A stretch of 64,000 nt of DNA from Kiritimatiellia bacterium (GCA_039807095.1 JBDHQM010000005.1:39033-103032); one strand, 5' to 3'; shown: positions 1 through 64,000, counted from the stretch's first letter. Program-made: numbers and translations. Notes: generated by a model from the sequence alone, not told the origin.

Positions 1-545
1 CCGGGGTCAATATCAAGGGCTTCCGCATCGGCGGCAGCAAGAGCACGGCGCAGATCACCGCGATCATCACGCTGACGGACACGACCACGGGTGAAATCGT
101 GGCCAAAGAGCGTGTAGTCGGCAAGGCGGGCGGCGCGGGTGTCCGGCTTGGATATTGGGGTGCGATCGGCGGTGAAATTGGTGGATTTGCGAAGACGCCG
201 ATGGGCGAGGCTGCGCAGGACGTGATTGATCAGGCCGTCAAATTCCTGGCGACAAAAATGGAAGTTTTTCCGTTCGAGGGCAGCGTGATTAAGGTCACGG
301 ATCGCGGGCAGATCATCATCAACCGCGGGTCGGAATTCGGCGTGGAAGTGGGGCAGAAGCTCGTCATGGTTTCTGAAGGCGAAGAGCTGATTGATCCCGA
401 CACGGGCGCATTGCTCGGATCGGAAGAGGGCGAAGAAATCGGTCGTGCGACAGTGTCGAAGGTGTCGGAGAAAGTCGCGTATGCCGACATCACCAGCGGC
501 GATAAAAACCCGGACGTGGGAACCGTTGTCAAAGCTGCGCAATAG
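1..545 (+). CDS. CsgG/HfaB-like protein with FlgT-like C-terminal domain (5' truncated by window)
   Basis: Frame open from base 3; DTTTGEI and IIINRGSEFGVEVG...IDPDTGALLG motifs. Confidence 0.65.
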   Translation, partial: GVNIKGFRIGGSKSTAQITAIITLTDTTTGEIVAKERVVGKAGGAGVRLGYWGAIGGEIGGFAKTPMGEAAQDVIDQAVKFLATKMEVFPFEGSVIKVTDRGQIIINRGSEFGVEVGQKLVMVSEGEELIDPDTGALLGSEEGEEIGRATVSKVSEKVAYADITSGDKNPDVGTVVKAAQ

Positions 546-565
546 AGCGAGAGCTATTTGGTAGG

Positions 566-600
566 AAAAGAGCCGGAGCGCAAACTCCGGCTCTTTTTTT
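566..600 (+). terminator. Rho-independent terminator
   Basis: AAAAGAGCCGGAG-cgcaaa-CTCCGGCTCTTTTTTTT. Confidence 0.85.
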
Positions 601-632
601 GTGTAGATGCGGCATCCATGCCGTGTGATCCC

Positions 633-1060
633 GGAACGCCGATCTCCCGATCGGCATCTTCTCCACTGCCACTTTTCTGCTCTGGGATTGGAGTCAAACA
701 GAAGGGCACAAAGAGCGCAAAGGGGAGGCAAAGTTGATGAGGGATGTGGTCGTTGTTTCGGATTATTGCCAGTATGCGCGTCCACGGAGTGGTCGCGCCA
801 CCATTACAGAACTCAGTGGAGGTGGCCCGCGCACTCCGCTGCGCGAGCAGACGCGCCCACGGAGTGGTCGCGGCACCTTTGCTCGGGATGGCGTGGATTT
901 TCCAATGGAGTTTGAGTCGCGAATCGCGAGAGCGATAGCGATTGCGAAATGAGGGGAGGCGAGAGCTGATTTGTACCCTCTGCGCATCCACGGAGTGGCC
1001 GCGCCACCTTTGCTCAGGATGGCGCGGAGCTCTTGAAAAGAGATAAATTTCCGTCTGCAG
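633..1060. repeat. Composite REP-like element, same family as 53255-53850
   Basis: GGAACGCCGATCTCCCGATCGGC, AACAGAAGGGCACAAAGAGCGCAAAG and three CCACGGAGTGG hairpins between convergent genes. Confidence 0.8.
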
Positions 1061-1117
1061 AGTGACCCGCCTGCAAGGCTGCGCGTAGCGCGGCAGGCGA
1101 GATGCTCTGTTGCTGCG

Positions 1118-3298
1118 CTATTCGTCGGATTCGTCGTCGAAGTCGGGGTCGTAGTCGTCGAGAAGGGAGGGGGTGTCGAGGGTGGGGTGAATGGCGTCGC
1201 TGTCTTCATCGGCGCCGGGTTGGCTGAGCTGTTGTTGTGTGGCTGCGTCTTCGCGAAGGGGGGCGAGGTCTATGCCTTGTTTTTCGAGTTTCGCCGCGAC
1301 TTTTTCGTTTGCGGGGTCGAGGAGGAATGATTTTTTCCACCAGTCCACGGCTTCTTCAATGACGCCGAGTTTTTCATACACATCGCCGAGGTGGTCGGTG
1401 AGGGTGGGGTCGTTGGGAAGGATGGAGATGGCGCGTTCGATGTCGTCGCGCGCTTCGGAATATTTTCCCTGCATGAAATAGATCCATCCGCGGGTGTCGA
1501 GGAAGGCGGCGTTGTCGGGGAGGGCGTCGAGCGCTTCGTTGATGAGGAGGAGGCCGCGGTCGAGGTCTTCGCCGCGTTCGGCGCGCATGTAGGCGATGTA
1601 GTTGAGGGAGTCTACATAGGCGCCGTATTCCTGCTGGTTATCGGCAGAGGGTTTGAGGGCGAGGCATTTTTCGAATTGTTCGATGGCGAGATCGAAGTGG
1701 CCTGCGCGTTCTGCGGTTGCGCCGTACCAGAAGTAGAAGGTGGGGGTGAGGGTTTCGTCCCGGGTGTCCTCTTCCTGCGCAATTTTTTGTGCCTGAGCGA
1801 AGGCGTCCATTGCGGCGGGGTAGTTTTTGGCGGAGCTTTGAATCAGGCCGATGTAGGTGAAGATAGTGGCGTTTGCGGGGTCGAGGGTGCTGAGTTCGGT
1901 CAGGGCTGCGATGCCTTGTTCAAGAGTTTCCGGTGTTTGTTCGCGCAGGAGGATGCGGACGAAGATGTCGAGAAGGGGTGTTTCGCTTGCGAGCGACGCC
2001 TTTAGCAGTGCGGCGGCCTCGGTGGGGTGTCCGGCTTGCAGGCAGGTGAGGAGGTAGCTGGCGGCAAAGCGCGGGGAGAGGGGTTGCGTGTCCGTCTTCT
2101 TCAGTGCGGCATCGGCTTGTGCGAAGTAGTTGAGTGCGTCCGCCGGTTTTTCTTTGGCGACGTTGAGGTAGGCCATGAATTCGAGGAGGCGCGCGTTGCC
2201 GGGGTGGCTGGCGAGGGCGGTGGTGAAGAGAGTCTCGGCTTCGTCAATGCGCTTTTCTGTGCTGAGGAGGAGGCCGAGTCGAAGGATGGGAGCGAGATCG
2301 TCCGGATCGGCGCGCATGGCCCGGCGAAATGCGTCTTCTGCTTTGTCGCGCGAGCGGGCTTGTTCTTCCAGATGTCCGAGGGTGAGGAGCAGGCGCGGGT
2401 TATCGGGGTCATTTTCTACGAGCTGGCGAATGGCGGGCAGTGCGGCTTCCGCATCGCCCTGGAACATGGCGGCGACGCGAATCTGGCGCCAGCGGTTATC
2501 GTCGGGTTGCAGGTCTTCAATTTGGGCCAGTCGCTCCAGGGAGGCGGTGTAGTTGCCTGCGAGTTTGGAAAGGAGCGCCATTTGGAGGAGGAGCACTTCA
2601 TCGCGTGGTCCTTTTTGCGCGTAGGGCTCCAGGGCGAGGATAGCTTCGTTTGCCTTGTTGGTTGCGGCGGTAGTATCGCGTTCTTCGATGACCTGGCGGA
2701 TATAGATTTGCCCGGCCATGCGGGTCATGTCTTCCGAGTCGCGCACGCGCTTCAAGCCGGATTTCAGGAGGTCAATGGCTTCGGCAGAGCGGCCGGTGCG
2801 CACGAGGACGGCTGCTTTTTCGAGATAGCCTGCTGCGGAGGTGGGCGCGGCTTTGATTGCCTGCTCATAATAAAAGAGGGCTTTTTCCGGATTTCCCGTG
2901 AGGCGTTCGATGAATGCGGCGGAGAGTTGCGCCTGTTCGGAATGCGGGCGACGTTCTGCGAGGCGCTGCGTGATGGCGCGCGCTTCTTCCTGTCGCTGTG
3001 CGCTGATCAACGCGAGCGCGACGCGGGACTGAAGCTCTTCATTGTCCGGATTCAGCTCAGCCGCGCGCAGGAAATTCGAGAATGCGGCTGCGTCCTGCCC
3101 ACTCCAATCCTGTCCGACCGCAGTGCCGTAGTACGCCAAGCTGTTGGCGAAGGCTGCGCGTTCGGCGGATAGGGGGCGGATATCCGCATTGGAATCGGGC
3201 GATGACGTGCCTGCGTTGCGTGGACTGACGCAACCGCATACCACAGCGAGCAGGCACACTACCGACGTGTGCTGAACATGAAGTGTCCAGCGTTTCAC
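1118..3298 (-). CDS. TPR-repeat lipoprotein
   Basis: Lipobox-like VVCGC; many TPRs; LNYIAY...A+LDT.GW+YF..G C-terminal motif. Confidence 0.85.
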   Translation of the reverse strand: MKRWTLHVQHTSVVCLLAVVCGCVSPRNAGTSSPDSNADIRPLSAERAAFANSLAYYGTAVGQDWSGQDAAAFSNFLRAAELNPDNEELQSRVALALISAQRQEEARAITQRLAERRPHSEQAQLSAAFIERLTGNPEKALFYYEQAIKAAPTSAAGYLEKAAVLVRTGRSAEAIDLLKSGLKRVRDSEDMTRMAGQIYIRQVIEERDTTAATNKANEAILALEPYAQKGPRDEVLLLQMALLSKLAGNYTASLERLAQIEDLQPDDNRWRQIRVAAMFQGDAEAALPAIRQLVENDPDNPRLLLTLGHLEEQARSRDKAEDAFRRAMRADPDDLAPILRLGLLLSTEKRIDEAETLFTTALASHPGNARLLEFMAYLNVAKEKPADALNYFAQADAALKKTDTQPLSPRFAASYLLTCLQAGHPTEAAALLKASLASETPLLDIFVRILLREQTPETLEQGIAALTELSTLDPANATIFTYIGLIQSSAKNYPAAMDAFAQAQKIAQEEDTRDETLTPTFYFWYGATAERAGHFDLAIEQFEKCLALKPSADNQQEYGAYVDSLNYIAYMRAERGEDLDRGLLLINEALDALPDNAAFLDTRGWIYFMQGKYSEARDDIERAISILPNDPTLTDHLGDVYEKLGVIEEAVDWWKKSFLLDPANEKVAAKLEKQGIDLAPLREDAATQQQLSQPGADEDSDAIHPTLDTPSLLDDYDPDFDDESDE

Positions 3299-3465
3299 GA
3301 ATCCCCAATATATTGAGAGCGAGGGGTTAACCCCAGCTACGTTTTTTATGACGAGAGAGACGCAAACGTTTACGGCGTTTGTGTTTGGCCATCTTCGTGC
3401 GTCGCTTCTTCTTTACAGAACCCATATTTGCCTCTTTGGACCCTTAAATCTTCAAACGATTCAAT

Positions 3466-4347
3466 CTAGGGGATAATTTTGTTCAAGGAAAGTTCAATAA
3501 TGCCTTCTGCGCCCGCAGCTTTCAACTTCGGAATGAGTGTCCGGAGCGCGGGGGTGTCCACCACCGTTTCGACTGCATACCAGCCGCTGCCGCTGAGGGG
3601 CATGACGGTGGGCGATTGCAGGGCGGGAAGAAGGGCTGTGACGGCCTTGAGATTGCTCTCGCTGACGTTGAGCTTGAGCAGGACCTTGTTTTCAGCGGCG
3701 AGGACGCTGCGCAAAAGCAGCGCGAAATTTTCAATCTTTTCGCGCTTCCACGCATCCGCCCACGATTTCTTGTTGGCGATGAGGCGCGTGGTGGATTCCA
3801 GCACGGTGTCCACAATGCGCAGATTGTTTGCGCGCAGAGAAGAGCCGGTTTCGGTGATTTCTACAATTGCATCCACGAGTTCCGGGGCTTTGACTTCGGT
3901 CGCGCCCCACGAAAACTCGACTTCCGCCTGTACGCCGTGGCGGGCGAGGTATTGCTTTGTCAATCCGACCGCTTCCGTCGCGATGCGTTTGCCCTGCAGG
4001 TCCTTGGCGGACTGGATGGGCGACGCATTGGGGACGGCCAGCACCCAGCGGACGGGGCGGAGTTCCTGCTTGGAATAGACGAGGTTGGCGACTTCGTGCA
4101 CGTCCGACTGATTTTCCGTGATCCAGTCGAAGCCGGTGAGTCCTGCGTCGAGCAGGCCCTGTTCGACATAGCGGCTGATTTCCTGTGCGCGGATCAGGCG
4201 CGCTTCGATTTCGGGGTCATCCACCGTGGGGATGTAGGAGCGCGATCCGACGGAGATGGAAAATCCCGCCTTCTTCATCATTGCGAATGTTGATTCCTGA
4301 AGGCTGCCCTTCGGAATGCCCAATACAATTTTGTTACCAGTCGCCAT
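3466..4347 (-). CDS. hisG: ATP phosphoribosyltransferase (long form)
   Basis: [38 protein letters not shown]. Confidence 0.97.
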
Positions 4348-4437
4348 AGCTATTCCTTACCAAACAAGCGGGCTACGCTATCGCACCATGTCGCATCCGG
4401 CAACCGGAATGTTGTGATTTGGTGCGATTCCGTGTTT

Positions 4438-5058
4438 TCAGTCGTTGAGGCGGATCACGCGGCGCCCTTCAATGGTGAGTCGTCCGCGCGCGAGCAGGCG
4501 TAGGGCCTCGACATACGCGATGCGTTCCTGCGTCTGGATTCGTTTGTGCAGTGATTCGGGCGTGTCGCGGTCGTGAACGAGTACGGTGCGCTGCAGAATG
4601 ATCGGGCCGGTATCCGTTCCCTCATCCACAAAATGTACGGTGCAGCCGGAATAGCGCACTCCATAGTTAAGCGCCTGCTCCCACGCGTTCAGGCCGGGGA
4701 ACGACGGAAGGAGGGAGGGGTGGATGTTCAGCACGCGTTCGGGAAATGCGCGGAGGAGGCCTGGCTTCACGATTCGCATGAAGCCCGCCAGCACGACAGT
4801 ATCGGCGTTGTGCTCGCGCAGAATGGAAAGCACCTTTTGTTCAGCTTCGCCTTCGAGTTTGGATTTGGATGGTCCACAGTCTACATGAAACGCGGGTATC
4901 TCGGCATTGCGCGCGCGCTCCAGAATGAACGCATCTGCCACATCTGAAATGACGCACACGACTTTGGCCGGCAGCGCGCGCGCTGTGACTGCATCGAGAA
5001 TTGCCTGAAGGTTGCTGCCGTTGCCCGATCCGAGCACGGCGAGATTGAGAGTATCCAT
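4438..5058 (-). CDS. purN: Phosphoribosylglycinamide formyltransferase
   Basis: SGNGSNLQA, LAGFMRI, NIHPSLLP, GCTVHFV, DTGPII. Confidence 0.97.
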   Translation of the reverse strand: MDTLNLAVLGSGNGSNLQAILDAVTARALPAKVVCVISDVADAFILERARNAEIPAFHVDCGPSKSKLEGEAEQKVLSILREHNADTVVLAGFMRIVKPGLLRAFPERVLNIHPSLLPSFPGLNAWEQALNYGVRYSGCTVHFVDEGTDTGPIILQRTVLVHDRDTPESLHKRIQTQERIAYVEALRLLARGRLTIEGRRVIRLND

Positions 5059-5185
5059 CGGGCGAGAGTAAGTGCGCGTTCGCTGGATGTTTCAAGTCTG
5101 ATTGTTTGCGGAAGGAGCGATCCCGTGTGTAGCGGGTGCTTTTTCGGGCCGCGCGTTCCTGCTTTTAATCTGGTATAGTGGCGGA

Positions 5186-5740
5186 ATGGATACGCTTTTT
5201 CACGGTGTGTTGGGTGCGGTGGCGTGCAGTCGGGCGGGATTGCCCGGCGCGTTGCGCGCGGGAATGGATGTGCAGGGGCGGCGCTGGTTTCGCGATTGGA
5301 CGGTGTGGGCGGCGCTGTTTTTCGGCGTGTTTCCGGATATTGCATCGCTGGGGATTCATTTCGCGACGGATTTCTTCGCGGGGAACGGTGTGAAGTGGTC
5401 GGGGATTCCGGAGTTCGTCTTCATTCTCTATCGCGTGACGCACAGCCTGTTCGGCATTGCAGTTGGTTACAGCTTGCTCGTGTTGTGGAAGCGCGCGCTG
5501 TGGCTGCCTGCGTTGGCATGGCCGCTGCATGTATTTGTGGATTTGCCGACGCACGGCGACGGGGTGTTCCGGACGCCGATCTTCTGGCCCTTTTCCAATG
5601 CCGGATTTGTTGGGTGGAGCTGGTGGATGCACCCGTACCTATTTTTCGGTGCGTGGATCGGGCTGTTCTGCCTCTGGGTGTGGGCGATCGTGTTGCGTAT
5701 GCGCCGCAAGCGAAAGAACGAACGTGCACAGACAGGTTGA
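5186..5740 (+). CDS. Membrane-bound metal-dependent hydrolase (YdjM-like)
   Basis: MDTLFH, PD, THSL, H...D..TH, FWPF motifs; extended -10 TGGTATAGT just upstream of ATG. Confidence 0.7.
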   Translation: MDTLFHGVLGAVACSRAGLPGALRAGMDVQGRRWFRDWTVWAALFFGVFPDIASLGIHFATDFFAGNGVKWSGIPEFVFILYRVTHSLFGIAVGYSLLVLWKRALWLPALAWPLHVFVDLPTHGDGVFRTPIFWPFSNAGFVGWSWWMHPYLFFGAWIGLFCLWVWAIVLRMRRKRKNERAQTG

Positions 5741-6506
5741 AGCCTACCGACTTCGTGTTAAAGCGTTATGCGCCTGAGTCGAGGGTCCTTCCGACTCCGC
5801 GCCCGGGCTGAACGCCGGGCCTTGTCCTCGCTGGGGTCGTTTCACTTCGCGGCTTGGTACAAGGTTCACTTCGCGCGCAATCCGCCTCGCCAACAAGTTG
5901 GCATGGCGGATTGCTGGGCGCTCCGCTCACAATTTACTCAGGCGGACATTTTGCGTCCTGAAGTCCGGATTTTGCGGAGACTTCGGAACGAAAAATCTTC
6001 TTTCTCCATCGGGCTTTCACCGATGCGGCGCCATCCCATTGTCTTCTGGCGTTTGCCTGTTATGGCGCGGCATAATCTCAGCATTCAGTTCAAGCGTTAG
6101 CGCCTGAACTAAGTTCTTTACGAATCTATTTTGCGTTACGCAGTAGCGTTTCTTCCTAAAACCGCGAACTTTGGATCAGGGAACGACATTGACGGGAACG
6201 CGCCCAACCGGGCGCGGCTCCTCGTTTTGTGTTTGTCCCCTGAAAGGAGCTTCGCGGTTCCTAGGAAGAGGCGGGCACGGACTTGGATGTCCGCGCCTCT
6301 TGTGTTTTCAGGTGCCGAACAATGGATCAACAGCATTTTCTCTGCTGCGATTGCGGATGCCACGACACCGCCAACGCTTCCGGCGACAGCGTGGAGCGCC
6401 CGAAGTGCCGAAGCTGGAACGCCGGTGTTGCCGATTTGTGGGACCGCCACGAAACCATTCGACCCGACCGAGGAGAAGTAAATGTAGGAATCAAGGAGGA
6501 AGAACC

Positions 6507-9500
6507 ATGAAACGCAATCTGTTGGCATTGGCCGTTGCGCTCGCGCTGCCGTTCAGCGCGCTGGCGCAGGAAAGTCCGCAGTTCCAATCCCTCAGCGCAC
6601 TGGCCGAGCACTACCTGCAAGAGCGTGTGTGGATTGCACCCATCATCCCGCCGTTGTTGCCCTCATCGCTCGATGAACTGACGGCGATGATTCAGCAGGG
6701 CGATTTTAGCTTTCAGGATTTGAAGGGCTGGTATTTCCCGTGGGCGGACGGGCCGCACACAGTCGGCGGCGACCTTGCGGCTTATGATGGGCAGACGCTT
6801 GTTGCCTACGAAGACTTGGCGGCCGCATCCCTCAAAATCTGCACGACGGACGGTAAAGTTCTGGCCGCGTTCAAGAGCGAGCCGTTTCCCGATCTTTCCC
6901 ACTTGAAGGGCGTGGATTACGACCGCGCCATCCTTGCGGAACTGAACAAGCGATCTGTCTCCTTGTGGGTTTCCTTCGAGAACGCGAACCAAGAGAAGCC
7001 CGCCGCCTTTAGCGCATCGCTTCCGGCGTTTGGGGGCGGTGCTGGTTACAGCATGATGAGCATGGGCGGGCAGTACGAGTTGGAGGCAACCGAATTCCAG
7101 TTGACCACGAATGCGGAAATAGCCGTCACATTTGCTTGGCCCGCCGACTTCACCAACCGCCTTGACATCTACAGTTACGACGGCGACGCCTACAACGGGC
7201 TTGGCTCGTGGAAATTGGCCGACATTGGATACAGCACAGTGGGGACGAATCAACTCCGTTGGATTGACCTTGGCCAACTTGGGCGAGGACTCCCGCAAGA
7301 TGTTGGGGTCAGATTCTATGCCGCTGGAAAAGGCGGGGACGTGGATTCCGATGGTGACGGTTACGGCGATTCGTACGAGCATCTTGTTTTGAACACCGAT
7401 CCGAACAATCCCGATACGGACGGCGACGGGGTGAGCGATGGGCCGTTTGACCCGGATAACACCGGTTCCATCGTCGCAGGCCCCGACGCGTTCCCGCTCG
7501 ACGCGAGCGAGTGGCTGGACACCGATGGGGACGGCATTGGCGACAACGCGGATACTGATGACGACGGGGACGGCATCGCCGACGCGCAGGACCCCGCGCC
7601 CACGCAGCCGGTGACGGTGGCCCGGTTCAAGACTGTTTCGGTTGAAACCTCAAACCCGGTGGGCGATACCGGGACCGAAGTGTTTGACGTTTCATCTTCC
7701 GGGCGTCCGCTCCCGTACGCTTCCGGCAGTCAGGCCCGCGAAGGATTCGGGCGATTGCACGGCGGCATTTTCTTCAATAATGACGGAACAAACCTATACA
7801 TCGGAATTGCCGGATTGGAAAACGTGTTCGATGTAGGCAACAACGGCAGGAATGCTTTCATGCTGTTTCTCGACACGGACGGAACCAACGGCGGCGCGGC
7901 TTCGCTGTCCGGCGTTTCGGGAACACCCAACGCCTTCGGCATCGCCAACAATCTTTCTTTCAGTTCCAACAGCTTCACGCCCAACGTGGGTATTTTGGTG
8001 GGCAGTCGGTACGGTGATGGCCAGAACTTTTCGAGTTTCAGCATCAAAGGTGAGGATTTCGGGCAAGGCGTGTATGCGTTGTCTTCATCCTCTGCAAGCG
8101 ACTTGACCGGATTCAGCGGGACAGGCCGCCCGATTTCGCAATGGGGCGACCGGGGAGACTCCGCAAGTGCGGGCATCGAAATCGCAATTCCGTTGTCATC
8201 GCTTGGACTCTCCGCGGGCGACTATTTCAGAGCCGCCGCGATCTTTTGCAGCACGAACAACGGAACAAGCCGCTGGTTCTCGCGCGAAGCCTACGGCGAA
8301 TCCGTGACCGGCACGACGGCCAACACGTCTTCCTTCGGCTACAACAACGTAACGCTGATCGGCTCGCTGGTGTATCTTTCCTCGCAAGATGCTACGCCGA
8401 CGAATCCACCGCCTCCGGCAAATGACAATGACGTGATTTTACAGGGGTTTTACTGGAACGTGAGCAAGCCGCCGCAAAGTGTATTCAGCAGTATGAGCTT
8501 GGCGGGAACCTTCAACAACTGAAACCAAGCCGCCAACAACATGACGCTGGTTGGTGATGCCACGTGGGAGTGTATCCAAATCCTCACCAACGGGGCGGCG
8601 GTGCGCTTCAAGTTCGCCGCCAATGGAGCCTGGTCGGATCAATGGGGTATTACTGGCCAAACCAATTTCTTTTTGCCGTTCCCCGAACAGAGCGCCACCT
8701 ACGGTTCGGGCGGCGACATCGTCATTTCCAACCCGCCCAGCGGGCCGGTTCGTTTTCGTATTACCACCAGCGGCGACAAGTTCGAGGTGACGGCCGTTAC
8801 GACCGGAACGGTCACGACCTTCCTGCCCGGTTTCGCCGGAAAACGCTGGTATGCGCAACTGGCCGAAAAGGTGCAGTCCAATGAGTTCGACCGCTTCACG
8901 ATGGTTTGGCTGCCCCCGCCATCAAAGGCGAATTCCGGCGGTGGTAGCGCGGGCTACGATCCCTACGATCAGTACGACCTGGGCAAGTACAACGCGAAAG
9001 GCACCACGGCAACGTTGTACGGGACGGAAGCAGAGCTTCAAAATCTCGCCAACACGCTCAACGCTCGCGGCATTGTGCCGATGGTGGACCTTGTCTTGAA
9101 TCACATGGCGGGCGGCACAAATGCGGAAAGCGGAGTAGGCCGTTACAACTACCAGCCTGCTGCGCACGAGACGTTCGAGAAGCCGGATCCGGCGGGGAAC
9201 AACAGCAACGGCTATTTCAACGTGACCACGATGGGCGAGTCGTTCAATTATGATTGGGGACATGGAGCCTCGAACGAAACGGCGGACCTGAATCAGGAAA
9301 ACGCCTACATCCGGCAGGGGTTGAAGAACTGGGGCGCGTGGGCGTCGGCCAAGGTGGGCTATCGCGCGTATCGGTGGGACTTCACGCAAGGCATAGAGCC
9401 GTGGTTCATGCCCGAGTTCATGAATTACAGCCTGATGAAAGGCCGGTTCTCCGTCATGGAGTATTGGACGGACGCCCGCGAATCCACGGTGCGCGAACAT

Positions 9501-10175
9501 GCCACATGGTTGGCGTTGACGGATTACGCGTCCAGTTCCTTTGACTTCCCGTTGCGGGAAAAATTGCGGCAAATGTGCAATTTTAGTGGAACCTTCAACA
9601 TGTACGAACTTTCGCGGGGTGGTCTTGTTCATTCCTATCCGCAATGGGCTTGCACGTTTGCTGAAAGCCACGACACAGCGAGGGCTTATGGCGGCGATGA
9701 CGGATCAAAACTCGGCATTGCGAAGAATAAAGAGATGGCCTACGCGTACATTCTGACCGCCGAAGGAACGCCATGTGTTTTCTACCACGACTATTTCGAG
9801 CAGCCATACGCATCGTTGATAAATGGCTGGGCAGGTACGCCGCTCAAACCCTTAATCGATCCGCTGCTTGATGCACGGCGCAAGTACGCGGGCGGGACGA
9901 CCTCCTATCTCTCGACGATGAACACGAATGACCTGTATATTGCCAAGAGAAACGGGACGGATGCCAAGCCGGGCTGTATCATCGTGATTAACGACAACAT
10001 GACGACGACGCTTTATGACACGGGTGTAAACACGGGCTGGGCCAGCACGAACCTTGTTGATGCCCTGCAAACAAACGTGATCGTTTCCACGGATGGGAGC
10101 GGCGTTGTTCAATCACCGGGATTGAACGCGCCGCCGCGTGGCTATCGCGTCTTTGTGAGACAAGGAGACCTATGA
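6507..10175 (+). pseudogene. Secreted multidomain GH13 alpha-amylase (Ca-binding DxDGDG repeats, CBM-like insert) interrupted by in-frame TGA at 8520-8522
   Basis: RBS AGGAGG and signal peptide at 6507; both ORFs in the same frame; VILQGFYWNV before the stop; WLPPPSK, GYDPYD, DLVLNH, RWD, EYW, ESHD after it. Confidence 0.8.
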
Positions 10176-10978
10176 ACAAGTCCGGGCAGATAGTTGTTCT
10201 TGGGCTCTGGCTGGCCACCGCGCCAGCCAGAGCCGACATCATCAGCTACCTTCGATTCGAGGAGGGCAGCGGTGTTTATGCGGCGGACGAAACGGGCTTG
10301 ATGAACGGCGCATTGCTCGGCGGCTGGTCAACGTTCGACGCTGGTGGCGGTGATGCTGGTTACAACGGGTGGAGTACAAGCGTCTATAGTCCGACCGTTC
10401 CGCTCACCGGCGCAGCAAACTCAGGGTCTCTTCGCTTCGCGGGAGGTGGGGAATACGTGAACTTGAGCAATGCGAACAACCTCAATCTTGGCACGTCCTT
10501 CACCGTTGAATTCTTCTTTCGAGCGGAAGATCTGTCCGTGCCAAATGGAATGTTTGCATTTTCGGTTGGCAGCATTTTGGGCAGTGCGATTGACGATGCT
10601 GTCTTCGCCACATACTTACAGGGAACACTCAACATCGCACCCAACAACTTGGTTTTGCTCGATCACTGGCAACACTATGCGTTAGTCAAGCGACCGGGTG
10701 AATACAGCATCTACATTGACGGCATTTTGCAATTCAACGGCACGTTGCCCTCCGGCACGGACGGCCCCTATTTCTTCTTCGGCACAGATATTTCCGGTGA
10801 TCGGGAAATAGGCGAGGGTTTTCGTGGGTACATTGATGAATTCCGCATCAGCGACACGGCGTTTACGCCGGATCAATTCTTGATCGCGCCTGAACCCTCC
10901 ACCTTGGTTCTGGTCCTACTCGGATTTTCCGGAGTATGTGGACGACGGCTTTTGGAGACAAAAGCCGCCGGACGATAA
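10172..10978 (+). CDS. LamG-like jellyroll PEP-CTERM protein
   Basis: Signal peptide, FTVEFF, WQHYALV, GYIDEFRIS, C-terminal PEPST-hydrophobic-RR. Confidence 0.85.
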   Translation: MNKSGQIVVLGLWLATAPARADIISYLRFEEGSGVYAADETGLMNGALLGGWSTFDAGGGDAGYNGWSTSVYSPTVPLTGAANSGSLRFAGGGEYVNLSNANNLNLGTSFTVEFFFRAEDLSVPNGMFAFSVGSILGSAIDDAVFATYLQGTLNIAPNNLVLLDHWQHYALVKRPGEYSIYIDGILQFNGTLPSGTDGPYFFFGTDISGDREIGEGFRGYIDEFRISDTAFTPDQFLIAPEPSTLVLVLLGFSGVCGRRLLETKAAGR

Positions 10979-11034
10979 GACTCATGCGCCCCCCCCCAAA
11001 AAAAAGAGGGAAGAAAAGACGAGCAGGCCGAATC

Positions 11035-11492
11035 GGGCGTAGTTCACAGCGCGCATGGGCATGGGGTCCGGCTTCGTCCTCGCGGACTCGAACTTCGCCG
11101 GGACAGGTCCGGCGTCGTCCCGCTATCGCGGAACTATGCCGTGACAAGTCCGGCTTCCGCCTTCGCCCGCAGACGCAGGGCTACGGCGGACAAGTCGTCC
11201 TTCGCTGCGCTGCGGTAATGGAATGGTTTGGTCTGGCTTGCCCGGGCGTAGTTCGCAGCGCACGTGGGCATGGGGTCCGGCTTCGTCCTCGCGGACTCGA
11301 ACTTCGCCGAGACAGGTCCGGCGTCGTCCCGCTATCGCGGAACTATGCCGTGACAAGTCCGGCGTCGTCCCGCTATCGCGGAACTATGCCGTGACAAGTC
11401 CGGCTTCCGCCTTCGCCCGCAGACGCGGGGCTACGGCGGACAAGTCGTCCTCCGCTGCGCTGCGGTAATGGAATGGTTTGGTCTGGCTTGCC
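11035..11492. repeat. Nested tandem REP-like array (2 x ~209 bp, second with an extra 41 bp subunit)
   Basis: Units start GGGCGTAGTTC at 11035 and 11244; subunits GTCCGGC...GACA(A/G). Confidence 0.85.
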
Positions 11493-11712
11493 AGCCGGAG
11501 ACTCGCAGCGGCTTCATTGGTCTGGCCCTCCTTCGCCCCGCGTGGCGCGGGGACTCCGGCGGGCAGCCTACGCTCTTCGCTGCGAGAAATCTCATCGAAG
11601 ATAGGAAATTTGAAAGAGCGGGAAATATCCCGAAAGACGTTGAAAACAGGGATGTTACGTGCGGTTTTGGCGGAAACGGCAAAATAGTAAATTTGGGGGC
11701 CAAAACATGGAA

Positions 11713-11781
11713 AATATCATCAGTTTAGTAAAAATGACCTGGGTTTTTCTCGGACGTTGCAACGGGCTTGCAATCGGGTTG
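11713..11781 (+). repeat. Left terminal motifs (putative transposase-binding sites)
   Basis: AATATCATCAGTTTAGTAAAAA (11713-11734) matches the reverse complement of 41474-41495 at 21/22; TTGCA-N7-TGCAA motif matches 41399-41424. Confidence 0.8.
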
Positions 11782-12303
11782 CCGGGGGGCGGCACGCATA
11801 GGCATGCGGCGGCCCTGCATGGTGCTGTCCCAGGGTAAAAGCGGGAGCCGATCAAGCTGCCTGACGTGGGTGTCGAGCGCCTGAAAAACTTTCCAAAGGA
11901 GGCGAGCTGGGGTGGTCTCGATGGTTTTGGGGAGACCCATTTGGGCATAGGTCGCGCGCGCGTAATCCCATGTGTGTTTGGTAAACGGGTCCAGCTCATC
12001 GAGGTCGCTCAGGCGTTTTTTAATGAGGTAGCGCATACGCCGTTCGTCGCCCTGAGAGAGGCGATCTATCCAATATTTATCGTCTGCTATGATGGCAAAA
12101 TGCAGCATCACCTCATCAAAATCAGACACCTGATTGAGCTCTTTCGTGGTGTACGTCCCCACGCTCTCCATGAGGTTTTGCCTGTACCACGCATCACGCG
12201 CGGCGCGATCGAATCGGCGGCGGCCCGTGCGGTTGCAGTGGACATGCCAGGCGCGCTCTACGAGTGGCCTAAAATGAGCCTGTTGTGGACCTGAAAACCC
12301 CAT
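11725..12303 (-). CDS. Phage protein, possibly GemA/Mu gp16-like
   Basis: YRQNL...TTKELNQ..FDEVM.HF pattern; last gene of early operon. Confidence 0.5.
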   Translation of the reverse strand: MGFSGPQQAHFRPLVERAWHVHCNRTGRRRFDRAARDAWYRQNLMESVGTYTTKELNQVSDFDEVMLHFAIIADDKYWIDRLSQGDERRMRYLIKKRLSDLDELDPFTKHTWDYARATYAQMGLPKTIETTPARLLWKVFQALDTHVRQLDRLPLLPWDSTMQGRRMPMRAAPRQPDCKPVATSEKNPGHFY

Positions 12304-12676
12304 GCGGCATCTCCTGAATCAAGGTTGGAAAAATCAACTGCCCGGAGTCTCTTTCAGCGATTGCTGGCGGCGATTTGAACGTGCGGCGCACTTCTGAGCG
12401 GCGGCGTTCCAGCGCGCGAACACGGCTCAATTCGGCGATGGCATGTTTTCGCAGAGAATGTTTGAACTCCAGCCATTCCGCAGTCGTCGCGTGTTCGATG
12501 TGCTTGAAGCCTTTTTGCGATGATGAAATCGCGCAGGTTGACACGAGGCCGCCCCGCCTATTTAAGGCCCTCAGCGAGCGCTCCCGAATGTCGAAATGCG
12601 CACACAACGCCTTGGCCCGTACCCAATCTTTGCGGGCGTACAAATAGGCCTCAATTTGTGCGGCATCGACAGTCAT
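12269..12676 (-). CDS. Phage winged-HTH protein
   Basis: WVRAKALCAHFDIRERSLR ... ISSSQKGF. Confidence 0.55.
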   Translation of the reverse strand: MTVDAAQIEAYLYARKDWVRAKALCAHFDIRERSLRALNRRGGLVSTCAISSSQKGFKHIEHATTAEWLEFKHSLRKHAIAELSRVRALERRRSEVRRTFKSPPAIAERDSGQLIFPTLIQEMPHGVFRSTTGSF

Positions 12677-12677
12677 C

Positions 12678-12776
12678 TTAACGACATATTAAGAGGTGGT
12701 ACATCCCGACGGAAAAGATCGACCAAAACAGCGCCAATAACCCGACGCCAGCCAGCAAAAAAAGGGTGTCTTTCAT
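12678..12776 (-). CDS. Small single-TM phage protein (32 aa)
   Basis: MKDTLFLLAGVGLLALFWSIFSVG; ATGA overlap with upstream gene. Confidence 0.45.
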   Translation of the reverse strand: MKDTLFLLAGVGLLALFWSIFSVGMYHLLICR

Positions 12777-13225
12777 GCCCCGACATCTCCCTTTTTCGTC
12801 TCGAATTGCACGCGAGGCTGCGACTTGGTTTCGCACAGTCGAATGAGCGCGGCGGCGCCTTTCGGCATGACCGAACGCGCGAGCGCTCGGAAATCCGGCT
12901 TGAGCTTCCAAGCCGGGGCGCTATCAAAAAGCGAGTTGAAATAAACGCCCGCTGCTTTGCGCACCTTCTCTGTTGTAGGCCCCGCACCCGGAATAGAATT
13001 TTTGAGCGCAGGCGCCGGGAACTGAACTCTAGCCACACAACCATCCGCACCTGACGCCTCCCACGAAGTGCCGTCGCCATCTGTTGGGACATGATCCTCC
13101 TGGCGCGTTTCCGCCTCAGCAATGAGGGCTCTTTTCAACTCCTTCAACTCTGTTTCCAACTCGCGAATCTCGCGATCCAAGGCGACGGCCCGCGTGACGA
13201 GTTCTCCAATTTTCTTGTCGTTCAT
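12773..13225 (-). CDS. Phage early protein with N-terminal coiled coil
   Basis: Tight operon coupling after MuB; heptad pattern. Confidence 0.65.
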   Translation of the reverse strand: MNDKKIGELVTRAVALDREIRELETELKELKRALIAEAETRQEDHVPTDGDGTSWEASGADGCVARVQFPAPALKNSIPGAGPTTEKVRKAAGVYFNSLFDSAPAWKLKPDFRALARSVMPKGAAALIRLCETKSQPRVQFETKKGDVGA

Positions 13226-13228
13226 ATC

Positions 13229-14269
13229 TTAATCCTCGCCCATCATCTGCTTGCGCAGGGCAATGGCTTTGTGGACGTGAGACTCATCTAACTTCGCCTT
13301 TTCCTGATGGGCGATGCGCGACGCCACTTTGAGCGTTTCCGTGAGGATTCCCAACCGGCCCGGCGCGTTGGCGATGGCGAGCATATGTGCCATGAATTGT
13401 TCGCTTGGTCGGCGAATGTACTGAGCGAGAATCGGATCAATGTCTCGCGCCCGGATTTTTTTACGCAGCCGAATGGGCATTCCGATTCGACCGATGATTT
13501 GTTCGTACTGATATTCAGATTTCACCATCTGATCTTTGAACCGCTGCGTTGCGATCATCGCGAGGGCGCAGCCACGGCCATCGGCATAGAGATCGCGCAA
13601 AATTTCGAGCGCGACTGGCATTGAACGATAGTCCGACGGGACTAACCGGTGCGCCTCATCCACAATCAAAATTCGGTTCCGATTAAAGGCGCGCGCGATG
13701 GCTTCGTACATCTGAACCGTGTTCAGGTTCTTATTCACCCCCACGGCGTCTGCGATTCTGCGCATAAACATTTTCACGCCGCCAGTTGGCGGTGCGACTA
13801 CGTACACACTGGTCCCGTGGTTGTTTGCGTCGCGCCAGCGCAGCGCACTCACGGTCTTCCCCATGCGCGACTCTCCGACGATCAGCGTTATAGAGTTGTT
13901 CGCAAGCGCATAGTCCAGCCCGGCGGAAATCATCTTTGTGATGGCGTTATCCACGATCTCGTTTGTTTGGATTGTGGCGCGTTTTTCGGCGATGCGGCGG
14001 TAACTGCGAATTGCTTTCGTAATGTTCTCCCACGATCCTTCATAGGTGCCCTTGAGCGCGCGGAAGATGGTGGACCTATCGTATCCAATGGCTTCGCAGG
14101 CATCTGCCCATTCCAAGCGCTGATCTAGGATATGCTGATGGAACCATAGGAGATCCTCCTGCACAGTTTCCGGCAGTGGTTTCCAGTTTTCCATGTTCAA
14201 CGGCACATTGACGCGCGCGTGCGCGGATGCTGCGGTATTACTTTCGAGCTGCTCTTGTTTCGTCGTCAT
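13229..14269 (-). CDS. MuB-like AAA+ transposition ATPase
   Basis: Walker A GESRMGKT, Walker B ILIVDEAH, N-terminal HTH (ALKGTYEG); ATGA overlap with transposase. Confidence 0.9.
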   Translation of the reverse strand: MTTKQEQLESNTAASAHARVNVPLNMENWKPLPETVQEDLLWFHQHILDQRLEWADACEAIGYDRSTIFRALKGTYEGSWENITKAIRSYRRIAEKRATIQTNEIVDNAITKMISAGLDYALANNSITLIVGESRMGKTVSALRWRDANNHGTSVYVVAPPTGGVKMFMRRIADAVGVNKNLNTVQMYEAIARAFNRNRILIVDEAHRLVPSDYRSMPVALEILRDLYADGRGCALAMIATQRFKDQMVKSEYQYEQIIGRIGMPIRLRKKIRARDIDPILAQYIRRPSEQFMAHMLAIANAPGRLGILTETLKVASRIAHQEKAKLDESHVHKAIALRKQMMGED

Positions 14270-16317
14270 TCGTCCTCCTCGTCCTTCTTTGTGCTGAATA
14301 GTGTGGCTATTTCTTCGTCTGAGAATTGCGTCGGCGTCTCCTCGGCATCCCGCGACGTGATTGCGGCAAAGTCGTGCGCTGTGGTGCGCATTTCGGCGAT
14401 TTCTGCGGCGCGGGCTTTTTCTCCCGGCGTGATGGGCGCGCCGCGCAAAACAGCGCTGTTGTGCTGTGCGGCGGCGATGCGCTGGCGCGTGAGATCGGCA
14501 CCGCGCCGAGCGACGGGGCGCAACAATTCTTTCTCGATCTTTGCGGCGGCACCCATTTGGCGATGCAACGCGTCCACGTCGAGCTTCTCCACTGTTTCCC
14601 ATCGCGGTGCAACGCCCAAGAATTGGATGCCGGCCGGTGTCTCTTGTGAGACGAACAATTGATCCACGGCGAATGGGTTGGCGTGTACCAAATAGGTTTG
14701 TTTCGGTGAAAGCAGAAGCTCTCGCCCGCGCGGTGAGACCACTTGTGCAAGATAGCGATGAATGCCGGGGCCAAGCTCGCGGTCCTCGAATTCGAACAGA
14801 TGGTTGTCGCCCACGAGTCGGGCAACGGCAAGATCCCGCCCGAGGATAGCGGCGACATGCTGCGCACCGATTTTCACGAGTGCACCGGAACCGCGCTCCC
14901 ACACCTCAGCCGGACTCATGCGGCGGCAATGCACATGCCCGGCTCGGCCAATCACCGAATCCACGAGAACGCGCTTCTCCGGGGGTAACTCGGAAATCAT
15001 TTGCATCGGCAGCCACGGGCCATCCACCGTGAGCCGAAACTCATTAATGAGGAATCCGGCCGCCTCCCAGCCCTCCAGCTTGTGCTCCGTGCGGTGGTTG
15101 ATGCGGTCATAGATTTCATCACAAAGCTGGTGAAATTGAACCCACGGAATGAACGGAAGTTCCAGCAGCGCCGCGCGCTCCGGTGGAAGCGCAGCGACGG
15201 CTTGAATCAGCGCGTTGTTGTGGCGGTCTCGACCGTGCAGCTCCTCCGGCGCGTGGTCGCGGTCTTTGCCCATCTGTCCAGGCAACGCTGCCAGCTCGTT
15301 GTGTACGAGATTATGATGTGATTCGAGCGCGGCCTTGAACCGGGAGTTGCCGCGTGAGCGCCCCTCGAACACGCCCGCAAAGGCCGCTGCGCCTTCGCGT
15401 CCGGAGCGCTCCACTCGCACCGCGCCATCAGTCGCGTCCAGAATGATTTGCTCCATATCCGGGCGGATCGCCGCCGTGCCGCGCTCCACCATCAGCACCG
15501 TGCCCTCAGGGCGATACCCGATGTTGTGCAACACATGCGCAACTAAAAAGCGCATGTCGCGTTCCTTGATTTTTTGCTTTGCGCTCTCATCGTCAAGCAC
15601 CGTGGGCTTGAGGCCATATGCGACCTTGCAGCCGGAGAGCAGATCAATGCAGGACAGCTCCAACGGCCGCATTGCCTGGCGGTTCACCCCGAGGAAATTC
15701 ACCTTGTGGTCGTGCTCCACGTCGTCGAACACATACACCTGCCCGCAGGCGAGACCCACGCGAGTTGTGAACACAAGCGGGCGGAATGGAGCGGCCGCGC
15801 TGCGCCCCTGCCGCGCCGCGCGAAGCTCGAACGAGGACGGCGCATAGCGCATCAGGTTGGGATAGGTGCAGCCTTTGGGCAGTTGAGATTGCGAGCGTTT
15901 CCCCGGAAGACCGGGGATAGCCTCGCCGCCGAAATAGGCGCGCTTGAAGATGCGAAATGCCGCCTTGCAACTGCGCTGATTGCGCTCGCACAGCCCGCGC
16001 CAATAGTCCACGAACTCCGGCGAAAGTTCCGACTCCATCGCCCGGACGCGTGTCTTGTTCACCAACACCCAGAAATCACGATCACTCTTGCGCCAGCGGG
16101 AATAGAGGTTTTTGAGATGGGACGCAGAACACGAGAACCGGTGTGCCGCATCTTCGAAAAAACCGCCCTTGCTCCCATGCAGGGCGGCATCCGCCGCCTG
16201 GAATAACGCCTCCAACCCCTCCGCCTCAATACGGACATCCTGCGGCAGTGAATAGCGATCAATCCGCGACTCTGCAACCGCCATTGCCCGCGCCCGCTGG
16301 AGTTGGTGCGCCGCCAT
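14266..16317 (-). CDS. MuA-like transposase
   Basis: VFDD...CIDLLSG...LMVERG...KAALES..N core; directly upstream of MuB. Confidence 0.85.
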   Translation of the reverse strand: MAAHQLQRARAMAVAESRIDRYSLPQDVRIEAEGLEALFQAADAALHGSKGGFFEDAAHRFSCSASHLKNLYSRWRKSDRDFWVLVNKTRVRAMESELSPEFVDYWRGLCERNQRSCKAAFRIFKRAYFGGEAIPGLPGKRSQSQLPKGCTYPNLMRYAPSSFELRAARQGRSAAAPFRPLVFTTRVGLACGQVYVFDDVEHDHKVNFLGVNRQAMRPLELSCIDLLSGCKVAYGLKPTVLDDESAKQKIKERDMRFLVAHVLHNIGYRPEGTVLMVERGTAAIRPDMEQIILDATDGAVRVERSGREGAAAFAGVFEGRSRGNSRFKAALESHHNLVHNELAALPGQMGKDRDHAPEELHGRDRHNNALIQAVAALPPERAALLELPFIPWVQFHQLCDEIYDRINHRTEHKLEGWEAAGFLINEFRLTVDGPWLPMQMISELPPEKRVLVDSVIGRAGHVHCRRMSPAEVWERGSGALVKIGAQHVAAILGRDLAVARLVGDNHLFEFEDRELGPGIHRYLAQVVSPRGRELLLSPKQTYLVHANPFAVDQLFVSQETPAGIQFLGVAPRWETVEKLDVDALHRQMGAAAKIEKELLRPVARRGADLTRQRIAAAQHNSAVLRGAPITPGEKARAAEIAEMRTTAHDFAAITSRDAEETPTQFSDEEIATLFSTKKDEEDE

Positions 16318-16318
16318 G

Positions 16319-17017
16319 CTATGCCTCCTTCAAGAACTTTTTCATCGCCGCCAGCACATCGTCTAGCACCTCGGCAATCGTGACGATTTCGGCGCGGCTC
16401 AACTCCATCCAGAGCGGGTCTTTTATCCCGATAGCGTTGATGGATTTGTAGAGCTGCCCCCAATCCCGCTTCGCCGCCTCCCGCTTGATGCGCAGCCGCT
16501 CCTCCGGCGGAATGTCGCGCCGTCCGTTATACCCCCCCACCGCCTTCGGCTCTTTGATGATGCCCAGCTCGATGTACCATTCGCGCAACGACTGACCGTC
16601 CGTGGCTTTGGCGAGTGTTTCGATGAGGGCCGCGCGGTTTTTCTCAGGCAATTCAGAAGGCGCGACGGAGAAGAGGTTTTCCAAAAACGACACGTGTGTC
16701 GTTTTTGTGCAGAGTTTCTTAATCCCCTCTGCAAGGGCCATGTATCGCTGTGCCGTGCGCGTGGTAAACGGAATGGACGCTTCCACCCAACGCTCAAACT
16801 CGCCGTGTGGCAGTTCTGCCCGTGCCGCCTGCAATTCCAGCCCGGCTAAGGCGGCATGGACGGATGCCATGACGGCGTGCTGGCCTGCCGCCTCGTGGTG
16901 GCGGATGATTTCTTTTGTGCGGCCTTCAATGTCGCGCGCTGGCGTGAGGGCCAGCGCGCGGGTTTTGCGACCGCGCTGCATCTTGGACGGGGGCGGGATG
17001 AGGTCGGCTTTGCTCAT
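16319..17017 (-). CDS. DUF3102-like phage protein
   Basis: GLEL.AAR.ELPHGEFERWVE...TRTAQRYM. Confidence 0.75.
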   Translation of the reverse strand: MSKADLIPPPSKMQRGRKTRALALTPARDIEGRTKEIIRHHEAAGQHAVMASVHAALAGLELQAARAELPHGEFERWVEASIPFTTRTAQRYMALAEGIKKLCTKTTHVSFLENLFSVAPSELPEKNRAALIETLAKATDGQSLREWYIELGIIKEPKAVGGYNGRRDIPPEERLRIKREAAKRDWGQLYKSINAIGIKDPLWMELSRAEIVTIAEVLDDVLAAMKKFLKEA

Positions 17018-17211
17018 GCCATCACCTCTTCCCGTGTGAGCATGGTGGCGGCGGCGCGGGCGGCGAGGGCGGCGCGGCGTTTTTCTGAAATGCGCCGGGT
17101 GAGGGTTAGCATCGTCAAGTTCTCATCCTCTCGGCGGATGCGCGCGCGCGTGTCTTTGGCGCGCTCGTTTGTGAAGTCGCGATTGGTTGCGATGGGCGTG
17201 GGTGTCTTCAT
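17014..17211 (-). CDS. Hypothetical phage protein
   Basis: ATGA overlaps at both ends. Confidence 0.5.
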   Translation of the reverse strand: MKTPTPIATNRDFTNERAKDTRARIRREDENLTMLTLTRRISEKRRAALAARAAATMLTREEVMA

Positions 17212-17444
17212 TTCGTTCCTGCTCCTTGCTGTTGCTGTTGACGTTGGGCGTCGCGCTCGGCCTGTGCGCGCTCGGCGTGAATGGGGATCAAGTCACACAA
17301 AATGCGCGTGCAGCGCTGCTCGAATTGGGGATAGGCCGTGCGGATGGTTTCCACATCCGCAATCACGACCTCGATTTCTTCTGCCGTCATGTGTGCACCC
17401 CTTCCAGCCGATCCACCAAAAATTTCCGTATGGACGAGACCCAC
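17208..17444 (-). CDS. Hypothetical phage protein (start probably 17390)
   Basis: Operon coupling. Confidence 0.45.
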   Translation of the reverse strand: MGLVHTEIFGGSAGRGAHMTAEEIEVVIADVETIRTAYPQFEQRCTRILCDLIPIHAERAQAERDAQRQQQQQGAGTK

Positions 17445-17668
17445 ACGCGATATTCCGGCCGGGTTTCAGACGATCTCGCAATGTTGCTGGCGGCGAGGGT
17501 GCCATCCTGAATCAGGTTGTGGATGTGCTGGCGCGTGCAGCCGAGGATGGTTGCCGCCATCGAGACGGGGACCCGCTCACGCGAAACCGGAAGCGCATCC
17601 ACTGCGCGCTGCAACTGTGCAGGTGTCGGGTTCCACTGCGCAAAAAAATCGAGTTGATGCGCGGGCAT
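17387..17668 (-). CDS. Excisionase-like HTH_17 DNA-binding protein
   Basis: AATILGCTRQHIHNLIQDGTL. Confidence 0.75.
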   Translation of the reverse strand: MPAHQLDFFAQWNPTPAQLQRAVDALPVSRERVPVSMAATILGCTRQHIHNLIQDGTLAASNIARSSETRPEYRVWVSSIRKFLVDRLEGVHT

Positions 17669-17684
17669 GGTGTTAGGCCTCCTT

Positions 17685-18200
17685 TTATCGCCCCTCGATC
17701 AGCAAGCCGCGAAGCTGACGCTCATACGTGCGACAAGCGGAATTGGCCTTGTGCAATAGATCGAGGCGCGTAGCTATCACGTGGCGCTGTGGAGTCTCGA
17801 GCGCCTGTATATGCGAGCGCACCTCGCGGAGTGCATCGGCCTGGTGGGCAATTGTCCCGTAGAGATAATCGAGCGCGTGCCCGAGTGTCGAAACGCCGCC
17901 CGCGCTCTCCTTCTTCGCCTCAATGAGCGGTTCGAGCAGAGGCCGTAGAATGCGACGAAGGTATCCGGTGGCTAAATCCCGCGCCCAATCAGCCCTACTG
18001 TATAGCGTCCGCACATCTTCGATTATTACGCGGTCAAACACGTCCTGCGCGTCGTGGAGTTTTCCTAACGTTTTCCAGATGATGCCCAGCGAGGAGACGA
18101 TTTCATCGTGAAGACTGATGACCTCCCACAGCGCGAGCAGCGTTTCTTGCTTTGCGCGCTCCGGCGTGCCCGGTGCGGCGAGTTGTTGTTTCTTCGTCAT
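17685..18200 (-). CDS. Hypothetical phage protein
   Basis: RBS GAGGAG; 171 aa helical ORF. Confidence 0.6.
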   Translation of the reverse strand: MTKKQQLAAPGTPERAKQETLLALWEVISLHDEIVSSLGIIWKTLGKLHDAQDVFDRVIIEDVRTLYSRADWARDLATGYLRRILRPLLEPLIEAKKESAGGVSTLGHALDYLYGTIAHQADALREVRSHIQALETPQRHVIATRLDLLHKANSACRTYERQLRGLLIEGR

Positions 18201-18209
18201 GGTGTCTCC

Positions 18210-18413
18210 TCATTTATTTCGGTATCGCGAAAATTTGGGGATGTGCGCGCGGGCAGGGATGGTTGCAATTGCGCGCAGCAAGCGGTGGCTTTTTCTCTCG
18301 CCAGAAAGGACGCCCGCGAGGTGGCGATAATCCACCCCCAAAACTTCTGCCGCCGACCGGTACGAGTGCCTCTGCATTTTGAGCGTGTCTTTAGCTTGTT
18401 GGCGTGTCAACAT
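18210..18413 (-). CDS. Ner/Cro-like HTH regulator
   Basis: SYRSAAEVLGVDYRHLAGVLSGERKS; divergent from repressor. Confidence 0.75.
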   Translation of the reverse strand: MLTRQQAKDTLKMQRHSYRSAAEVLGVDYRHLAGVLSGERKSHRLLRAIATIPARAHIPKFSRYRNK

Positions 18414-18468
18414 GGCTAAACATCTACTTCACCGTAGATAAACAGTCAACAAAGAAAGTTTATTTTTT
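18414..18468. promoter_or_regulatory. Divergent early/repressor switch with operator-like palindrome
   Basis: ATCTAC-N6-GTAGAT (18422-18439); minus-strand TTGACT-N17-TAGATG ending 7 nt before the ATG. Confidence 0.55.
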
Positions 18469-18786
18469 GTGAAGTCTTTATCAGAGAGACTCGATATGTT
18501 GCGGATTGAGCGGCGCGCAACATGGAAAAGCCTCGCCGAAGATTTGGGAATCGGAGAGGTAATGATTCACTATATACGCTCTGGGAAGAGGCAGCCGTCG
18601 CTGAAGCTCCTCGCCAAAATTGAAACTGCAGAGAGAGAAGCTGGACTTGCGCCGCAAGTAGCGATGCGGCTGTCGAGTCCAGTTGTGACTAAATCACAGA
18701 GAAGGATACTGTCAGCGATTACACATGTGCGTGAGGCACTTGACGAACTAGAACAGGCTGTCGGCGGACTCAACGAGGGAGGCTGA
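18469..18786 (+). CDS. XRE-family HTH repressor
   Basis: LAEDLGIGEVMIHYIRSGKRQPS; no S24 peptidase domain. Confidence 0.75.
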   Translation: MKSLSERLDMLRIERRATWKSLAEDLGIGEVMIHYIRSGKRQPSLKLLAKIETAEREAGLAPQVAMRLSSPVVTKSQRRILSAITHVREALDELEQAVGGLNEGG

Positions 18787-18788
18787 TT

Positions 18789-19115
18789 ATGGAGAATGCA
18801 CCCGAAACCATTGCGGCCAAAACCCGCAGTTCGCTTACGACGACATATTTAGTGTTGGGGTTACTCACTGTTGGTTCGCTTGTTGTCTGCGCGATCGTTG
18901 GCTCCGCGACTGCGGCGCTTGTGGTTGTGGGGATCTTTGCTTCGGCGCTGTTGCTGTGCGTGGTTTTCGCGCGGCTCTATATTGCGCTGCACATTCTTGA
19001 GCAGCTTGAACGGCTTAGCCAGCGTCCAGTCAGAGAGCGAGAGACGCCGCCATCTCCGTCCGCGCCTGCTCCAACGTCGGATCGCAAGGTATATGTGATT
19101 GACGCTCCGGGCTGA
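18789..19115 (+). CDS. Two-TM membrane protein (lysogenic accessory)
   Basis: Hydrophobic segments; follows repressor. Confidence 0.6.
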   Translation: MENAPETIAAKTRSSLTTTYLVLGLLTVGSLVVCAIVGSATAALVVVGIFASALLLCVVFARLYIALHILEQLERLSQRPVRERETPPSPSAPAPTSDRKVYVIDAPG

Positions 19116-19117
19116 TT

Positions 19118-19488
19118 ATGACCCAAGAAAAACAGACGAACCAATCGCCACTCACGGATTATTTATTGACTCTGCTCGTTGTGTGCGCCGTGATCATTTC
19201 GTTCCAGAATGCGGCGATCCTCCGCGATGGGAAGCGAACGATTGAATTCAAAATTGAAAAGATAGACTCGCTTTATTCGCTCGACAATACACCAGTAATG
19301 GCTGGGAGATCGTGCAGATGGTCCCGTATAGCGGTGAGAGATACTCTCAGCGGTCGTATGAGTTGCTGATGCGCCGACGCCTGACGCTTGCCGAAATGCA
19401 GCGAAAACGCGAAGTCGAAAAAATATTCGAGAGCTTGGACCGCCAGATAGAAGCGGAACGCAAAGCCGCCACACCCAAGACGAATTAG
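19118..19488 (+). pseudogene. Membrane-anchored DUF4177-like protein split by a -1 frameshift
   Basis: Frame 0 EFKIEKI continues in the -1 frame as YTSNGWEIVQM...YELLMRR to TAG at 19488. Confidence 0.55.
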
Positions 19489-19755
19489 AAAATATTTTCG
19501 CCGTTCGGAACGCGACGCTCCGGGCTGAACGACGCCCCTGCTGGCGCGTGTGATGGGCTGGGTTCAAAACGGACACACTGTGTCCGATTTGGCTGTGTCT
19601 ATGGAGCCAATGGATTTCTGACGTTTTTTCGGCGTTTGCTCATTCTGCGCAACGCTGAATGAGTGCTCTTCGTCATAGCGTCCTCGGCAACAACGCGCGC
19701 CTGCCCGTTTCGGCGGGAGGCGCGCGGTTCTTTCGCGCGGCGTGGGGGCGCGGTC

Positions 19756-20127
19756 ATGGATTTTAGCGCGATGCCGATGCTGGTGTTGATGGGCGCGGTG
19801 GTCGTGACGCTGGCGGGCATTCTCTCGCTGGTGAGCAACGTTGTCGGGATTTGGGACCGCGTGCGCACAAAGCCGCCGCTGCATCGTCAGTTCGCCTCAC
19901 ACGACGACCTCTCGTCGGCCCGCGACGCGGTCCATAAACGTGTTGACGGGGTTGAGGGAGCTGTGGCGGAGCTCGTACAGCAGTTCCAACAAGACCGTCG
20001 CGACCAGGCGGCTGCGCGGCGCTACATCCACAAGCGCATCAACAAAATTCTTTACGGGCTGGCCCGCATATACGAACGCAGCGGATTGAATTCGGAGGAA
20101 CTCACGCGCGATGAAGCTGAAGATTGA
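19756..20127 (+). CDS. TM plus coiled-coil protein (Mu gp25/DUF2730-like)
   Basis: N-terminal TM; position before gp26/27/28-like genes. Confidence 0.55.
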   Translation: MDFSAMPMLVLMGAVVVTLAGILSLVSNVVGIWDRVRTKPPLHRQFASHDDLSSARDAVHKRVDGVEGAVAELVQQFQQDRRDQAAARRYIHKRINKILYGLARIYERSGLNSEELTRDEAED

Positions 20128-20359
20128 AATTCTCAACACGCTCTCGCAGATCGGCGACTATTTGATGCCGCAGCGGGCACTGCAAACGGAATTGCAAATC
20201 AGCCTGAGTCCGCCGCCGACTATGGCGGAGGTTGACCTGGCGGTGCGGCAGTTGGAGGGCGATGGCTACATCATCGGCGTCACCAATGCGCTCACGCAGC
20301 AGAAGCGTTGGAAAATTTCTGATCGGGGGCGCGCGGCGCTGGCGGAGGCGCAGGGATGA
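20111..20359 (+). CDS. Small winged-helix protein (Mu gp26-like)
   Basis: LEGDGYI...WKISDRGRAAL. Confidence 0.6.
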   Translation: MKLKIEILNTLSQIGDYLMPQRALQTELQISLSPPPTMAEVDLAVRQLEGDGYIIGVTNALTQQKRWKISDRGRAALAEAQG

Positions 20360-20883
20360 GCGCCGCCCCATTGCCAGCACTGGGGCAGGACCGCACGTTG
20401 GATTTTGTCGCAATGGCTTCGTGGTCGTTTCGCTTGTATGGGCTGCGCGCACTGATTGAGTGGGAGGACTATCGGCAAATGGCGCTGGCGAAGTTGTGGG
20501 AGGCCGACCAGCGCGCGGACAGCGCGCGGGATGCGGCATTCCGGAGCGGCTATCTCTTTCGCGCGGTGCGTGCGCTGGCAAGCAATGTGCGGCGCGAGGC
20601 GCGCGCGGCGAAGCGGCAGGGGCAAATGATTTCGCTCGATGCGGAAGACGCACCGGTGCTCGCGCTCCACAACTGTGAGTTGGAGTGCCGGTTGCGTGCA
20701 ATGGATTTTGCGGATGTGTTTGCGCGGACGCGATTGAGCGAGCGGGAGCGATGTGTGGTGCGGCTGGCGATCAGCGGGTGCACGGATGTTGAGATTGGTC
20801 GGCACATGGGCGTCTCGCGCCAGCGGGCGTATGAAGTCCGGCAAGGGGCAATAAAAAAAATGCAACAGGCGGCCGCTGTATGA
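20356..20883 (+). CDS. Sigma70-family (ECF-sized) sigma factor-like protein
   Basis: Region 2-like EDYRQMALAKLWEA and region 4 LSERERCVVRL...EIGRHMGVSRQRAYEVRQGAIKKM. Confidence 0.7.
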   Translation: MSAAPLPALGQDRTLDFVAMASWSFRLYGLRALIEWEDYRQMALAKLWEADQRADSARDAAFRSGYLFRAVRALASNVRREARAAKRQGQMISLDAEDAPVLALHNCELECRLRAMDFADVFARTRLSERERCVVRLAISGCTDVEIGRHMGVSRQRAYEVRQGAIKKMQQAAAV

Positions 20884-20899
20884 CGGCGGGCGATGGCGA

Positions 20900-21433
20900 A
20901 TGAGAAAACCGCGATCAGATTCCAAGTTGATGAGCCAGCTTTCCGAAGTGGCGCAGGCGCAGCTTTCCGAATGGATGCTCTCGGGGTTGCCCTATCACAC
21001 CATCCTTCCGATGGTGCAAAAGGAATTCGGGATCACAACATCGCTCGCGGCGTTGTCGGGATTTTATTCGTCGTATTGTTCCGCTGCGCTCATCGCGCGG
21101 AGGCAGCGCGCGGTGTCCACGGCTGATGCGGTGGCGGAAGAAGCCGCTGCATCGCCTGGGCGTTGGGACGCGGCTACGATTGATGCGCTCAAACAGCAGG
21201 CGTTTGAGCTTGCGATTCAACCCGGTGTGAACCCGCGCGAAGTGAAGTCGCTTTTCTCGCTCGTGCTCAAAGCAAAGGATCAGGACTTGGCCGAGCGGCA
21301 GCTCGAACAGCGCATCCGCGAGTACGAGGAGAAGGCGGCGGCGGCGAAAGCAGTGCTCGACGGAGTCACGAGCAAGGGCGGACTCACGGCGGAGACGCTC
21401 CAGAAAATCGAAGAAGCGGCGAGGATGCTCTAA
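20900..21433 (+). CDS. Mu gp27-like small terminase (DUF3486-like)
   Basis: RKPRSDSKL...GLTAETLQKIEE; precedes large terminase. Confidence 0.7.
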   Translation: MRKPRSDSKLMSQLSEVAQAQLSEWMLSGLPYHTILPMVQKEFGITTSLAALSGFYSSYCSAALIARRQRAVSTADAVAEEAAASPGRWDAATIDALKQQAFELAIQPGVNPREVKSLFSLVLKAKDQDLAERQLEQRIREYEEKAAAAKAVLDGVTSKGGLTAETLQKIEEAARML

Positions 21434-22842
21434 TGGGCGCGGCGAAGGTCATACCGCCGGACACGATCCTCCTCCCGTACCAGGCGAAATGGGTGAAAGA
21501 CCGCTCGCGTCTGAAGATTGCGGAAAAATCGCGACAGATCGGGTGGACGTGGGCGACGGCCTACGGACTTGTGCGCCGACAGGCGCAGGTGGATGCGCGG
21601 TTGGACAGTTGGATTTCGAGCCGCGATGAGATTCAGGCACGCCTCTTTCTGGAAGACTGCAAGAGCTTTGCAAACATCCTGAAAATCGGAGCGGAAGACC
21701 TCGGCGATCGGGTCATCGACGAAAAGGGCAACTCGGCCTTTGTGTTGCAGATGGCGAACGGCACGCGACTCCACTCGATGAGCTCAAACCCGGACGCGCA
21801 GGCAGGCAAACGCGGCTCGCGCGTCCTCGATGAGTTCGCGCTGCACAACGATCCGCGCAAACTTTACAGCATCGCTTATCCGGGTATCACGTGGGGCGGG
21901 CAGCTCGAAATTTTCTCGACGCATCGCGGCACTTACAACTTTTTCAACGAGCTGGTTGAAGAGGTTAAACACAAGGGGAATCCAAAAGGCTTCTCGCTAC
22001 ATCGGGTGACGCTGCAAGACGCGCTGGAACAGGGGTTCCTGTTCAAACTTCAGGAAAAGCTCCCCGCCGATGATCCACGGCAGGAAATGGATGAGGCGGC
22101 GTACTTCGATTTCATCCGCGCGGGAGCGCCTGATGAAGAAACGTTCCTCCAGGAATATATGTGCGTCCCGGCGAACGACGCGGCGGCGTTTCTGCCCTAT
22201 GACATGATCGCCGCGTGCGAGTATCCGGCCACAGAAGTCTGGGAAATGGATTTCGATGTTTCGCAAGGTCCGCTCTTTCTTGGGGTGGACATCGGGCGCG
22301 ATCACGATCTGACCGTCATCTGGGCGGTGGAAAAAATCGGCGGCATGTTTTTCACGCGCGTCGTTCGGGAGATGCAGGGCGCGGCGTTCTCCGAGCAGGA
22401 AGCGGTTCTATACGACATGCTGGATAACCCGCGCGTACGGCGCTGCGCGATAGACCGCACGGGAATCGGGCGGCAGTTTGCAGAACGCGCGACGGAGCGT
22501 TACGGCCAATATCGGATTGAAGAGGTAAATTTCAGCGGGCCGGTGAAAGAACAACTGGCCTATCCGGTGCGCGCGGCGTTTGAGGACAAGACCATTCGGA
22601 TCCCGAATGCGCCGAAGGTTCGGGCGGATCTTCGCAGCATCCAGAAATCAACAACGGAGCACGGGAATATCCGTTTTACAGCGGACCGGGGCAAGAACGG
22701 CCACGCGGATCGGTTCTGGGCGCTGGCGCTCGCGCTGCACGCGGGCAAAGACGCGCCGGTTGTTTTTGCGCCGCAGCGGTTTAAGGAGTCGAAATTCAGC
22801 CGCGCGCGCGAGGCGCGGCGCAATCGTGAGGTGCTGGCATGA
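21433..22842 (+). CDS. Terminase large subunit (Mu gp28-like)
   Basis: LLPYQ, KSRQIGWT, VLDEFA, GVDIGR..D, HADRFWALAL. Confidence 0.95.
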   Translation: MGAAKVIPPDTILLPYQAKWVKDRSRLKIAEKSRQIGWTWATAYGLVRRQAQVDARLDSWISSRDEIQARLFLEDCKSFANILKIGAEDLGDRVIDEKGNSAFVLQMANGTRLHSMSSNPDAQAGKRGSRVLDEFALHNDPRKLYSIAYPGITWGGQLEIFSTHRGTYNFFNELVEEVKHKGNPKGFSLHRVTLQDALEQGFLFKLQEKLPADDPRQEMDEAAYFDFIRAGAPDEETFLQEYMCVPANDAAAFLPYDMIAACEYPATEVWEMDFDVSQGPLFLGVDIGRDHDLTVIWAVEKIGGMFFTRVVREMQGAAFSEQEAVLYDMLDNPRVRRCAIDRTGIGRQFAERATERYGQYRIEEVNFSGPVKEQLAYPVRAAFEDKTIRIPNAPKVRADLRSIQKSTTEHGNIRFTADRGKNGHADRFWALALALHAGKDAPVVFAPQRFKESKFSRAREARRNREVLA

Positions 22843-24335
22843 TGTCGGTGAAGAAATGGGCGAAGCACAAGAGCCAATACAACCCGTTGCGTGGGCTGAC
22901 GATTCCGCGAGCGGTGACACTCCTCGAACAGCACGAACGCGGAGAATATGCGGATGTCCAGTGGGCGTTTAGATTTTGTGAGCGGCGCTATCCCGTCTTG
23001 ATGGCTCTGGTGAAGCGGCGCACCAGCGCCATTCTTGAAATGGAGATCAACATCAAGGCAATGCAGGTGAACCCGGGCGACGCCCGAACGCTGGCCCTCG
23101 CCGAACAGCAGGTGATTGTCCTGCGCGAGGCGTACGACCGCATAGACAATCTATACGAGGCGATTCACCACCTATGCCTTGCGAGCTTCCGCGAATTTGC
23201 GCACGTCGAAAAACACCGAAACGCCTACGGCGAGGTGACACACCTGGAGGTCTTGGATCAGTGGAACGTTGTTCGCTGCATGAGTTCCGGGCGCTGGAAA
23301 TATAACCCGGACGCGCTGAACGTGAACTACGCAGCGCTGCCCGATACGTCCATATTGGACATGCGGAATTTCATCTATCGCGAGGAACCGCTCCCGATTG
23401 ATCCGATTGCGCTGCTCGCGTTCATTCGCTCAAACATGTCCCAAAAAGATTGGGATTCGTTTGTGGAGACCTACGGCATCCCGCCGCTATTTGTGATTAT
23501 GCCACCGGGAATCTCGGAGGATAAGCAAAAGGAATATCAAGCCATCGCCGAAGAGGTCGCGGGCGACGCGCGCGGCGCGCTCCCCGGAGGGAGCGATGTT
23601 AAAACCGTAGACATCGGCGCGCGGGCACATCCGTTCAAGGAGCATAAGGACGATCAGCGTGCGGAGGTGGTGTTAGCGGGGACGGGTGGCTTACTCACGA
23701 TGCTGACTGAGTCAGGATCCGGCACGCTCGCCGGCAGTGCGCACGAAGAGACGTTTCGCAAAATCGCGGCCGGCGAGGCGAGGCTCATTTCGGAGGCATT
23801 TCAAAAACATTTTGATGCCGAAGTTTTGGAGCGTGCATTCCCGGGAGCACCGCGCCTCGCATATTTCGACCTCTCCGCCGGAGATGCAACCACTACGGAT
23901 GATGTGATTGAGCAAGCCAAGATGTTGAAAGAAGCGGGCTACACGATCGAGAAGCAACAGCTCGAAGAGAAAACGGGCTATCGCTTAGAAATTTGCGCCA
24001 TGCCCGACACGCCCGGGCGTGAACCGGACGGCGTCACGCGGAATCGCGCCACGCCGGCACCCTACAACCCGCGCCTTGTGGCGGATGGCATCAAGGAGAT
24101 TGCCGAGGCCCAGCGCGCGGCGCTGCGCCCCGTTGCAGAGGCTTTGCAAGGGCTGTACCGAGCCGCCGAAAGCGATGAGGTAAGCGATGCCGTGCTGACG
24201 GAGGAACTCGAATCCTTCCGCGCGATGTTGCCGCATTACATTGACCCCTCCTCTGAAATCGTGACGGCGATTGAGGAGCTGTTTGTTGCAGCGTGGGCGA
24301 ATGGGATTGAGGAGGCCGCTAATGAACGCGGTTGA
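22839..24335 (+). CDS. Portal protein (Mu gp29/DUF935)
   Basis: W..FVETYGIP, G..LT...SGSGTLAG.AH. Confidence 0.9.
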   Translation: MMSVKKWAKHKSQYNPLRGLTIPRAVTLLEQHERGEYADVQWAFRFCERRYPVLMALVKRRTSAILEMEINIKAMQVNPGDARTLALAEQQVIVLREAYDRIDNLYEAIHHLCLASFREFAHVEKHRNAYGEVTHLEVLDQWNVVRCMSSGRWKYNPDALNVNYAALPDTSILDMRNFIYREEPLPIDPIALLAFIRSNMSQKDWDSFVETYGIPPLFVIMPPGISEDKQKEYQAIAEEVAGDARGALPGGSDVKTVDIGARAHPFKEHKDDQRAEVVLAGTGGLLTMLTESGSGTLAGSAHEETFRKIAAGEARLISEAFQKHFDAEVLERAFPGAPRLAYFDLSAGDATTTDDVIEQAKMLKEAGYTIEKQQLEEKTGYRLEICAMPDTPGREPDGVTRNRATPAPYNPRLVADGIKEIAEAQRAALRPVAEALQGLYRAAESDEVSDAVLTEELESFRAMLPHYIDPSSEIVTAIEELFVAAWANGIEEAANERG

Positions 24336-24900
24336 TCGCGAAGGCATCCATTTAGAGGATGTTGTTGCGGTGGAGCTGTTCTGGACCTCCGCGCCCGGCC
24401 TCTTCGCACGATTGATCCGGCGAGTGACGCGCGGGCAGTGGTCGCATTGCGGCATCATCTTCGCGCTGCGCGACGGGCGGCGCGTGTATTACGAATCGCT
24501 CTTTGAACATGGGGTTGCCGGGCCCCATCCGCTTGAGAAGCTGATTGTCTGGGCCGTGGAGCCAGAACACGACGTTGAGCTCTGGCCGATTCCGTGGCTG
24601 TCAGACGCGGAGGCGCGCAACATCGCGCGCCGCGCGACTGAAACCTATGGCGCGGCGGGATATGGCCGTTGGCAAATCATTTCGCATTGGTGGTTTGAGC
24701 GCGTCGGTCGGCGCTATGGGTTCCGGATGCGGAACACGCCGAGCCGGGTGACATGCGCCGAATACGTCGCGCGTGCGTGCTTCCCCGAATACGACCTCCG
24801 CGATTCCAGCCGCGATTATTTTGACGGCGTCACGCCTCAGTCAACGTATGAGCGGCATATTCGCATAATGCATTCCCTTCGTGGAGGAGACTCACAATGA
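24322..24900 (+). CDS. Permuted papain-like NlpC/P60 (YiiX-like) peptidase/amidase
   Basis: His first (WSHCGI), Cys later (VTCAEYV), C-terminal VTP. Confidence 0.7.
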   Translation: MNAVDREGIHLEDVVAVELFWTSAPGLFARLIRRVTRGQWSHCGIIFALRDGRRVYYESLFEHGVAGPHPLEKLIVWAVEPEHDVELWPIPWLSDAEARNIARRATETYGAAGYGRWQIISHWWFERVGRRYGFRMRNTPSRVTCAEYVARACFPEYDLRDSSRDYFDGVTPQSTYERHIRIMHSLRGGDSQ

Positions 24901-25355
24901 AATCAATCGTCGCCAGCGGCTGTCTGCTGCTATTTGCCTGTGCCTGCACCTCATCGAAATCGAAACTCCGCATTGATGCGCCCGCAGCGCATCGCGCGGC
25001 CTTCGTTGATCTGCTTAACCGCGCGGCGGACTGCACCGGAAAGCCGCTGGTGAAGCAGACCTACACGCTGCGCACGCACAAGGGCGTCTCAAAAAAATAC
25101 GGATTTTGGCAAGCGCCCCTTCCTCCCAACAATACGATGGCCTGGGCACTAACCTGGAACGGCGGGCGCAATGTCGAGGTGGCTGCGGACCCGAAAACGG
25201 GCGCGATTGATTACCCGACGCTGCAACACGAGTGCGTCCACGCGGTCTTGATGCCTCATGGAATTCTGGGGCACCCATCCGAGTTCAAAAAATGCGCCAT
25301 CGAGTGGCATCTACTCTGCTTAGACGGTGTGACAATGGAGCCAACGGGAAAATGA
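24897..25355 (+). CDS. Lipoprotein with zincin HExxH motif
   Basis: LLLFACAC lipobox-like; LQHECVH...GILGH. Confidence 0.65.
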   Translation: MKSIVASGCLLLFACACTSSKSKLRIDAPAAHRAAFVDLLNRAADCTGKPLVKQTYTLRTHKGVSKKYGFWQAPLPPNNTMAWALTWNGGRNVEVAADPKTGAIDYPTLQHECVHAVLMPHGILGHPSEFKKCAIEWHLLCLDGVTMEPTGK

Positions 25356-25513
25356 AAAAATATGCGCGTTGTTTAGTCTGTGCCGCGTGGATTGCGGTGG
25401 CTGTGTCTGCTCCCGGATGTAAGAGCACAAAACCAACCTCGCCAGAAAGCGAGGATTACCGGCGCGATACGACGCCAGAGCACAACGGCGAATGGTGGAT
25501 CGGCGGCGAATGA
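25352..25513 (+). CDS. Small lipoprotein
   Basis: MKKYARCLVCAAWIAVAVSAPGC; ATGA overlaps at both ends. Confidence 0.55.
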   Translation: MKKYARCLVCAAWIAVAVSAPGCKSTKPTSPESEDYRRDTTPEHNGEWWIGGE

Positions 25514-26400
25514 AAATTCTCGTGATAGATAGTCAGGGCGGCGAGGGTATGAGTGCGGCCTATCTCTCGCAAATGAAGCACGTTCGCGTGCGCGGCGTGG
25601 AAATGGATGCCACACTTGGGCAGCCATGCCATCCACACGGCCTGATGACCGGCTATCTCGCCGCCTCGCTCTTGCATCCCGTCCACGGCGTGAAGCCAGG
25701 TGATGCCGAGCTTGTCTTTGTTCGGATATTCGACCAGCGGGCAAATTCCGTCGCCGATGCATCCAAGTGGATGCTTGATGTGATTTCCAGAGAGAAGCCG
25801 GACTACGTTGGCCGCTCATGGGGTGGCGTCTATACCCAGCCGCGCATGGGATCGCTGATGTGGGGGCAGTGGGTGTTTGATTACCGTGCGCTTCAACGCG
25901 AGTTGGGCTTTTTGGACTTCGGTAGCGCTGGCAACTCCGGGAATTGGCTACCCGATTCCAGCATCTCCTTCCCACAAGTCCTCATGCCGGACATCTGCAA
26001 CGTCATCGGCTCGTGCCGCCGCGATGGTTTGCCATCAGAATTCACGAGCTCCGGCCAGGGCGTCCAGTGCCTCGCATGGGGCGAAAAATTGTTCCTGAAC
26101 AACAATGGCACGTTGGAAGTAGGGTCAGGAACTTCATTCAGCGCGCCGAAGGTGTTGAGCCTCTGCGCGGTACAAAGGATTACCGCGCTTCAGGACTGGC
26201 GCGACTACGTTCGACGGAATGCGACAAAGCCAGTCGGATTTGAGGCCGCAGAGTCCCCGGTTTGGGGCGCGGGCAACATAGAAGACGAGTATCAACGCAA
26301 GTTCAGCCTTATCCCAATCGGTGATCGGGTAGGAAATTTGTCGATGCGGCCCACATGGCTCAGGCGGCAGTGGTTTGACTTCGCGGAGGTGCCAGCATGA
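25510..26400 (+). CDS. Subtilisin-like S8 serine peptidase
   Basis: VIDS, HPHG, SAGNSG, GSGTSFSAP. Confidence 0.85.
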   Translation: MKILVIDSQGGEGMSAAYLSQMKHVRVRGVEMDATLGQPCHPHGLMTGYLAASLLHPVHGVKPGDAELVFVRIFDQRANSVADASKWMLDVISREKPDYVGRSWGGVYTQPRMGSLMWGQWVFDYRALQRELGFLDFGSAGNSGNWLPDSSISFPQVLMPDICNVIGSCRRDGLPSEFTSSGQGVQCLAWGEKLFLNNNGTLEVGSGTSFSAPKVLSLCAVQRITALQDWRDYVRRNATKPVGFEAAESPVWGAGNIEDEYQRKFSLIPIGDRVGNLSMRPTWLRRQWFDFAEVPA

Positions 26401-27572
26401 AACCGCCTATGATCCTCAGACCTCCTAAAATGCGCTATACGGCCCGATCGCAAAACCCAGCCCTCAACCCGTCTTTGGCGTCATCTCCAAAATGCACAGG
26501 GTTACAGCTAAAATGCACAGGCATTCCGAAAGAGCCTGTCTTTTTCACCCACAACCGCGCCCTCCAGGAGGGAAATTCGGGCGCCGCTGACGGTTTTTAT
26601 CACATTGTCCCGCGCGGCGAGCATCCGGGCATCACCGCGAGCGGGAAAACGGTTGTTCAGGTTATCGATCAGGAAGCCGTGGACAAAATTATGGCCGCGT
26701 TTCGCGCCGTCCGGGCAAAGCCTAATTTTTCAGGGCTGCTCCTCGACTGGGAACACTTCAGCTATCAGGACGACAAGAAATCCGAGGCGGCGGGCTGGAT
26801 TCTGGATGTCGTCGAGCGCCCGGATGGGATTTATGCGCGAATCGACTGGACGCCCGCCGGAGAGAAGGATGTCACGAGCCGCGCCTACCGCTTCCTCTCG
26901 CCGACGCTCGACATAGAGACGATCGAAGGGAATCGCGTGCGTCCGATCGCGATCACGGACGCCGGGCTCACAAACGTGCCCATGTTCAAAACCTTGAAGA
27001 CTCTTAACCGCGCGGGAGCGGTTCTCCCCGCAGAAAAACAACACGGAGAAAAAGAAATGGAAAAAATCAAAGCGCTCCTCTTGCGTCTGCTCGGACTCCC
27101 CGACGACGCATCGGAAGCTGATATTGATGCGGCGGCGGAGAAAGCGCTGTCCGTAGCGGAGCAGGAAACGCTGCGTGAGGAAAACGAAGCGCTGCTCACG
27201 CAAAATCGCGACCTATGCAAGGCTCTCGCCGATCACGATCTGCGTGAGTATGAGGCGGTGATTGCCGATCCGGAGGCCATTCGGGAGGGCCTGACCCACA
27301 ACCGCGAGGCCACGCTCAAAATTCTGCGAGGCCTGCGGAAAGAGTCGCCGCGCCTGCCGATTCACAACCGCACCACCGCCAGCCGCCCGGCGACGTCGCC
27401 AATCGCCGGGTCGAAGGCGACCGCGACACTCGCGCAGAAACAGCGCGCGGCGGTCGAGGAATATCGCACGAAAAACCGCTGCACGTTCCGTCAGGCGTGG
27501 GACGCGGTGCGGACAGCGCAGCCGGAATTGTTCCCGGCTCCGGACGATGGAAGTGATAACGCGCAAACCTAA
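26397..27572 (+). CDS. Mu gpI-like prohead protease/scaffold
   Basis: LDWEH, AAGWI, WTPAG, YRFLSP, AGLTNVP. Confidence 0.9.
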   Translation: MKPPMILRPPKMRYTARSQNPALNPSLASSPKCTGLQLKCTGIPKEPVFFTHNRALQEGNSGAADGFYHIVPRGEHPGITASGKTVVQVIDQEAVDKIMAAFRAVRAKPNFSGLLLDWEHFSYQDDKKSEAAGWILDVVERPDGIYARIDWTPAGEKDVTSRAYRFLSPTLDIETIEGNRVRPIAITDAGLTNVPMFKTLKTLNRAGAVLPAEKQHGEKEMEKIKALLLRLLGLPDDASEADIDAAAEKALSVAEQETLREENEALLTQNRDLCKALADHDLREYEAVIADPEAIREGLTHNREATLKILRGLRKESPRLPIHNRTTASRPATSPIAGSKATATLAQKQRAAVEEYRTKNRCTFRQAWDAVRTAQPELFPAPDDGSDNAQT

Positions 27573-27593
27573 AAACAAGAAAGGAAATCAACT

Positions 27594-27986
27594 ATGAGCG
27601 CATTATTTGAACGCGCCGTGGCAATCGCGGCTGAAACCCCGGCAGAGGACCACACCCAGAAAAAGGGCTGCGTGGTGAAGTTCGCCGCTGACAAAGTCGC
27701 ACTAATTACTGGGGACTCTGATCTCCCGTATGGCGTCATTTTGGATGGCGAAGACATCGGGGGCACGGATTCAATCGCCATTTTCGGTGGCAATTGCGGC
27801 CCGGTGCGGGTGAAAGCGGGAGGGACCTGCACCAAGGGTAGCTTTGGCATGGCTACTGGAGTGGGGTCGGGTGTGAAAGACGATACGGGGAGCGGTAGCC
27901 GTTACATCGTGTGTCGGTTTCTTGAGTCTGGAGTTCTCGGCGAATTGGTAACAGCCGTCCTCGTATCTCCTGACCCGCGCAGCTAA
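27594..27986 (+). CDS. Capsid cement/decoration protein
   Basis: Gly-rich beta protein between protease and capsid genes. Confidence 0.65.
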   Translation: MSALFERAVAIAAETPAEDHTQKKGCVVKFAADKVALITGDSDLPYGVILDGEDIGGTDSIAIFGGNCGPVRVKAGGTCTKGSFGMATGVGSGVKDDTGSGSRYIVCRFLESGVLGELVTAVLVSPDPRS

Positions 27987-28012
27987 TCGAAACAAAATAA
28001 AGGAATCAAAAA

Positions 28013-28933
28013 ATGAGTATCAGACGACAAGGTTCTTTGAACCCCACGCTCACCAACTTCGCCGTTGGCGTCTCCCAAGACTTAAGTTCCGCGCTTGCGG
28101 AATTCATCGCGCCGACGGTGGATGCGCCCGATGTGATCGGGCAATACAAAGAGTTCAGCGAAAAGAACGCGTTTCAATTGCTGGACTCGCGCCGCCCTGT
28201 CGGCGGCCCGGCCACGCGCATTCAATTCGACGTGAACGACCCGACCTACAACTGCAAGCCTCACGCGCTGGAGGTTGCGGTGGATGATTCAGAGCGGCGT
28301 CCGGATGCGGAAAACCCGTTCGCTCCGGATGAGGCGAAGATCACCACGCTGATTCAGGCCGCTACGCTCTCGCACGAGGCTGAGGTTTTGGAGAAGATGC
28401 GCACGCAGCCTGCAGTTTCCGGTGTGGGCATCTGGTCGGATGCTTCCGTAGATCCAATCGCGGAGCTTGACGGGCAGATTGAGGCGTTAATCACCGCGAC
28501 GGGACGAGTGCCGAACCGCATGGTTATCGGCGCGACCGCTTGGACGATTCTACGCAACCACCCGAAGGTCATTGCCCGCCAGCCCGGTGCAGCCATTGTG
28601 GGGATCACACTTGCGCAGCTTGCGCAGATGCTGCGCAGCCCGAGCATCGAGATTCGCGAGGGCGTCCTTTCCGGCGATGCAAACAAGTTCGGGAAAGGGA
28701 AGGCGGCGAGCAATCTTCTCGGCGCTGAACTGACGATCTTCTATGCCTCGCCGTTCCCGACGCTCTATGACCCGTCGTTCATGAAGACGATCTCGGTCGG
28801 CGGAAAGGGAGGCGTCACGTCCGTTTGGACGTATCGCGACAATTCGTGCCGCTCCGATATTCATGCCGTGGATTGGTCGAGCGACATCAAGCTCACCTCG
28901 GCGGTTTGCGGCCGGAGGATTGTGTTGAGTTAA
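28013..28933 (+). CDS. Major capsid protein
   Basis: NPTLTN.A, WSD...DPI, TG..PN.M.IG...W..LRNHP. Confidence 0.85.
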   Translation: MSIRRQGSLNPTLTNFAVGVSQDLSSALAEFIAPTVDAPDVIGQYKEFSEKNAFQLLDSRRPVGGPATRIQFDVNDPTYNCKPHALEVAVDDSERRPDAENPFAPDEAKITTLIQAATLSHEAEVLEKMRTQPAVSGVGIWSDASVDPIAELDGQIEALITATGRVPNRMVIGATAWTILRNHPKVIARQPGAAIVGITLAQLAQMLRSPSIEIREGVLSGDANKFGKGKAASNLLGAELTIFYASPFPTLYDPSFMKTISVGGKGGVTSVWTYRDNSCRSDIHAVDWSSDIKLTSAVCGRRIVLS

Positions 28934-28954
28934 CGAAATGCCCCAAACAACGGG

Positions 28955-28992
28955 CGGCGGACCCGGCCGGACGCGGCCGGGTTGCGCCGCCG
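28955..28992 (+). other. GC-rich hairpin after capsid gene (no U tract)
   Basis: CGGCGGACCCGGCCG-gacg-CGGCCGGGTTGCGCCG. Confidence 0.5.
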
Positions 28993-29019
28993 AATAAAGA
29001 TCAAACTGAAAGGAACACC

Positions 29020-29388
29020 ATGAAAAAGTTAATTGCTGGAATGACCGTCGTGACCTGTATCGCGTTCGCATCGTATGCCGCAACGCCGGTCTCACGGGAC
29101 ATCACCTATGTCGCAGGCGCGGGCTCATACACCTACACGCGGGATTATTATGCCGCGACCGTCTCGTCTCTGAACTTCTACGGAGCATCTGTGGCGGACA
29201 CCGTCACCGTGCAGCGCGTGAGTGCAGCCGGGCGCACGAATGCATTTGCGACACTCACCGTCGTCGCCGGGCGCGGAACGGTGTACCCCACGAACGAAGT
29301 CTGGCTCTTTAAGGGCGACAAACTTCAGTTCAATGGAACAACGACCAACGCGGCCGTCGTTGAGGCTGTCATCAAAATCAACGACTAA
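29020..29388 (+). CDS. Secreted small beta-rich protein
   Basis: MKKLIAGMTVVTCIAFASYA signal peptide; RBS AAGGA. Confidence 0.7.
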   Translation: MKKLIAGMTVVTCIAFASYAATPVSRDITYVAGAGSYTYTRDYYAATVSSLNFYGASVADTVTVQRVSAAGRTNAFATLTVVAGRGTVYPTNEVWLFKGDKLQFNGTTTNAAVVEAVIKIND

Positions 29389-29390
29389 AC

Positions 29391-29849
29391 ATGGCGTGGC
29401 GATCCATAACGGAAGCGGATGTGCTAACGCGGCTCTCGGGCCCGGAACTTGAAACCTTCCGAAGCGCGGCACTTGCGGACGATCAAGCTGATCCCGTAGC
29501 CGATGCCATCCGCTACGTTGTGGATTTTGCGCGCGGTCACATCGCCGCGTGCTCAAACAATCGTTTGGGCGCAAGCGGGACAGTTCCAGAAAAGCTCGTC
29601 GGCGCCTGTCTTGACCTCATTGCTATCGAAATAATGAAACGCGCAGGCGGCGTCGTGATTGATCCGCAAGATGCGCGATCGAGCGCCGCGCGCGAGGCGC
29701 GACGGGTTCTCGAACGCGTAGCTGACTGTAAGTTTGCGGTGGAGCTGCCAGACGAACGCAGCCAAGAAGAAATTCCGACCCCCGCCGCGACGCCCTACAT
29801 CCGGGCGCGGCGACCCCAATTTCGCAGGGATCAACAGGAAGGAGCATGA
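29391..29849 (+). CDS. Mu gp36-like head-tail adaptor (DUF1320)
   Basis: VP..L..ACLDL...R...AREA...LERVA. Confidence 0.8.
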   Translation: MAWRSITEADVLTRLSGPELETFRSAALADDQADPVADAIRYVVDFARGHIAACSNNRLGASGTVPEKLVGACLDLIAIEIMKRAGGVVIDPQDARSSAAREARRVLERVADCKFAVELPDERSQEEIPTPAATPYIRARRPQFRRDQQEGA

Positions 29850-29850
29850 G

Positions 29851-30138
29851 ATGAGCGCAAAAGAGGCATTGGAGCGGAAATTCAAAGAGCTCGGCTATAC
29901 CCACGTCGAAATCAGCGAGACGGATAAACCGGGCGTGTTCGACGCGAAGCTCGACCCAGCGCATCTGCGCACGGAACGCGGGGACTGGCCCGCGACGGAA
30001 GGACTCCAGGAATCGCAAATCGTGTTGAACAACGTTTATGAATTCGCGGGAATGCTCATTCTGCGCGGCATTCTCTATGCGGCCGGCGAGGCGCTCAAAA
30101 AACGCGAACCTAAAAAAACGCAGGAGGCCGGCGGGTAA
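29851..30138 (+). CDS. Hypothetical phage protein
   Basis: RBS GGAG; operon coupling. Confidence 0.55.
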   Translation: MSAKEALERKFKELGYTHVEISETDKPGVFDAKLDPAHLRTERGDWPATEGLQESQIVLNNVYEFAGMLILRGILYAAGEALKKREPKKTQEAGG

Positions 30139-30630
30139 ATGGGCGACGTGCTCATAGAGCGCGGCGCGTTCGCGCAGCTCCAGGAGAGTGTGGCCAGCGC
30201 ACTGCGGGAAGACCGCTATTTTTCGGACATCCGCGTCATCACGGAGCGCACCCACGACCTCGAAAACGAAATCCAGCGCGGATTGAGCGGTCTCGCGAAG
30301 TTTGGCGATGCGGCGGGCATTGTCGCCATCGTCGTGACGCCGCGCGGCAAGGTCGGCAAACCTAATCTGAGCGGCCCGCATTTTGACGATGTAACGGTGA
30401 TTGTCCGCGTGCTCGAAAACGTCAACGTTAATATGGGAAAAATCGGAACGAAGAAACCCGCCTCGGAATGCGCGGAGGTAATCGCCTCCATCCTGCACCA
30501 CCTGATGATCCCCGGTTTCCACGCCTCGCTCAACATCGAGGACGTGGGCATCGTCTCGGTTCCTCAACAACACCTGCTCGCCTACGACGTGCGCGGCAGT
30601 ACGCAAGTAACGATTAAACGAAGGGAATAA
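30139..30630 (+). CDS. Putative tail terminator/completion protein
   Basis: Size and position before tube gene. Confidence 0.5.
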   Translation: MGDVLIERGAFAQLQESVASALREDRYFSDIRVITERTHDLENEIQRGLSGLAKFGDAAGIVAIVVTPRGKVGKPNLSGPHFDDVTVIVRVLENVNVNMGKIGTKKPASECAEVIASILHHLMIPGFHASLNIEDVGIVSVPQQHLLAYDVRGSTQVTIKRRE

Positions 30631-30633
30631 GAT

Positions 30634-31572
30634 ATGGCTACCATTGATCGCACAACAATTCTGAAAGGCCCGGCTGTCGTGATATTTAACTCCGTGAATT
30701 ATTACACGGAAGACGACATCACGCTGACGCCGCGCATCGAAACCTTCGATGTGCCCAGCTCCATTAACGGGACGGAATCACAACGCTACTCCAACATCGT
30801 GATGGAGGTCTCGTTCAAGCCTAAGGGCGAATGGAGCCACGCCAAAGCGCTCTGGGCGGCGTTCGCCAACCCCGTGATCGGCTCCTCGATCTATGGCGGC
30901 TCGGACAAGGACATCGTGATCCATTCGCTGGATGGCCGAAAGATGACACTGAAATGTGCGGCGTGCGTCTCGCCGCCTGAACTGCATTTCTCCACCGTCA
31001 ACACAATGGTCGGAAGCGTAACATTCCGTGCACTCGGAGAGAATAATGTAGACTGGACAGACGCCTCGAAGCGCATCGTCGAATCGGCGCAGGCGTTTGC
31101 CGTGGCTGCGCAAAATCCCGACTCGGTGATTACTCAGCCCTACAAGGTGAGCTGGGGCAGTTCGCCCTTTGCGAATATGGAAACAGAAGACGGCATTCGC
31201 CTGTCGCTCGATGTGTCGCTCAACCCGACCACCGTGGACAGTTATGGGATTGTGGATGAAACGATTGAAAACGTCGTGGTCTCCGCGCGCTTCATTCCCG
31301 TGGGCCTCACCCAGACACAATACCTCACACTGCTCAAGATTCAGGGTGCGGGGGTCACGCGCGGCGCAAGCCTCGGCGCGGTGAACTCCAACACGCTCGA
31401 AGTGGTCGGCACCGGGGTCTATGCCGGAGTCAATGGCGCGGCTCCCACGCAAGGTGTTTTCCGATACGGCCGCAACGTTCTTCGCCTCGGGGAAGTCGCG
31501 ATGCAGGCGCAGCGAAAATTCAGCGCAGGCGTCGCGCAGCCGCTCTTTGTTTTGGCCGACGCAAAGCCATAA
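30634..31572 (+). CDS. Putative major tail tube protein
   Basis: ILKGPA N-terminus; two-fold internal similarity; position. Confidence 0.6.
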   Translation: MATIDRTTILKGPAVVIFNSVNYYTEDDITLTPRIETFDVPSSINGTESQRYSNIVMEVSFKPKGEWSHAKALWAAFANPVIGSSIYGGSDKDIVIHSLDGRKMTLKCAACVSPPELHFSTVNTMVGSVTFRALGENNVDWTDASKRIVESAQAFAVAAQNPDSVITQPYKVSWGSSPFANMETEDGIRLSLDVSLNPTTVDSYGIVDETIENVVVSARFIPVGLTQTQYLTLLKIQGAGVTRGASLGAVNSNTLEVVGTGVYAGVNGAAPTQGVFRYGRNVLRLGEVAMQAQRKFSAGVAQPLFVLADAKP

Positions 31573-31587
31573 CGCTGGAGATGCCGC

Positions 31588-31998
31588 GTGAGGATTTGGA
31601 TAGACACCTATCAACTCGCCGATGAACACACCGAGGGCGTGAGTAACTTCTACTCGCGCCCCCGACGCAATCTCGAAATCCGCGAAGGTGTTCGCCGCGC
31701 TCACATCGGGCTTGTGGATCGCGCCAATCAACGGATGCAGCATTCGTTCAACATCAAAAGAACCCACGCCGACGCGGCGAGCGCGGAAATCTATATGTTG
31801 GATCACCCCGCCGATGTTCCGGCGCAGGGGGTGCTTAAGTTCGAATTCACATTCCCGGACGGCACGAAGGCGTACCGCTGGATTGTGGCCGCAGCGATAG
31901 AAGCAATGACCGTTTCCTACTCCGGCTGCCTGACGCATCACTCATACACGATTATCGGCAGCGAACTTCTCAAGGTGGATCCCGGCCATGCAAATTAA
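31588..31998 (+). CDS. Putative tail protein
   Basis: Position; beta-rich. Confidence 0.45.
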   Translation: MRIWIDTYQLADEHTEGVSNFYSRPRRNLEIREGVRRAHIGLVDRANQRMQHSFNIKRTHADAASAEIYMLDHPADVPAQGVLKFEFTFPDGTKAYRWIVAAAIEAMTVSYSGCLTHHSYTIIGSELLKVDPGHAN

Positions 31999-32659
31999 GC
32001 GCGTCAAAATTCGCTGCGCTGTGGATGTCGGCGCGCGCACGGTGAGCGATGTTTCAACCGGGTCGTATCCGCAATTTCCAGCCGGGTCCGATGTGCAATT
32101 TGAATTCGCCTTTTTCTATCGCGGCGCCCTCCTGGACATCACCCCGTGGGACGCGCTCACCGTGAGCGTAATCGATGCGTCGGACATACTGGGGCCGCGC
32201 CTAATGGATAAGCCCATCTCCAAATCTCCCGGCGTTGTGCCGGAAGAGAAGCTGGACACATCGCTCGATAAAACGAGCTGGGCCGATGGCTCCAAACAAC
32301 ACGCGCTCATCACGTTCGACGCGACTCAAACGATGTACTGCAATCCAGGCGTTGGCCTCTACGCCCTACCGCTGTGGCTTCTCTTGCGCGTCACCACGAG
32401 CGGCTCCGAACAATTTACGGTGGTAGGCGCTAAGGCAGTCGCGACAAAAGACGGTCATTCGGGCGGCGGCGCCCCGGAGCCCGGCGATCCGCAGTATTAC
32501 ACCAAGGCCGAAATTGATGCCTTATTTCTCAAAAAGAGCGGCCTCGAGCTCTCGTTTCAAGCCGTCAAAATTTGGAACCCAGATCAGGGCAAATATCAAT
32601 TTCTCACGCTGCGCGGCCTTGCGGGCCACGAGGAGGTTTCCGTTGCAAACGAAGTTTAG
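31988..32659 (+). CDS. Putative baseplate/fibre attachment protein (BppU-like)
   Basis: YYTKAEIDALF fibre motif. Confidence 0.5.
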   Translation: MQIKRVKIRCAVDVGARTVSDVSTGSYPQFPAGSDVQFEFAFFYRGALLDITPWDALTVSVIDASDILGPRLMDKPISKSPGVVPEEKLDTSLDKTSWADGSKQHALITFDATQTMYCNPGVGLYALPLWLLLRVTTSGSEQFTVVGAKAVATKDGHSGGGAPEPGDPQYYTKAEIDALFLKKSGLELSFQAVKIWNPDQGKYQFLTLRGLAGHEEVSVANEV

Positions 32660-34799
32660 AGTATTTCTTTTATTGTCCGCCCTGGGCGCATCCTCAGCAT
32701 TCGGCCAGTTGGCAGTGGATCACGCGGGCGGTGCGACAGCCGTCGGCGCATTTGGAGCCACGCTCAACGCGCGCGTTTCGGGCAGCGGCGGCGATGACCC
32801 GCAGCTCGTTATTTTTTGGGGCGCAACGGATGGCGGCACGTCTGCCGCTTCGTGGGCAGCGGCCGAGATATTCGGCGCCGTGGGCGATGGCGAATATTTT
32901 GTTCCCGTCGTCGGCCTTGCCCAAGGCACGCCATACTACTATCGCGCGTGGGTTTCCAACGCGGCCGGTCAGGCGTGGGCCAGCGCATCGTCAAGTTTCA
33001 CCACACGCACCTCCGTTGTTTCTGCGCGCAGCCTGATGATTGGCCCAACAAATGGCGCGATTGTGAATGCGCCGGATTTTGCCGCTGCAAACCGGTTGCA
33101 CGATTACGACACAGGCGATTCAACCTTTCTGCGGCGCGATGGGAAACATCCGGCGTCGTCGTTACAGGTCCGCTCACTGAGCGGGGTTTCCAATGTGATT
33201 GTCAACGGCGCATTTTATGGTGATGGAGGCTGGCTATTTGTCGGAAACGGCCAATACAACAACGGGCTTTCTCGCGGGCAATTCTTACCCGGCAATTTCG
33301 GGCGAATCGCCCAAGTGCTTCCGATTCCGGTCGGCACCTATGAGCTACGCATCAAAACTATCGCGTCAAACACAAACACCATCCTCATTTCAACGGGATT
33401 TGCGACATACCAAATGCACGTCCCCAGTGGCACCCACACCACAACCAACATCATCATCGTGGGCGGTTCCCTCGCGTTCGAGGCCACGCCACCATCGGAC
33501 ATAATCGGGATTGATGACGTTGCCCTTCTCACGCTCCCCGGTGGCCCAATCTCGGGCGGCCCGGCGGCGTTTGAATCGCTCGTTGTGCGCGCGCGGCCGC
33601 GCGTGATGGAAACTGATGTTGCGCTGCTATCTGATTTGGATGAACTGGCAGAGGAGAGCGCCGCAGGTTTCGTCGTGAAAGTCGGAAGCGTTGTGCTCTA
33701 CGATCAGGATTTGTCCGGGCCGTGGACCCCCGTTTTGGGCGGGGCATGGACCAACGCAGAAGGCTGGTGGACCACCGCAACGCCCACGACCAACGGGCTC
33801 CTTGCGGCCGATAATGCCGTTGTCGTGAGCCCACTCCTCACCAACGGTTATATCTATGGGACGTACGCAGGCGCAACGCCGCGCTCGCTCGTTGAGTTTC
33901 CAGAGATTGTTGCAGAAAACTCGACTAATCTGCTGGACTGGTCGGAAGCTATGCGCACTGCGGACGCGTCATATTTTCGCCTGAACTTCCGCAGCAAACT
34001 GGCCTTACCGACAGATGAAGTGTTTGATGGGGTGCTCAGCAAGATCACGATCTACGGGTGGGAGTTCCCGCAATATGCGCTTAAGACGCAAGACGTGAGC
34101 GGAACGTCTATTCGCGTGGCTCCAGCGGTGGCGCCCGACGAGCCAGTGCAAAAATCGCAACTCGACGCACCCGTCGCCGCGCTCAATGTTCGGGTGGATA
34201 ACTGGAGTCAAAACCGCGCGGTGTCGGTGATCCGAGACGGCGGGCATGGTGTGGCCGTTGGGGATTATTGGTTTGTACGCGCAGACGAAATCTACCGCGT
34301 GGAATTCGGTGGCAATTCGGTCTTTGAGTTGTATTATGGCAGCGCGGCCTCGCCGCAGATCCTCGGGTTTTCGATGGCGCCCACTAGTCTCTCACTGGTA
34401 GTGCGCGGCACCGCTAACTATGCGGTCACCCCGTTTTGGAGCACCAACGGAAACGATTGGGTCGCATTCTCAACCAATGAATTTCACTCCACATTTCCGG
34501 TTCTTTCGAACAACACGTACACGCTGACTGTCCCGTTTGTGGCCAGCAATCGTTACATCTGGTATCGCGCAGAGTCGGCGTCAGGCTCCTCGAATGACTC
34601 GGGAGCGCGATTCCGCGTGCCGGTGAGCGCGCCGAACCTTTGGTATTTCTCGACGGCAATCCCCAGCAACTCTCTCGCAGCGGCGAAACCGCGAACGATC
34701 GTGGCCGCCGCAACAAATGTATGGCTCTGCGTGGATGAAAATTTCCTCGGCCCCGGAACCAATTGGTTGAAACTCACAGGAACGGTGGTGACGCCATGA
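32643..34799 (+). CDS. Signal-peptide-bearing multidomain fibre/adhesin-like protein
   Basis: RBS GAGGAGG, TTG start, FLLLSALGASSAFG signal, FN3-like GL..GT.YYYR domain. Confidence 0.65.
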   Translation: MQTKFRVFLLLSALGASSAFGQLAVDHAGGATAVGAFGATLNARVSGSGGDDPQLVIFWGATDGGTSAASWAAAEIFGAVGDGEYFVPVVGLAQGTPYYYRAWVSNAAGQAWASASSSFTTRTSVVSARSLMIGPTNGAIVNAPDFAAANRLHDYDTGDSTFLRRDGKHPASSLQVRSLSGVSNVIVNGAFYGDGGWLFVGNGQYNNGLSRGQFLPGNFGRIAQVLPIPVGTYELRIKTIASNTNTILISTGFATYQMHVPSGTHTTTNIIIVGGSLAFEATPPSDIIGIDDVALLTLPGGPISGGPAAFESLVVRARPRVMETDVALLSDLDELAEESAAGFVVKVGSVVLYDQDLSGPWTPVLGGAWTNAEGWWTTATPTTNGLLAADNAVVVSPLLTNGYIYGTYAGATPRSLVEFPEIVAENSTNLLDWSEAMRTADASYFRLNFRSKLALPTDEVFDGVLSKITIYGWEFPQYALKTQDVSGTSIRVAPAVAPDEPVQKSQLDAPVAALNVRVDNWSQNRAVSVIRDGGHGVAVGDYWFVRADEIYRVEFGGNSVFELYYGSAASPQILGFSMAPTSLSLVVRGTANYAVTPFWSTNGNDWVAFSTNEFHSTFPVLSNNTYTLTVPFVASNRYIWYRAESASGSSNDSGARFRVPVSAPNLWYFSTAIPSNSLAAAKPRTIVAAATNVWLCVDENFLGPGTNWLKLTGTVVTP

Positions 34800-36151
34800 A
34801 CTGGAAATCGCTTGCGCTGTGTCTGGTGCTTGTGCTCGCTGTCGGCGCACACGCTGACAATTGGGTTCCGGTCTATACCTCCCGATGGGATGTGGCAGAT
34901 AGCTTCCGTATCTCGCAGCGTGTGGAATGGTTTCAAGCCTCCACCGTCCGCCGCGAATATCAATTTCACGTGCGCGGCGCGCCGTATGCGTTTCCAAGCA
35001 ATGCGCTCGTGACGTGGGATGTCGTAGCCGAAAAAGACAATGAGGCGGTGTACGTTGTTCAGCACGGCACGCTGGGCACCCAGCCTGGCACCGTACGCTT
35101 TGAACTCTCGCCGGATGAGTCAAATCTCCCCGAGGGTTACTATCTCGGCTTTATTAATGTCTGGGAGGAGGAGAACGGCGAAGTGCGCCAGGTGGACCGC
35201 CTGGCGCGACAACGCATCGAAGTTAAGTTCTCCACCGATTCGCGCGCTCACGACATGGTCGGACCGCTCACATGGTTCTATGGCGAAGTCCTAGCGGGTG
35301 GACGTTTGGTGTATGCGGGCACAAACCGCTACGCGCTCATGGTGCGGCACATGGGGAGCGAAGCACCGGTCAATGGGCTCCTCGTAACGACGCCCGGCAT
35401 CGGGCACGCCGGCGGCATTTTGATGCATCTCCTATCCAAGCGCAAAGCGCCCGACGATGACGAGGAGGGCGTGGAGATCGATGGCGATGAAGAGGATGGC
35501 GGGGAAGGCGAAGGCGGCGGGGAAGAAAGACCGCGCTCTAATTTGGTCTCTCGCTTTATAGTCCGCGCAGATGGGCTCGTTGGGATCAATGTCGTGAATC
35601 CGCAGTACCCGCTTCACGTGGCCGGGGATACGCGCATAAGCGGCGATTTGCTGATGCGAGGCACGGCTATTAAAGACCCGTCTTTTGATCCTGATTCATG
35701 GGGTGATGTCGGATTTTCCAACTGGGGACCAGATGCATGGCTTCGGAATGCGAGTGTCAAAAAATTGAGGGTTTCAAAAAATGTGGAGCTGCGCGGATCC
35801 GTCGGGATAGGCACCACAAACTACTACGCGATTTTGAATGTGGTTGATCCCGCCCCGTATGCGAGCAAATACGCCGTGAGAGTGGTCAGCGAGGGCGGAA
35901 ACGATATGGCGTTAGGCATGCTCGTTAACTTACCGAACGCCACGCACCCCGATGCAATCATTGCGCACTTTGCGTCTGGCCCAGGAGGCAGCAACGCGCC
36001 GCACTCCCGCCTCATTATACGCGGCAATGGATACGTTGGAATTGGCACCGCTCACCCGGAATCAGAGCTGGATGTTGCAGGCACTCTCGATGCTGATGCC
36101 ATCGGCGCTCGGTTGCTGCAATTTTTGGATGATCGCTACGGGGGGCCGTGA
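34796..36151 (+). CDS. Signal-peptide-bearing fibre-like protein with VGIGT repeats
   Basis: MNWKSLALCLVLVLAVGAHA; three G.VGI(G/N) repeats; acidic linker. Confidence 0.65.
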   Translation: MNWKSLALCLVLVLAVGAHADNWVPVYTSRWDVADSFRISQRVEWFQASTVRREYQFHVRGAPYAFPSNALVTWDVVAEKDNEAVYVVQHGTLGTQPGTVRFELSPDESNLPEGYYLGFINVWEEENGEVRQVDRLARQRIEVKFSTDSRAHDMVGPLTWFYGEVLAGGRLVYAGTNRYALMVRHMGSEAPVNGLLVTTPGIGHAGGILMHLLSKRKAPDDDEEGVEIDGDEEDGGEGEGGGEERPRSNLVSRFIVRADGLVGINVVNPQYPLHVAGDTRISGDLLMRGTAIKDPSFDPDSWGDVGFSNWGPDAWLRNASVKKLRVSKNVELRGSVGIGTTNYYAILNVVDPAPYASKYAVRVVSEGGNDMALGMLVNLPNATHPDAIIAHFASGPGGSNAPHSRLIIRGNGYVGIGTAHPESELDVAGTLDADAIGARLLQFLDDRYGGP

Positions 36152-36154
36152 GCC

Positions 36155-36991
36155 ATGCCCCAAATTCGCCGCCCCATTTCCTTCCCCGAGGCCGTCAAAC
36201 GATTGCAGCGGCGCGGCCTCCTGCCAGCCGACTTGTCCGCAAGCCAACTCGCCAAAATTTCGGCGGATATACGCCGCGTGGCGGAGTTCTCCGCCCGCGT
36301 AACCAACGAGCACTTTCTCAACCTCGCGCATGAGGTGATTTCAAAAATCGTGGATCCCGCCCTCACCGGACGCGCTCCGGGTTCCTACATGGACAAGGCG
36401 ACGGCGCGGCTGGAGCTGCGGAAATATCTCCAAGCGATCGGTTATGTTCCGGACACGGGCGCCGAGGGTTCCATCAAAGACCTCGCAAGCGACGCCCGTT
36501 TGAATCTCATTATCGAGACGCGAACCCAGATGATGCAGGGCGCATCCCGCTACGAGCAATCGCGCGATGCGGCCGTGCTACGGACGTTCCCCTGTGAGGA
36601 ACTCTATCGCCTCGAACTCCGAAAAGAGCCGCGAGACTGGAAGCGCCGGTGGTCCGAAAATGGGGGGAAGTTTTATGGCCCGAAAGACCGGATGATTGCC
36701 CGCAAAGACGATTCGATCTGGGAAAAGATTTCCGCGTTCGGCAATCCATATCCGCCGTTCGATTACAATTCCGGCATGTGGACGATCGGTGTATCGCGCC
36801 GCGAAGCCATCGCGCTGGGCGTGATCGAGCCGGGCGCGGTGATCGCACCGAAGCTGGTCAAAGAGCGCGTCGATCTGACGGCCGCCGTCGGAGACCACAA
36901 CCCCGCGCTCATCAACGCGGCGCTTGAGTCGCTCAAAAAAGCGGGCATTGATGCCATCGTTCGCGACGGCCACATTGAGGAGCGCCAATGA
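36155..36991 (+). CDS. Mu gpF-like head morphogenesis protein
   Basis: SFPEAV, FSARV, RLNLIIET, YPPFDYNSG. Confidence 0.8.
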   Translation: MPQIRRPISFPEAVKRLQRRGLLPADLSASQLAKISADIRRVAEFSARVTNEHFLNLAHEVISKIVDPALTGRAPGSYMDKATARLELRKYLQAIGYVPDTGAEGSIKDLASDARLNLIIETRTQMMQGASRYEQSRDAAVLRTFPCEELYRLELRKEPRDWKRRWSENGGKFYGPKDRMIARKDDSIWEKISAFGNPYPPFDYNSGMWTIGVSRREAIALGVIEPGAVIAPKLVKERVDLTAAVGDHNPALINAALESLKKAGIDAIVRDGHIEERQ

Positions 36992-37620
36992 CCCGCCCCG
37001 TTTACAGTCTGACAATCACCGATCCAGCACTAGATTATCTCGATCGCCTCACGCTGGGAATCGAAACGATGGCCTACGGAAAAGCGGTAGGTGAGGCGGG
37101 GGTCGTAGCGGTACAGCGTCGCCTGTCGGAAAAAAACGTAGACCGCGAAAGCCACTCCACGGCGCGCCGGTTGGGTGCGACGCCGAGCGGTCTGTTTGCG
37201 GACATGGCGCGCAGCATCGGCTACGGATTTATGACCTCGCGCGATGGCGTAGTCATCTCGATCAATCATGTCGCCGCCTCCCAGCGTTTCCACGGCGGCC
37301 GCATCGAACCATCCGCCGGGAAAACCTATCTCACCATCCCCGCCATCGCGGAAGCGTACGGCGTCCGCGCTCCGGATGCGCCGGTGGGACTCACGCCCAT
37401 GATTCGCCGGGATCCCGCAACAGGCACGGCGCGTGCAGTGGCGCTGCAAGAGGATAACACAGGGCCGTCACGCGGGAAAAAGAAGGCCCAACCGGGCCGC
37501 GTCTGGTACTGGCTGGTCGAATCCGTGGAACAGCGCGGCGATCCCAAAATGCTGCCGGACGACGACGTGCTCGCCGCCGCCGTTTCCGACGCCATCGCGA
37601 CGTGGTTTGAGGAGGTGTAG
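36988..37620 (+). CDS. Mu gpG-like virion morphogenesis protein
   Basis: FHGGRI.P...TYLTIP. Confidence 0.7.
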   Translation: MTRPVYSLTITDPALDYLDRLTLGIETMAYGKAVGEAGVVAVQRRLSEKNVDRESHSTARRLGATPSGLFADMARSIGYGFMTSRDGVVISINHVAASQRFHGGRIEPSAGKTYLTIPAIAEAYGVRAPDAPVGLTPMIRRDPATGTARAVALQEDNTGPSRGKKKAQPGRVWYWLVESVEQRGDPKMLPDDDVLAAAVSDAIATWFEEV

Positions 37621-37622
37621 CA

Positions 37623-39809
37623 GTGGCTGACAAACGAGTAGATATTGAGATCGGCGTCCGCAAAGAAGGGCGAGGCGATGAAGAGGCGCGCGAAGGCTTG
37701 CGCGACCTCAGCGCAGCAGCAGGGGAAGCGCAAGAACAGCTCGACAACCTCCAAATCCCGTCTCTTGATGGCCTCGGTGAGGCGGCAAAAGCAGAGGCGG
37801 GAAAAGTTGCAGACGCAGCGGCCGCAATTGCGGCTTCCGGTGAAGACGCAAACAAGGCTGGCGTGAATTTCGGCGCGCTCTCCAGAACTCTATCCGGCCT
37901 CAATCAGATCAAATCCGATGATGTCATTACCCAATTCAAGGGCCTCGGCTCAACCCTGCAAAGCGTCGCTTCTCTTGGCGTCGGCGTACTGGGGCCTGGC
38001 AGCGCCTTCGTCGGCGTGATCGCCGCCGCTGCTGGCGCAATCGGCATCATCGCGTCCGCATGGGAAAAAGAATCGCCCGAAGTCCTTGCCGAAATGGACC
38101 GCCTCCGCACCGGCGCCGAAGCGGTGAAAAAAGACCTCACCGACCTCTCGAATGTGAAGCCCAATTTCGAGAGCGTCATTGCCTCGATTCAAGAGGTTTA
38201 CGACGAATATAAAAAAATGGGCGAAGCCGCAGATCGTTCCTTTGAATTGCAGAAAAAAACAACGGACGCGAAAGGCCAATTAGATAAAGCCAATCTTTTT
38301 CTGTCACAAGAACGTTCCGTTGCGGCAGTTCCCGATGAAGCAAAGCCTTTCGTCCGCGAGGCGTTCGCGGAGCGGGAGAGGCAACTCAATATCGAACAGT
38401 CTATTACTCGGCTCACGCAAGATCGCGAAAACAACGCGCGGAAATTAGCACAAGAAATTGAGAAGCGCGCTTTGATACAAGAGAGGTTGACCGTCATCGA
38501 TAAAGAGATCGAGCGCATCGAGACAGAGAATGCGCGCCGTCGCGTACAAGATGCCGAGTGGGCGCGTGCTCCCATTTCCCCAATCGCGGGTGCGATGTTT
38601 CCATCCGATGTTCCGCAGCTTCCGATTTCAACTCTCCCACTTGAGAAGAAACGCGCAGAAATATCACTTAAATTAAATGAAGACGGCGAGAATCTGGAGA
38701 CTATTGAAACAAAGATCGCGGAGCTAAAACAAGAAATCGAAAACCTCGATACACAAATCCAAGCAGTTGAAGTTTCCGCGCAGGCCATGGACATTACGGC
38801 GCTTCCAAAGGCGGAGGCGGCCATTTCGGCGCTCGCTCCATTTTTGCAGTCAGCCCAAGAGGCAGTATCCGCCGCCGCCGCGTCCGGTGAAAACATTCCT
38901 CTCCAAGACGCGCTCAAACAACTGCGAGACCTGCAAGCCGTCATGAGTGATCTGCGTGGAGCCGTCCCGCAAACCGGGGAAATCGGCGATGTGTTGAAAC
39001 GCGCGGCCGAGTCCATCGAGAATGGCGCGGAAGCGTTGCAGAATGCAGCCCCGCCGCTCGATGAGGCTGCGAATGGCGTGGAATCCGGCGCGCAAGCCCT
39101 CACAGACGCCGCAGCCGCTGCCGCAGCCGCACTTGCGCCCGCGCTCGATCCCATGGCCGTAGCCATCCGCGAAGGCGCAGCCAATCTTGAACAAAATCTC
39201 GCCGGTTCGCTCGAAGCCCCTGCCGCCGCCCTGGAGTCCGGAGCCCAAGCCCTCACAGACGCCGCAGCCGCTGCCGCAGCCGCACTTGCGCCCGCGCTCG
39301 ATCCCGTGGCCGGAGCCCTCCGCGAAGGCGCAGCCAATCTTGAACAAAATCTCTCCGGCTCGCTCGAAGCCCCTGCCGCCGCCCTGGAGTCCGGCGTACA
39401 AGCAATCACAGACGCCGCAGCCAATGCCGGAGCCTCCGTTAGCACAGAGGGCGCGGCAGCGGCCAACGCTCTCAGAACGGCAGGGTCCGAAATTGGCGCG
39501 TCGGTCGGCGCACTCGGCGCGGAGGCGAAAAAGGGGGCCAATGATGCGGTCGCAAAAATAGAGGAAATTGGCGCCCGTCTCGCAGCCGATTTGCAGACAG
39601 GCGCACAAAGGATTGATGGCGATGCCGCCGCGTTTCAAGATCGCGTCGGTCAGTCCATTCAGGGCATGACAACCTCTGTAGATTCGATGGGCCGCGAGGT
39701 CGTGCGCGCGTTCGATGAAATCACCGCACGCATTAATATTATCGCCGCCCAGAGCCGCAATGCTATGCAACTCGCAGACCTAGCCCTTCAACAGGTGCTC
39801 AACTCGTGA
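37623..39809 (+). CDS. Tape measure-like protein
   Basis: Long Ala-rich coiled coil with hydrophobic segment and tandem repeats. Confidence 0.7.
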   Translation: MADKRVDIEIGVRKEGRGDEEAREGLRDLSAAAGEAQEQLDNLQIPSLDGLGEAAKAEAGKVADAAAAIAASGEDANKAGVNFGALSRTLSGLNQIKSDDVITQFKGLGSTLQSVASLGVGVLGPGSAFVGVIAAAAGAIGIIASAWEKESPEVLAEMDRLRTGAEAVKKDLTDLSNVKPNFESVIASIQEVYDEYKKMGEAADRSFELQKKTTDAKGQLDKANLFLSQERSVAAVPDEAKPFVREAFAERERQLNIEQSITRLTQDRENNARKLAQEIEKRALIQERLTVIDKEIERIETENARRRVQDAEWARAPISPIAGAMFPSDVPQLPISTLPLEKKRAEISLKLNEDGENLETIETKIAELKQEIENLDTQIQAVEVSAQAMDITALPKAEAAISALAPFLQSAQEAVSAAAASGENIPLQDALKQLRDLQAVMSDLRGAVPQTGEIGDVLKRAAESIENGAEALQNAAPPLDEAANGVESGAQALTDAAAAAAAALAPALDPMAVAIREGAANLEQNLAGSLEAPAAALESGAQALTDAAAAAAAALAPALDPVAGALREGAANLEQNLSGSLEAPAAALESGVQAITDAAANAGASVSTEGAAAANALRTAGSEIGASVGALGAEAKKGANDAVAKIEEIGARLAADLQTGAQRIDGDAAAFQDRVGQSIQGMTTSVDSMGREVVRAFDEITARINIIAAQSRNAMQLADLALQQVLNS
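39080..39425 (+). repeat. 153 bp (51 aa) tandem repeat, ~2.3 copies
   Basis: Units begin at 39080, 39233, 39386. Confidence 0.9.
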
Positions 39810-41395
39810 GCACGACCATCAACGGGTTGTCGCTTGCAGCCCTAAACGTCGCCGACGTTACGGTTATCACAATTAACCAAGATGTGGATTTCTGTAACAT
39901 TGAGATGAACGTTGACACATTCGCCGAAATCCCTTCTGCCCTTTTGCCAGGGACAACGTTTGATGTCGAAGTGGACTCTCGGCGCATTTTTCGCGGCGTC
40001 GTCCTCAATCCGGAGGTTAATCAATCAAGTATCACCGAGAACATCGTTTTGCGCGCGGAATCGGTGGACGGCCGCGCACTCCGCGAAACGATGCGGACAT
40101 CGAGTATTTCCGTTCAATCCGGGAACTCGACGACGACGATGGCCGTTGAGTTCATCCGGTTGCAAGGCACCCTCGCGTCAATCGTTTCGGGGGCCGCCAG
40201 CCAAGTAATGCCCGTCGGTTTAATAGATCTGCCCAACATCAGTTTTCCAGCGGAAGAGCAATACAACCTCTCGTGTTTGGATGTGATTCGTCGCGCGCTG
40301 TCTTATGCCCCCGGTGCCGTGATGTGGATTAACTATTCAGCGGATCCCCCAACCTTCAATGCAGCAAAATACGACTCCTCCGTCTTCACCTCCGTGACAC
40401 TTCAGGGCTGGTCCGCTTTGCGGCTGCGGAAGCTGTCAGACAGCAAAACGCGGCGGGTTCGTCTCCAGTATTTGCGCCAAGCAAGTCTCACAACGGCCTA
40501 CCAAGATTTGGCGAGTTGGGGATCGCGCACAACTACCGATACTATCGAAACCATTGGAACAGATTCTTCGCCCATCAATCCCGCCTTCTCCGAAGAATTT
40601 CGCCGCACATTTATCCTGCCCGGCCGCGCAGATATTTTTGATGAAAAAATATGGTGGTATGGCCGTTCATTCGCAGCCCTATTCCCGGATGGTGTAACGT
40701 GGAAAGAGATGGCAACTCATAATGATTCTACGTGGTGGGATATTCGGCATTTCTGCGCCAACACGATTCAGCGGTTAGTTGAAAAAACCGGCTGGATTCG
40801 CGCATCCACAGATTGGGATCAAATGCGCTGGTTATCAGCGCCATACGGCTCCGGTGTTAACTGGGGCACCATGTTCTGGAACTCGTATTATACAGGTACC
40901 TCCACCAACAAAACGTTTTACGATGGGTGCATGCCATCGCCAGAGCTTCGTTACCACCCAACAGACTACCCACAGGGCGTCATCATGTTCTCTGTGCCTG
41001 TGATGATTGAGCGGTGGTTTGGGGCGGACCACCCAAACAACTATTCAGCGGTTGGAACGGCCGTTTTTATCGTCCCTCACTCCGGATGGTCGCGCGGCCA
41101 GCGCCTGATCCGCACAATCGTCTCTAGCGGAGCCTCAATGCCGAGTGGCGTTGCGAGCTCGCTACAAGCCGACTTCAACCGGCCCCTTGCAGACGGATTC
41201 CTTGTTGTGGATCGCGCCGATCACGTACAGTCACTTCTGAGCCCAACCTGCGATACGATCCAGATAGACGGCGAGACGGTTCGCGGCATCCGGCGTCGTA
41301 CCTATACGGCATCCGCCGAGACCCTTCGCGTTGAATTTGGCCCACCGATCCACCTATCCCCCGATCAAATAGTCCGTTCAAAAATGTTTCGGTAG
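39806..41395 (+). CDS. Putative tail tip/hub protein
   Basis: RRIFRG, P.AVMWINYS..PPT, C-terminal EFGPP.HLSP; last phage gene. Confidence 0.55.
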   Translation: MSTTINGLSLAALNVADVTVITINQDVDFCNIEMNVDTFAEIPSALLPGTTFDVEVDSRRIFRGVVLNPEVNQSSITENIVLRAESVDGRALRETMRTSSISVQSGNSTTTMAVEFIRLQGTLASIVSGAASQVMPVGLIDLPNISFPAEEQYNLSCLDVIRRALSYAPGAVMWINYSADPPTFNAAKYDSSVFTSVTLQGWSALRLRKLSDSKTRRVRLQYLRQASLTTAYQDLASWGSRTTTDTIETIGTDSSPINPAFSEEFRRTFILPGRADIFDEKIWWYGRSFAALFPDGVTWKEMATHNDSTWWDIRHFCANTIQRLVEKTGWIRASTDWDQMRWLSAPYGSGVNWGTMFWNSYYTGTSTNKTFYDGCMPSPELRYHPTDYPQGVIMFSVPVMIERWFGADHPNNYSAVGTAVFIVPHSGWSRGQRLIRTIVSSGASMPSGVASSLQADFNRPLADGFLVVDRADHVQSLLSPTCDTIQIDGETVRGIRRRTYTASAETLRVEFGPPIHLSPDQIVRSKMFR

Positions 41396-41398
41396 TGC

Positions 41399-41522
41399 CA
41401 GCCCATTGCACGCCCCGTGCAACGCCTATGAAATCTCCATCCAGTTCACCCCAAAATCCTGGCGGGCCGCCCGTTTTTACTAAACTGACGATATTATTTC
41501 CTAAATTGCCCGCGACAATACA
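41399..41522 (-). repeat. Right terminal motifs and TG terminus
   Basis: Minus strand begins TGTATTG at 41522; 22 bp motif at 41474-41495. Confidence 0.8.
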
Positions 41523-41542
41523 GCTGCGCTGCGAGCGTAGGC

Positions 41543-41618
41543 TGGTGGAGGGTAAGGGAGTCGAACCCTCGACCTCCTGAATGCCATTCAGGCGCTCTAC
41601 CAACTGAGCTAACCCCCC
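41543..41618 (-). tRNA. tRNA-Ala(GGC)
   Basis: 76 nt GGGGGGTTAGCTCAG...TGGCA...GTTCGA...CTCCACCA; G3:U70 pair. Confidence 0.97.
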
Positions 41619-41968
41619 AAAAATGAGGAGCCGCGAACGTATCGGAGTCGGCGGGGTGTGTCAATCTTTGAGGAAGGTTTGTCGAGGAGATGGATGGAGG
41701 ACACGCGTTGTCGTGGCCGTTCGGTGCGCGGGGGCGCGCACCGCAGCACGCGGGGGCGCGTGCGTTCCCCAGAGGGAGAGGAATTGCAAAGAGGGGTGAA
41801 AAAATTTCACCTGTGCGGGTTGTGGGGGGGCGGAACGCGTTTTGCCGGGTGCAGAAAATTGGTGGGATGGCTGCGTTCGTTGCTGATTATTTTGGTGTGT
41901 GAGGGCATGATTGCGACGTCTTTGCATCCCGCAGTTGACGGGAGGGGCAGAGCGTGTTAAGGGGAATT

Positions 41969-42727
41969 ATGCGTTTGCGTTTCCGATTCTTTTTTTCTGT
42001 TTTGCTGGCGGGTGTGGCGCTCGTCGCGTTTAGCGGGTGCGGTATGAGCGCGTTGCGCGATAAACGCGAGGATCGCGACCCGATGCTTCGTCGCGCGCGC
42101 GAGCTGCGGAATGCGGGGAATATGGAGGGCGCGGCGGATGCGTATCAGCGCGCTCTGGACCGGCGTCCGCAGTTGGCTCGGGCGCATCTGGAGCTGGCGC
42201 TGGTGTACGATCGCGATCTCAACGACTATGTCCGCGCGGTCTATCATTATGAGCGCTATCTGGAGTTGCGTCCGAACGCGGAGAATCGCGATATGATTGA
42301 GGCCGTGCTTGCGCAAGCGCGGCTCTCGTATGCGACGACGCTGCCGGAGATGCCGAACGGGGCGGTTAAAGAAATTGATCGCTTGCGCCGTGAGAATGCG
42401 GCGCTGCGCGAGGCGGTGAACCGGTCAAGCGGTGTTGCTGTGCCGCCTCCTGCGCCTGCGCCGCCGATTTCTGCGTCGGCCGCTCCCGCTGCTGCGACGC
42501 CTGTGGCCGCATCTGCACCCGCGCCTGCGCCTGCATCGGCGGCGCCGTCGGCTGTGCCCGCTAGGGCGACGACCTATGTGGTGAAACCGGGTGACACGCT
42601 GGCGCGGATTGCAGGCAAGGTGTATGGCGATTCGAAAGCCTGGAAGCAGATTTATGAAGCGAATAGCGCTTTATTGCGGGGCGGTCCGCAAACCCTCAAG
42701 GTGGGGCAGGTGTTGACGATTCCATGA
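41969..42727 (+). CDS. TPR plus LysM lipoprotein
   Basis: FSGC lipobox; YVVKPGDTL..IA...IYEAN...LKVGQVLTIP. Confidence 0.9.
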   Translation: MRLRFRFFFSVLLAGVALVAFSGCGMSALRDKREDRDPMLRRARELRNAGNMEGAADAYQRALDRRPQLARAHLELALVYDRDLNDYVRAVYHYERYLELRPNAENRDMIEAVLAQARLSYATTLPEMPNGAVKEIDRLRRENAALREAVNRSSGVAVPPPAPAPPISASAAPAAATPVAASAPAPAPASAAPSAVPARATTYVVKPGDTLARIAGKVYGDSKAWKQIYEANSALLRGGPQTLKVGQVLTIP

Positions 42728-42770
42728 CAATTGAAGATTGATGCGAGGATGTCGCATCGGGAGCAAGACT

Positions 42771-43514
42771 ATGGCCGGGACAGATTTTTTTGACGACGAT
42801 CTCGTGCGCCAGCGCGACAGTGCGCAGCGCATCAAAATGGGGCCGGGCGATGAGCCGGCGGAGAGTGCGAGCTCGATGTTGGACAGCGAGCTGCCCGCGC
42901 GCGCGGTGTCGGATTTCAATCTGACACGCATGGCCCGTCACCGCAAGGAAGTGGACACGCAATCGGCGCTGGCGGCTCAGGAGTTGGAGCGGCTGCGCAA
43001 GCGACAGGAGCAGCTCGAAGCTGAAAAACGCGAGCTCGAAGATTTGCGCAAGCGACAGGATGACTATGAGCGCGGCAAGCGCGAAATGACGGATCATTTG
43101 AAGCGAAGCCTGGTGACGCTGGAGCGCAAAGAGGTGGATGCGCAGCGGATGGTGGAGTTGTTGAGTGCGACGCGGCTGCGTTTTCGCGAGCAGTTGGAAG
43201 TCATTGAGTCGCTGCAGGACGAGGGTTGGCGCGAGGGCGAGATCCGCGATGAGTTGGGCAAGAGCTTGAGTGTGCTGGAGCAGGCGCGGATGGAGTATAA
43301 CAAGGCGATGGCGAAGATTGATGCCGCCAAGCCGGAGGCGCCGCCGGTGGCTGCAGCGGGTCCGCGCGCGGTGGTGTTTGATGATCACGCGGCGAACGCG
43401 GATGAGGAGAAGAGCTTCTTTTATTGGGTCAAGATTGGCCTGGCGGTCAGCCTGCCGCTCTCGATTGTAATTCTGGTGGTTGCGCTCGCGTTCTTCATTG
43501 CGGGGATCTATTGA
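42771..43514 (+). CDS. Coiled-coil protein with C-terminal TM
   Basis: Sequence composition. Confidence 0.7.
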   Translation: MAGTDFFDDDLVRQRDSAQRIKMGPGDEPAESASSMLDSELPARAVSDFNLTRMARHRKEVDTQSALAAQELERLRKRQEQLEAEKRELEDLRKRQDDYERGKREMTDHLKRSLVTLERKEVDAQRMVELLSATRLRFREQLEVIESLQDEGWREGEIRDELGKSLSVLEQARMEYNKAMAKIDAAKPEAPPVAAAGPRAVVFDDHAANADEEKSFFYWVKIGLAVSLPLSIVILVVALAFFIAGIY

Positions 43515-43517
43515 TCC

Positions 43518-43943
43518 ATGACTGCATCCAGTCGAGAGGGACTGCTCGCTCGCCGCATTCGCGAGTTGGAGGAGGAGGAGCGCCGGTTGCGCCAGTCCAT
43601 GAAGGACGTGAACCGGCATCTGCGCAAATTGGAGCGCGGGGCGCCGGATTCGTACGACGGGCGCACTGCGGCCTGGCCGCCGGGGCCATCGCCCGTTGCG
43701 CCGGAAGTCGCGATTGAGGAGGGGGCCACGCGTCCGACGGGTGCGGTGCGGCCATCGGCGGAGCCTGCCGGCGCCCGTCCGGAGCCCCGGGCGGACAAGA
43801 AATTTGCCAGTTATTTTTCGAGCGGAAGTTTCGCCGAAACGCGGCCGTTGGGTCGCGAGCGAAAACAGCAGCGCAGCCGCGCGATTCTGATGGTCATTTT
43901 TGTTTTGCTGGTGGGGTTTCTTGTTTACCACTTGATCTTTTGA
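43518..43943 (+). CDS. Hypothetical protein with C-terminal TM
   Basis: Operon coupling. Confidence 0.65.
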   Translation: MTASSREGLLARRIRELEEEERRLRQSMKDVNRHLRKLERGAPDSYDGRTAAWPPGPSPVAPEVAIEEGATRPTGAVRPSAEPAGARPEPRADKKFASYFSSGSFAETRPLGRERKQQRSRAILMVIFVLLVGFLVYHLIF

Positions 43944-43947
43944 CGGC

Positions 43948-44457
43948 ATGAAAGAATTGAACGCGAGTCAGTTGGTGTTGCACACCACGTGGGGTCCGAT
44001 TGTGGTGGTGGCGAAAAATGGGCGCATCGCGACGTGCGATCTTCCCTATCACGACCATGCGCCGGGGCCGGACCCGAAGATTACGCGCGAAGAACTTCAT
44101 GCGGAGAATCGCGCGGATGCTGCGGTCTTGAAGGAGGCCTCCCGGTTTGTGCGCGCGGCGCTGGATGGACGCGCGGTGCAGGTTCCGCCGGTGGTGGAAG
44201 AGGGGGCTCCGTTTTTTCTGAAGTGCCGCCGCGCGATGCAGCGAATTCCGCCGGGCCAGAGTGTGACCTATCAGGAGTTGGCGAAGAATGCGGGGAGTCC
44301 TGCGGCGAGTCGCGCGGCGGGTCAGGCGTGCGCGCGCAATCCGGTGTGTTTGTTCGTGCCGTGCCACCGCGTGTTGGCAACGAGCGGTGGACTGGGTGGG
44401 TTTTCATCGGGCTTGGCGTGGAAAGAATATCTGCTGCGAGTTGAGGCGCGCCGATGA
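43948..44457 (+). CDS. ogt: Methylated-DNA-protein-cysteine methyltransferase
   Basis: IPPG...TY.ELA, RAAG.A...NP, PCHRV. Confidence 0.9.
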   Translation: MKELNASQLVLHTTWGPIVVVAKNGRIATCDLPYHDHAPGPDPKITREELHAENRADAAVLKEASRFVRAALDGRAVQVPPVVEEGAPFFLKCRRAMQRIPPGQSVTYQELAKNAGSPAASRAAGQACARNPVCLFVPCHRVLATSGGLGGFSSGLAWKEYLLRVEARR

Positions 44458-45533
44458 GGATTGCTGTCGCGTGCGGAGGCACTGGCGGCCATATTTTTCC
44501 GGGCTTGGCGACGGCCAATGAATTGGTTCGGCGCGGGCACGAAGTGACGCTATGGCTAGCGGGTAAGAATATCGAATCGGCCGCGGCTGCGGGGTGGACG
44601 GGTCCGGTGGTTACGCTGCAGTCATCGGGTTTTGATGCGCGGATTACGCTGCGTTCGCTGGGTACGATGTGGGGCCTGTTGAAGGCGGGTCGGGCGGGGC
44701 GCCGCAAAATGCGTGAAGCGCCGCCGGATGTTCTGCTGGGGATGGGAAGTTTTGCGTCGGTGGGGCCGATTCTCGCGGCGTTGCGTTTGAAGATTCCCGT
44801 GGTGCTGCACGAGGCGAACGTGGTGCCGGGTCGCGCAACGCGCTTGTTTTCGCGCTTTGCAAAGGCGGTTGGAATTTCTTTCGACGGCACATCGTTTTAT
44901 CTCAAGCGTGCGCGCCTAGTGCAGACGGGTTTGCCGCTCCGTTGTGAAATTGAAGAGGCGGCTGCGGCGCTGCCGCCGCGCACATTTCGCGCGGAGGGTT
45001 GTTCGGTGCTGGTGATGGGCGGGAGCGGAGGGGCGCAACGCCTCAATCAGGAGGTGCCGCCCGCCCTGGTTGCCGTTGCGCGGGAAATGCCGGGGCTTCG
45101 GATCATCCATTTGACGGGGCGTTCCGGTGAGGAGGCTGTGCGCGCGCTCTATACGCAGGCGGGGGTTGCGGCGGATGTTCGCGGGTTCACGCACGAGATG
45201 GCGGCGCTCTATGGGCAGGCGGATTTTGCGATCAGCCGGTCGGGTGCGGCGTCGTGCGCGGAGCTTTCTGCGTTTGGATTGCCCGCGCTGCTGGTTCCCT
45301 ATCCGTTTGCCATTGCCGATCATCAACAGGAAAATGCGCGCGCGATGGAGAAGACTGGCGCGGCGGATGTCGTGGCCGATGCGGATATATCGGCTGCATG
45401 GCTGACGGAATATCTACTGGCGCGCCTTCGCGATCCGGCGAAGCGCGAGCAGATGAGTCGCGCTGCGCGCGCTCGCGCGCAGCGCAGTGGTGCCGCGGCC
45501 CTGGCCGATTTGGTGGAGCGATCTGCAACGTGA
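44454..45533 (+). CDS. murG: Lipid II GlcNAc transferase
   Basis: GGTGGHIFP, HEAN, GGSGGA, SRSGA, HQQENA. Confidence 0.95.
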   Translation: MRIAVACGGTGGHIFPGLATANELVRRGHEVTLWLAGKNIESAAAAGWTGPVVTLQSSGFDARITLRSLGTMWGLLKAGRAGRRKMREAPPDVLLGMGSFASVGPILAALRLKIPVVLHEANVVPGRATRLFSRFAKAVGISFDGTSFYLKRARLVQTGLPLRCEIEEAAAALPPRTFRAEGCSVLVMGGSGGAQRLNQEVPPALVAVAREMPGLRIIHLTGRSGEEAVRALYTQAGVAADVRGFTHEMAALYGQADFAISRSGAASCAELSAFGLPALLVPYPFAIADHQQENARAMEKTGAADVVADADISAAWLTEYLLARLRDPAKREQMSRAARARAQRSGAAALADLVERSAT

Positions 45534-46954
45534 ATCCACCGGGCTGGACGGAATTGGAGTCCGCCTATCAGCGAGCGTGCCGGATTCTGGACTCGCCTCC
45601 CGGCGCTGTTCACTTGCTGGGGATCGGCGGGGTCGGTGTCGCAGCGCTGGCGGTTCAGTTACACGGCATCGGGTATCGCGTGAGCGGTTGCGATACGCAG
45701 ACAAACCGTATCACGGCGCACTTGCAATCGCTCGGTATTCCCGTGGCGACGGGGCATTCGCCGGAGCACATAACCGGGCGCGAGCAATTTGTGGTGCGGA
45801 GTCCTGCCGTGCGCGATCTGGAGCCTGAGTTGCAGGCCGCGCGCGATGCGGGAGTTCCGGTGTTTTCGCGCGGTGTGATGTTGCCCGCTATTTTGCGCGG
45901 CCGCGATTCAGTTGCGGTTGCGGGGAGCCACGGAAAGACGACGACGACTGCGATGCTGTCGCACATTCTGCGGGTATGTGCGCACCCGTCCGGCTTTGCC
46001 GTGGGTGGCGAGGTGGACGCGAAGGGGACGGTTGCGGAATTTAGCGCCGTCGGGCCGTTGATTGTGGAAGCAGACGAGAGCGATGGCACGCTGGCGCTGT
46101 ATGAGGCGGAGCGGGCGATCATCACCAATGTGGAGCTGGATCACGTAGATTATTTCCGAACAGAAACGGAATTGGACGCGTGTTTCGAGCGCTTTGTTTC
46201 GCGCACGCGGGGCAGCGTCTGGTTCTGTGCAGACGATCCTGGAGCCGCGCGTGTGGCGCGGCGCCATCCGCGCGCGCGTTCGTTTGGACTGGGCGCGGAC
46301 GCTGAATTGCGAGCGGATAGGATTGAAGAACAGGGGTTCGACATTTCTGCACACATTGCGCTCGGCGGGGTTGCATTGGGACGTCTGACACTCGGTGTGC
46401 CGGGTCGCACGAACCTTATTGATGCGCTGGGCGCGCTGGGCGTGGCAACAGAGTTGGGCATTTCGTTTGATGCGGCCGCCGGGGCTCTACGCTCGTTTCG
46501 GGGTGTGCGCCGGCGCTTCGAAAAGATGGCCGAACGGAGGGGGCGGTTGCTCATCTCCGACTATGCGCATCATCCCACAGAAATTCGCGCGTTGCTCCAT
46601 CAGGTGCGCACCGTGGGCGCGCGCCGCGTGTTGGCGGTGTATCAGCCGCATCGCTATTCGCGCACCGCTGCGCTGGCGGAGCAATTCCCGCCCGCGTTTG
46701 TGGGAGTGGACGAGCTGGTTCTCGCGCCGGTGTACGGGGCGTTTGAGGGGCCGGTGGCGGGTGGGACGAGTGCGGATTTGCTCCGGCACTTTCAGAATCC
46801 GCGTCAATCTGTTGCGCTTGCGCACTCCTTGCTTGAAGCGTGGGAGCTGATTCGCGACAAATGGCGTGACGGGGATGTGTTGCTGGTGATCGGCGCGGGC
46901 GATGTGGAGAAGGTTGCCGCGTGGGCCGCGGATTATCTTGCGACGCTGCCATAG
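45530..46954 (+). CDS. murC: UDP-MurNAc-L-Ala ligase
   Basis: GIGGVG, GSHGKTTT, EADESDG, DYAHHPTE, QPHRYSRT. Confidence 0.95.
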   Translation: MNPPGWTELESAYQRACRILDSPPGAVHLLGIGGVGVAALAVQLHGIGYRVSGCDTQTNRITAHLQSLGIPVATGHSPEHITGREQFVVRSPAVRDLEPELQAARDAGVPVFSRGVMLPAILRGRDSVAVAGSHGKTTTTAMLSHILRVCAHPSGFAVGGEVDAKGTVAEFSAVGPLIVEADESDGTLALYEAERAIITNVELDHVDYFRTETELDACFERFVSRTRGSVWFCADDPGAARVARRHPRARSFGLGADAELRADRIEEQGFDISAHIALGGVALGRLTLGVPGRTNLIDALGALGVATELGISFDAAAGALRSFRGVRRRFEKMAERRGRLLISDYAHHPTEIRALLHQVRTVGARRVLAVYQPHRYSRTAALAEQFPPAFVGVDELVLAPVYGAFEGPVAGGTSADLLRHFQNPRQSVALAHSLLEAWELIRDKWRDGDVLLVIGAGDVEKVAAWAADYLATLP

Positions 46955-46964
46955 CGAACAGGGC

Positions 46965-47855
46965 ATGAATACACGATTCAAAAATGTTGCGGTGCTGAAG
47001 GGCGGTCCATCTGCCGAGCGCGAGGTGTCGCTGGCGTCCGGCGCGGCGATTGCGAATGCGCTGCGCGAGTTGGGCTATGCGGTGGCGGAAGTGGATGTGA
47101 CGGGCACAGATGTGAATCTGCCTGCGAAGTGCGACGCGGTGTTCATTGCGCTGCACGGCACCTTTGGTGAGGACGGTGCGCTGCAGGCAATGCTGGAACA
47201 GCGCGGGATTCCGTTCACGGGGGCGGGCTCCGCCGCAAGCCGTGCGGCGTTTGATAAAGCGGAGAGCAAGCGCATCTTCGAGCGCAATGCGATTTCGACG
47301 GCGCGCTATGAGATCCTGAAGCCGGGTGCGCCGCGCACGCTGGAGCTTCCGGTGGTGGTCAAGCCGCTCTGCCAGGGGTCCAGCGTCGGATTGTCGCGCG
47401 TATTTGAAGAAGAGCAGTGGCAGCCCGCGCTGGATGCCGCATTTGCATTTGGTCCCGATGTGATGGTGGAGGCGTTCATCGCCGGCGCTGAATTGACGGT
47501 GGGAATTGTCGGCGAACTGGTGTTGCCGGTCATTGAAATTCGTGCGCCGGGCGGTTATTACGATTATCATGCCAAATACACGAAGGGTGTGACGGAGTAT
47601 CTGGTTCCCGCGCCGTTGGATCCGGAGCAGACGCGCGCGTGTCAGCAGCTCGCGTGGAATACCTTTGTGGCGCTCGGGTGTCGGGGGATGGGGCGCGTGG
47701 ACATCCGGATGACGCCGGAAGGGCGCGCGTATGTGTTGGAGTTGAACACGATTCCGGGCTTTACGGAGACGAGTCTGCTTCCGAAAGCGGCGCGTGCGGC
47801 GGGGCTTGAGTTCGCCGCGTTGTGTGAGAAGATTTTGAACCTTGCTGAGTGTTGA
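46965..47855 (+). CDS. ddl: D-Ala-D-Ala ligase
   Basis: GGPSAEREVSL, LHG.FGEDG, YDY.AKY, ELNTIPG. Confidence 0.95.
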   Translation: MNTRFKNVAVLKGGPSAEREVSLASGAAIANALRELGYAVAEVDVTGTDVNLPAKCDAVFIALHGTFGEDGALQAMLEQRGIPFTGAGSAASRAAFDKAESKRIFERNAISTARYEILKPGAPRTLELPVVVKPLCQGSSVGLSRVFEEEQWQPALDAAFAFGPDVMVEAFIAGAELTVGIVGELVLPVIEIRAPGGYYDYHAKYTKGVTEYLVPAPLDPEQTRACQQLAWNTFVALGCRGMGRVDIRMTPEGRAYVLELNTIPGFTETSLLPKAARAAGLEFAALCEKILNLAEC

Positions 47856-47863
47856 GACGACTG

Positions 47864-48739
47864 ATGGGACTTTTCAAAAAGAAGCCAAAGAAAACGAATT
47901 ATCGCCGCCGCGGAAATCGCTCTTCGATTCTCGAAGTGAGCGCGCGCGGGCGTGGCAAAGGCAGCGATCGCCTGCACAGGATCGGCGCGATTGTGCTCGT
48001 ATTGATTTTGCTGGGAGCCGTGGTGTGGGCGGGCGTGTTCGGCGTGTCGCTTGCGGGGACGCATCTCTTTGCCGAGAACGCGCGCTTCACGATTCAGCGC
48101 ATTGACGCAGCGTCCACGGGAATCCTGACGCCCACGCATCTGCGGCAATATGCCAAGGTCAGCGATGGAATGAATCTGTTTGCGATCAAGCTTCAGCAGG
48201 TGTGCCGGAATCTGGAAAGCACGCCGCGCGTGAAGAAGGCGGAAGTTCGCCGCGAGCTGCCCGATACACTGGTGATCCGCGTTCAGGAACGATTCGCCGT
48301 GGCGCGTATGATGGAGGGTGCGGGAGGGTTGCCGGTGGAGATTGATAGCGACGGCTACATCCTCGGTTTGAGTTCGAAGTCCGCCCTTCCGCTCATTGTG
48401 GGTTCGCCGGAGCGCGGCCTTGCGCCGGGCAGCGTCGTGCGCGAGGAGAAGACGCTGGACGCGCTGCGCGTGCTGGATATTGTCGGGCGCATGCGGCGTG
48501 GCGATCTGCTGCGCATTGCATCCATCAACGTGAGCCAACCTGCGTATTTGGAGCTGACACTCGCCTCGGGCGGACGCGTTCACTTGGGGCGCGATCAACT
48601 CAAATGGCGCATCGGGCGTCTTGTGGATTTGTTGGAAACACACCGTGCGATGAATCAGGAAATCGAGTTCGCGAATTTGACCGTGGACAAAAACTTTTCG
48701 ACGACGACTCGCGCGATTACGGAGGCGGGCGCGCGCTGA
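47864..48739 (+). CDS. ftsQ: Cell division protein FtsQ/DivIB
   Basis: TM plus POTRA (RRELPDTLVIRVQER); position. Confidence 0.85.
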   Translation: MGLFKKKPKKTNYRRRGNRSSILEVSARGRGKGSDRLHRIGAIVLVLILLGAVVWAGVFGVSLAGTHLFAENARFTIQRIDAASTGILTPTHLRQYAKVSDGMNLFAIKLQQVCRNLESTPRVKKAEVRRELPDTLVIRVQERFAVARMMEGAGGLPVEIDSDGYILGLSSKSALPLIVGSPERGLAPGSVVREEKTLDALRVLDIVGRMRRGDLLRIASINVSQPAYLELTLASGGRVHLGRDQLKWRIGRLVDLLETHRAMNQEIEFANLTVDKNFSTTTRAITEAGAR

Positions 48740-48741
48740 AT

Positions 48742-49950
48742 ATGGCACTACGTGATCAACCCCCGGTTGTGGCGCTGGAATTGGGAACCACCAAGGTCCG
48801 GGCCGTTGTCGGCATGGTGCGCGAGGACGATCATCTGGTTGTGCTTGGCGTGGGCGAATGCACCTCGCGTGGCGTGCGCAAGAGCGAGATTGTAGATTTT
48901 GATTCCGCGTTGAGTTGCGCCCGGATAGCGCTGGAGCAGGCGGAAGCCAACTCGGACGTTGGAATCAAACAGGTCTGCCTGCTGGTTTCCGGCGCAAATC
49001 TGAAGGTGCTCTCCAATCGCGGCAATATCCCGCTGACAGGTGGCGGTGAGATTACGCAGGACGACATTGAGCACGTGTTGGAGACGGCGCGCAGCGTAAA
49101 TCTGCAGGGCGACTACGAGATACTGCACTCCATTGCACAACATTTCACCGTGGACGAGCAGCGCGGCATCATCAATCCGGAAGGGTTGGAGGGCAGCAAG
49201 CTGGCGGTTGAAATGATGATTATGTATGCGCCGAGCATGTGGCTGCGGAATCTGATTCGCGTTGCTAAGAGTGCGTCGGTGGATGTGGAGTGCGTCGCGG
49301 CATCGGGTTTGTGTGCGGCGCTGGCCGTGCTTTCGGCTGATGATAAGCGGCAGGGCTCGCTGGTCATTGATCTCGGAGGAGGCAGCACGAACTATGTTGC
49401 GTACGCGCGGGAATCCATTGCCGCTGCGGGCTCCTTCGCCGTGGGCGGCGATCATCTGACGAACGACCTCGCGCGTGGACTGAATGTGCCTGTCCTGCGC
49501 GCGGGACGGCTCAAGGAAGAATTTGGAAGCGCCATGATTGATCTTAAGAACCGCACGCAGCACGTGGAGGTTGCGAGCGAGAGCGCGGGGCGCGGGCGCT
49601 ATGTGCGTCTCGGCGATCTGCAGACCATCACGCATTTGCGAATGGAAGAGACCCTGCGTCTGGTGCGCGACGAGATGGAGCGCTTGGGCTTGCTCCATCA
49701 TTTTGGACGCGGCGTTGTGCTCACCGGTGGCGGTGCATATTTGAAGAATCTTCCGGAGCTCGCGGAGCGTGTTTTCAATCTGCCGTGTCAATTAGGGCGT
49801 CCGAAAGATGTGAGCGGTTTTGCTCTCGCGACTGACGGGCCGCAGTATGCCAGTACGATTGGGCTGCTTCGCTACGCGTTGCGGCGCAGTGGCGGGAGTG
49901 GGCGTTCGAGACTGCCGGCATGGTTGCGCACCATTCTGGGGGGACGCTGA
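48742..49950 (+). CDS. ftsA: Cell division protein FtsA
   Basis: LELGTTKV, IDLGGG, GGDHLTNDL, VLTGGG. Confidence 0.92.
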   Translation: MALRDQPPVVALELGTTKVRAVVGMVREDDHLVVLGVGECTSRGVRKSEIVDFDSALSCARIALEQAEANSDVGIKQVCLLVSGANLKVLSNRGNIPLTGGGEITQDDIEHVLETARSVNLQGDYEILHSIAQHFTVDEQRGIINPEGLEGSKLAVEMMIMYAPSMWLRNLIRVAKSASVDVECVAASGLCAALAVLSADDKRQGSLVIDLGGGSTNYVAYARESIAAAGSFAVGGDHLTNDLARGLNVPVLRAGRLKEEFGSAMIDLKNRTQHVEVASESAGRGRYVRLGDLQTITHLRMEETLRLVRDEMERLGLLHHFGRGVVLTGGGAYLKNLPELAERVFNLPCQLGRPKDVSGFALATDGPQYASTIGLLRYALRRSGGSGRSRLPAWLRTILGGR

Positions 49951-51137
49951 TGCCAAAGCTGGGTACCAATCAGTTGTTTCCGCCACCGGGCATCAAACCG
50001 CGCGATCAGATTCTTGTGATGGGCGTGGGCGGTGCTGGCTGCAACAGCGTTGCTAGAATCGCCGCTCAATGGACGGAGGGCCCCTCCGTGGTTGCCGTCA
50101 ACTCCGACGCGCAGGCGCTGTCCTCGTGCGGAGTAGATCGCACATTATTGATCGGCGAAAAAGCCACGCGAAATCTGGGTGCGGCGGGCGATGCGAATGT
50201 CGGGCGCCTCGCCGCTGAAGAAAGCATCGCGGCGCTGCAAGACATGGTGGCCGGTACGGACCTCCTGATCCTTGTCGGCGGGATGGGGCGGGGTACTGCG
50301 ACCGGCGCGATGCCAGTTATTGCGAAAATTGCGCGCGAACTGGGTGTCTTGACGTTGGCCTTTGTGAGCGCGCCCTTTGCATTGGAGGGCGACCGGATTC
50401 GCCGCCAGGCCGATGAGGGGATTCATCAGTTGCGCCGACACGCGGGTGCGGTGATCGTGCAGCCCAATGATCGGCTGTTGAAACTGGCCGCGGCAGATGT
50501 GTCTCTCGAAGAGGCGTTTTCCGTTTCCGATAAAATGGTGGCAGAGGGTATCTATTCGCTCTGGTATCTGCTTTCGCGACCCGGCGTCATCAACATCACA
50601 TTCGCCGACATTCAAGAGCTGGCGGAGCGTTGTGGCGGGATGCTTTCGTATGTCTATGCCGAAGCGCGTGGACCCGCACGGGTGGCGAGCGTGTTGCGAA
50701 ACCTTATGGATAGCCCTCTGCTCGAACACGGGCAACTGCTGTCTGAAGCGCAGGGCGTGCTGGTGAATATTGCAGGCGGCCCCGAGCTGACGATCGCCGA
50801 TATGCAGGGAATTATGAGCACTATTCGCTCCAGTGTACGCGAAAACGCGCACATCAGCATGGGCGCTCTCATTGATCCCGCACACCGCGAACGCATCGCC
50901 ATCACGCTCTTCGCATCGGAGACCTGGCGCGAGGATCAGAAGGAATCGGCGATTGCTCCGCCGTCATCAACGGATTCGCAAGCGGACGACGCTATGCAGA
51001 CAGAGTTGGCGCTCGGCGACCTCAAACCGCAGGATCGCGGACTGTTCGGCGACTCTTCCGCAACGTTTATCAATGGCGAAGACCTCGATATTCCGACGTA
51101 TATCCGCCGCGGCGTGAAGCTATCGTTCGAGCGCTAA
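49950..51137 (+). CDS. ftsZ: Cell division protein FtsZ (divergent)
   Basis: GVGGAGCN, NSDAQAL, PF..EG, C-terminal DLDIPTYIR. Confidence 0.9.
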   Translation: MPKLGTNQLFPPPGIKPRDQILVMGVGGAGCNSVARIAAQWTEGPSVVAVNSDAQALSSCGVDRTLLIGEKATRNLGAAGDANVGRLAAEESIAALQDMVAGTDLLILVGGMGRGTATGAMPVIAKIARELGVLTLAFVSAPFALEGDRIRRQADEGIHQLRRHAGAVIVQPNDRLLKLAAADVSLEEAFSVSDKMVAEGIYSLWYLLSRPGVINITFADIQELAERCGGMLSYVYAEARGPARVASVLRNLMDSPLLEHGQLLSEAQGVLVNIAGGPELTIADMQGIMSTIRSSVRENAHISMGALIDPAHRERIAITLFASETWREDQKESAIAPPSSTDSQADDAMQTELALGDLKPQDRGLFGDSSATFINGEDLDIPTYIRRGVKLSFER

Positions 51138-51154
51138 TCGCAACGCGCAGAAGA

Positions 51155-51805
51155 TCAGTCGGCCCACGAAAAATCGCGCAAGAAGGGATTGCGCACGCGT
51201 TCCTCGCCGATGCTGGTCTCAGGCCCGTGTCCGGAGAATACCCGCGTGGTGTCGGGGAGGGTCAGCAATTGCTTCAGCGAATGCGCCAGAATGCGCGGGT
51301 TGCCGCCCGGTAAATCGGATCGTCCAATAGAGCCGGCAAAGAGGACATCGCCGGAAAACAGAAGCGCCTGCTCCCGGAAATAGAAACTCACGCTGCCGGG
51401 CGAGTGACCGGGTGTTTCAATAATTTCATAGGTGAGCCCGAGATCGGTCCACGTCTGGCCCGCCTTCAAATCGCGGTCAATCGGAACCGAGCGCGGTGGC
51501 TCGTTGAAATAGGGCGGCATCGTGTTTTTGATTCCGAACGCCCACTCCGCATCGAGGCGGTGCATGGCGACAGGAGCAGGGAGCTGTTCCGCAATGTCGG
51601 CTAGCGCACCCACGTGGTCCATGTGACCATGGGTGATGAGATAGAGCGCCACCGTCCAGTCGTGCAGGCGAATGAATTCTGCGATGGACTCCGCGTCACC
51701 CCCGGGATCCACCACAAGGATTGAGTCGGAACCTGCCGGGTGTACGAAGTGGCAGTTGGAGGCGAATGCGCTCACCTCCAGACTGAAGACCTCGACTGGA
51801 TGCAC
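51155..51805 (-). CDS. MBL-fold hydrolase (glyoxalase II-like)
   Basis: THGHMDH, TPGHSPG, GD.LF, GHG. Confidence 0.9.
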   Translation of the reverse strand: MHPVEVFSLEVSAFASNCHFVHPAGSDSILVVDPGGDAESIAEFIRLHDWTVALYLITHGHMDHVGALADIAEQLPAPVAMHRLDAEWAFGIKNTMPPYFNEPPRSVPIDRDLKAGQTWTDLGLTYEIIETPGHSPGSVSFYFREQALLFSGDVLFAGSIGRSDLPGGNPRILAHSLKQLLTLPDTTRVFSGHGPETSIGEERVRNPFLRDFSWAD

Positions 51806-51810
51806 CTCGC

Positions 51811-51975
51811 TCAAAAGAGCGTATAGATGAACGGTGCCACACTGGAGCCGGTGATGATGAACACCGTCAGCAGCAAAAGAACGAGGACGATCGGAATGAT
51901 CCACCAGGCTTTGTTCTGCCAGGCGAATTCGAAAAATTCACCCAGCAACCGGCCGATATATTTGAGTGTGCGCAT
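51811..51975 (-). CDS. DUF5989-like small membrane protein (absent from ORF track)
   Basis: ...NKAWWIIPIVLVLLLL...APFIYTLF. Confidence 0.8.
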   Translation of the reverse strand: MRTLKYIGRLLGEFFEFAWQNKAWWIIPIVLVLLLLTVFIITGSSVAPFIYTLF

Positions 51976-52131
51976 GAGGTCCTCTGTAAAGGGCGCACTT
52001 TAGGGAAGAGAACATAGGTTTTTCAAGGATAACCGGCCGTCTTTTTTCTCCCTCCTCCGGTGCGTGCCGGCCGGAGGGGAAATGCCCACTTGTGCTTGCA
52101 AGTTTTCATCATCGCGGTTTAGGTAGGGCTC

Positions 52132-53214
52132 ATGGAATCGTGGTCCAAAATTAACAGCGTACTCGTTGCCGGAAATGAACCGTGGCGGATATTGGCCCTA
52201 TTCGGTTCGATATTGGTCGGCGCCGTCGTGGGGCTGATGTTGCAAGTCGCGATGACACGCAGTGCAGATCGAATGGCGAAATGGAATCGGGTGGCCTCCA
52301 GCACCGCCCTACGCGCTCTGGCAAAAGTAATGCTGCTGGTCGGCGTGATTGTGGGATTGGAGGTCGGCTCGGCTTTTCTCACGCTCGCCGAGAACACCGG
52401 CGCAATGTTTTCGGTTGTCACCAGCGTGTTGATCGCCCTCACCGCCGGCTATGCGTTCTACAGTCTTGTAGATGTCGTTGATCAATGGCTTATCCGTATC
52501 CTGCGAGGCGATCCGGCAGCGGGCAATGGCGTTGTTCGTCCCGTGGTCCGCGCGACGCTGCGCATCACCATTGTCATGCTGGTGCTGCTGCAGATTGCCC
52601 AGATTCTGACCGATAAACCACTGACATCCATCGTGGCGGGACTCGGCATCGGTGGTTTAGCCATTGCACTTGCCGCGCAGGAAACGATCAAAAACTTCTT
52701 CGGTTCCCTCGTCATCTTTGCAGACAAGCCCTTCCAAATCGGGGAGCGCATCGTCGTGGATACCTCCGATGGCGTCGTGGAGGAAGTGGGGCTCCGCTCG
52801 ACGCGGATCCGCACGCTCGACGGGCACTTAGTCACCATCCCCAACGGCGAACTGGCGAACAAAGCGATCCAGAATATCGGACGCCGCCCGTACATTCGCC
52901 GCGTCTTCAATATCGCGCTCCCGCTCAATACGCCGCCGGACCGCGTCCGGCGCGCAGTTGAAATTGTCACTGAACTCCTCAAAGATCACGACGGAATGCG
53001 CGATGCCCATCCGCCGCGCGTAGTCTTCAACGACATTACCACCGTCGCGTTGAACATCCTCGTGATCTATTGGTTTTATCCCGGTGATTTCTGGCTCTTC
53101 CAGGCCTTCAATCAGCGTTTCAATCTCGCGCTCCTCGAGCGCTTCGAGGCCGAAGGCATCCGCTTCGCCCTCCCGGCTCAGACAATCCATCTCGCGGACA
53201 AGACGAGCGTATAG
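52132..53214 (+). CDS. MscS-family mechanosensitive channel
   Basis: GIGGLAIALAAQ, KPFQIG, GLRSTRIRT, IPN. Confidence 0.92.
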   Translation: MESWSKINSVLVAGNEPWRILALFGSILVGAVVGLMLQVAMTRSADRMAKWNRVASSTALRALAKVMLLVGVIVGLEVGSAFLTLAENTGAMFSVVTSVLIALTAGYAFYSLVDVVDQWLIRILRGDPAAGNGVVRPVVRATLRITIVMLVLLQIAQILTDKPLTSIVAGLGIGGLAIALAAQETIKNFFGSLVIFADKPFQIGERIVVDTSDGVVEEVGLRSTRIRTLDGHLVTIPNGELANKAIQNIGRRPYIRRVFNIALPLNTPPDRVRRAVEIVTELLKDHDGMRDAHPPRVVFNDITTVALNILVIYWFYPGDFWLFQAFNQRFNLALLERFEAEGIRFALPAQTIHLADKTSV

Positions 53215-53254
53215 ACCGCAGCGCGCGCCGCGCTTTGCAATTCTTTCAAGGGAC

Positions 53255-53850
53255 GGAACGCCGATCTCCCGATCGGCATCTTCTCCTCTGCGCCATCTTT
53301 CGGCTCTGGGATCGGAATCAAACAGAAGAGCGCAAAGAGGAAGCAAAGTTGATGAAGGTTGCGGCCGTCGTTTCGGATGTTCCGAATGCGCGTCCACGGA
53401 GTGGTCGTGCCCTGGGAACGCCGATCTCCCGATCGGCATCTTCGCCTCTGCACCATCTTTCGGCTCTGAGATCGGAATCAAACAGAAGGGCACAAAGAGC
53501 GCAAAGGGGAAGCAGAGTTGATGAGGATTGCGGCCGTCGTTTCGGATGTTCCGAATGCGCGTCCACGGAGTGGTCGCGCCCTGGGAACGCCGATCTCCCG
53601 ATCGGCATCTTCTCCTCTGCGCCCTCTTTCGGCTCTGAGATCGGAATCAAACAGAAGAGCGCAAAGAGGAAGCAAAGTTGATGAAGGTTGCGGCCGTCGT
53701 TTCGGATGTTCCGAGTTACTTCCGGCCTGCGCGTCCACGGAGTGGTCGCGCCACCATTGCAGAACTCAGCGGAGGTGGCCCGCGCACTCCGCTGCGCGGG
53801 CATACACGTCCACGGAGTGGCCGTGCCACCCTTGATCGGCATGGCGGGAC
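53255..53850. repeat. Tandem composite REP-like array (3 units of 160-169 bp plus tail)
   Basis: GGAACGCCGATCTCCCGATCGGC at 53255, 53415, 53584. Confidence 0.9.
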
Positions 53851-53962
53851 TTTTTGAGAGAGGATCAATTTCCGTCAGCAGAGTGGCCTGCCTCTCCAGC
53901 ACGACGCGATTTTCATTAATTGTTTTTCAGGGGCTGTCTCTCATGCAAAGCCTTCATGCGTA

Positions 53963-54634
53963 TCATCCGAACTCAAGTCCGGTCGCTTGAGCAGGAAAGC
54001 GGAATTGTTCCAGATAGCGGAGCGGAATTTTTGAAGACTTCATCCGGTCGAGGCGCAAGATAAAGAGCGAGTCGGGCCAATGCGGCTCGCCGCCCAGTCC
54101 AATGGCGATATAAACCGGAACCTTCTCGCGCTCCTCATACGCGCGGTAATTCCGGAGTTGCCGGGGTTCGGCCCATTGAAGTTCCGGCCCGGATGTTTTC
54201 GAGCGAAATTTGCACTCGATCGCAAAGCGATCGCCGCTGGCGGTATGCTCCATAACGAGATCCGGCCACTGGCTGGAAACGGGCCCGCCCCAGTCGTCAA
54301 TATACTTGTCGCTGCGCCATTCGATCAGGCGATACGCCTTTTTATCAAACCGTGTAATGACGTACTTCTCAAACGCCTCGCCTTTTTCGGCGGGGGAGAG
54401 TGCGCCGGCGATCCCCTTGAGAAATGCGAGCAGCGCTTTTCGCTCCGCAGATGTCACAACACCGTCTGCACAAATCGCATCAATCAAATTCCGCAGATCG
54501 CGCAACGGTCCGGCAGCCGGAATCTCCTGCCGCTGCAGCCATTGATGGAGCATGATGATCTCGTCATTGCTTGCAGTCTGTCCGTACGCAACACTGCGCG
54601 CCATTTCTCTCAACTCTTCATTCATTTTGCTCAT
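53963..54634 (-). CDS. Putative PD-(D/E)XK nuclease with TerB-like N-terminus
   Basis: ADGVVTSAER; WPDL...AIECKFR. Confidence 0.55.
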   Translation of the reverse strand: MSKMNEELREMARSVAYGQTASNDEIIMLHQWLQRQEIPAAGPLRDLRNLIDAICADGVVTSAERKALLAFLKGIAGALSPAEKGEAFEKYVITRFDKKAYRLIEWRSDKYIDDWGGPVSSQWPDLVMEHTASGDRFAIECKFRSKTSGPELQWAEPRQLRNYRAYEEREKVPVYIAIGLGGEPHWPDSLFILRLDRMKSSKIPLRYLEQFRFPAQATGLEFG

Positions 54635-54719
54635 GCACCGCTGTAGAACATTGCTATCCGACCCTGATTATGTGTGCCGCTTGAGCACATCACGCCGAGC
54701 CCTAAGCGGCCTTGTGGAA

Positions 54720-55157
54720 TCATTCTATTTTGATTCGATTGAGGCCGTTGATTTCGAACTCATCGGCGTACGAGTCCTCTACTTTGCCATAGAGTGTAAC
54801 TCTTTCTTTTCCGGTCATCTGAGCCAGCTCCTCTTCCGAATGCCTTCGGAGTATATCGCGGGCTGCGAGCTTCGATATGAGTTCATTCCAGAAGGTCGCT
54901 TCGTCATAGTCCTCAATGCAGCCTCGAAGTGTATCGGCCTCATCAAATGCCGTGGTAAGCACATATTCATCGAGCTCCTCAACGTATTCGACCCAATCTT
55001 CACACCCGAATTCGCCGGCTGAGCTCATTATCTTCTGTTCAAGATCGCGATAGGAATCCTTCGTGCGGTCTGCCTTGTGTGCGTGGAGCATCCAGTCGGC
55101 AAGGAATATAATCTCAAGAAGAATGCGATATTCCCGCTTGGTGAAATTGATTTTCAT
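54720..55157 (-). CDS. Acidic hypothetical protein
   Basis: RBS AGGAG; 145 aa ORF. Confidence 0.65.
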   Translation of the reverse strand: MKINFTKREYRILLEIIFLADWMLHAHKADRTKDSYRDLEQKIMSSAGEFGCEDWVEYVEELDEYVLTTAFDEADTLRGCIEDYDEATFWNELISKLAARDILRRHSEEELAQMTGKERVTLYGKVEDSYADEFEINGLNRIKIE

Positions 55158-55276
55158 AGTTGATCTCCTAGGCCCAACATTGTGCCACGCCAGACGCGAA
55201 TTCGCTACAGGTGAGCGATGCCGTGGAGACGAAGCCAGAATTGTTGTTCAAGGGTTGCCCTTTGTGGTTCTCGCTT

Positions 55277-56062
55277 TTATTTTCCCGCCATCCATTCCCC
55301 CGCAATAATGGTCAAGAGATGAATCAGTGCGGTATTCCCGGCATTCTCTCCCTTTTCAAAATCATTCTCTGCTACGGCCATGCGGTTGGTGACGTGGGCA
55401 AAGCAAATCACGTCTTTGTCCCGTGCCTCTGCGAATGCGTATAGCGCCGCCGCTTCCATTTCCACAGCGAGAAGGTTCAGGGTTTTCGCATACGCAATAG
55501 CTTCCACAGTCTCGCGATAGGGCGCATCGGTGGTCCATGTGGCACCTCGAATAACTCCCGTTTGAGCTGAAATGCGGTCGGTCAGTGCGTCAAGTTTGGA
55601 ACGCCTGAACGCGTACGCGGACGGCGGCAGATAGTGATAACTCGTTCCTTCATCGCGCAGGGACTTGTCTATCAGAACGAAATAAGGTGGCTCCTTCGCT
55701 TCAATAAGCTGTCCGGACGAAGTCACGCTAATGAGAAGCTCGCAGCCCGACACAAAAAGCTGTTCCGCGATAAGAACCGCGAAGGATGCCCCGACCGCGC
55801 AACCAATGACACCAATCGTCGCGGTTGGAAGATCGAGTTCATACATCTCCGTGTGATAACAGGCCCACCCATCATGCTTTCTTGCGCCTGTGCGCTGCAA
55901 ATGGCGCGATAAGTCGCCATCCGGGTCCAGCAGGCAAATAGGCGGAACATTACGGGCAGGCAGCGATTTTTGCCGCCGGGCTTCCCGGATCAATGCTGAC
56001 GGTTCAAATAGCGACGGCGATCCATAATGCTTGTGCGATAATAGTGGGGCATCGTCTGGCAT
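55277..56062 (-). CDS. Nucleoside phosphorylase family protein
   Basis: RDEGTSYHY, WTTDAPYRET, VEMEAA. Confidence 0.85.
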   Translation of the reverse strand: MPDDAPLLSHKHYGSPSLFEPSALIREARRQKSLPARNVPPICLLDPDGDLSRHLQRTGARKHDGWACYHTEMYELDLPTATIGVIGCAVGASFAVLIAEQLFVSGCELLISVTSSGQLIEAKEPPYFVLIDKSLRDEGTSYHYLPPSAYAFRRSKLDALTDRISAQTGVIRGATWTTDAPYRETVEAIAYAKTLNLLAVEMEAAALYAFAEARDKDVICFAHVTNRMAVAENDFEKGENAGNTALIHLLTIIAGEWMAGK

Positions 56063-56318
56063 GTGTTTCTCGCCTCTGGCTGAATGTTCATCTTGAACGT
56101 TAGTGAACACGGCGGGGTGGATAATGTGTTCCGAGTCGCATCAGTCCAAATTCAACTAATCCGATAATTCAACGAAACCTTCCCGCCAAGCACATACTTG
56201 TGCCTGAAGGGAAATCGGACAGATCTGTCGGATCGGACGGATCAGGATGTGGGCTGGGGGAGGGCAATTTCGGGTCGTTATGTTCGTGGAATGGATTCGC
56301 CGGGCGTTTTGCAGCGGA

Positions 56319-58640
56319 TTATCGCGGGAGGCCGGTGATGAGGCGGGATTGGGTAGGCCAGCCTTTGAGGGGGAGGGTGAGGTCTATGCGGAAGTAGCCG
56401 CGGCCCTGATGATAGGCCCAGTCTTCGCTGCGGACGGAGTACGATTTGGAGCCGAAGAGGACGAAGGCGTTGGGGGCGCTGCCGATGAAGGGGGCGTCGG
56501 GGGTGCCGCGGAGTAGGTCGGGGTTGGGTACGGGTTTCCATTCCGTCTTGTCGCCTTCGAGGGCGTTCCACGCGCCTGCGGTGCGGCGCGCGCGTTTCGT
56601 GCCGAGGCCGGAGCCCGCGAAGCCGGTGTGGGTGCGCAGTCCAATCTGAACCCACGGTTCCTGGCGGATCATCGTGGCGTCGGAGGCGAGGACGAGTGGG
56701 CCGTCGCTTAGTTCCGCGCCGACGACTTTCCAGGCGAGCGGGTGGTCCGTGCCCGCCACAAACTGACCGTTGAGGAAGAGTTGCGCCTGCGCGTTGGCGT
56801 TCAGGCCGACGAGGGCGCGATTGGGTTGCGCGTAAAACCAGTCGAGGAGGCGCGCCTGCTCTGCAGCTTCGGGTCCGTGTTCGCCGTCGAGGAAGGGTTT
56901 CATTTCCGCTTCGCCAATGGCTTCGCCGAGGAGTCGGCGATATTCAAGCGCGCGGAGTTTATAGACGCCGAGATCGGGGGCCTCGGGGAAGCGTTCACCG
57001 TATTCGGCGATGAGATCAATCGCGCGCTGGAAGTTGTTCATACGCTCGAGTTCGGTGAGTTGCAGCATCAAGTCCTGCCAGTCGAAGCGATTTTCGACGG
57101 CGCGCCGGTCGTCGCGATTGGCGGGGACGGGCTGAACAGTCGTCGGCGCGTCGAGGTAGGCAAAGGCAGTGCTTTGGAACCAGGCGTGGCTTACGTTGCG
57201 GTCGCCGCGTTCAATCGCGATTCGCAACGAGCGGTTGAATGCAACGGGGTCCACGAGTTGCAGACGATATTGTGCGGTGCGGAAGGGGACGCGGTCGAAG
57301 ATGCCGTGCAGGGCGGAGAATGCGGCGCTGCGGTAGTACCAGCCGCCGTTGAAATAGTCCTCCAGTCCGGTACCGCGCCAGGAGGATTGCGTTTCGTCGT
57401 CCACCCAGATTTGTTCGTCGCCTTCGAGGAGCCACCACGAGTTGTCCTGTTGGGTGACGCCTTTGCCGGTCACGCCGAGAAAGGCGCCGGCGAAGAGGCC
57501 GCGTCCGGTGAAGCTGGCGATGATGTGCGGCGTGCCTGCGTCGGGTCCGCTGCGCCGCCATTCGGCGTGGAAATAGCGCGGTTTCTCTATGGTGAGCGGT
57601 TGCGGTGCGCCGTAGAAGATTGCGCTGATCGGGCGGTCGCTTCCGTTTAAGAGGCTGATGGTGGCGGATTTTGCAAAGGCGAGCGGGAAGCCGCTTCGAA
57701 ATGCGGTGGGCCCTGCGCCGAGGAGCAGGGAGCTGTAATCGCGATGCCGCCACGCGTTGCCGAAGAAGTCGCCGAGCGGCACTTCGACGCTGGGCTGCTC
57801 GCGGCCGTCGTAGCGGATGCGAATGACGACGTCCTGTAGCATCCATTCTTTTTCGATGCGCGACCACGCGGCAGGATCAGCGGGCTGCACGTCGAGAAAC
57901 CACTCGGGCAGGATTCCGGGCTCTGCGGATTGCCAGACCGGTGTTTCTGCGCCCGCCGCGATTTCCGTTGCGTGGGTGGGCGCGGCAGGCATTTGCGGCC
58001 ACTCCACAGCGGCGGTCCACGCGTCGCCGACAACGGCGAGTTTTGCTTCGTCCTCCGAACTCAGCGTGGCAGGGAAGGTCTGGACGCGCGTTCCTTCGGG
58101 TAGTTTCTCGTCGTTGATTTGGAAAAAGAAGCGGCGCGGACCCCAGTACGGATGGGTCGGCGGCGCTTTGGCTTCGATGCGGAGCGAGCGTTGGTAGGTG
58201 AGCGGGACATAGCTGAACCAGCAGAGGTTCATGTAGCGCGCGAGCGGCGGCGTGAACGGGTCGCGTTCGCCGAAGAGTTCGTCAATGGTGCCTTCTACGC
58301 GCGGTTTCTTTTCGCCGTCGAAATAGAAGCGGAACGGATGCCCGGGATCTACGCCCGTTGTCCAGAAGCGACGCACCACGCCCGGCCCTTTCAGGTCGGC
58401 GAGAGTCACCCAACCCGCTTCGCTGCCGGGACCTTTGAATTGATTGAAGTCATCGTTGCCGCCGGTGGGGTCTGCGGTGGAGATCAGTGTTGTGCCGCCG
58501 GTGTTTTGTTCGACGAGGCGCAGGGTGTTTGTCAGGTCGGAGAGAAAATCGCGCCAGGGGCGTTCGGGGCCCTTCGACTGCGGGGCGCAGGCGGAGAGCA
58601 GAATGGCGAGGAGAAGGCTTGGGATATGTTTTCCAGGCAT
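56319..58640 (-). CDS. DUF2961/GH172-like glycoside hydrolase lipoprotein
   Basis: GPG.V.RFW, VPLGDFFG, EGDE, GTGLEDYFNGGW. Confidence 0.8.
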   Translation of the reverse strand: MPGKHIPSLLLAILLSACAPQSKGPERPWRDFLSDLTNTLRLVEQNTGGTTLISTADPTGGNDDFNQFKGPGSEAGWVTLADLKGPGVVRRFWTTGVDPGHPFRFYFDGEKKPRVEGTIDELFGERDPFTPPLARYMNLCWFSYVPLTYQRSLRIEAKAPPTHPYWGPRRFFFQINDEKLPEGTRVQTFPATLSSEDEAKLAVVGDAWTAAVEWPQMPAAPTHATEIAAGAETPVWQSAEPGILPEWFLDVQPADPAAWSRIEKEWMLQDVVIRIRYDGREQPSVEVPLGDFFGNAWRHRDYSSLLLGAGPTAFRSGFPLAFAKSATISLLNGSDRPISAIFYGAPQPLTIEKPRYFHAEWRRSGPDAGTPHIIASFTGRGLFAGAFLGVTGKGVTQQDNSWWLLEGDEQIWVDDETQSSWRGTGLEDYFNGGWYYRSAAFSALHGIFDRVPFRTAQYRLQLVDPVAFNRSLRIAIERGDRNVSHAWFQSTAFAYLDAPTTVQPVPANRDDRRAVENRFDWQDLMLQLTELERMNNFQRAIDLIAEYGERFPEAPDLGVYKLRALEYRRLLGEAIGEAEMKPFLDGEHGPEAAEQARLLDWFYAQPNRALVGLNANAQAQLFLNGQFVAGTDHPLAWKVVGAELSDGPLVLASDATMIRQEPWVQIGLRTHTGFAGSGLGTKRARRTAGAWNALEGDKTEWKPVPNPDLLRGTPDAPFIGSAPNAFVLFGSKSYSVRSEDWAYHQGRGYFRIDLTLPLKGWPTQSRLITGLPR

Positions 58641-58662
58641 TGGAAGCTCCTTCATCACAAAG

Positions 58663-59388
58663 TTACAGACGTTGGAAAAAATCGGGATGTTCGTTTAACC
58701 AGCGGGTCATATTTTCGATGCCCTCCGGTGTGCCCATATCGAGAAGGGGCTGCGGAGTTTGATGCGCGCGCAGCGCGCCGGTTTTTGCGAGTGCGGGAAA
58801 TACTTCGGTTTCGAGTGAGACGGCCGTGTCGGCGGGCCAGGGGGCGAGGGCGCTTCGGCGGAGGCGATAGACGCCGCCGTTAACCCATCCGGCGGGGCGG
58901 TCGGCTTTTTCGAGGAAGGCGGTGATGGTGTGTTGTGCGTCGAACTCCACTGTGCCGTAGCGGCCCGGTGCCTCGATACGCGTGATGGCGAGCTCGCCTG
59001 CGACATCCGGTGCGAGCGGTTGCGCGAGCCAGTCGCAGAGATCGAGATTCGGCAGAAAACTGTCGCCGTTGAGGACGAGGAGTTCAGCGTCGGCCACGTG
59101 TTGCAGCGCGTAGAGGAGTCCGCCGCCGGTGCCGAGCGGTTTCGGCTCCTGCGAGGCGGTGAGGAGCGGATTGTTTTGTTCGTTGATCCAATTCACGATC
59201 ATCCCCGCTAGGTGCCCGGCAGCGAGATGCGCGCGCGCGATTCCGTGCGCGCGGAGCCAATCGAGCATCCACGCCATGAACGGGCGTCCGCTGACCGGTA
59301 CGAGCGCTTTGGGGCGGTCGGGATAGAGCGCGCGCAGACGGGTACCGAGTCCGCCGACGAGGATGATGGCTGTCGGCGAATTCGTCAT
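58663..59388 (-). CDS. Sugar-1-phosphate nucleotidyltransferase (HddC-like)
   Basis: GGLGTRLR, PK, PLGTGG, NGDS, DMGTPE. Confidence 0.85.
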   Translation of the reverse strand: MTNSPTAIILVGGLGTRLRALYPDRPKALVPVSGRPFMAWMLDWLRAHGIARAHLAAGHLAGMIVNWINEQNNPLLTASQEPKPLGTGGGLLYALQHVADAELLVLNGDSFLPNLDLCDWLAQPLAPDVAGELAITRIEAPGRYGTVEFDAQHTITAFLEKADRPAGWVNGGVYRLRRSALAPWPADTAVSLETEVFPALAKTGALRAHQTPQPLLDMGTPEGIENMTRWLNEHPDFFQRL

Positions 59389-60578
59389 GCGAGCAGCTCC
59401 ATGAGCGCCGAGACGGTTTGCTCAACAACGGCGTCCATCGCGAAGGAGCGGAGGGCCTGCGCGTGCGCGGCCTCGCCCATACGCTTACGCGCGGCGGGAT
59501 CGTTTGCCATCTCAATAAGTCGTTGTGTGAAGAGCGCCATGTCGTCCGGTGGGAAAAGATAGCCCTGTACGCCGTCTTCGACGACTTCGGAAACGCCCGC
59601 GAGTTTTGCGCCGAGAATTGGCAGGCCCGCCGCCATGTTGTGGACGAGCGCGCCGGTCATGTGGAAGTCGTCGGATGCGTGGCCGACGCGCATCACGAGG
59701 CCGATATCGCCCGCATTCAGTGCGACGTTCACATCTTCGGGTTTTGGGAGCCAGCCGGTCATACGCACGATGTCCCGAACCTTCAGTTCATCGCAGAGCG
59801 CCTGAAGATGATCGAATTCGGGGCCGTGCCCGACGAGGAGAAAGCGAAGGTTGGGGAGCTGCGTGCGCGCGGCGGCGATGGCGCGGATGATTCGCTCGTT
59901 GCCCTTGTTCGGGTGCAGGATGCCGTGGTGGACGAGAACGACCTCATCGTCAGAATAGTTGAATTGCTTGCGCGCAGCGGCGCGATCCATGGGGTGATAG
60001 AGCGCGGTGTCGCACGGATCGTAGATCGGGCGAACTCGGGCGGGGTCCACGCCGTGCTGCGCGAGGAAATCGCGTGTATTCTTTGCGCGGGTGATAATGA
60101 GCGGAAGTTTGCGCCACGCGCGCCAGTCAACGGCGCGGATTGCCGAGCCGAACACGCGGGAGAGGGAATTGCCGGAGAGGTAAATGTCGGTGAAGAAATC
60201 TGCGATGGACATTGCCACGCGCGGGCCGAAGAAGAGGCGCGCCAACGGCGCAGCGAGCGGGACGGTTTCGTCAATATAGATCGCGCGGATACCGAGCTTC
60301 CGGCAGCGCAGGCCGATCCACGGAAGGCAGAGCAGCCAGAGGATATACTTGATGATCTTGTCCGCGTGGCGCGTGCGATCCACGCGGAACGGGAGGATGT
60401 GGACGGTGGCGTGTTTCGCGATGGAGTCCGGCGTGGGGCGGCGCCCTTCAAACCCGAAATAGTGGACCTCCGCGCGCGTGGAGAGGGCTTCGATGAGGTT
60501 GGGCAGAGCGTGATAGAGCTCGGTGTGTTCGGCCGGCCCGTAGCGGAACCAGAATGCGATGCGCGGTCGCGCGGTCAT
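59385..60578 (-). CDS. GT4 glycosyltransferase
   Basis: G...P.KG, MAAGLPI, EVVEDG..G. Confidence 0.8.
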   Translation of the reverse strand: MTARPRIAFWFRYGPAEHTELYHALPNLIEALSTRAEVHYFGFEGRRPTPDSIAKHATVHILPFRVDRTRHADKIIKYILWLLCLPWIGLRCRKLGIRAIYIDETVPLAAPLARLFFGPRVAMSIADFFTDIYLSGNSLSRVFGSAIRAVDWRAWRKLPLIITRAKNTRDFLAQHGVDPARVRPIYDPCDTALYHPMDRAAARKQFNYSDDEVVLVHHGILHPNKGNERIIRAIAAARTQLPNLRFLLVGHGPEFDHLQALCDELKVRDIVRMTGWLPKPEDVNVALNAGDIGLVMRVGHASDDFHMTGALVHNMAAGLPILGAKLAGVSEVVEDGVQGYLFPPDDMALFTQRLIEMANDPAARKRMGEAAHAQALRSFAMDAVVEQTVSALMELLA

Positions 60579-61561
60579 GATTCAGGAGAGCGGAAAATGA
60601 TACGGCTGCCTTCGTCGCTGAACTCGAACGGAATTTCGGTCAGCCCCTTCATCGCCTCGCGCAGCTTCGCCTGATCCGACGGGCGCGCGTAAAGGAGGAG
60701 AAATCCGCGCCCGCCTGCGCCGAGGAGTTTGCCGCCGATCGCGCCCGCGCGCATTGCGGCGTCATAGGCATCGTCAATGGCGGTGTTCGAAATGCCGGAG
60801 GAGAGCGAGCGTTTGTGCATCCACGACGCGTGGAGGAGGCGTCCGAAGGAATCGAGGTCTTCGTTGCCGACGAGCAGCTTTTCAGCGTGATCCACCATCG
60901 CGCGCATTTCGCGGAGCGAGGCGAGGTTCCGCGCGGTGTTTTTCTGTTGCTCCTGCAAAATGGTCTCTGCCGAACTTTCGACGCCGGTGAAGAAGAGGAG
61001 GAGCCGGTCGCTCAGCGCCGCCTTGCGCTTTGGGTCAATCGCGACCGGCGTCGCGGTGATTCCGTCCGCAGAAAATGTGTAGCGGTGCAGGCCGCCGAAT
61101 GCGGCAGCGTATTGATCCTGATGTCCGCCAGCGTCGCCTACGCGCTCGCGCTCGACAGTGATCGCTTCCTGCGCGAGGCGCGCGGCATCGGCATTTTCGT
61201 TGCGAAACGCGTGAAGCGCGTTCAGCAGCCCGACGGTGAACGAGGAAGAGGAGCCGAGGCCGGTGCGGCCGGGGAGGTCGGCGACGTGATTGATCTCCAT
61301 ACCCGCATCGAGGTTGAGGAGGGTGAGGCATTCGCGGACGAGCGGGTGTTTGATTTCGCGCGGATTCGCGACGGTTTCGGTCTGCGCGTAGCTGACGCGC
61401 AGGCGATGTTTGAAGAACGGGCCGAGCGAGTGGACGGAGAGGTAGCAGTATTTGTTGATCGCGGTGGAGAGTACGGCGCCGCCGTGTTCGCGGTAGTAGT
61501 CGGGGAAGTCGGTGCCGCCGCCGAAGAAGCTTACGCGAAAGGGTGTGCGTGAAATGATCAT
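60575..61561 (-). CDS. hddA: D-glycero-D-manno-heptose-7-phosphate kinase (GHMP)
   Basis: SRTPFRVSFFGGGTD, GLGSSS, QDQY, GGKLLGAGGRG. Confidence 0.85.
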   Translation of the reverse strand: MIISRTPFRVSFFGGGTDFPDYYREHGGAVLSTAINKYCYLSVHSLGPFFKHRLRVSYAQTETVANPREIKHPLVRECLTLLNLDAGMEINHVADLPGRTGLGSSSSFTVGLLNALHAFRNENADAARLAQEAITVERERVGDAGGHQDQYAAAFGGLHRYTFSADGITATPVAIDPKRKAALSDRLLLFFTGVESSAETILQEQQKNTARNLASLREMRAMVDHAEKLLVGNEDLDSFGRLLHASWMHKRSLSSGISNTAIDDAYDAAMRAGAIGGKLLGAGGRGFLLLYARPSDQAKLREAMKGLTEIPFEFSDEGSRIIFRSPES

Positions 61562-62352
61562 GAAAGGGTTTCTCGTCCTTCGAGCACATTCTGCACAAAT
61601 TGGCGTACGGTGTCGCGCGTTTCCGCGACGGGTCGCGCGCGGCGCAATTTCTCGATGTTGATTTCGTAGTGTTCCGGCGTGCCCAGCGGTTCCGGAAGCG
61701 TGGCGTTGGGGATCCACTCCGCGATTTCGCGGATGCTGATGGTGCCCGATCCGGCGACGTTCCAGACCTCGCGGCTGACGCCGTGCGCGAGGAGGTCGAG
61801 GACCGTCTGCGCCAGGGCGCGTGTGTGCTGGAACTGATAACGCGAATCCGGGTGAACGCGGAGCGGGTGGCCTTTGAGCAGGTCGTAGATCGAATTTTTG
61901 CGAAGGCCCGGACCGACGAATCCGCCCATGCGCAGGATCAGCCATTGCGGCGCGTAGTGGCGGACGAGGTCTTCCGCGATGAGTTTATGCAGGCCGTAGG
62001 GCGAGAGGTGTTCGCGCCGGATTGCCGCGGTTTCGGCGTTTTGCGCCGGGTCGCGGACGTTGTCATAGACGTCAATGGTGGAGAGAAACGCGTAGTGCTC
62101 GAAATGGAAGTCGTGCAGCGACTGCATCACGCTGCGGACGGAGAGATCGAACTCGCGCGCGGGCTCTTCGCGCGCGAGGAATTTTTTCGAGTTCCCGTTT
62201 GCGTTGATGACCCAGCGCGCGGAGAGGCCCGCGGTGTAATTCATGCGGCCGATTTCGAGGACAGAGAGTCCGCGGGCTTTTGCTTCCGCGACAATGGCGG
62301 AGCCGACAAAGCCCGCACTGCCGAGGACCAGCAGATCGGCCGCATGACTCAC
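61558..62352 (-). CDS. NAD-dependent epimerase/dehydratase
   Basis: GSAGFVG, YGLHK. Confidence 0.85.
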   Translation of the reverse strand: MSHAADLLVLGSAGFVGSAIVAEAKARGLSVLEIGRMNYTAGLSARWVINANGNSKKFLAREEPAREFDLSVRSVMQSLHDFHFEHYAFLSTIDVYDNVRDPAQNAETAAIRREHLSPYGLHKLIAEDLVRHYAPQWLILRMGGFVGPGLRKNSIYDLLKGHPLRVHPDSRYQFQHTRALAQTVLDLLAHGVSREVWNVAGSGTISIREIAEWIPNATLPEPLGTPEHYEINIEKLRRARPVAETRDTVRQFVQNVLEGRETLS

Positions 62353-63305
62353 AGGCGTACCTCGCCGGTTTTGCGCGCCGCGCGGAACCAGTCGGTTGTG
62401 CGACGCAGGCCTTCTTCCAGCGTGGTGCTGCAGGCGAGGCCGAGTTGGTGCAGCCGAGTGACGTCAAAGATTTTGTCCATCTGCCCGTCGGGCTTCGACG
62501 TGTCCCATACGATTTCGCCAGTGAAGCCGGTGACCTTTTTCACCGTTTCCGCCAGCTCGCGGATGGAGATCCGGCGGCCTGCGGAAATATTGATGGGTTC
62601 GCTCGAATTGTAGTTGGCGAGGAACCACGGAATTGTTGCGGCGACATCGCCTGCATACACGAAATCGCGTGTGGGTTTGCCGCTGCCGAAGGCGGTCATG
62701 GTGGGGCGGCCCGCGTCCTGCGCTTCGACGTATTTCCGGATCATTGCCGGAATGACGTGGGATTGCTCGAGATTGAAGTTGTCCCATTCGCCATAGACGT
62801 TGCCGGGGATGAGGACGAGCGAGTTGAAGTCGTGTTGCTTGCGATAGGCCCACGATTGGATGAGCAGCATCTTCTTTGCCGTGGAATAACCGACGCTCTC
62901 GATCTGCGGAAGACCGTTCCACATCTGATCTTCTCCGATGGGCGAGGTGGCGGTTGCCGGATAGGAGCAACCGCCCATCAGCGTCAAAAATTTCTTCACG
63001 CCCGCCTTGAACGACGCGTCGAAGACGGCGGTGTTCATTGCGAGGTTGTCGTAGAAGTAGTCTGCGGGGCGGTTCTTGTTGTCAATGATGCCGCCGGATT
63101 TCGCCGCGAGATGGACAACGCAGTCGGGCTGGATGTCCGCCAGCATCCGCGCGGGGACGCCGGGATCGAGCAATTCGTAATCCGCGCGCGTGGGGCATAC
63201 GAATTCCGCGTCGAACGCCTTTTGCAGCTCCGGCACGATGTGGTGCCCGAGAAATCCGTGTGCGCCGGTGACGAGGATGCGTTTGAAGTCCGAATTTTTC
63301 TTCAT
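62349..63305 (-). CDS. GDP-L-fucose synthase-like epimerase/reductase
   Basis: GAHGFLG, YSTAK, SHVIPAMIRK, WDTSKPDG. Confidence 0.88.
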   Translation of the reverse strand: MKKNSDFKRILVTGAHGFLGHHIVPELQKAFDAEFVCPTRADYELLDPGVPARMLADIQPDCVVHLAAKSGGIIDNKNRPADYFYDNLAMNTAVFDASFKAGVKKFLTLMGGCSYPATATSPIGEDQMWNGLPQIESVGYSTAKKMLLIQSWAYRKQHDFNSLVLIPGNVYGEWDNFNLEQSHVIPAMIRKYVEAQDAGRPTMTAFGSGKPTRDFVYAGDVAATIPWFLANYNSSEPINISAGRRISIRELAETVKKVTGFTGEIVWDTSKPDGQMDKIFDVTRLHQLGLACSTTLEEGLRRTTDWFRAARKTGEVRL

Positions 63306-63309
63306 GGGG

Positions 63310-64000
63310 TCAGACGTTGGAGTATTGATTCCGGCGAATGGCCTGATAGCCCTTGATCAGTTCTGTGATGCCCCACGGGAGCATGTGCGCGGGCTGATAG
63401 CCGGTGCGTTCGATTTTGTCGTTGCTGACGATGTAGTTGCGCTGGTCGGGGTCTTTCCCGATGGGCGCTTCCATGATAGTGAAATCGGGGACCTGCTTCT
63501 TGATTTCGAGACAGAGTTCCATCTTGGACAGGTTGGCGGAGCTGAGGCCGAGGTTGTATGCCTCGCCCTTCATCGTGTCCCAGTTGTCAATTGCGTGAAG
63601 GAACGCGCGCGCGACGTCGCGGACGTGGATGTAGTTTCGCTTGAAGTGCGCTTCGAACAGAATGACGAAGCGATCTGTTACCGCGCGATAGGTGAAATCG
63701 TTGACGAGCAGATCAATGCGCATGCGCGGGCTGACGCCGAATACGGTTGCGAGCCGGAAGGTCAGGCCGCGCCCGCTGGCGAGGACGTATTTCTCCGCCT
63801 CGACTTTAGTCGAGCCATAGACCGAGATCGGGTTGAGCGGCGATTCCTCGGTGCAGAACTCGCCCTCTTTGCCAATGCCGTAGCCGCTATTGGTGTTGGG
63901 GTAGAGGATGCGCTGGTCGGGGCGCGAGAGGTCCACAATCATCTTCACCGCATCGCAGTTGATCGCCTGCGCCTCCTGCGGGCGCTGCGCGCAAATCGGC
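63310..64000 (-). CDS. NAD-dependent epimerase/dehydratase (5' truncated)
   Basis: YGSTK, FRLATVFG.SPRMR. Confidence 0.85.
   Translation of the reverse strand, partial: PICAQRPQEAQAINCDAVKMIVDLSRPDQRILYPNTNSGYGIGKEGEFCTEESPLNPISVYGSTKVEAEKYVLASGRGLTFRLATVFGVSPRMRIDLLVNDFTYRAVTDRFVILFEAHFKRNYIHVRDVARAFLHAIDNWDTMKGEAYNLGLSSANLSKMELCLEIKKQVPDFTIMEAPIGKDPDQRNYIVSNDKIERTGYQPAHMLPWGITELIKGYQAIRRNQYSNV

Follow-up and report, generated by a model that had tools for sequence, protein, structure and literature searches.

Organization of the post-portal region

The analysed window is a 64,000-nucleotide stretch from a Kiritimatiellia bacterium (GCA_039807095.1, JBDHQM010000005.1:39033-103032), with positions counted from its first letter. 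At 24322-26400, four co-directional ORFs on the plus strand, here called A to D, lie between the portal and gpI genes of a prophage head operon. The two flanking genes belong to the same operon and encode a Mu-type portal (22839..24335, plus strand; PF06074, 109.4 bits) and a Mu gpI-type head protease/scaffold (26397..27572, plus strand; PF10123, 101.3 bits, phrog_328). All junctions from TerL to gpI overlap, by 14 nt at portal/ORF A and by a 4-nt ATGA at TerL/portal, A/B, B/C, C/D and D/gpI, which bears out a preliminary description of this DNA as containing four translationally coupled genes directly after the portal. AGGAG-type ribosome sites were found upstream of A, B and gpI, and neither promoter-like sites (5 versus 4.2 expected) nor terminator-like sites (19 versus 15.3 expected) were in excess. 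A, B and D had codon scores of 0.07-0.10, lower than the 0.16-0.22 of the core head genes. In Mu the slot between portal and gpI holds gpF/gpG; no Phage_Mu_F match was obtained for A-D or among the other window ORFs scanned.

ORF C and ORF D form a conserved gene pair

ORF D (25510..26400, plus strand, 296 aa) is a subtilase (peptidase S8), as the preliminary description had stated from its D/H/N/S motifs, and proteolysis is predicted from the family match and the intact catalytic residues. It scored above the PF00082 cut-off (30.7 bits versus 21.8), residues D7, H43, N142 and S209 were invariant among 20 homologues, 20 of 22 homologues carried a precomputed PF00082 annotation, and the family profile matched subtilisin BPN' at E 2.4e-10 as well as the intracellular serine proteases 7xr8 and 7y6m. 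The start was set at 25510 because the homologues and the database entry begin with MKI, so that the chain begins 6 residues ahead of the catalytic Asp. A leader and a pro-domain were missing in 20/20 homologues and a hydrophobicity scan found no hydrophobic segment in ORF D. The family is small, with 22 clusters in 5.8 billion proteins and zero matches among 50,697 GenBank phage records. A sample of 401 genomes from the phylum yielded it in 7, each belonging to the class of the window. The host genome contains a single full-length copy and a second, weak match on contig C67 (E 0.0014, 19.5 bits).

ORF C (25352..25513, plus strand) encodes a 53-aa mini-lipoprotein, an earlier assignment that is upheld by its conservation. 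The product has a positively charged N-terminus, a hydrophobic stretch and a lipobox Cys, giving a mature form of ~31 aa; Cys23 was invariant in 10/10 homologues and Gly22 nearly invariant. The same 10 homologues share a C-terminal motif, Y-x-x-D-[TL]-T-P, in which Y36, D39, T41 and P42 are invariant.

A census of the subtilase family gave 22 non-identical loci, at 19 of which the DNA upstream of the subtilase could be read. A short lipoprotein of the ORF C type flanked the subtilase at 15 of these 19 loci (14 directly upstream and 1 directly downstream), a ~200-aa lipoprotein was found instead at 2 and a protein with two TM segments at 1, the neighbours at one further locus being left out of the classification. 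C+D is a conserved phage-borne two-gene unit. When the complex of C and D was predicted in three runs, ipSAE values of 0.01, 0.91 and 0.92 were obtained (median 0.91; best control 0.00), a mark reached by 58/80 solved complexes and 2/110 mismatched pairs, these counts being approximate and custom alignments having been used. The runs agreed in at least 8% of contacts, with a partner pLDDT of at least 35. The modelled interface is made up of the invariant motif of ORF C and the family-conserved residues R171, G173, W190, P241, K251, W252, E258 and Q262 of ORF D, and ORF C is predicted to dock onto ORF D. Action of the pair at the envelope is partly supported.

ORF A and ORF B

ORF A (24322..24900, plus strand, 192 aa) was assigned to the permuted NlpC/P60 enzymes (YaeF/YiiX-like) from its model, fold matches and conservation. 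The AF2 model had a pLDDT of 92.8, and the best Foldseek matches were 3kw0 (E 7e-5, TM 0.54) and YiiX 2if6 (E 3.3e-3), the fold matches having a Foldseek probability of 1.00 and a TM of about 0.5-0.67. Phage C92-like proteins and poxvirus OPG091 were among the BFVD matches, and phrog_1128 was matched at 4.3e-10. The permuted order, His42 before Cys145, was seen in an alignment of 80 sequences in which C145 is invariant and H42 is conserved in at least 90%. As positions of this alignment, Y114 is invariant and Y56 nearly so. For YaeF/YiiX-like enzymes, PMC3142127 describes an additional tyrosine that is conserved and an S1 pocket that is hydrophobic. The claim of a permuted NlpC/P60 enzyme was accordingly sustained in fold and His-before-Cys order and not in Pfam, given that ORF A stayed below the C92 (PF05708) cut-off (13.8 bits versus 27) and that PF05708 weakly touched 3 of 80 relatives (best E 0.0021). 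The family comprises at least 280 representative clusters at E<=0.001, with a single copy in the host genome, and ORF A contains no hydrophobic segment.

Characterised YiiX-type enzymes act on the fatty-acyl groups of lipids or lipoproteins, which they cut or transfer. By analogy, ORF A is probably directed at lipids or acyl groups rather than peptidoglycan. A hydrophobic pocket in permuted NlpC/P60 enzymes and a fatty acid bound by YiiX are described in PMC3142127, Tox-Act1 is presented as a phospholipase in PMC12994826, and the account of LnsA, which is needed for lipoprotein N-acylation, lists YiiX and 3KW0 as its closest matches (PMC7387801).

ORF B (24897..25355, plus strand, 152 aa) is an orphan lipoprotein in which an L-F-A-C lipobox and a HExxHxxxxxH motif were read from the translation. 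It had no Pfam, PHROG, NCBIfam or PDB match, the homologue search found no relative, and the single-sequence AF2 model (pLDDT 35.8) was unusable, so no zincin fold was recognized; PhageMetallopep (0.82) and BSP (0.81) in the ESM Atlas are leads only. The proposed HExxH lipoprotein therefore retains its motif and lipobox, with neither a family nor a zincin fold match to accompany them. The combination of cysteine, zinc and serine peptidase chemistry seen earlier in these genes was overstated, because the class of A is linked to lipids and B has a lipobox and a motif only; D alone holds as a peptidase.

Distribution and genomic company of the C+D pair

Genes of the ORF A type lie directly behind the portal in four phages (the window, L003, L007 with an hmm E of 8.7e-6, and L005 by eye) and go with the portal whether C+D is present or absent; in G002 such a gene is found alongside a candidate endolysin of the canonical SLT type. 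Of the 9 relatives found via the portal, on contigs that are fragments (CheckV 27-58% for G002-G004), 8 lack C+D, and the pair is therefore dispensable in this lineage. Four of these 8 join portal to gpI directly. The post-portal slot also carries other cargo: L003 has a gene in which C5 DNA-methyltransferase motifs were recognised by eye, and L020 a 463-aa protein whose N-terminus resembles a signal peptide. The region is best explained as an insert of composite make-up within the late (head) operon, its three parts, A, B and C+D, being independent. A single cassette, as first envisaged, is contradicted by the lack of relatives of B, by the association of A with the portal regardless of C+D and by the presence of C+D in only 1/9 portal relatives.

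Three divergent phages (the window, L003 and L020) have C+D between portal and gpI, and in L054, without a gpI match, the pair immediately follows the portal. These positions, together with the A-like genes directly behind four portals and the lack of a Phage_Mu_F match among the ORFs scanned, are compatible with a role in the virion, in which A and possibly D would replace Mu gpF/gpG, be packed into the head and act in membrane penetration at infection or in head maturation. Poxvirus OPG091, a BFVD match of ORF A, is virion-associated. Nevertheless, we regard such a role as very unlikely, given that lipoproteins processed at the host membrane are improbable particle parts, that the gpI head protease is already there, and that C+D is also found far from head genes (G201, L017-L019, L021 and L004).

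At these other loci the pair can be seen in different company. In the three copies in G201 and in G150 the order is tail-fibre-like gene, 87-aa membrane protein, lipoprotein, C, subtilase and prophage end, where either an integrase-like gene (PDB XerC/lambda Int, E 8e-7) or tRNA-Met marks the boundary; a DUF1353 gene precedes the lipoprotein in 2 of the 4 loci. In L021 a protein with two TM segments is followed by the subtilase, a terS-like ORF (by position only) and TerL, and the 5 ORFs upstream of the C-like gene in L019 comprise 3 that contain a hydrophobic segment, 1 that encodes a lipoprotein and 1 with neither feature. That C+D elsewhere sits where lysis genes sit, after holin-like proteins or at the end of a late operon, is partly supported by these loci.

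A lipoprotein-anchored protease, perhaps with a lipid enzyme, could also destroy or mask receptors or other surface proteins and thereby block superinfection or keep progeny off debris, with no part in lysis. Receptors are masked by some small lipoproteins of phages, T5 Llp and phi80 Cor among them, and the lipoproteins in the module, its patchy and mobile distribution (1/9 portal relatives) and its varying position within late regions would fit such a function. On the other hand, the genes lack a separate promoter and are expressed through coupling to head genes, unlike the usual expression of lysogenic-conversion genes, a leaderless protease would still require a membrane lesion to reach its partner, and the module is repeatedly found beside holin-like proteins and at late-operon ends. 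Surface remodelling or exclusion is thus unlikely.

A lipid/ester hydrolase was found near C+D at 9 of 22 loci, and these enzymes are of four unrelated types: YiiX-like in the window and L003, a patatin in G300 (PF01734, 83.8 bits), DUF1353 in L017/18 (Pfam 9.4e-14), L022, L015, L052 and L055, and an α/β-hydrolase in L002 (ESM Atlas structure, TM 0.80). The protein on which DUF1353 was founded, TtaP, has been identified as a phospholipase A2 (PMC11525133). The recurrent exchange of four hydrolase types beside C+D is a clear lead to the function of the pair. Together with the lysis-type positions it would be unexpected in a chance collection of genes, which makes it doubtful that A-D are passengers in a post-portal hot spot, with the subtilase and lipoprotein maturing, for example, an exported peptide or protein and with lysis carried out by a cryptic endolysin and spanins. 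Such passengers would account for the differing slot cargo (L003, L020) and for its absence in 4/9 relatives, for the orphan status of ORF B and for the low codon scores of A, B and D, and a hidden endolysin is likely because most of the prophage ORFs cannot be annotated.

Endolysin families and membrane genes upstream of the terminase

The window contig (C56) gave no match to PF00959, PF01464, PF01510, PF13539, TIGR02594, PF00877, PF05257 or PF01183; PF00182 and PF05838 gave none either, nor did their positive controls. Similarly, no SLT, Phage_lysozyme, Amidase_2, TIGR02594, CHAP or GH25 match was found on 8 subtilase-bearing prophage contigs, and GH19 and GH108 were matched neither there nor by their controls. 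The Pfam scan of the window covered roughly 50 ORFs; real ORFs outside this set are 29734-31998 (plus strand), 12773-13225 (minus strand) and a minus-strand gene from 13229 whose upstream end is uncertain. About 40 of the ~50 prophage ORFs scanned match nothing, and the missing endolysin therefore carries little weight alone, although its absence as originally noted was confirmed for the families tested. Two of three relatives without C+D carry an endolysin family (SLT in G002 and TIGR02594, 91.9 bits, in G003). The third, G004, has neither C+D nor a recognisable endolysin, and missing endolysin matches are therefore common in these divergent phages. The preliminary description had proposed that related phages with neither the cassette nor alternative lysis genes would mark it as dispensable; the pair is indeed missing from most portal relatives, with endolysin family matches in two of three such relatives, G002 and G003, and by this criterion it counts as dispensable for the lineage.

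The host makes peptidoglycan (mraY, 348.6 bits), and no wall-cutting enzyme could be assigned among the window genes. Cleavage of peptidoglycan is not known for subtilases or for YiiX-type enzymes. The suggested attack on peptidoglycan cross-links is not supported, since the fold class of A points to lipids and no peptidoglycan-cutting step was found.

Three small membrane proteins are encoded on the plus strand upstream of the terminase genes. A 108-aa hydrophobic protein (18789..19115), with one segment passing the hydrophobicity scan and two membrane spans by eye, showed a weak similarity to Phage_holin_3_6 (E 0.0098, below cut-off) and is a possible holin-like partner. The adjacent 83-aa protein (19118..19369) has one N-terminal hydrophobic segment in the same scan and no family match, and may also belong to a lysis slot. 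The third, of ~124 aa (19753..20127), has no family match either and combines an N-terminal membrane segment with a coiled-coil-like tail (by eye), so it is i-spanin-like in shape only. It has a homologue in L003 (28% identity, E 6e-12), and similarly built proteins precede an ~80-aa gene, a gp27-like gene and TerL in L020, G003, G004, L011 and L013. No spanin family match was found. ORF C was considered as an o-spanin and rejected, because this sole membrane-anchored coiled-coil-like gene lies 5 kb upstream and C pairs with the subtilase. In the window the module is embedded among the head genes, and 4-5 kb separate it from the holin-like genes, which counts against a lysis reading.

A proposed role at the host envelope

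We tentatively favour a late envelope-attack module whose products act on the host envelope, most likely aiding phage exit; the timing, route to the periplasm, substrates and lysis role that we infer for it are as follows. A-D would all be made late along with the head proteins. B and C would be exported and then lipid-anchored, and A and D would stay cytoplasmic up to the point at which the inner membrane is opened by the small membrane proteins whose genes precede those of the terminase. The conserved C-terminal motif of C would then capture D at the membrane, and the docked D would cleave envelope proteins while A attacks acyl chains. The route by which a leaderless subtilase might reach a periplasmic lipoprotein is purely surmised here, and the mechanism leaves the peptidoglycan-cutting step unaccounted for.

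A broader proposal is that in phages of Kiritimatiellia and related Verrucomicrobiota a leaderless subtilase passes through holin lesions, docks on a mini-lipoprotein already in place and, with an exchangeable lipid hydrolase (YiiX-like, patatin, DUF1353/PLA2 or α/β-hydrolase), dismantles the outer envelope. Such an effector would take the place of spanins and might assume some of the endolysin's work as well. We consider this conceivable and at present rather improbable. If true, these phages would handle the outer-envelope step in another way, with a lipoprotein-docked protease and a lipid hydrolase acting together, and would do so in bacteria whose envelope and phages have hardly been studied. 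Even without a role in lysis, C+D is a compact module in which a ~20-residue motif is predicted to recruit a 296-residue protease, and it has no described counterpart. C+D is an undescribed phage gene pair that may help the virus to leave the cell.

Comparison with known systems

ORF D shares the D/H/N/S order of subtilisin-type S8 peptidases (BPN' and the Bacillus intracellular serine proteases), but it has neither a signal peptide nor an I9-type pro-domain, is phage-borne and is accompanied by a small lipoprotein at most readable loci (15/19). ORF A has the fold and the His-before-Cys order of the YaeF/YiiX-like proteins (3kw0, 2if6, C92, OPG091/G6, the T6SS effector Tox-Act1 and S. aureus LnsA), but constitutes a family of its own below the C92 cut-off, coupled to a phage portal gene. 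A-D occupy the same position in a Mu-type head module as gpF/gpG, although without a Phage_Mu_F match and in a slot that is empty in 4/9 relatives.

Well-studied tailed phages of Gram-negative bacteria exit with the help of a holin and a peptidoglycan hydrolase, together with a spanin or a comparable step at the outer membrane. A subtilase is not known as a component of any described lysis system, and literature searches found none. The two-component spanins Rz/Rz1 of lambda and the esterase LysB of mycobacteriophages carry out the outer-membrane steps of lysis. Here too a small late lipoprotein (ORF C) is present, along with a membrane-anchored coiled-coil-like protein in the lysis slot; in contrast to spanins, ORF C is tied to a protease gene and not to the coiled-coil-like gene 5 kb off. 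LysB sets a precedent for enzymatic attack on the outer layer in the course of lysis.

Organization of the late region

The host genome is 2.72 Mb (96% complete) and the window is a piece of one contig, in which the prophage spans approximately 11.4-41.4 kb and carries a Mu-type head module. The module consists of a gp27-like gene (20900-21433, PF11985), TerL (21433-22842, Terminase_6N/6C), the portal gene (22839-24335, PF06074), ORFs A-D (24322-26400), the gpI protease/scaffold gene (26397-27572, PF10123), a 130-aa gene without family match (27594-27986) and the major head protein gene (28013-28933, phrog_1005). Overlaps of 4 nt (ATGA) are present at the TerL/portal, A/B, B/C, C/D and D/gpI junctions, the overlap between portal and ORF A is 14 nt, and no enrichment of promoter-like or terminator-like sites was found. 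Given these overlapping junctions and the lack of enrichment of such sites, ORFs A-D belong to the late head operon and are not self-standing conversion genes, and the preliminary description of four translationally coupled genes is borne out by the overlapping reading frames that run from portal to gpI. The idea that the genes form a surface remodelling or exclusion module would accommodate the lipoproteins encoded by ORFs B and C and would also have to accommodate the late operon in which they lie; we consider it unlikely.

Three bioreactor-sludge runs of a different study (X2-X4) contain, at low depth, pieces of the head genes and of ORFs A-D that are nearly identical to the window (0-1 differences; window 20900-28933), and none of the contigs from these three runs bridges a deleted A-D cassette. 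These pieces are the same phage occurring elsewhere and say nothing on function.

At the right end the prophage is abutted by a tRNA-Ala (GGC) gene (41543-41618, minus strand), beyond which lie host genes for a TPR-LysM lipoprotein (41954-42727) and, by eye, murG (44454-45533). Just left of the first prophage genes (11034-11510) there are direct repeats (length about 124-171 nt, identity 92-96%) at a spacing of 209-250 nt, and a protein with a PEP-CTERM tail and a weak Laminin_G_3 match (20.0 bits versus a cut-off of 20.7) is encoded just outside the left border (10172-10978). The early region is transcribed leftwards (minus strand; 14266-16317, 16319-17017 and about 13229-14270) and encodes a 683-aa protein that is 41-53% identical to proteins of two related contigs, G002 and G004, and has no Pfam or PHROG match. 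A DUF3102 protein and a gene of about 349 aa, 65% identical to a G004 gene, are also present. The early leftward genes may include a candidate divergent transposase and helper pair.

Distribution of ORFs A-D among related phages

ORFs A-D were compared with nine viral contigs sharing the portal at 40-48% identity. Only one of the nine (L012, with L001 and L003 belonging to the same phage) carries the lipoprotein-subtilase pair C+D. The portal directly adjoins gpI in four (L006, L008, L011 and L013), a doubtful 134-aa ORF lies between them in L009, no gpI match was found within the L010 locus, and an A-like gene is the only insertion in L007 (hmm E 8.7e-6) and L005 (by eye only). In L003 the slot holds an A-like gene, a gene in which cytosine-5 DNA methyltransferase motifs were seen by eye (8699-9574) in the place of ORF B, a C-like gene, the subtilase and a further lipoprotein. 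In L020 the portal is more distant (28% identity), and the gene order begins with a 463-aa protein whose N-terminus resembles a signal peptide, followed by a lipoprotein, a C-like gene and the subtilase. The 463-aa protein has no Pfam or PDB match, and its glycosidase-like appearance, judged by eye only, was not counted as evidence. Judged from this comparison of gene content, ORF A travels with the portal, ORF C travels with ORF D and ORF B is unique, which indicates that ORFs A-D are not one cassette and that their proposed unity was overstated.

ORF B carries a lipobox and an HExxHxxxxxH motif. The word-index search returned ORF B alone, neither the PDB (phmmer, E<=10) nor the family databases gave a match, and the AF2 single-sequence model (pLDDT 35.8) was set aside as unusable. 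The BLAST match to the 88-aa HExxH proteins found downstream of the subtilase in L017, L019 and L025 (E 0.012) is too weak to establish kinship.

The subtilase and its lipoprotein partner

ORF D is a subtilase (PF00082, 30.7 bits versus a cut-off of 21.8), for which a word-index search of 5.8 billion proteins returned only 22 clusters, each of about 295 aa. The residues D7, H43, N142 and S209 are invariant in the alignment of 20 of these 22 clusters, in agreement with the D/H/N/S motifs noted previously, and among solved structures the family profile matched subtilisin BPN' (E 2.4e-10) and also intracellular serine proteases of Bacillus. All 20 aligned subtilases begin about six residues ahead of the catalytic Asp and ORF D is therefore without a signal peptide or pro-domain; no hydrophobic segment was found in it either. 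As a single sequence ORF D had no match in the viral contigs and the family alignment was needed to find relatives, and neither ORF D (50,697 records) nor ORF A had a tblastn match in GenBank phages.

ORF C is a 53-aa lipoprotein, and its lipobox Cys and Y-x-x-D-[TL]-T-P motif show no variation among 10 homologues. When the complex of ORF D and mature ORF C was predicted in three runs (contact agreement at least 8%, partner pLDDT at least 35), the ipSAE values were 0.01, 0.91 and 0.92 (median 0.91; best control 0.00); of 80 solved complexes 58 attained this ipSAE mark, as did 2 of 110 mismatched pairs, counts that are only rough since our own alignments were supplied. The predicted interface joins the invariant motif of ORF C to family-conserved subtilase residues, mainly in the C-terminal half and away from D7/H43/S209 (alignment to BPN' numbering), and we tentatively read the predicted docking as anchoring rather than inhibition. 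A role of ORF C as protease inhibitor was dropped in view of a predicted interface that would lie mostly away from the catalytic triad and of the invariant lipobox, which also argues for a true lipoprotein and against a RiPP precursor. Tat 'hitch-hiking' export of ORF D was likewise dropped, as most ORF C homologues are without a twin-arginine motif.

Subtilase loci were gathered by scanning contigs from viruses, genomes and metagenomes with the alignment and by searching a sample of 401 genomes of the phylum with an HMM; seven of these genomes were positive, the window's own included, all from the same class and from six genera. After identical sequences had been merged and distant S8 matches at E ~1e-10 (L027-L033) left out, 22 non-identical loci were obtained, with readable DNA upstream of the subtilase at 19. 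A short motif lipoprotein lies directly upstream of the subtilase at 14/19 loci and directly downstream at 1/19 (L026). At 2/19 (L002 and L056) the upstream gene encodes a lipoprotein of about 200 aa (mutual identity 38%), and at 1/19 (L021) a 2-TM protein flanks the subtilase; the remaining locus of the 19 is L057. Two subtilase copies look broken, one being split into two overlapping ORFs (L025, 402-1291) and the other carrying an in-frame TGA (L057, G243:C11).

ORF A and lipid-directed enzymes

ORF A gave a weak match to Pfam C92 (13.8 bits) and a match to phrog_1128 (4e-10), and a profile search of 1.84 billion representatives placed it in a family of 280 clusters at E<=0.001. The AF2 model (pLDDT 92.8; alignment of 80 of the 280 clusters) was grouped by Foldseek with the permuted NlpC/P60 structures 3kw0 and 2if6 (YiiX), its further matches included poxvirus OPG091 and numerous 'C92' proteins of phages, and H42 is N-terminal of C145, i.e. 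in permuted order. According to published work, permuted members of this class have a hydrophobic pocket and YiiX contained a fatty acid (PMC3142127), permuted members are directed at lipids, Tox-Act1 being a phospholipase (PMC12994826), and LnsA, which is required for lipoprotein N-acylation in S. aureus, has YiiX and 3KW0 as closest matches (PMC7387801). Because the published class is lipid-linked, an acyl hydrolase or transferase is a more likely identity for ORF A than a peptidase acting on peptidoglycan. The term 'three peptidases' used previously thus went too far, given also that ORF B is without support from relatives, families, the PDB or a model. A role as virion or morphogenesis proteins, proposed mainly for ORF A, would fit its association with the portal; it appears improbable.

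A lipid or ester hydrolase of varying family is found near C+D at 9 of the 22 loci. It is YiiX-like in the window and L003, a patatin-like phospholipase encoded between TerL and portal in L054 (G300:C8, 6506-7480; 83.8 bits), a DUF1353 protein in L017/18 (Pfam 9.4e-14), L022, L015, L052 and L055, and an α/β-hydrolase in L002, where a 194-aa protein without Pfam or PDB match has fold support from the ESM Atlas only. A published report describes TtaP, the founding DUF1353 member, as a phospholipase A2, and its Table S1 is stated to list DUF1353 fusions to protease domains (PMC11525133).

Search for an endolysin

The host has mraY (348.6 bits), and phage exit therefore requires cutting a wall. 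No muralytic domain was found among the roughly 50 prophage ORFs by Pfam and PHROG scans. Six-frame searches of the window's contig gave no Phage_lysozyme, SLT, Amidase_2, M15_4, TIGR02594, NLPC_P60, CHAP or GH25 match, and no match to SLT, Phage_lysozyme, Amidase_2, TIGR02594, CHAP or GH25 was found on the seven further prophage contigs that carry the subtilase; the lack of GH19 and GH108 matches carries little weight as the positive controls were silent everywhere. The claim that the phage has no recognisable endolysin hence holds for the families searched, within a prophage in which about 40 of the ORFs match nothing at all.

Three relatives without C+D were compared over 30-38 kb of sequence. 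In G002 there is a small SLT protein (33.7 bits) whose N-terminus contains a hydrophobic stretch, and in G003 the slot ahead of the terminase genes holds a TIGR02594 protein (91.9 bits). No recognisable endolysin was found in G004, which indicates that lysis genes of this lineage commonly escape recognition. A recognisable endolysin was thus present in 0/8 contigs with C+D versus 2/3 without, in small numbers of fragments from related genomes, and this pattern is suggestive. That ORFs A-D are unrelated passengers and an endolysin is hidden elsewhere would agree with the many unmatched ORFs, and would have to treat the recurrence of lipid or ester hydrolases near the pair as incidental; we regard it as rather doubtful.

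The pre-terminase slot of the window encodes three small membrane proteins (18789-19115, 19118-19369 and 19753-20127) and no enzyme, and no gene could be assigned to the wall-cutting step. A conserved trio of a membrane-anchored coiled-coil-like protein, a protein of about 80 aa and a gp27-like protein precedes TerL in the window (19753-20127, 20111-20359 and 20900-21433), L003, L020, G003, G004, L011 and L013. The coiled-coil-like gene of L011 and L013 is immediately preceded by a lipoprotein gene, and the two look like a spanin pair.

Position of the subtilase loci and proposed role

In the window, L003 and L020 the pair C+D occupies the gap between portal and gpI; in L054, where no gpI match was seen, it comes immediately after the portal, and in G045 and G201 it is found 1-4 kb past the capsid gene. 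In L021 the subtilase is located between the 2-TM protein and the terminase genes, and in L018 and L019 C+D follows several small hydrophobic proteins. In a low-GC phage lineage (L017, L019 and L025) the subtilase is followed by the 88-aa HExxH protein, a membrane peptide of 37-38 aa and a protein of about 255 aa with metallophosphoesterase-like motifs (by eye), and a 356-aa protein of similar kind (by eye) occurs in L004 (L004/L024). Downstream in L054 (G300:C8, 12040-15297) there is a 1085-aa protein that by eye resembles a MuF-type head protein carrying a large extension.

We tentatively favour a late envelope-directed module, in which a docked protease is combined with a lipid-type enzyme and an additional lipoprotein and which would aid egress; the envelope direction suggested previously is judged right. 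The literature searches turned up neither a phage subtilase-lipoprotein pair nor a lysis system based on proteases. The loci of G201 (three copies) and G150 run from a tail-fibre-like gene through an 87-aa membrane protein, a 137-aa lipoprotein, C and the subtilase to the prophage end, with a DUF1353 gene between the membrane protein and the lipoprotein at 2/4 of these loci and the end marked by an integrase-like gene (L052) or by tRNA-Met (L053). A position of this kind is the site of the holin and endolysin genes in many temperate phages.
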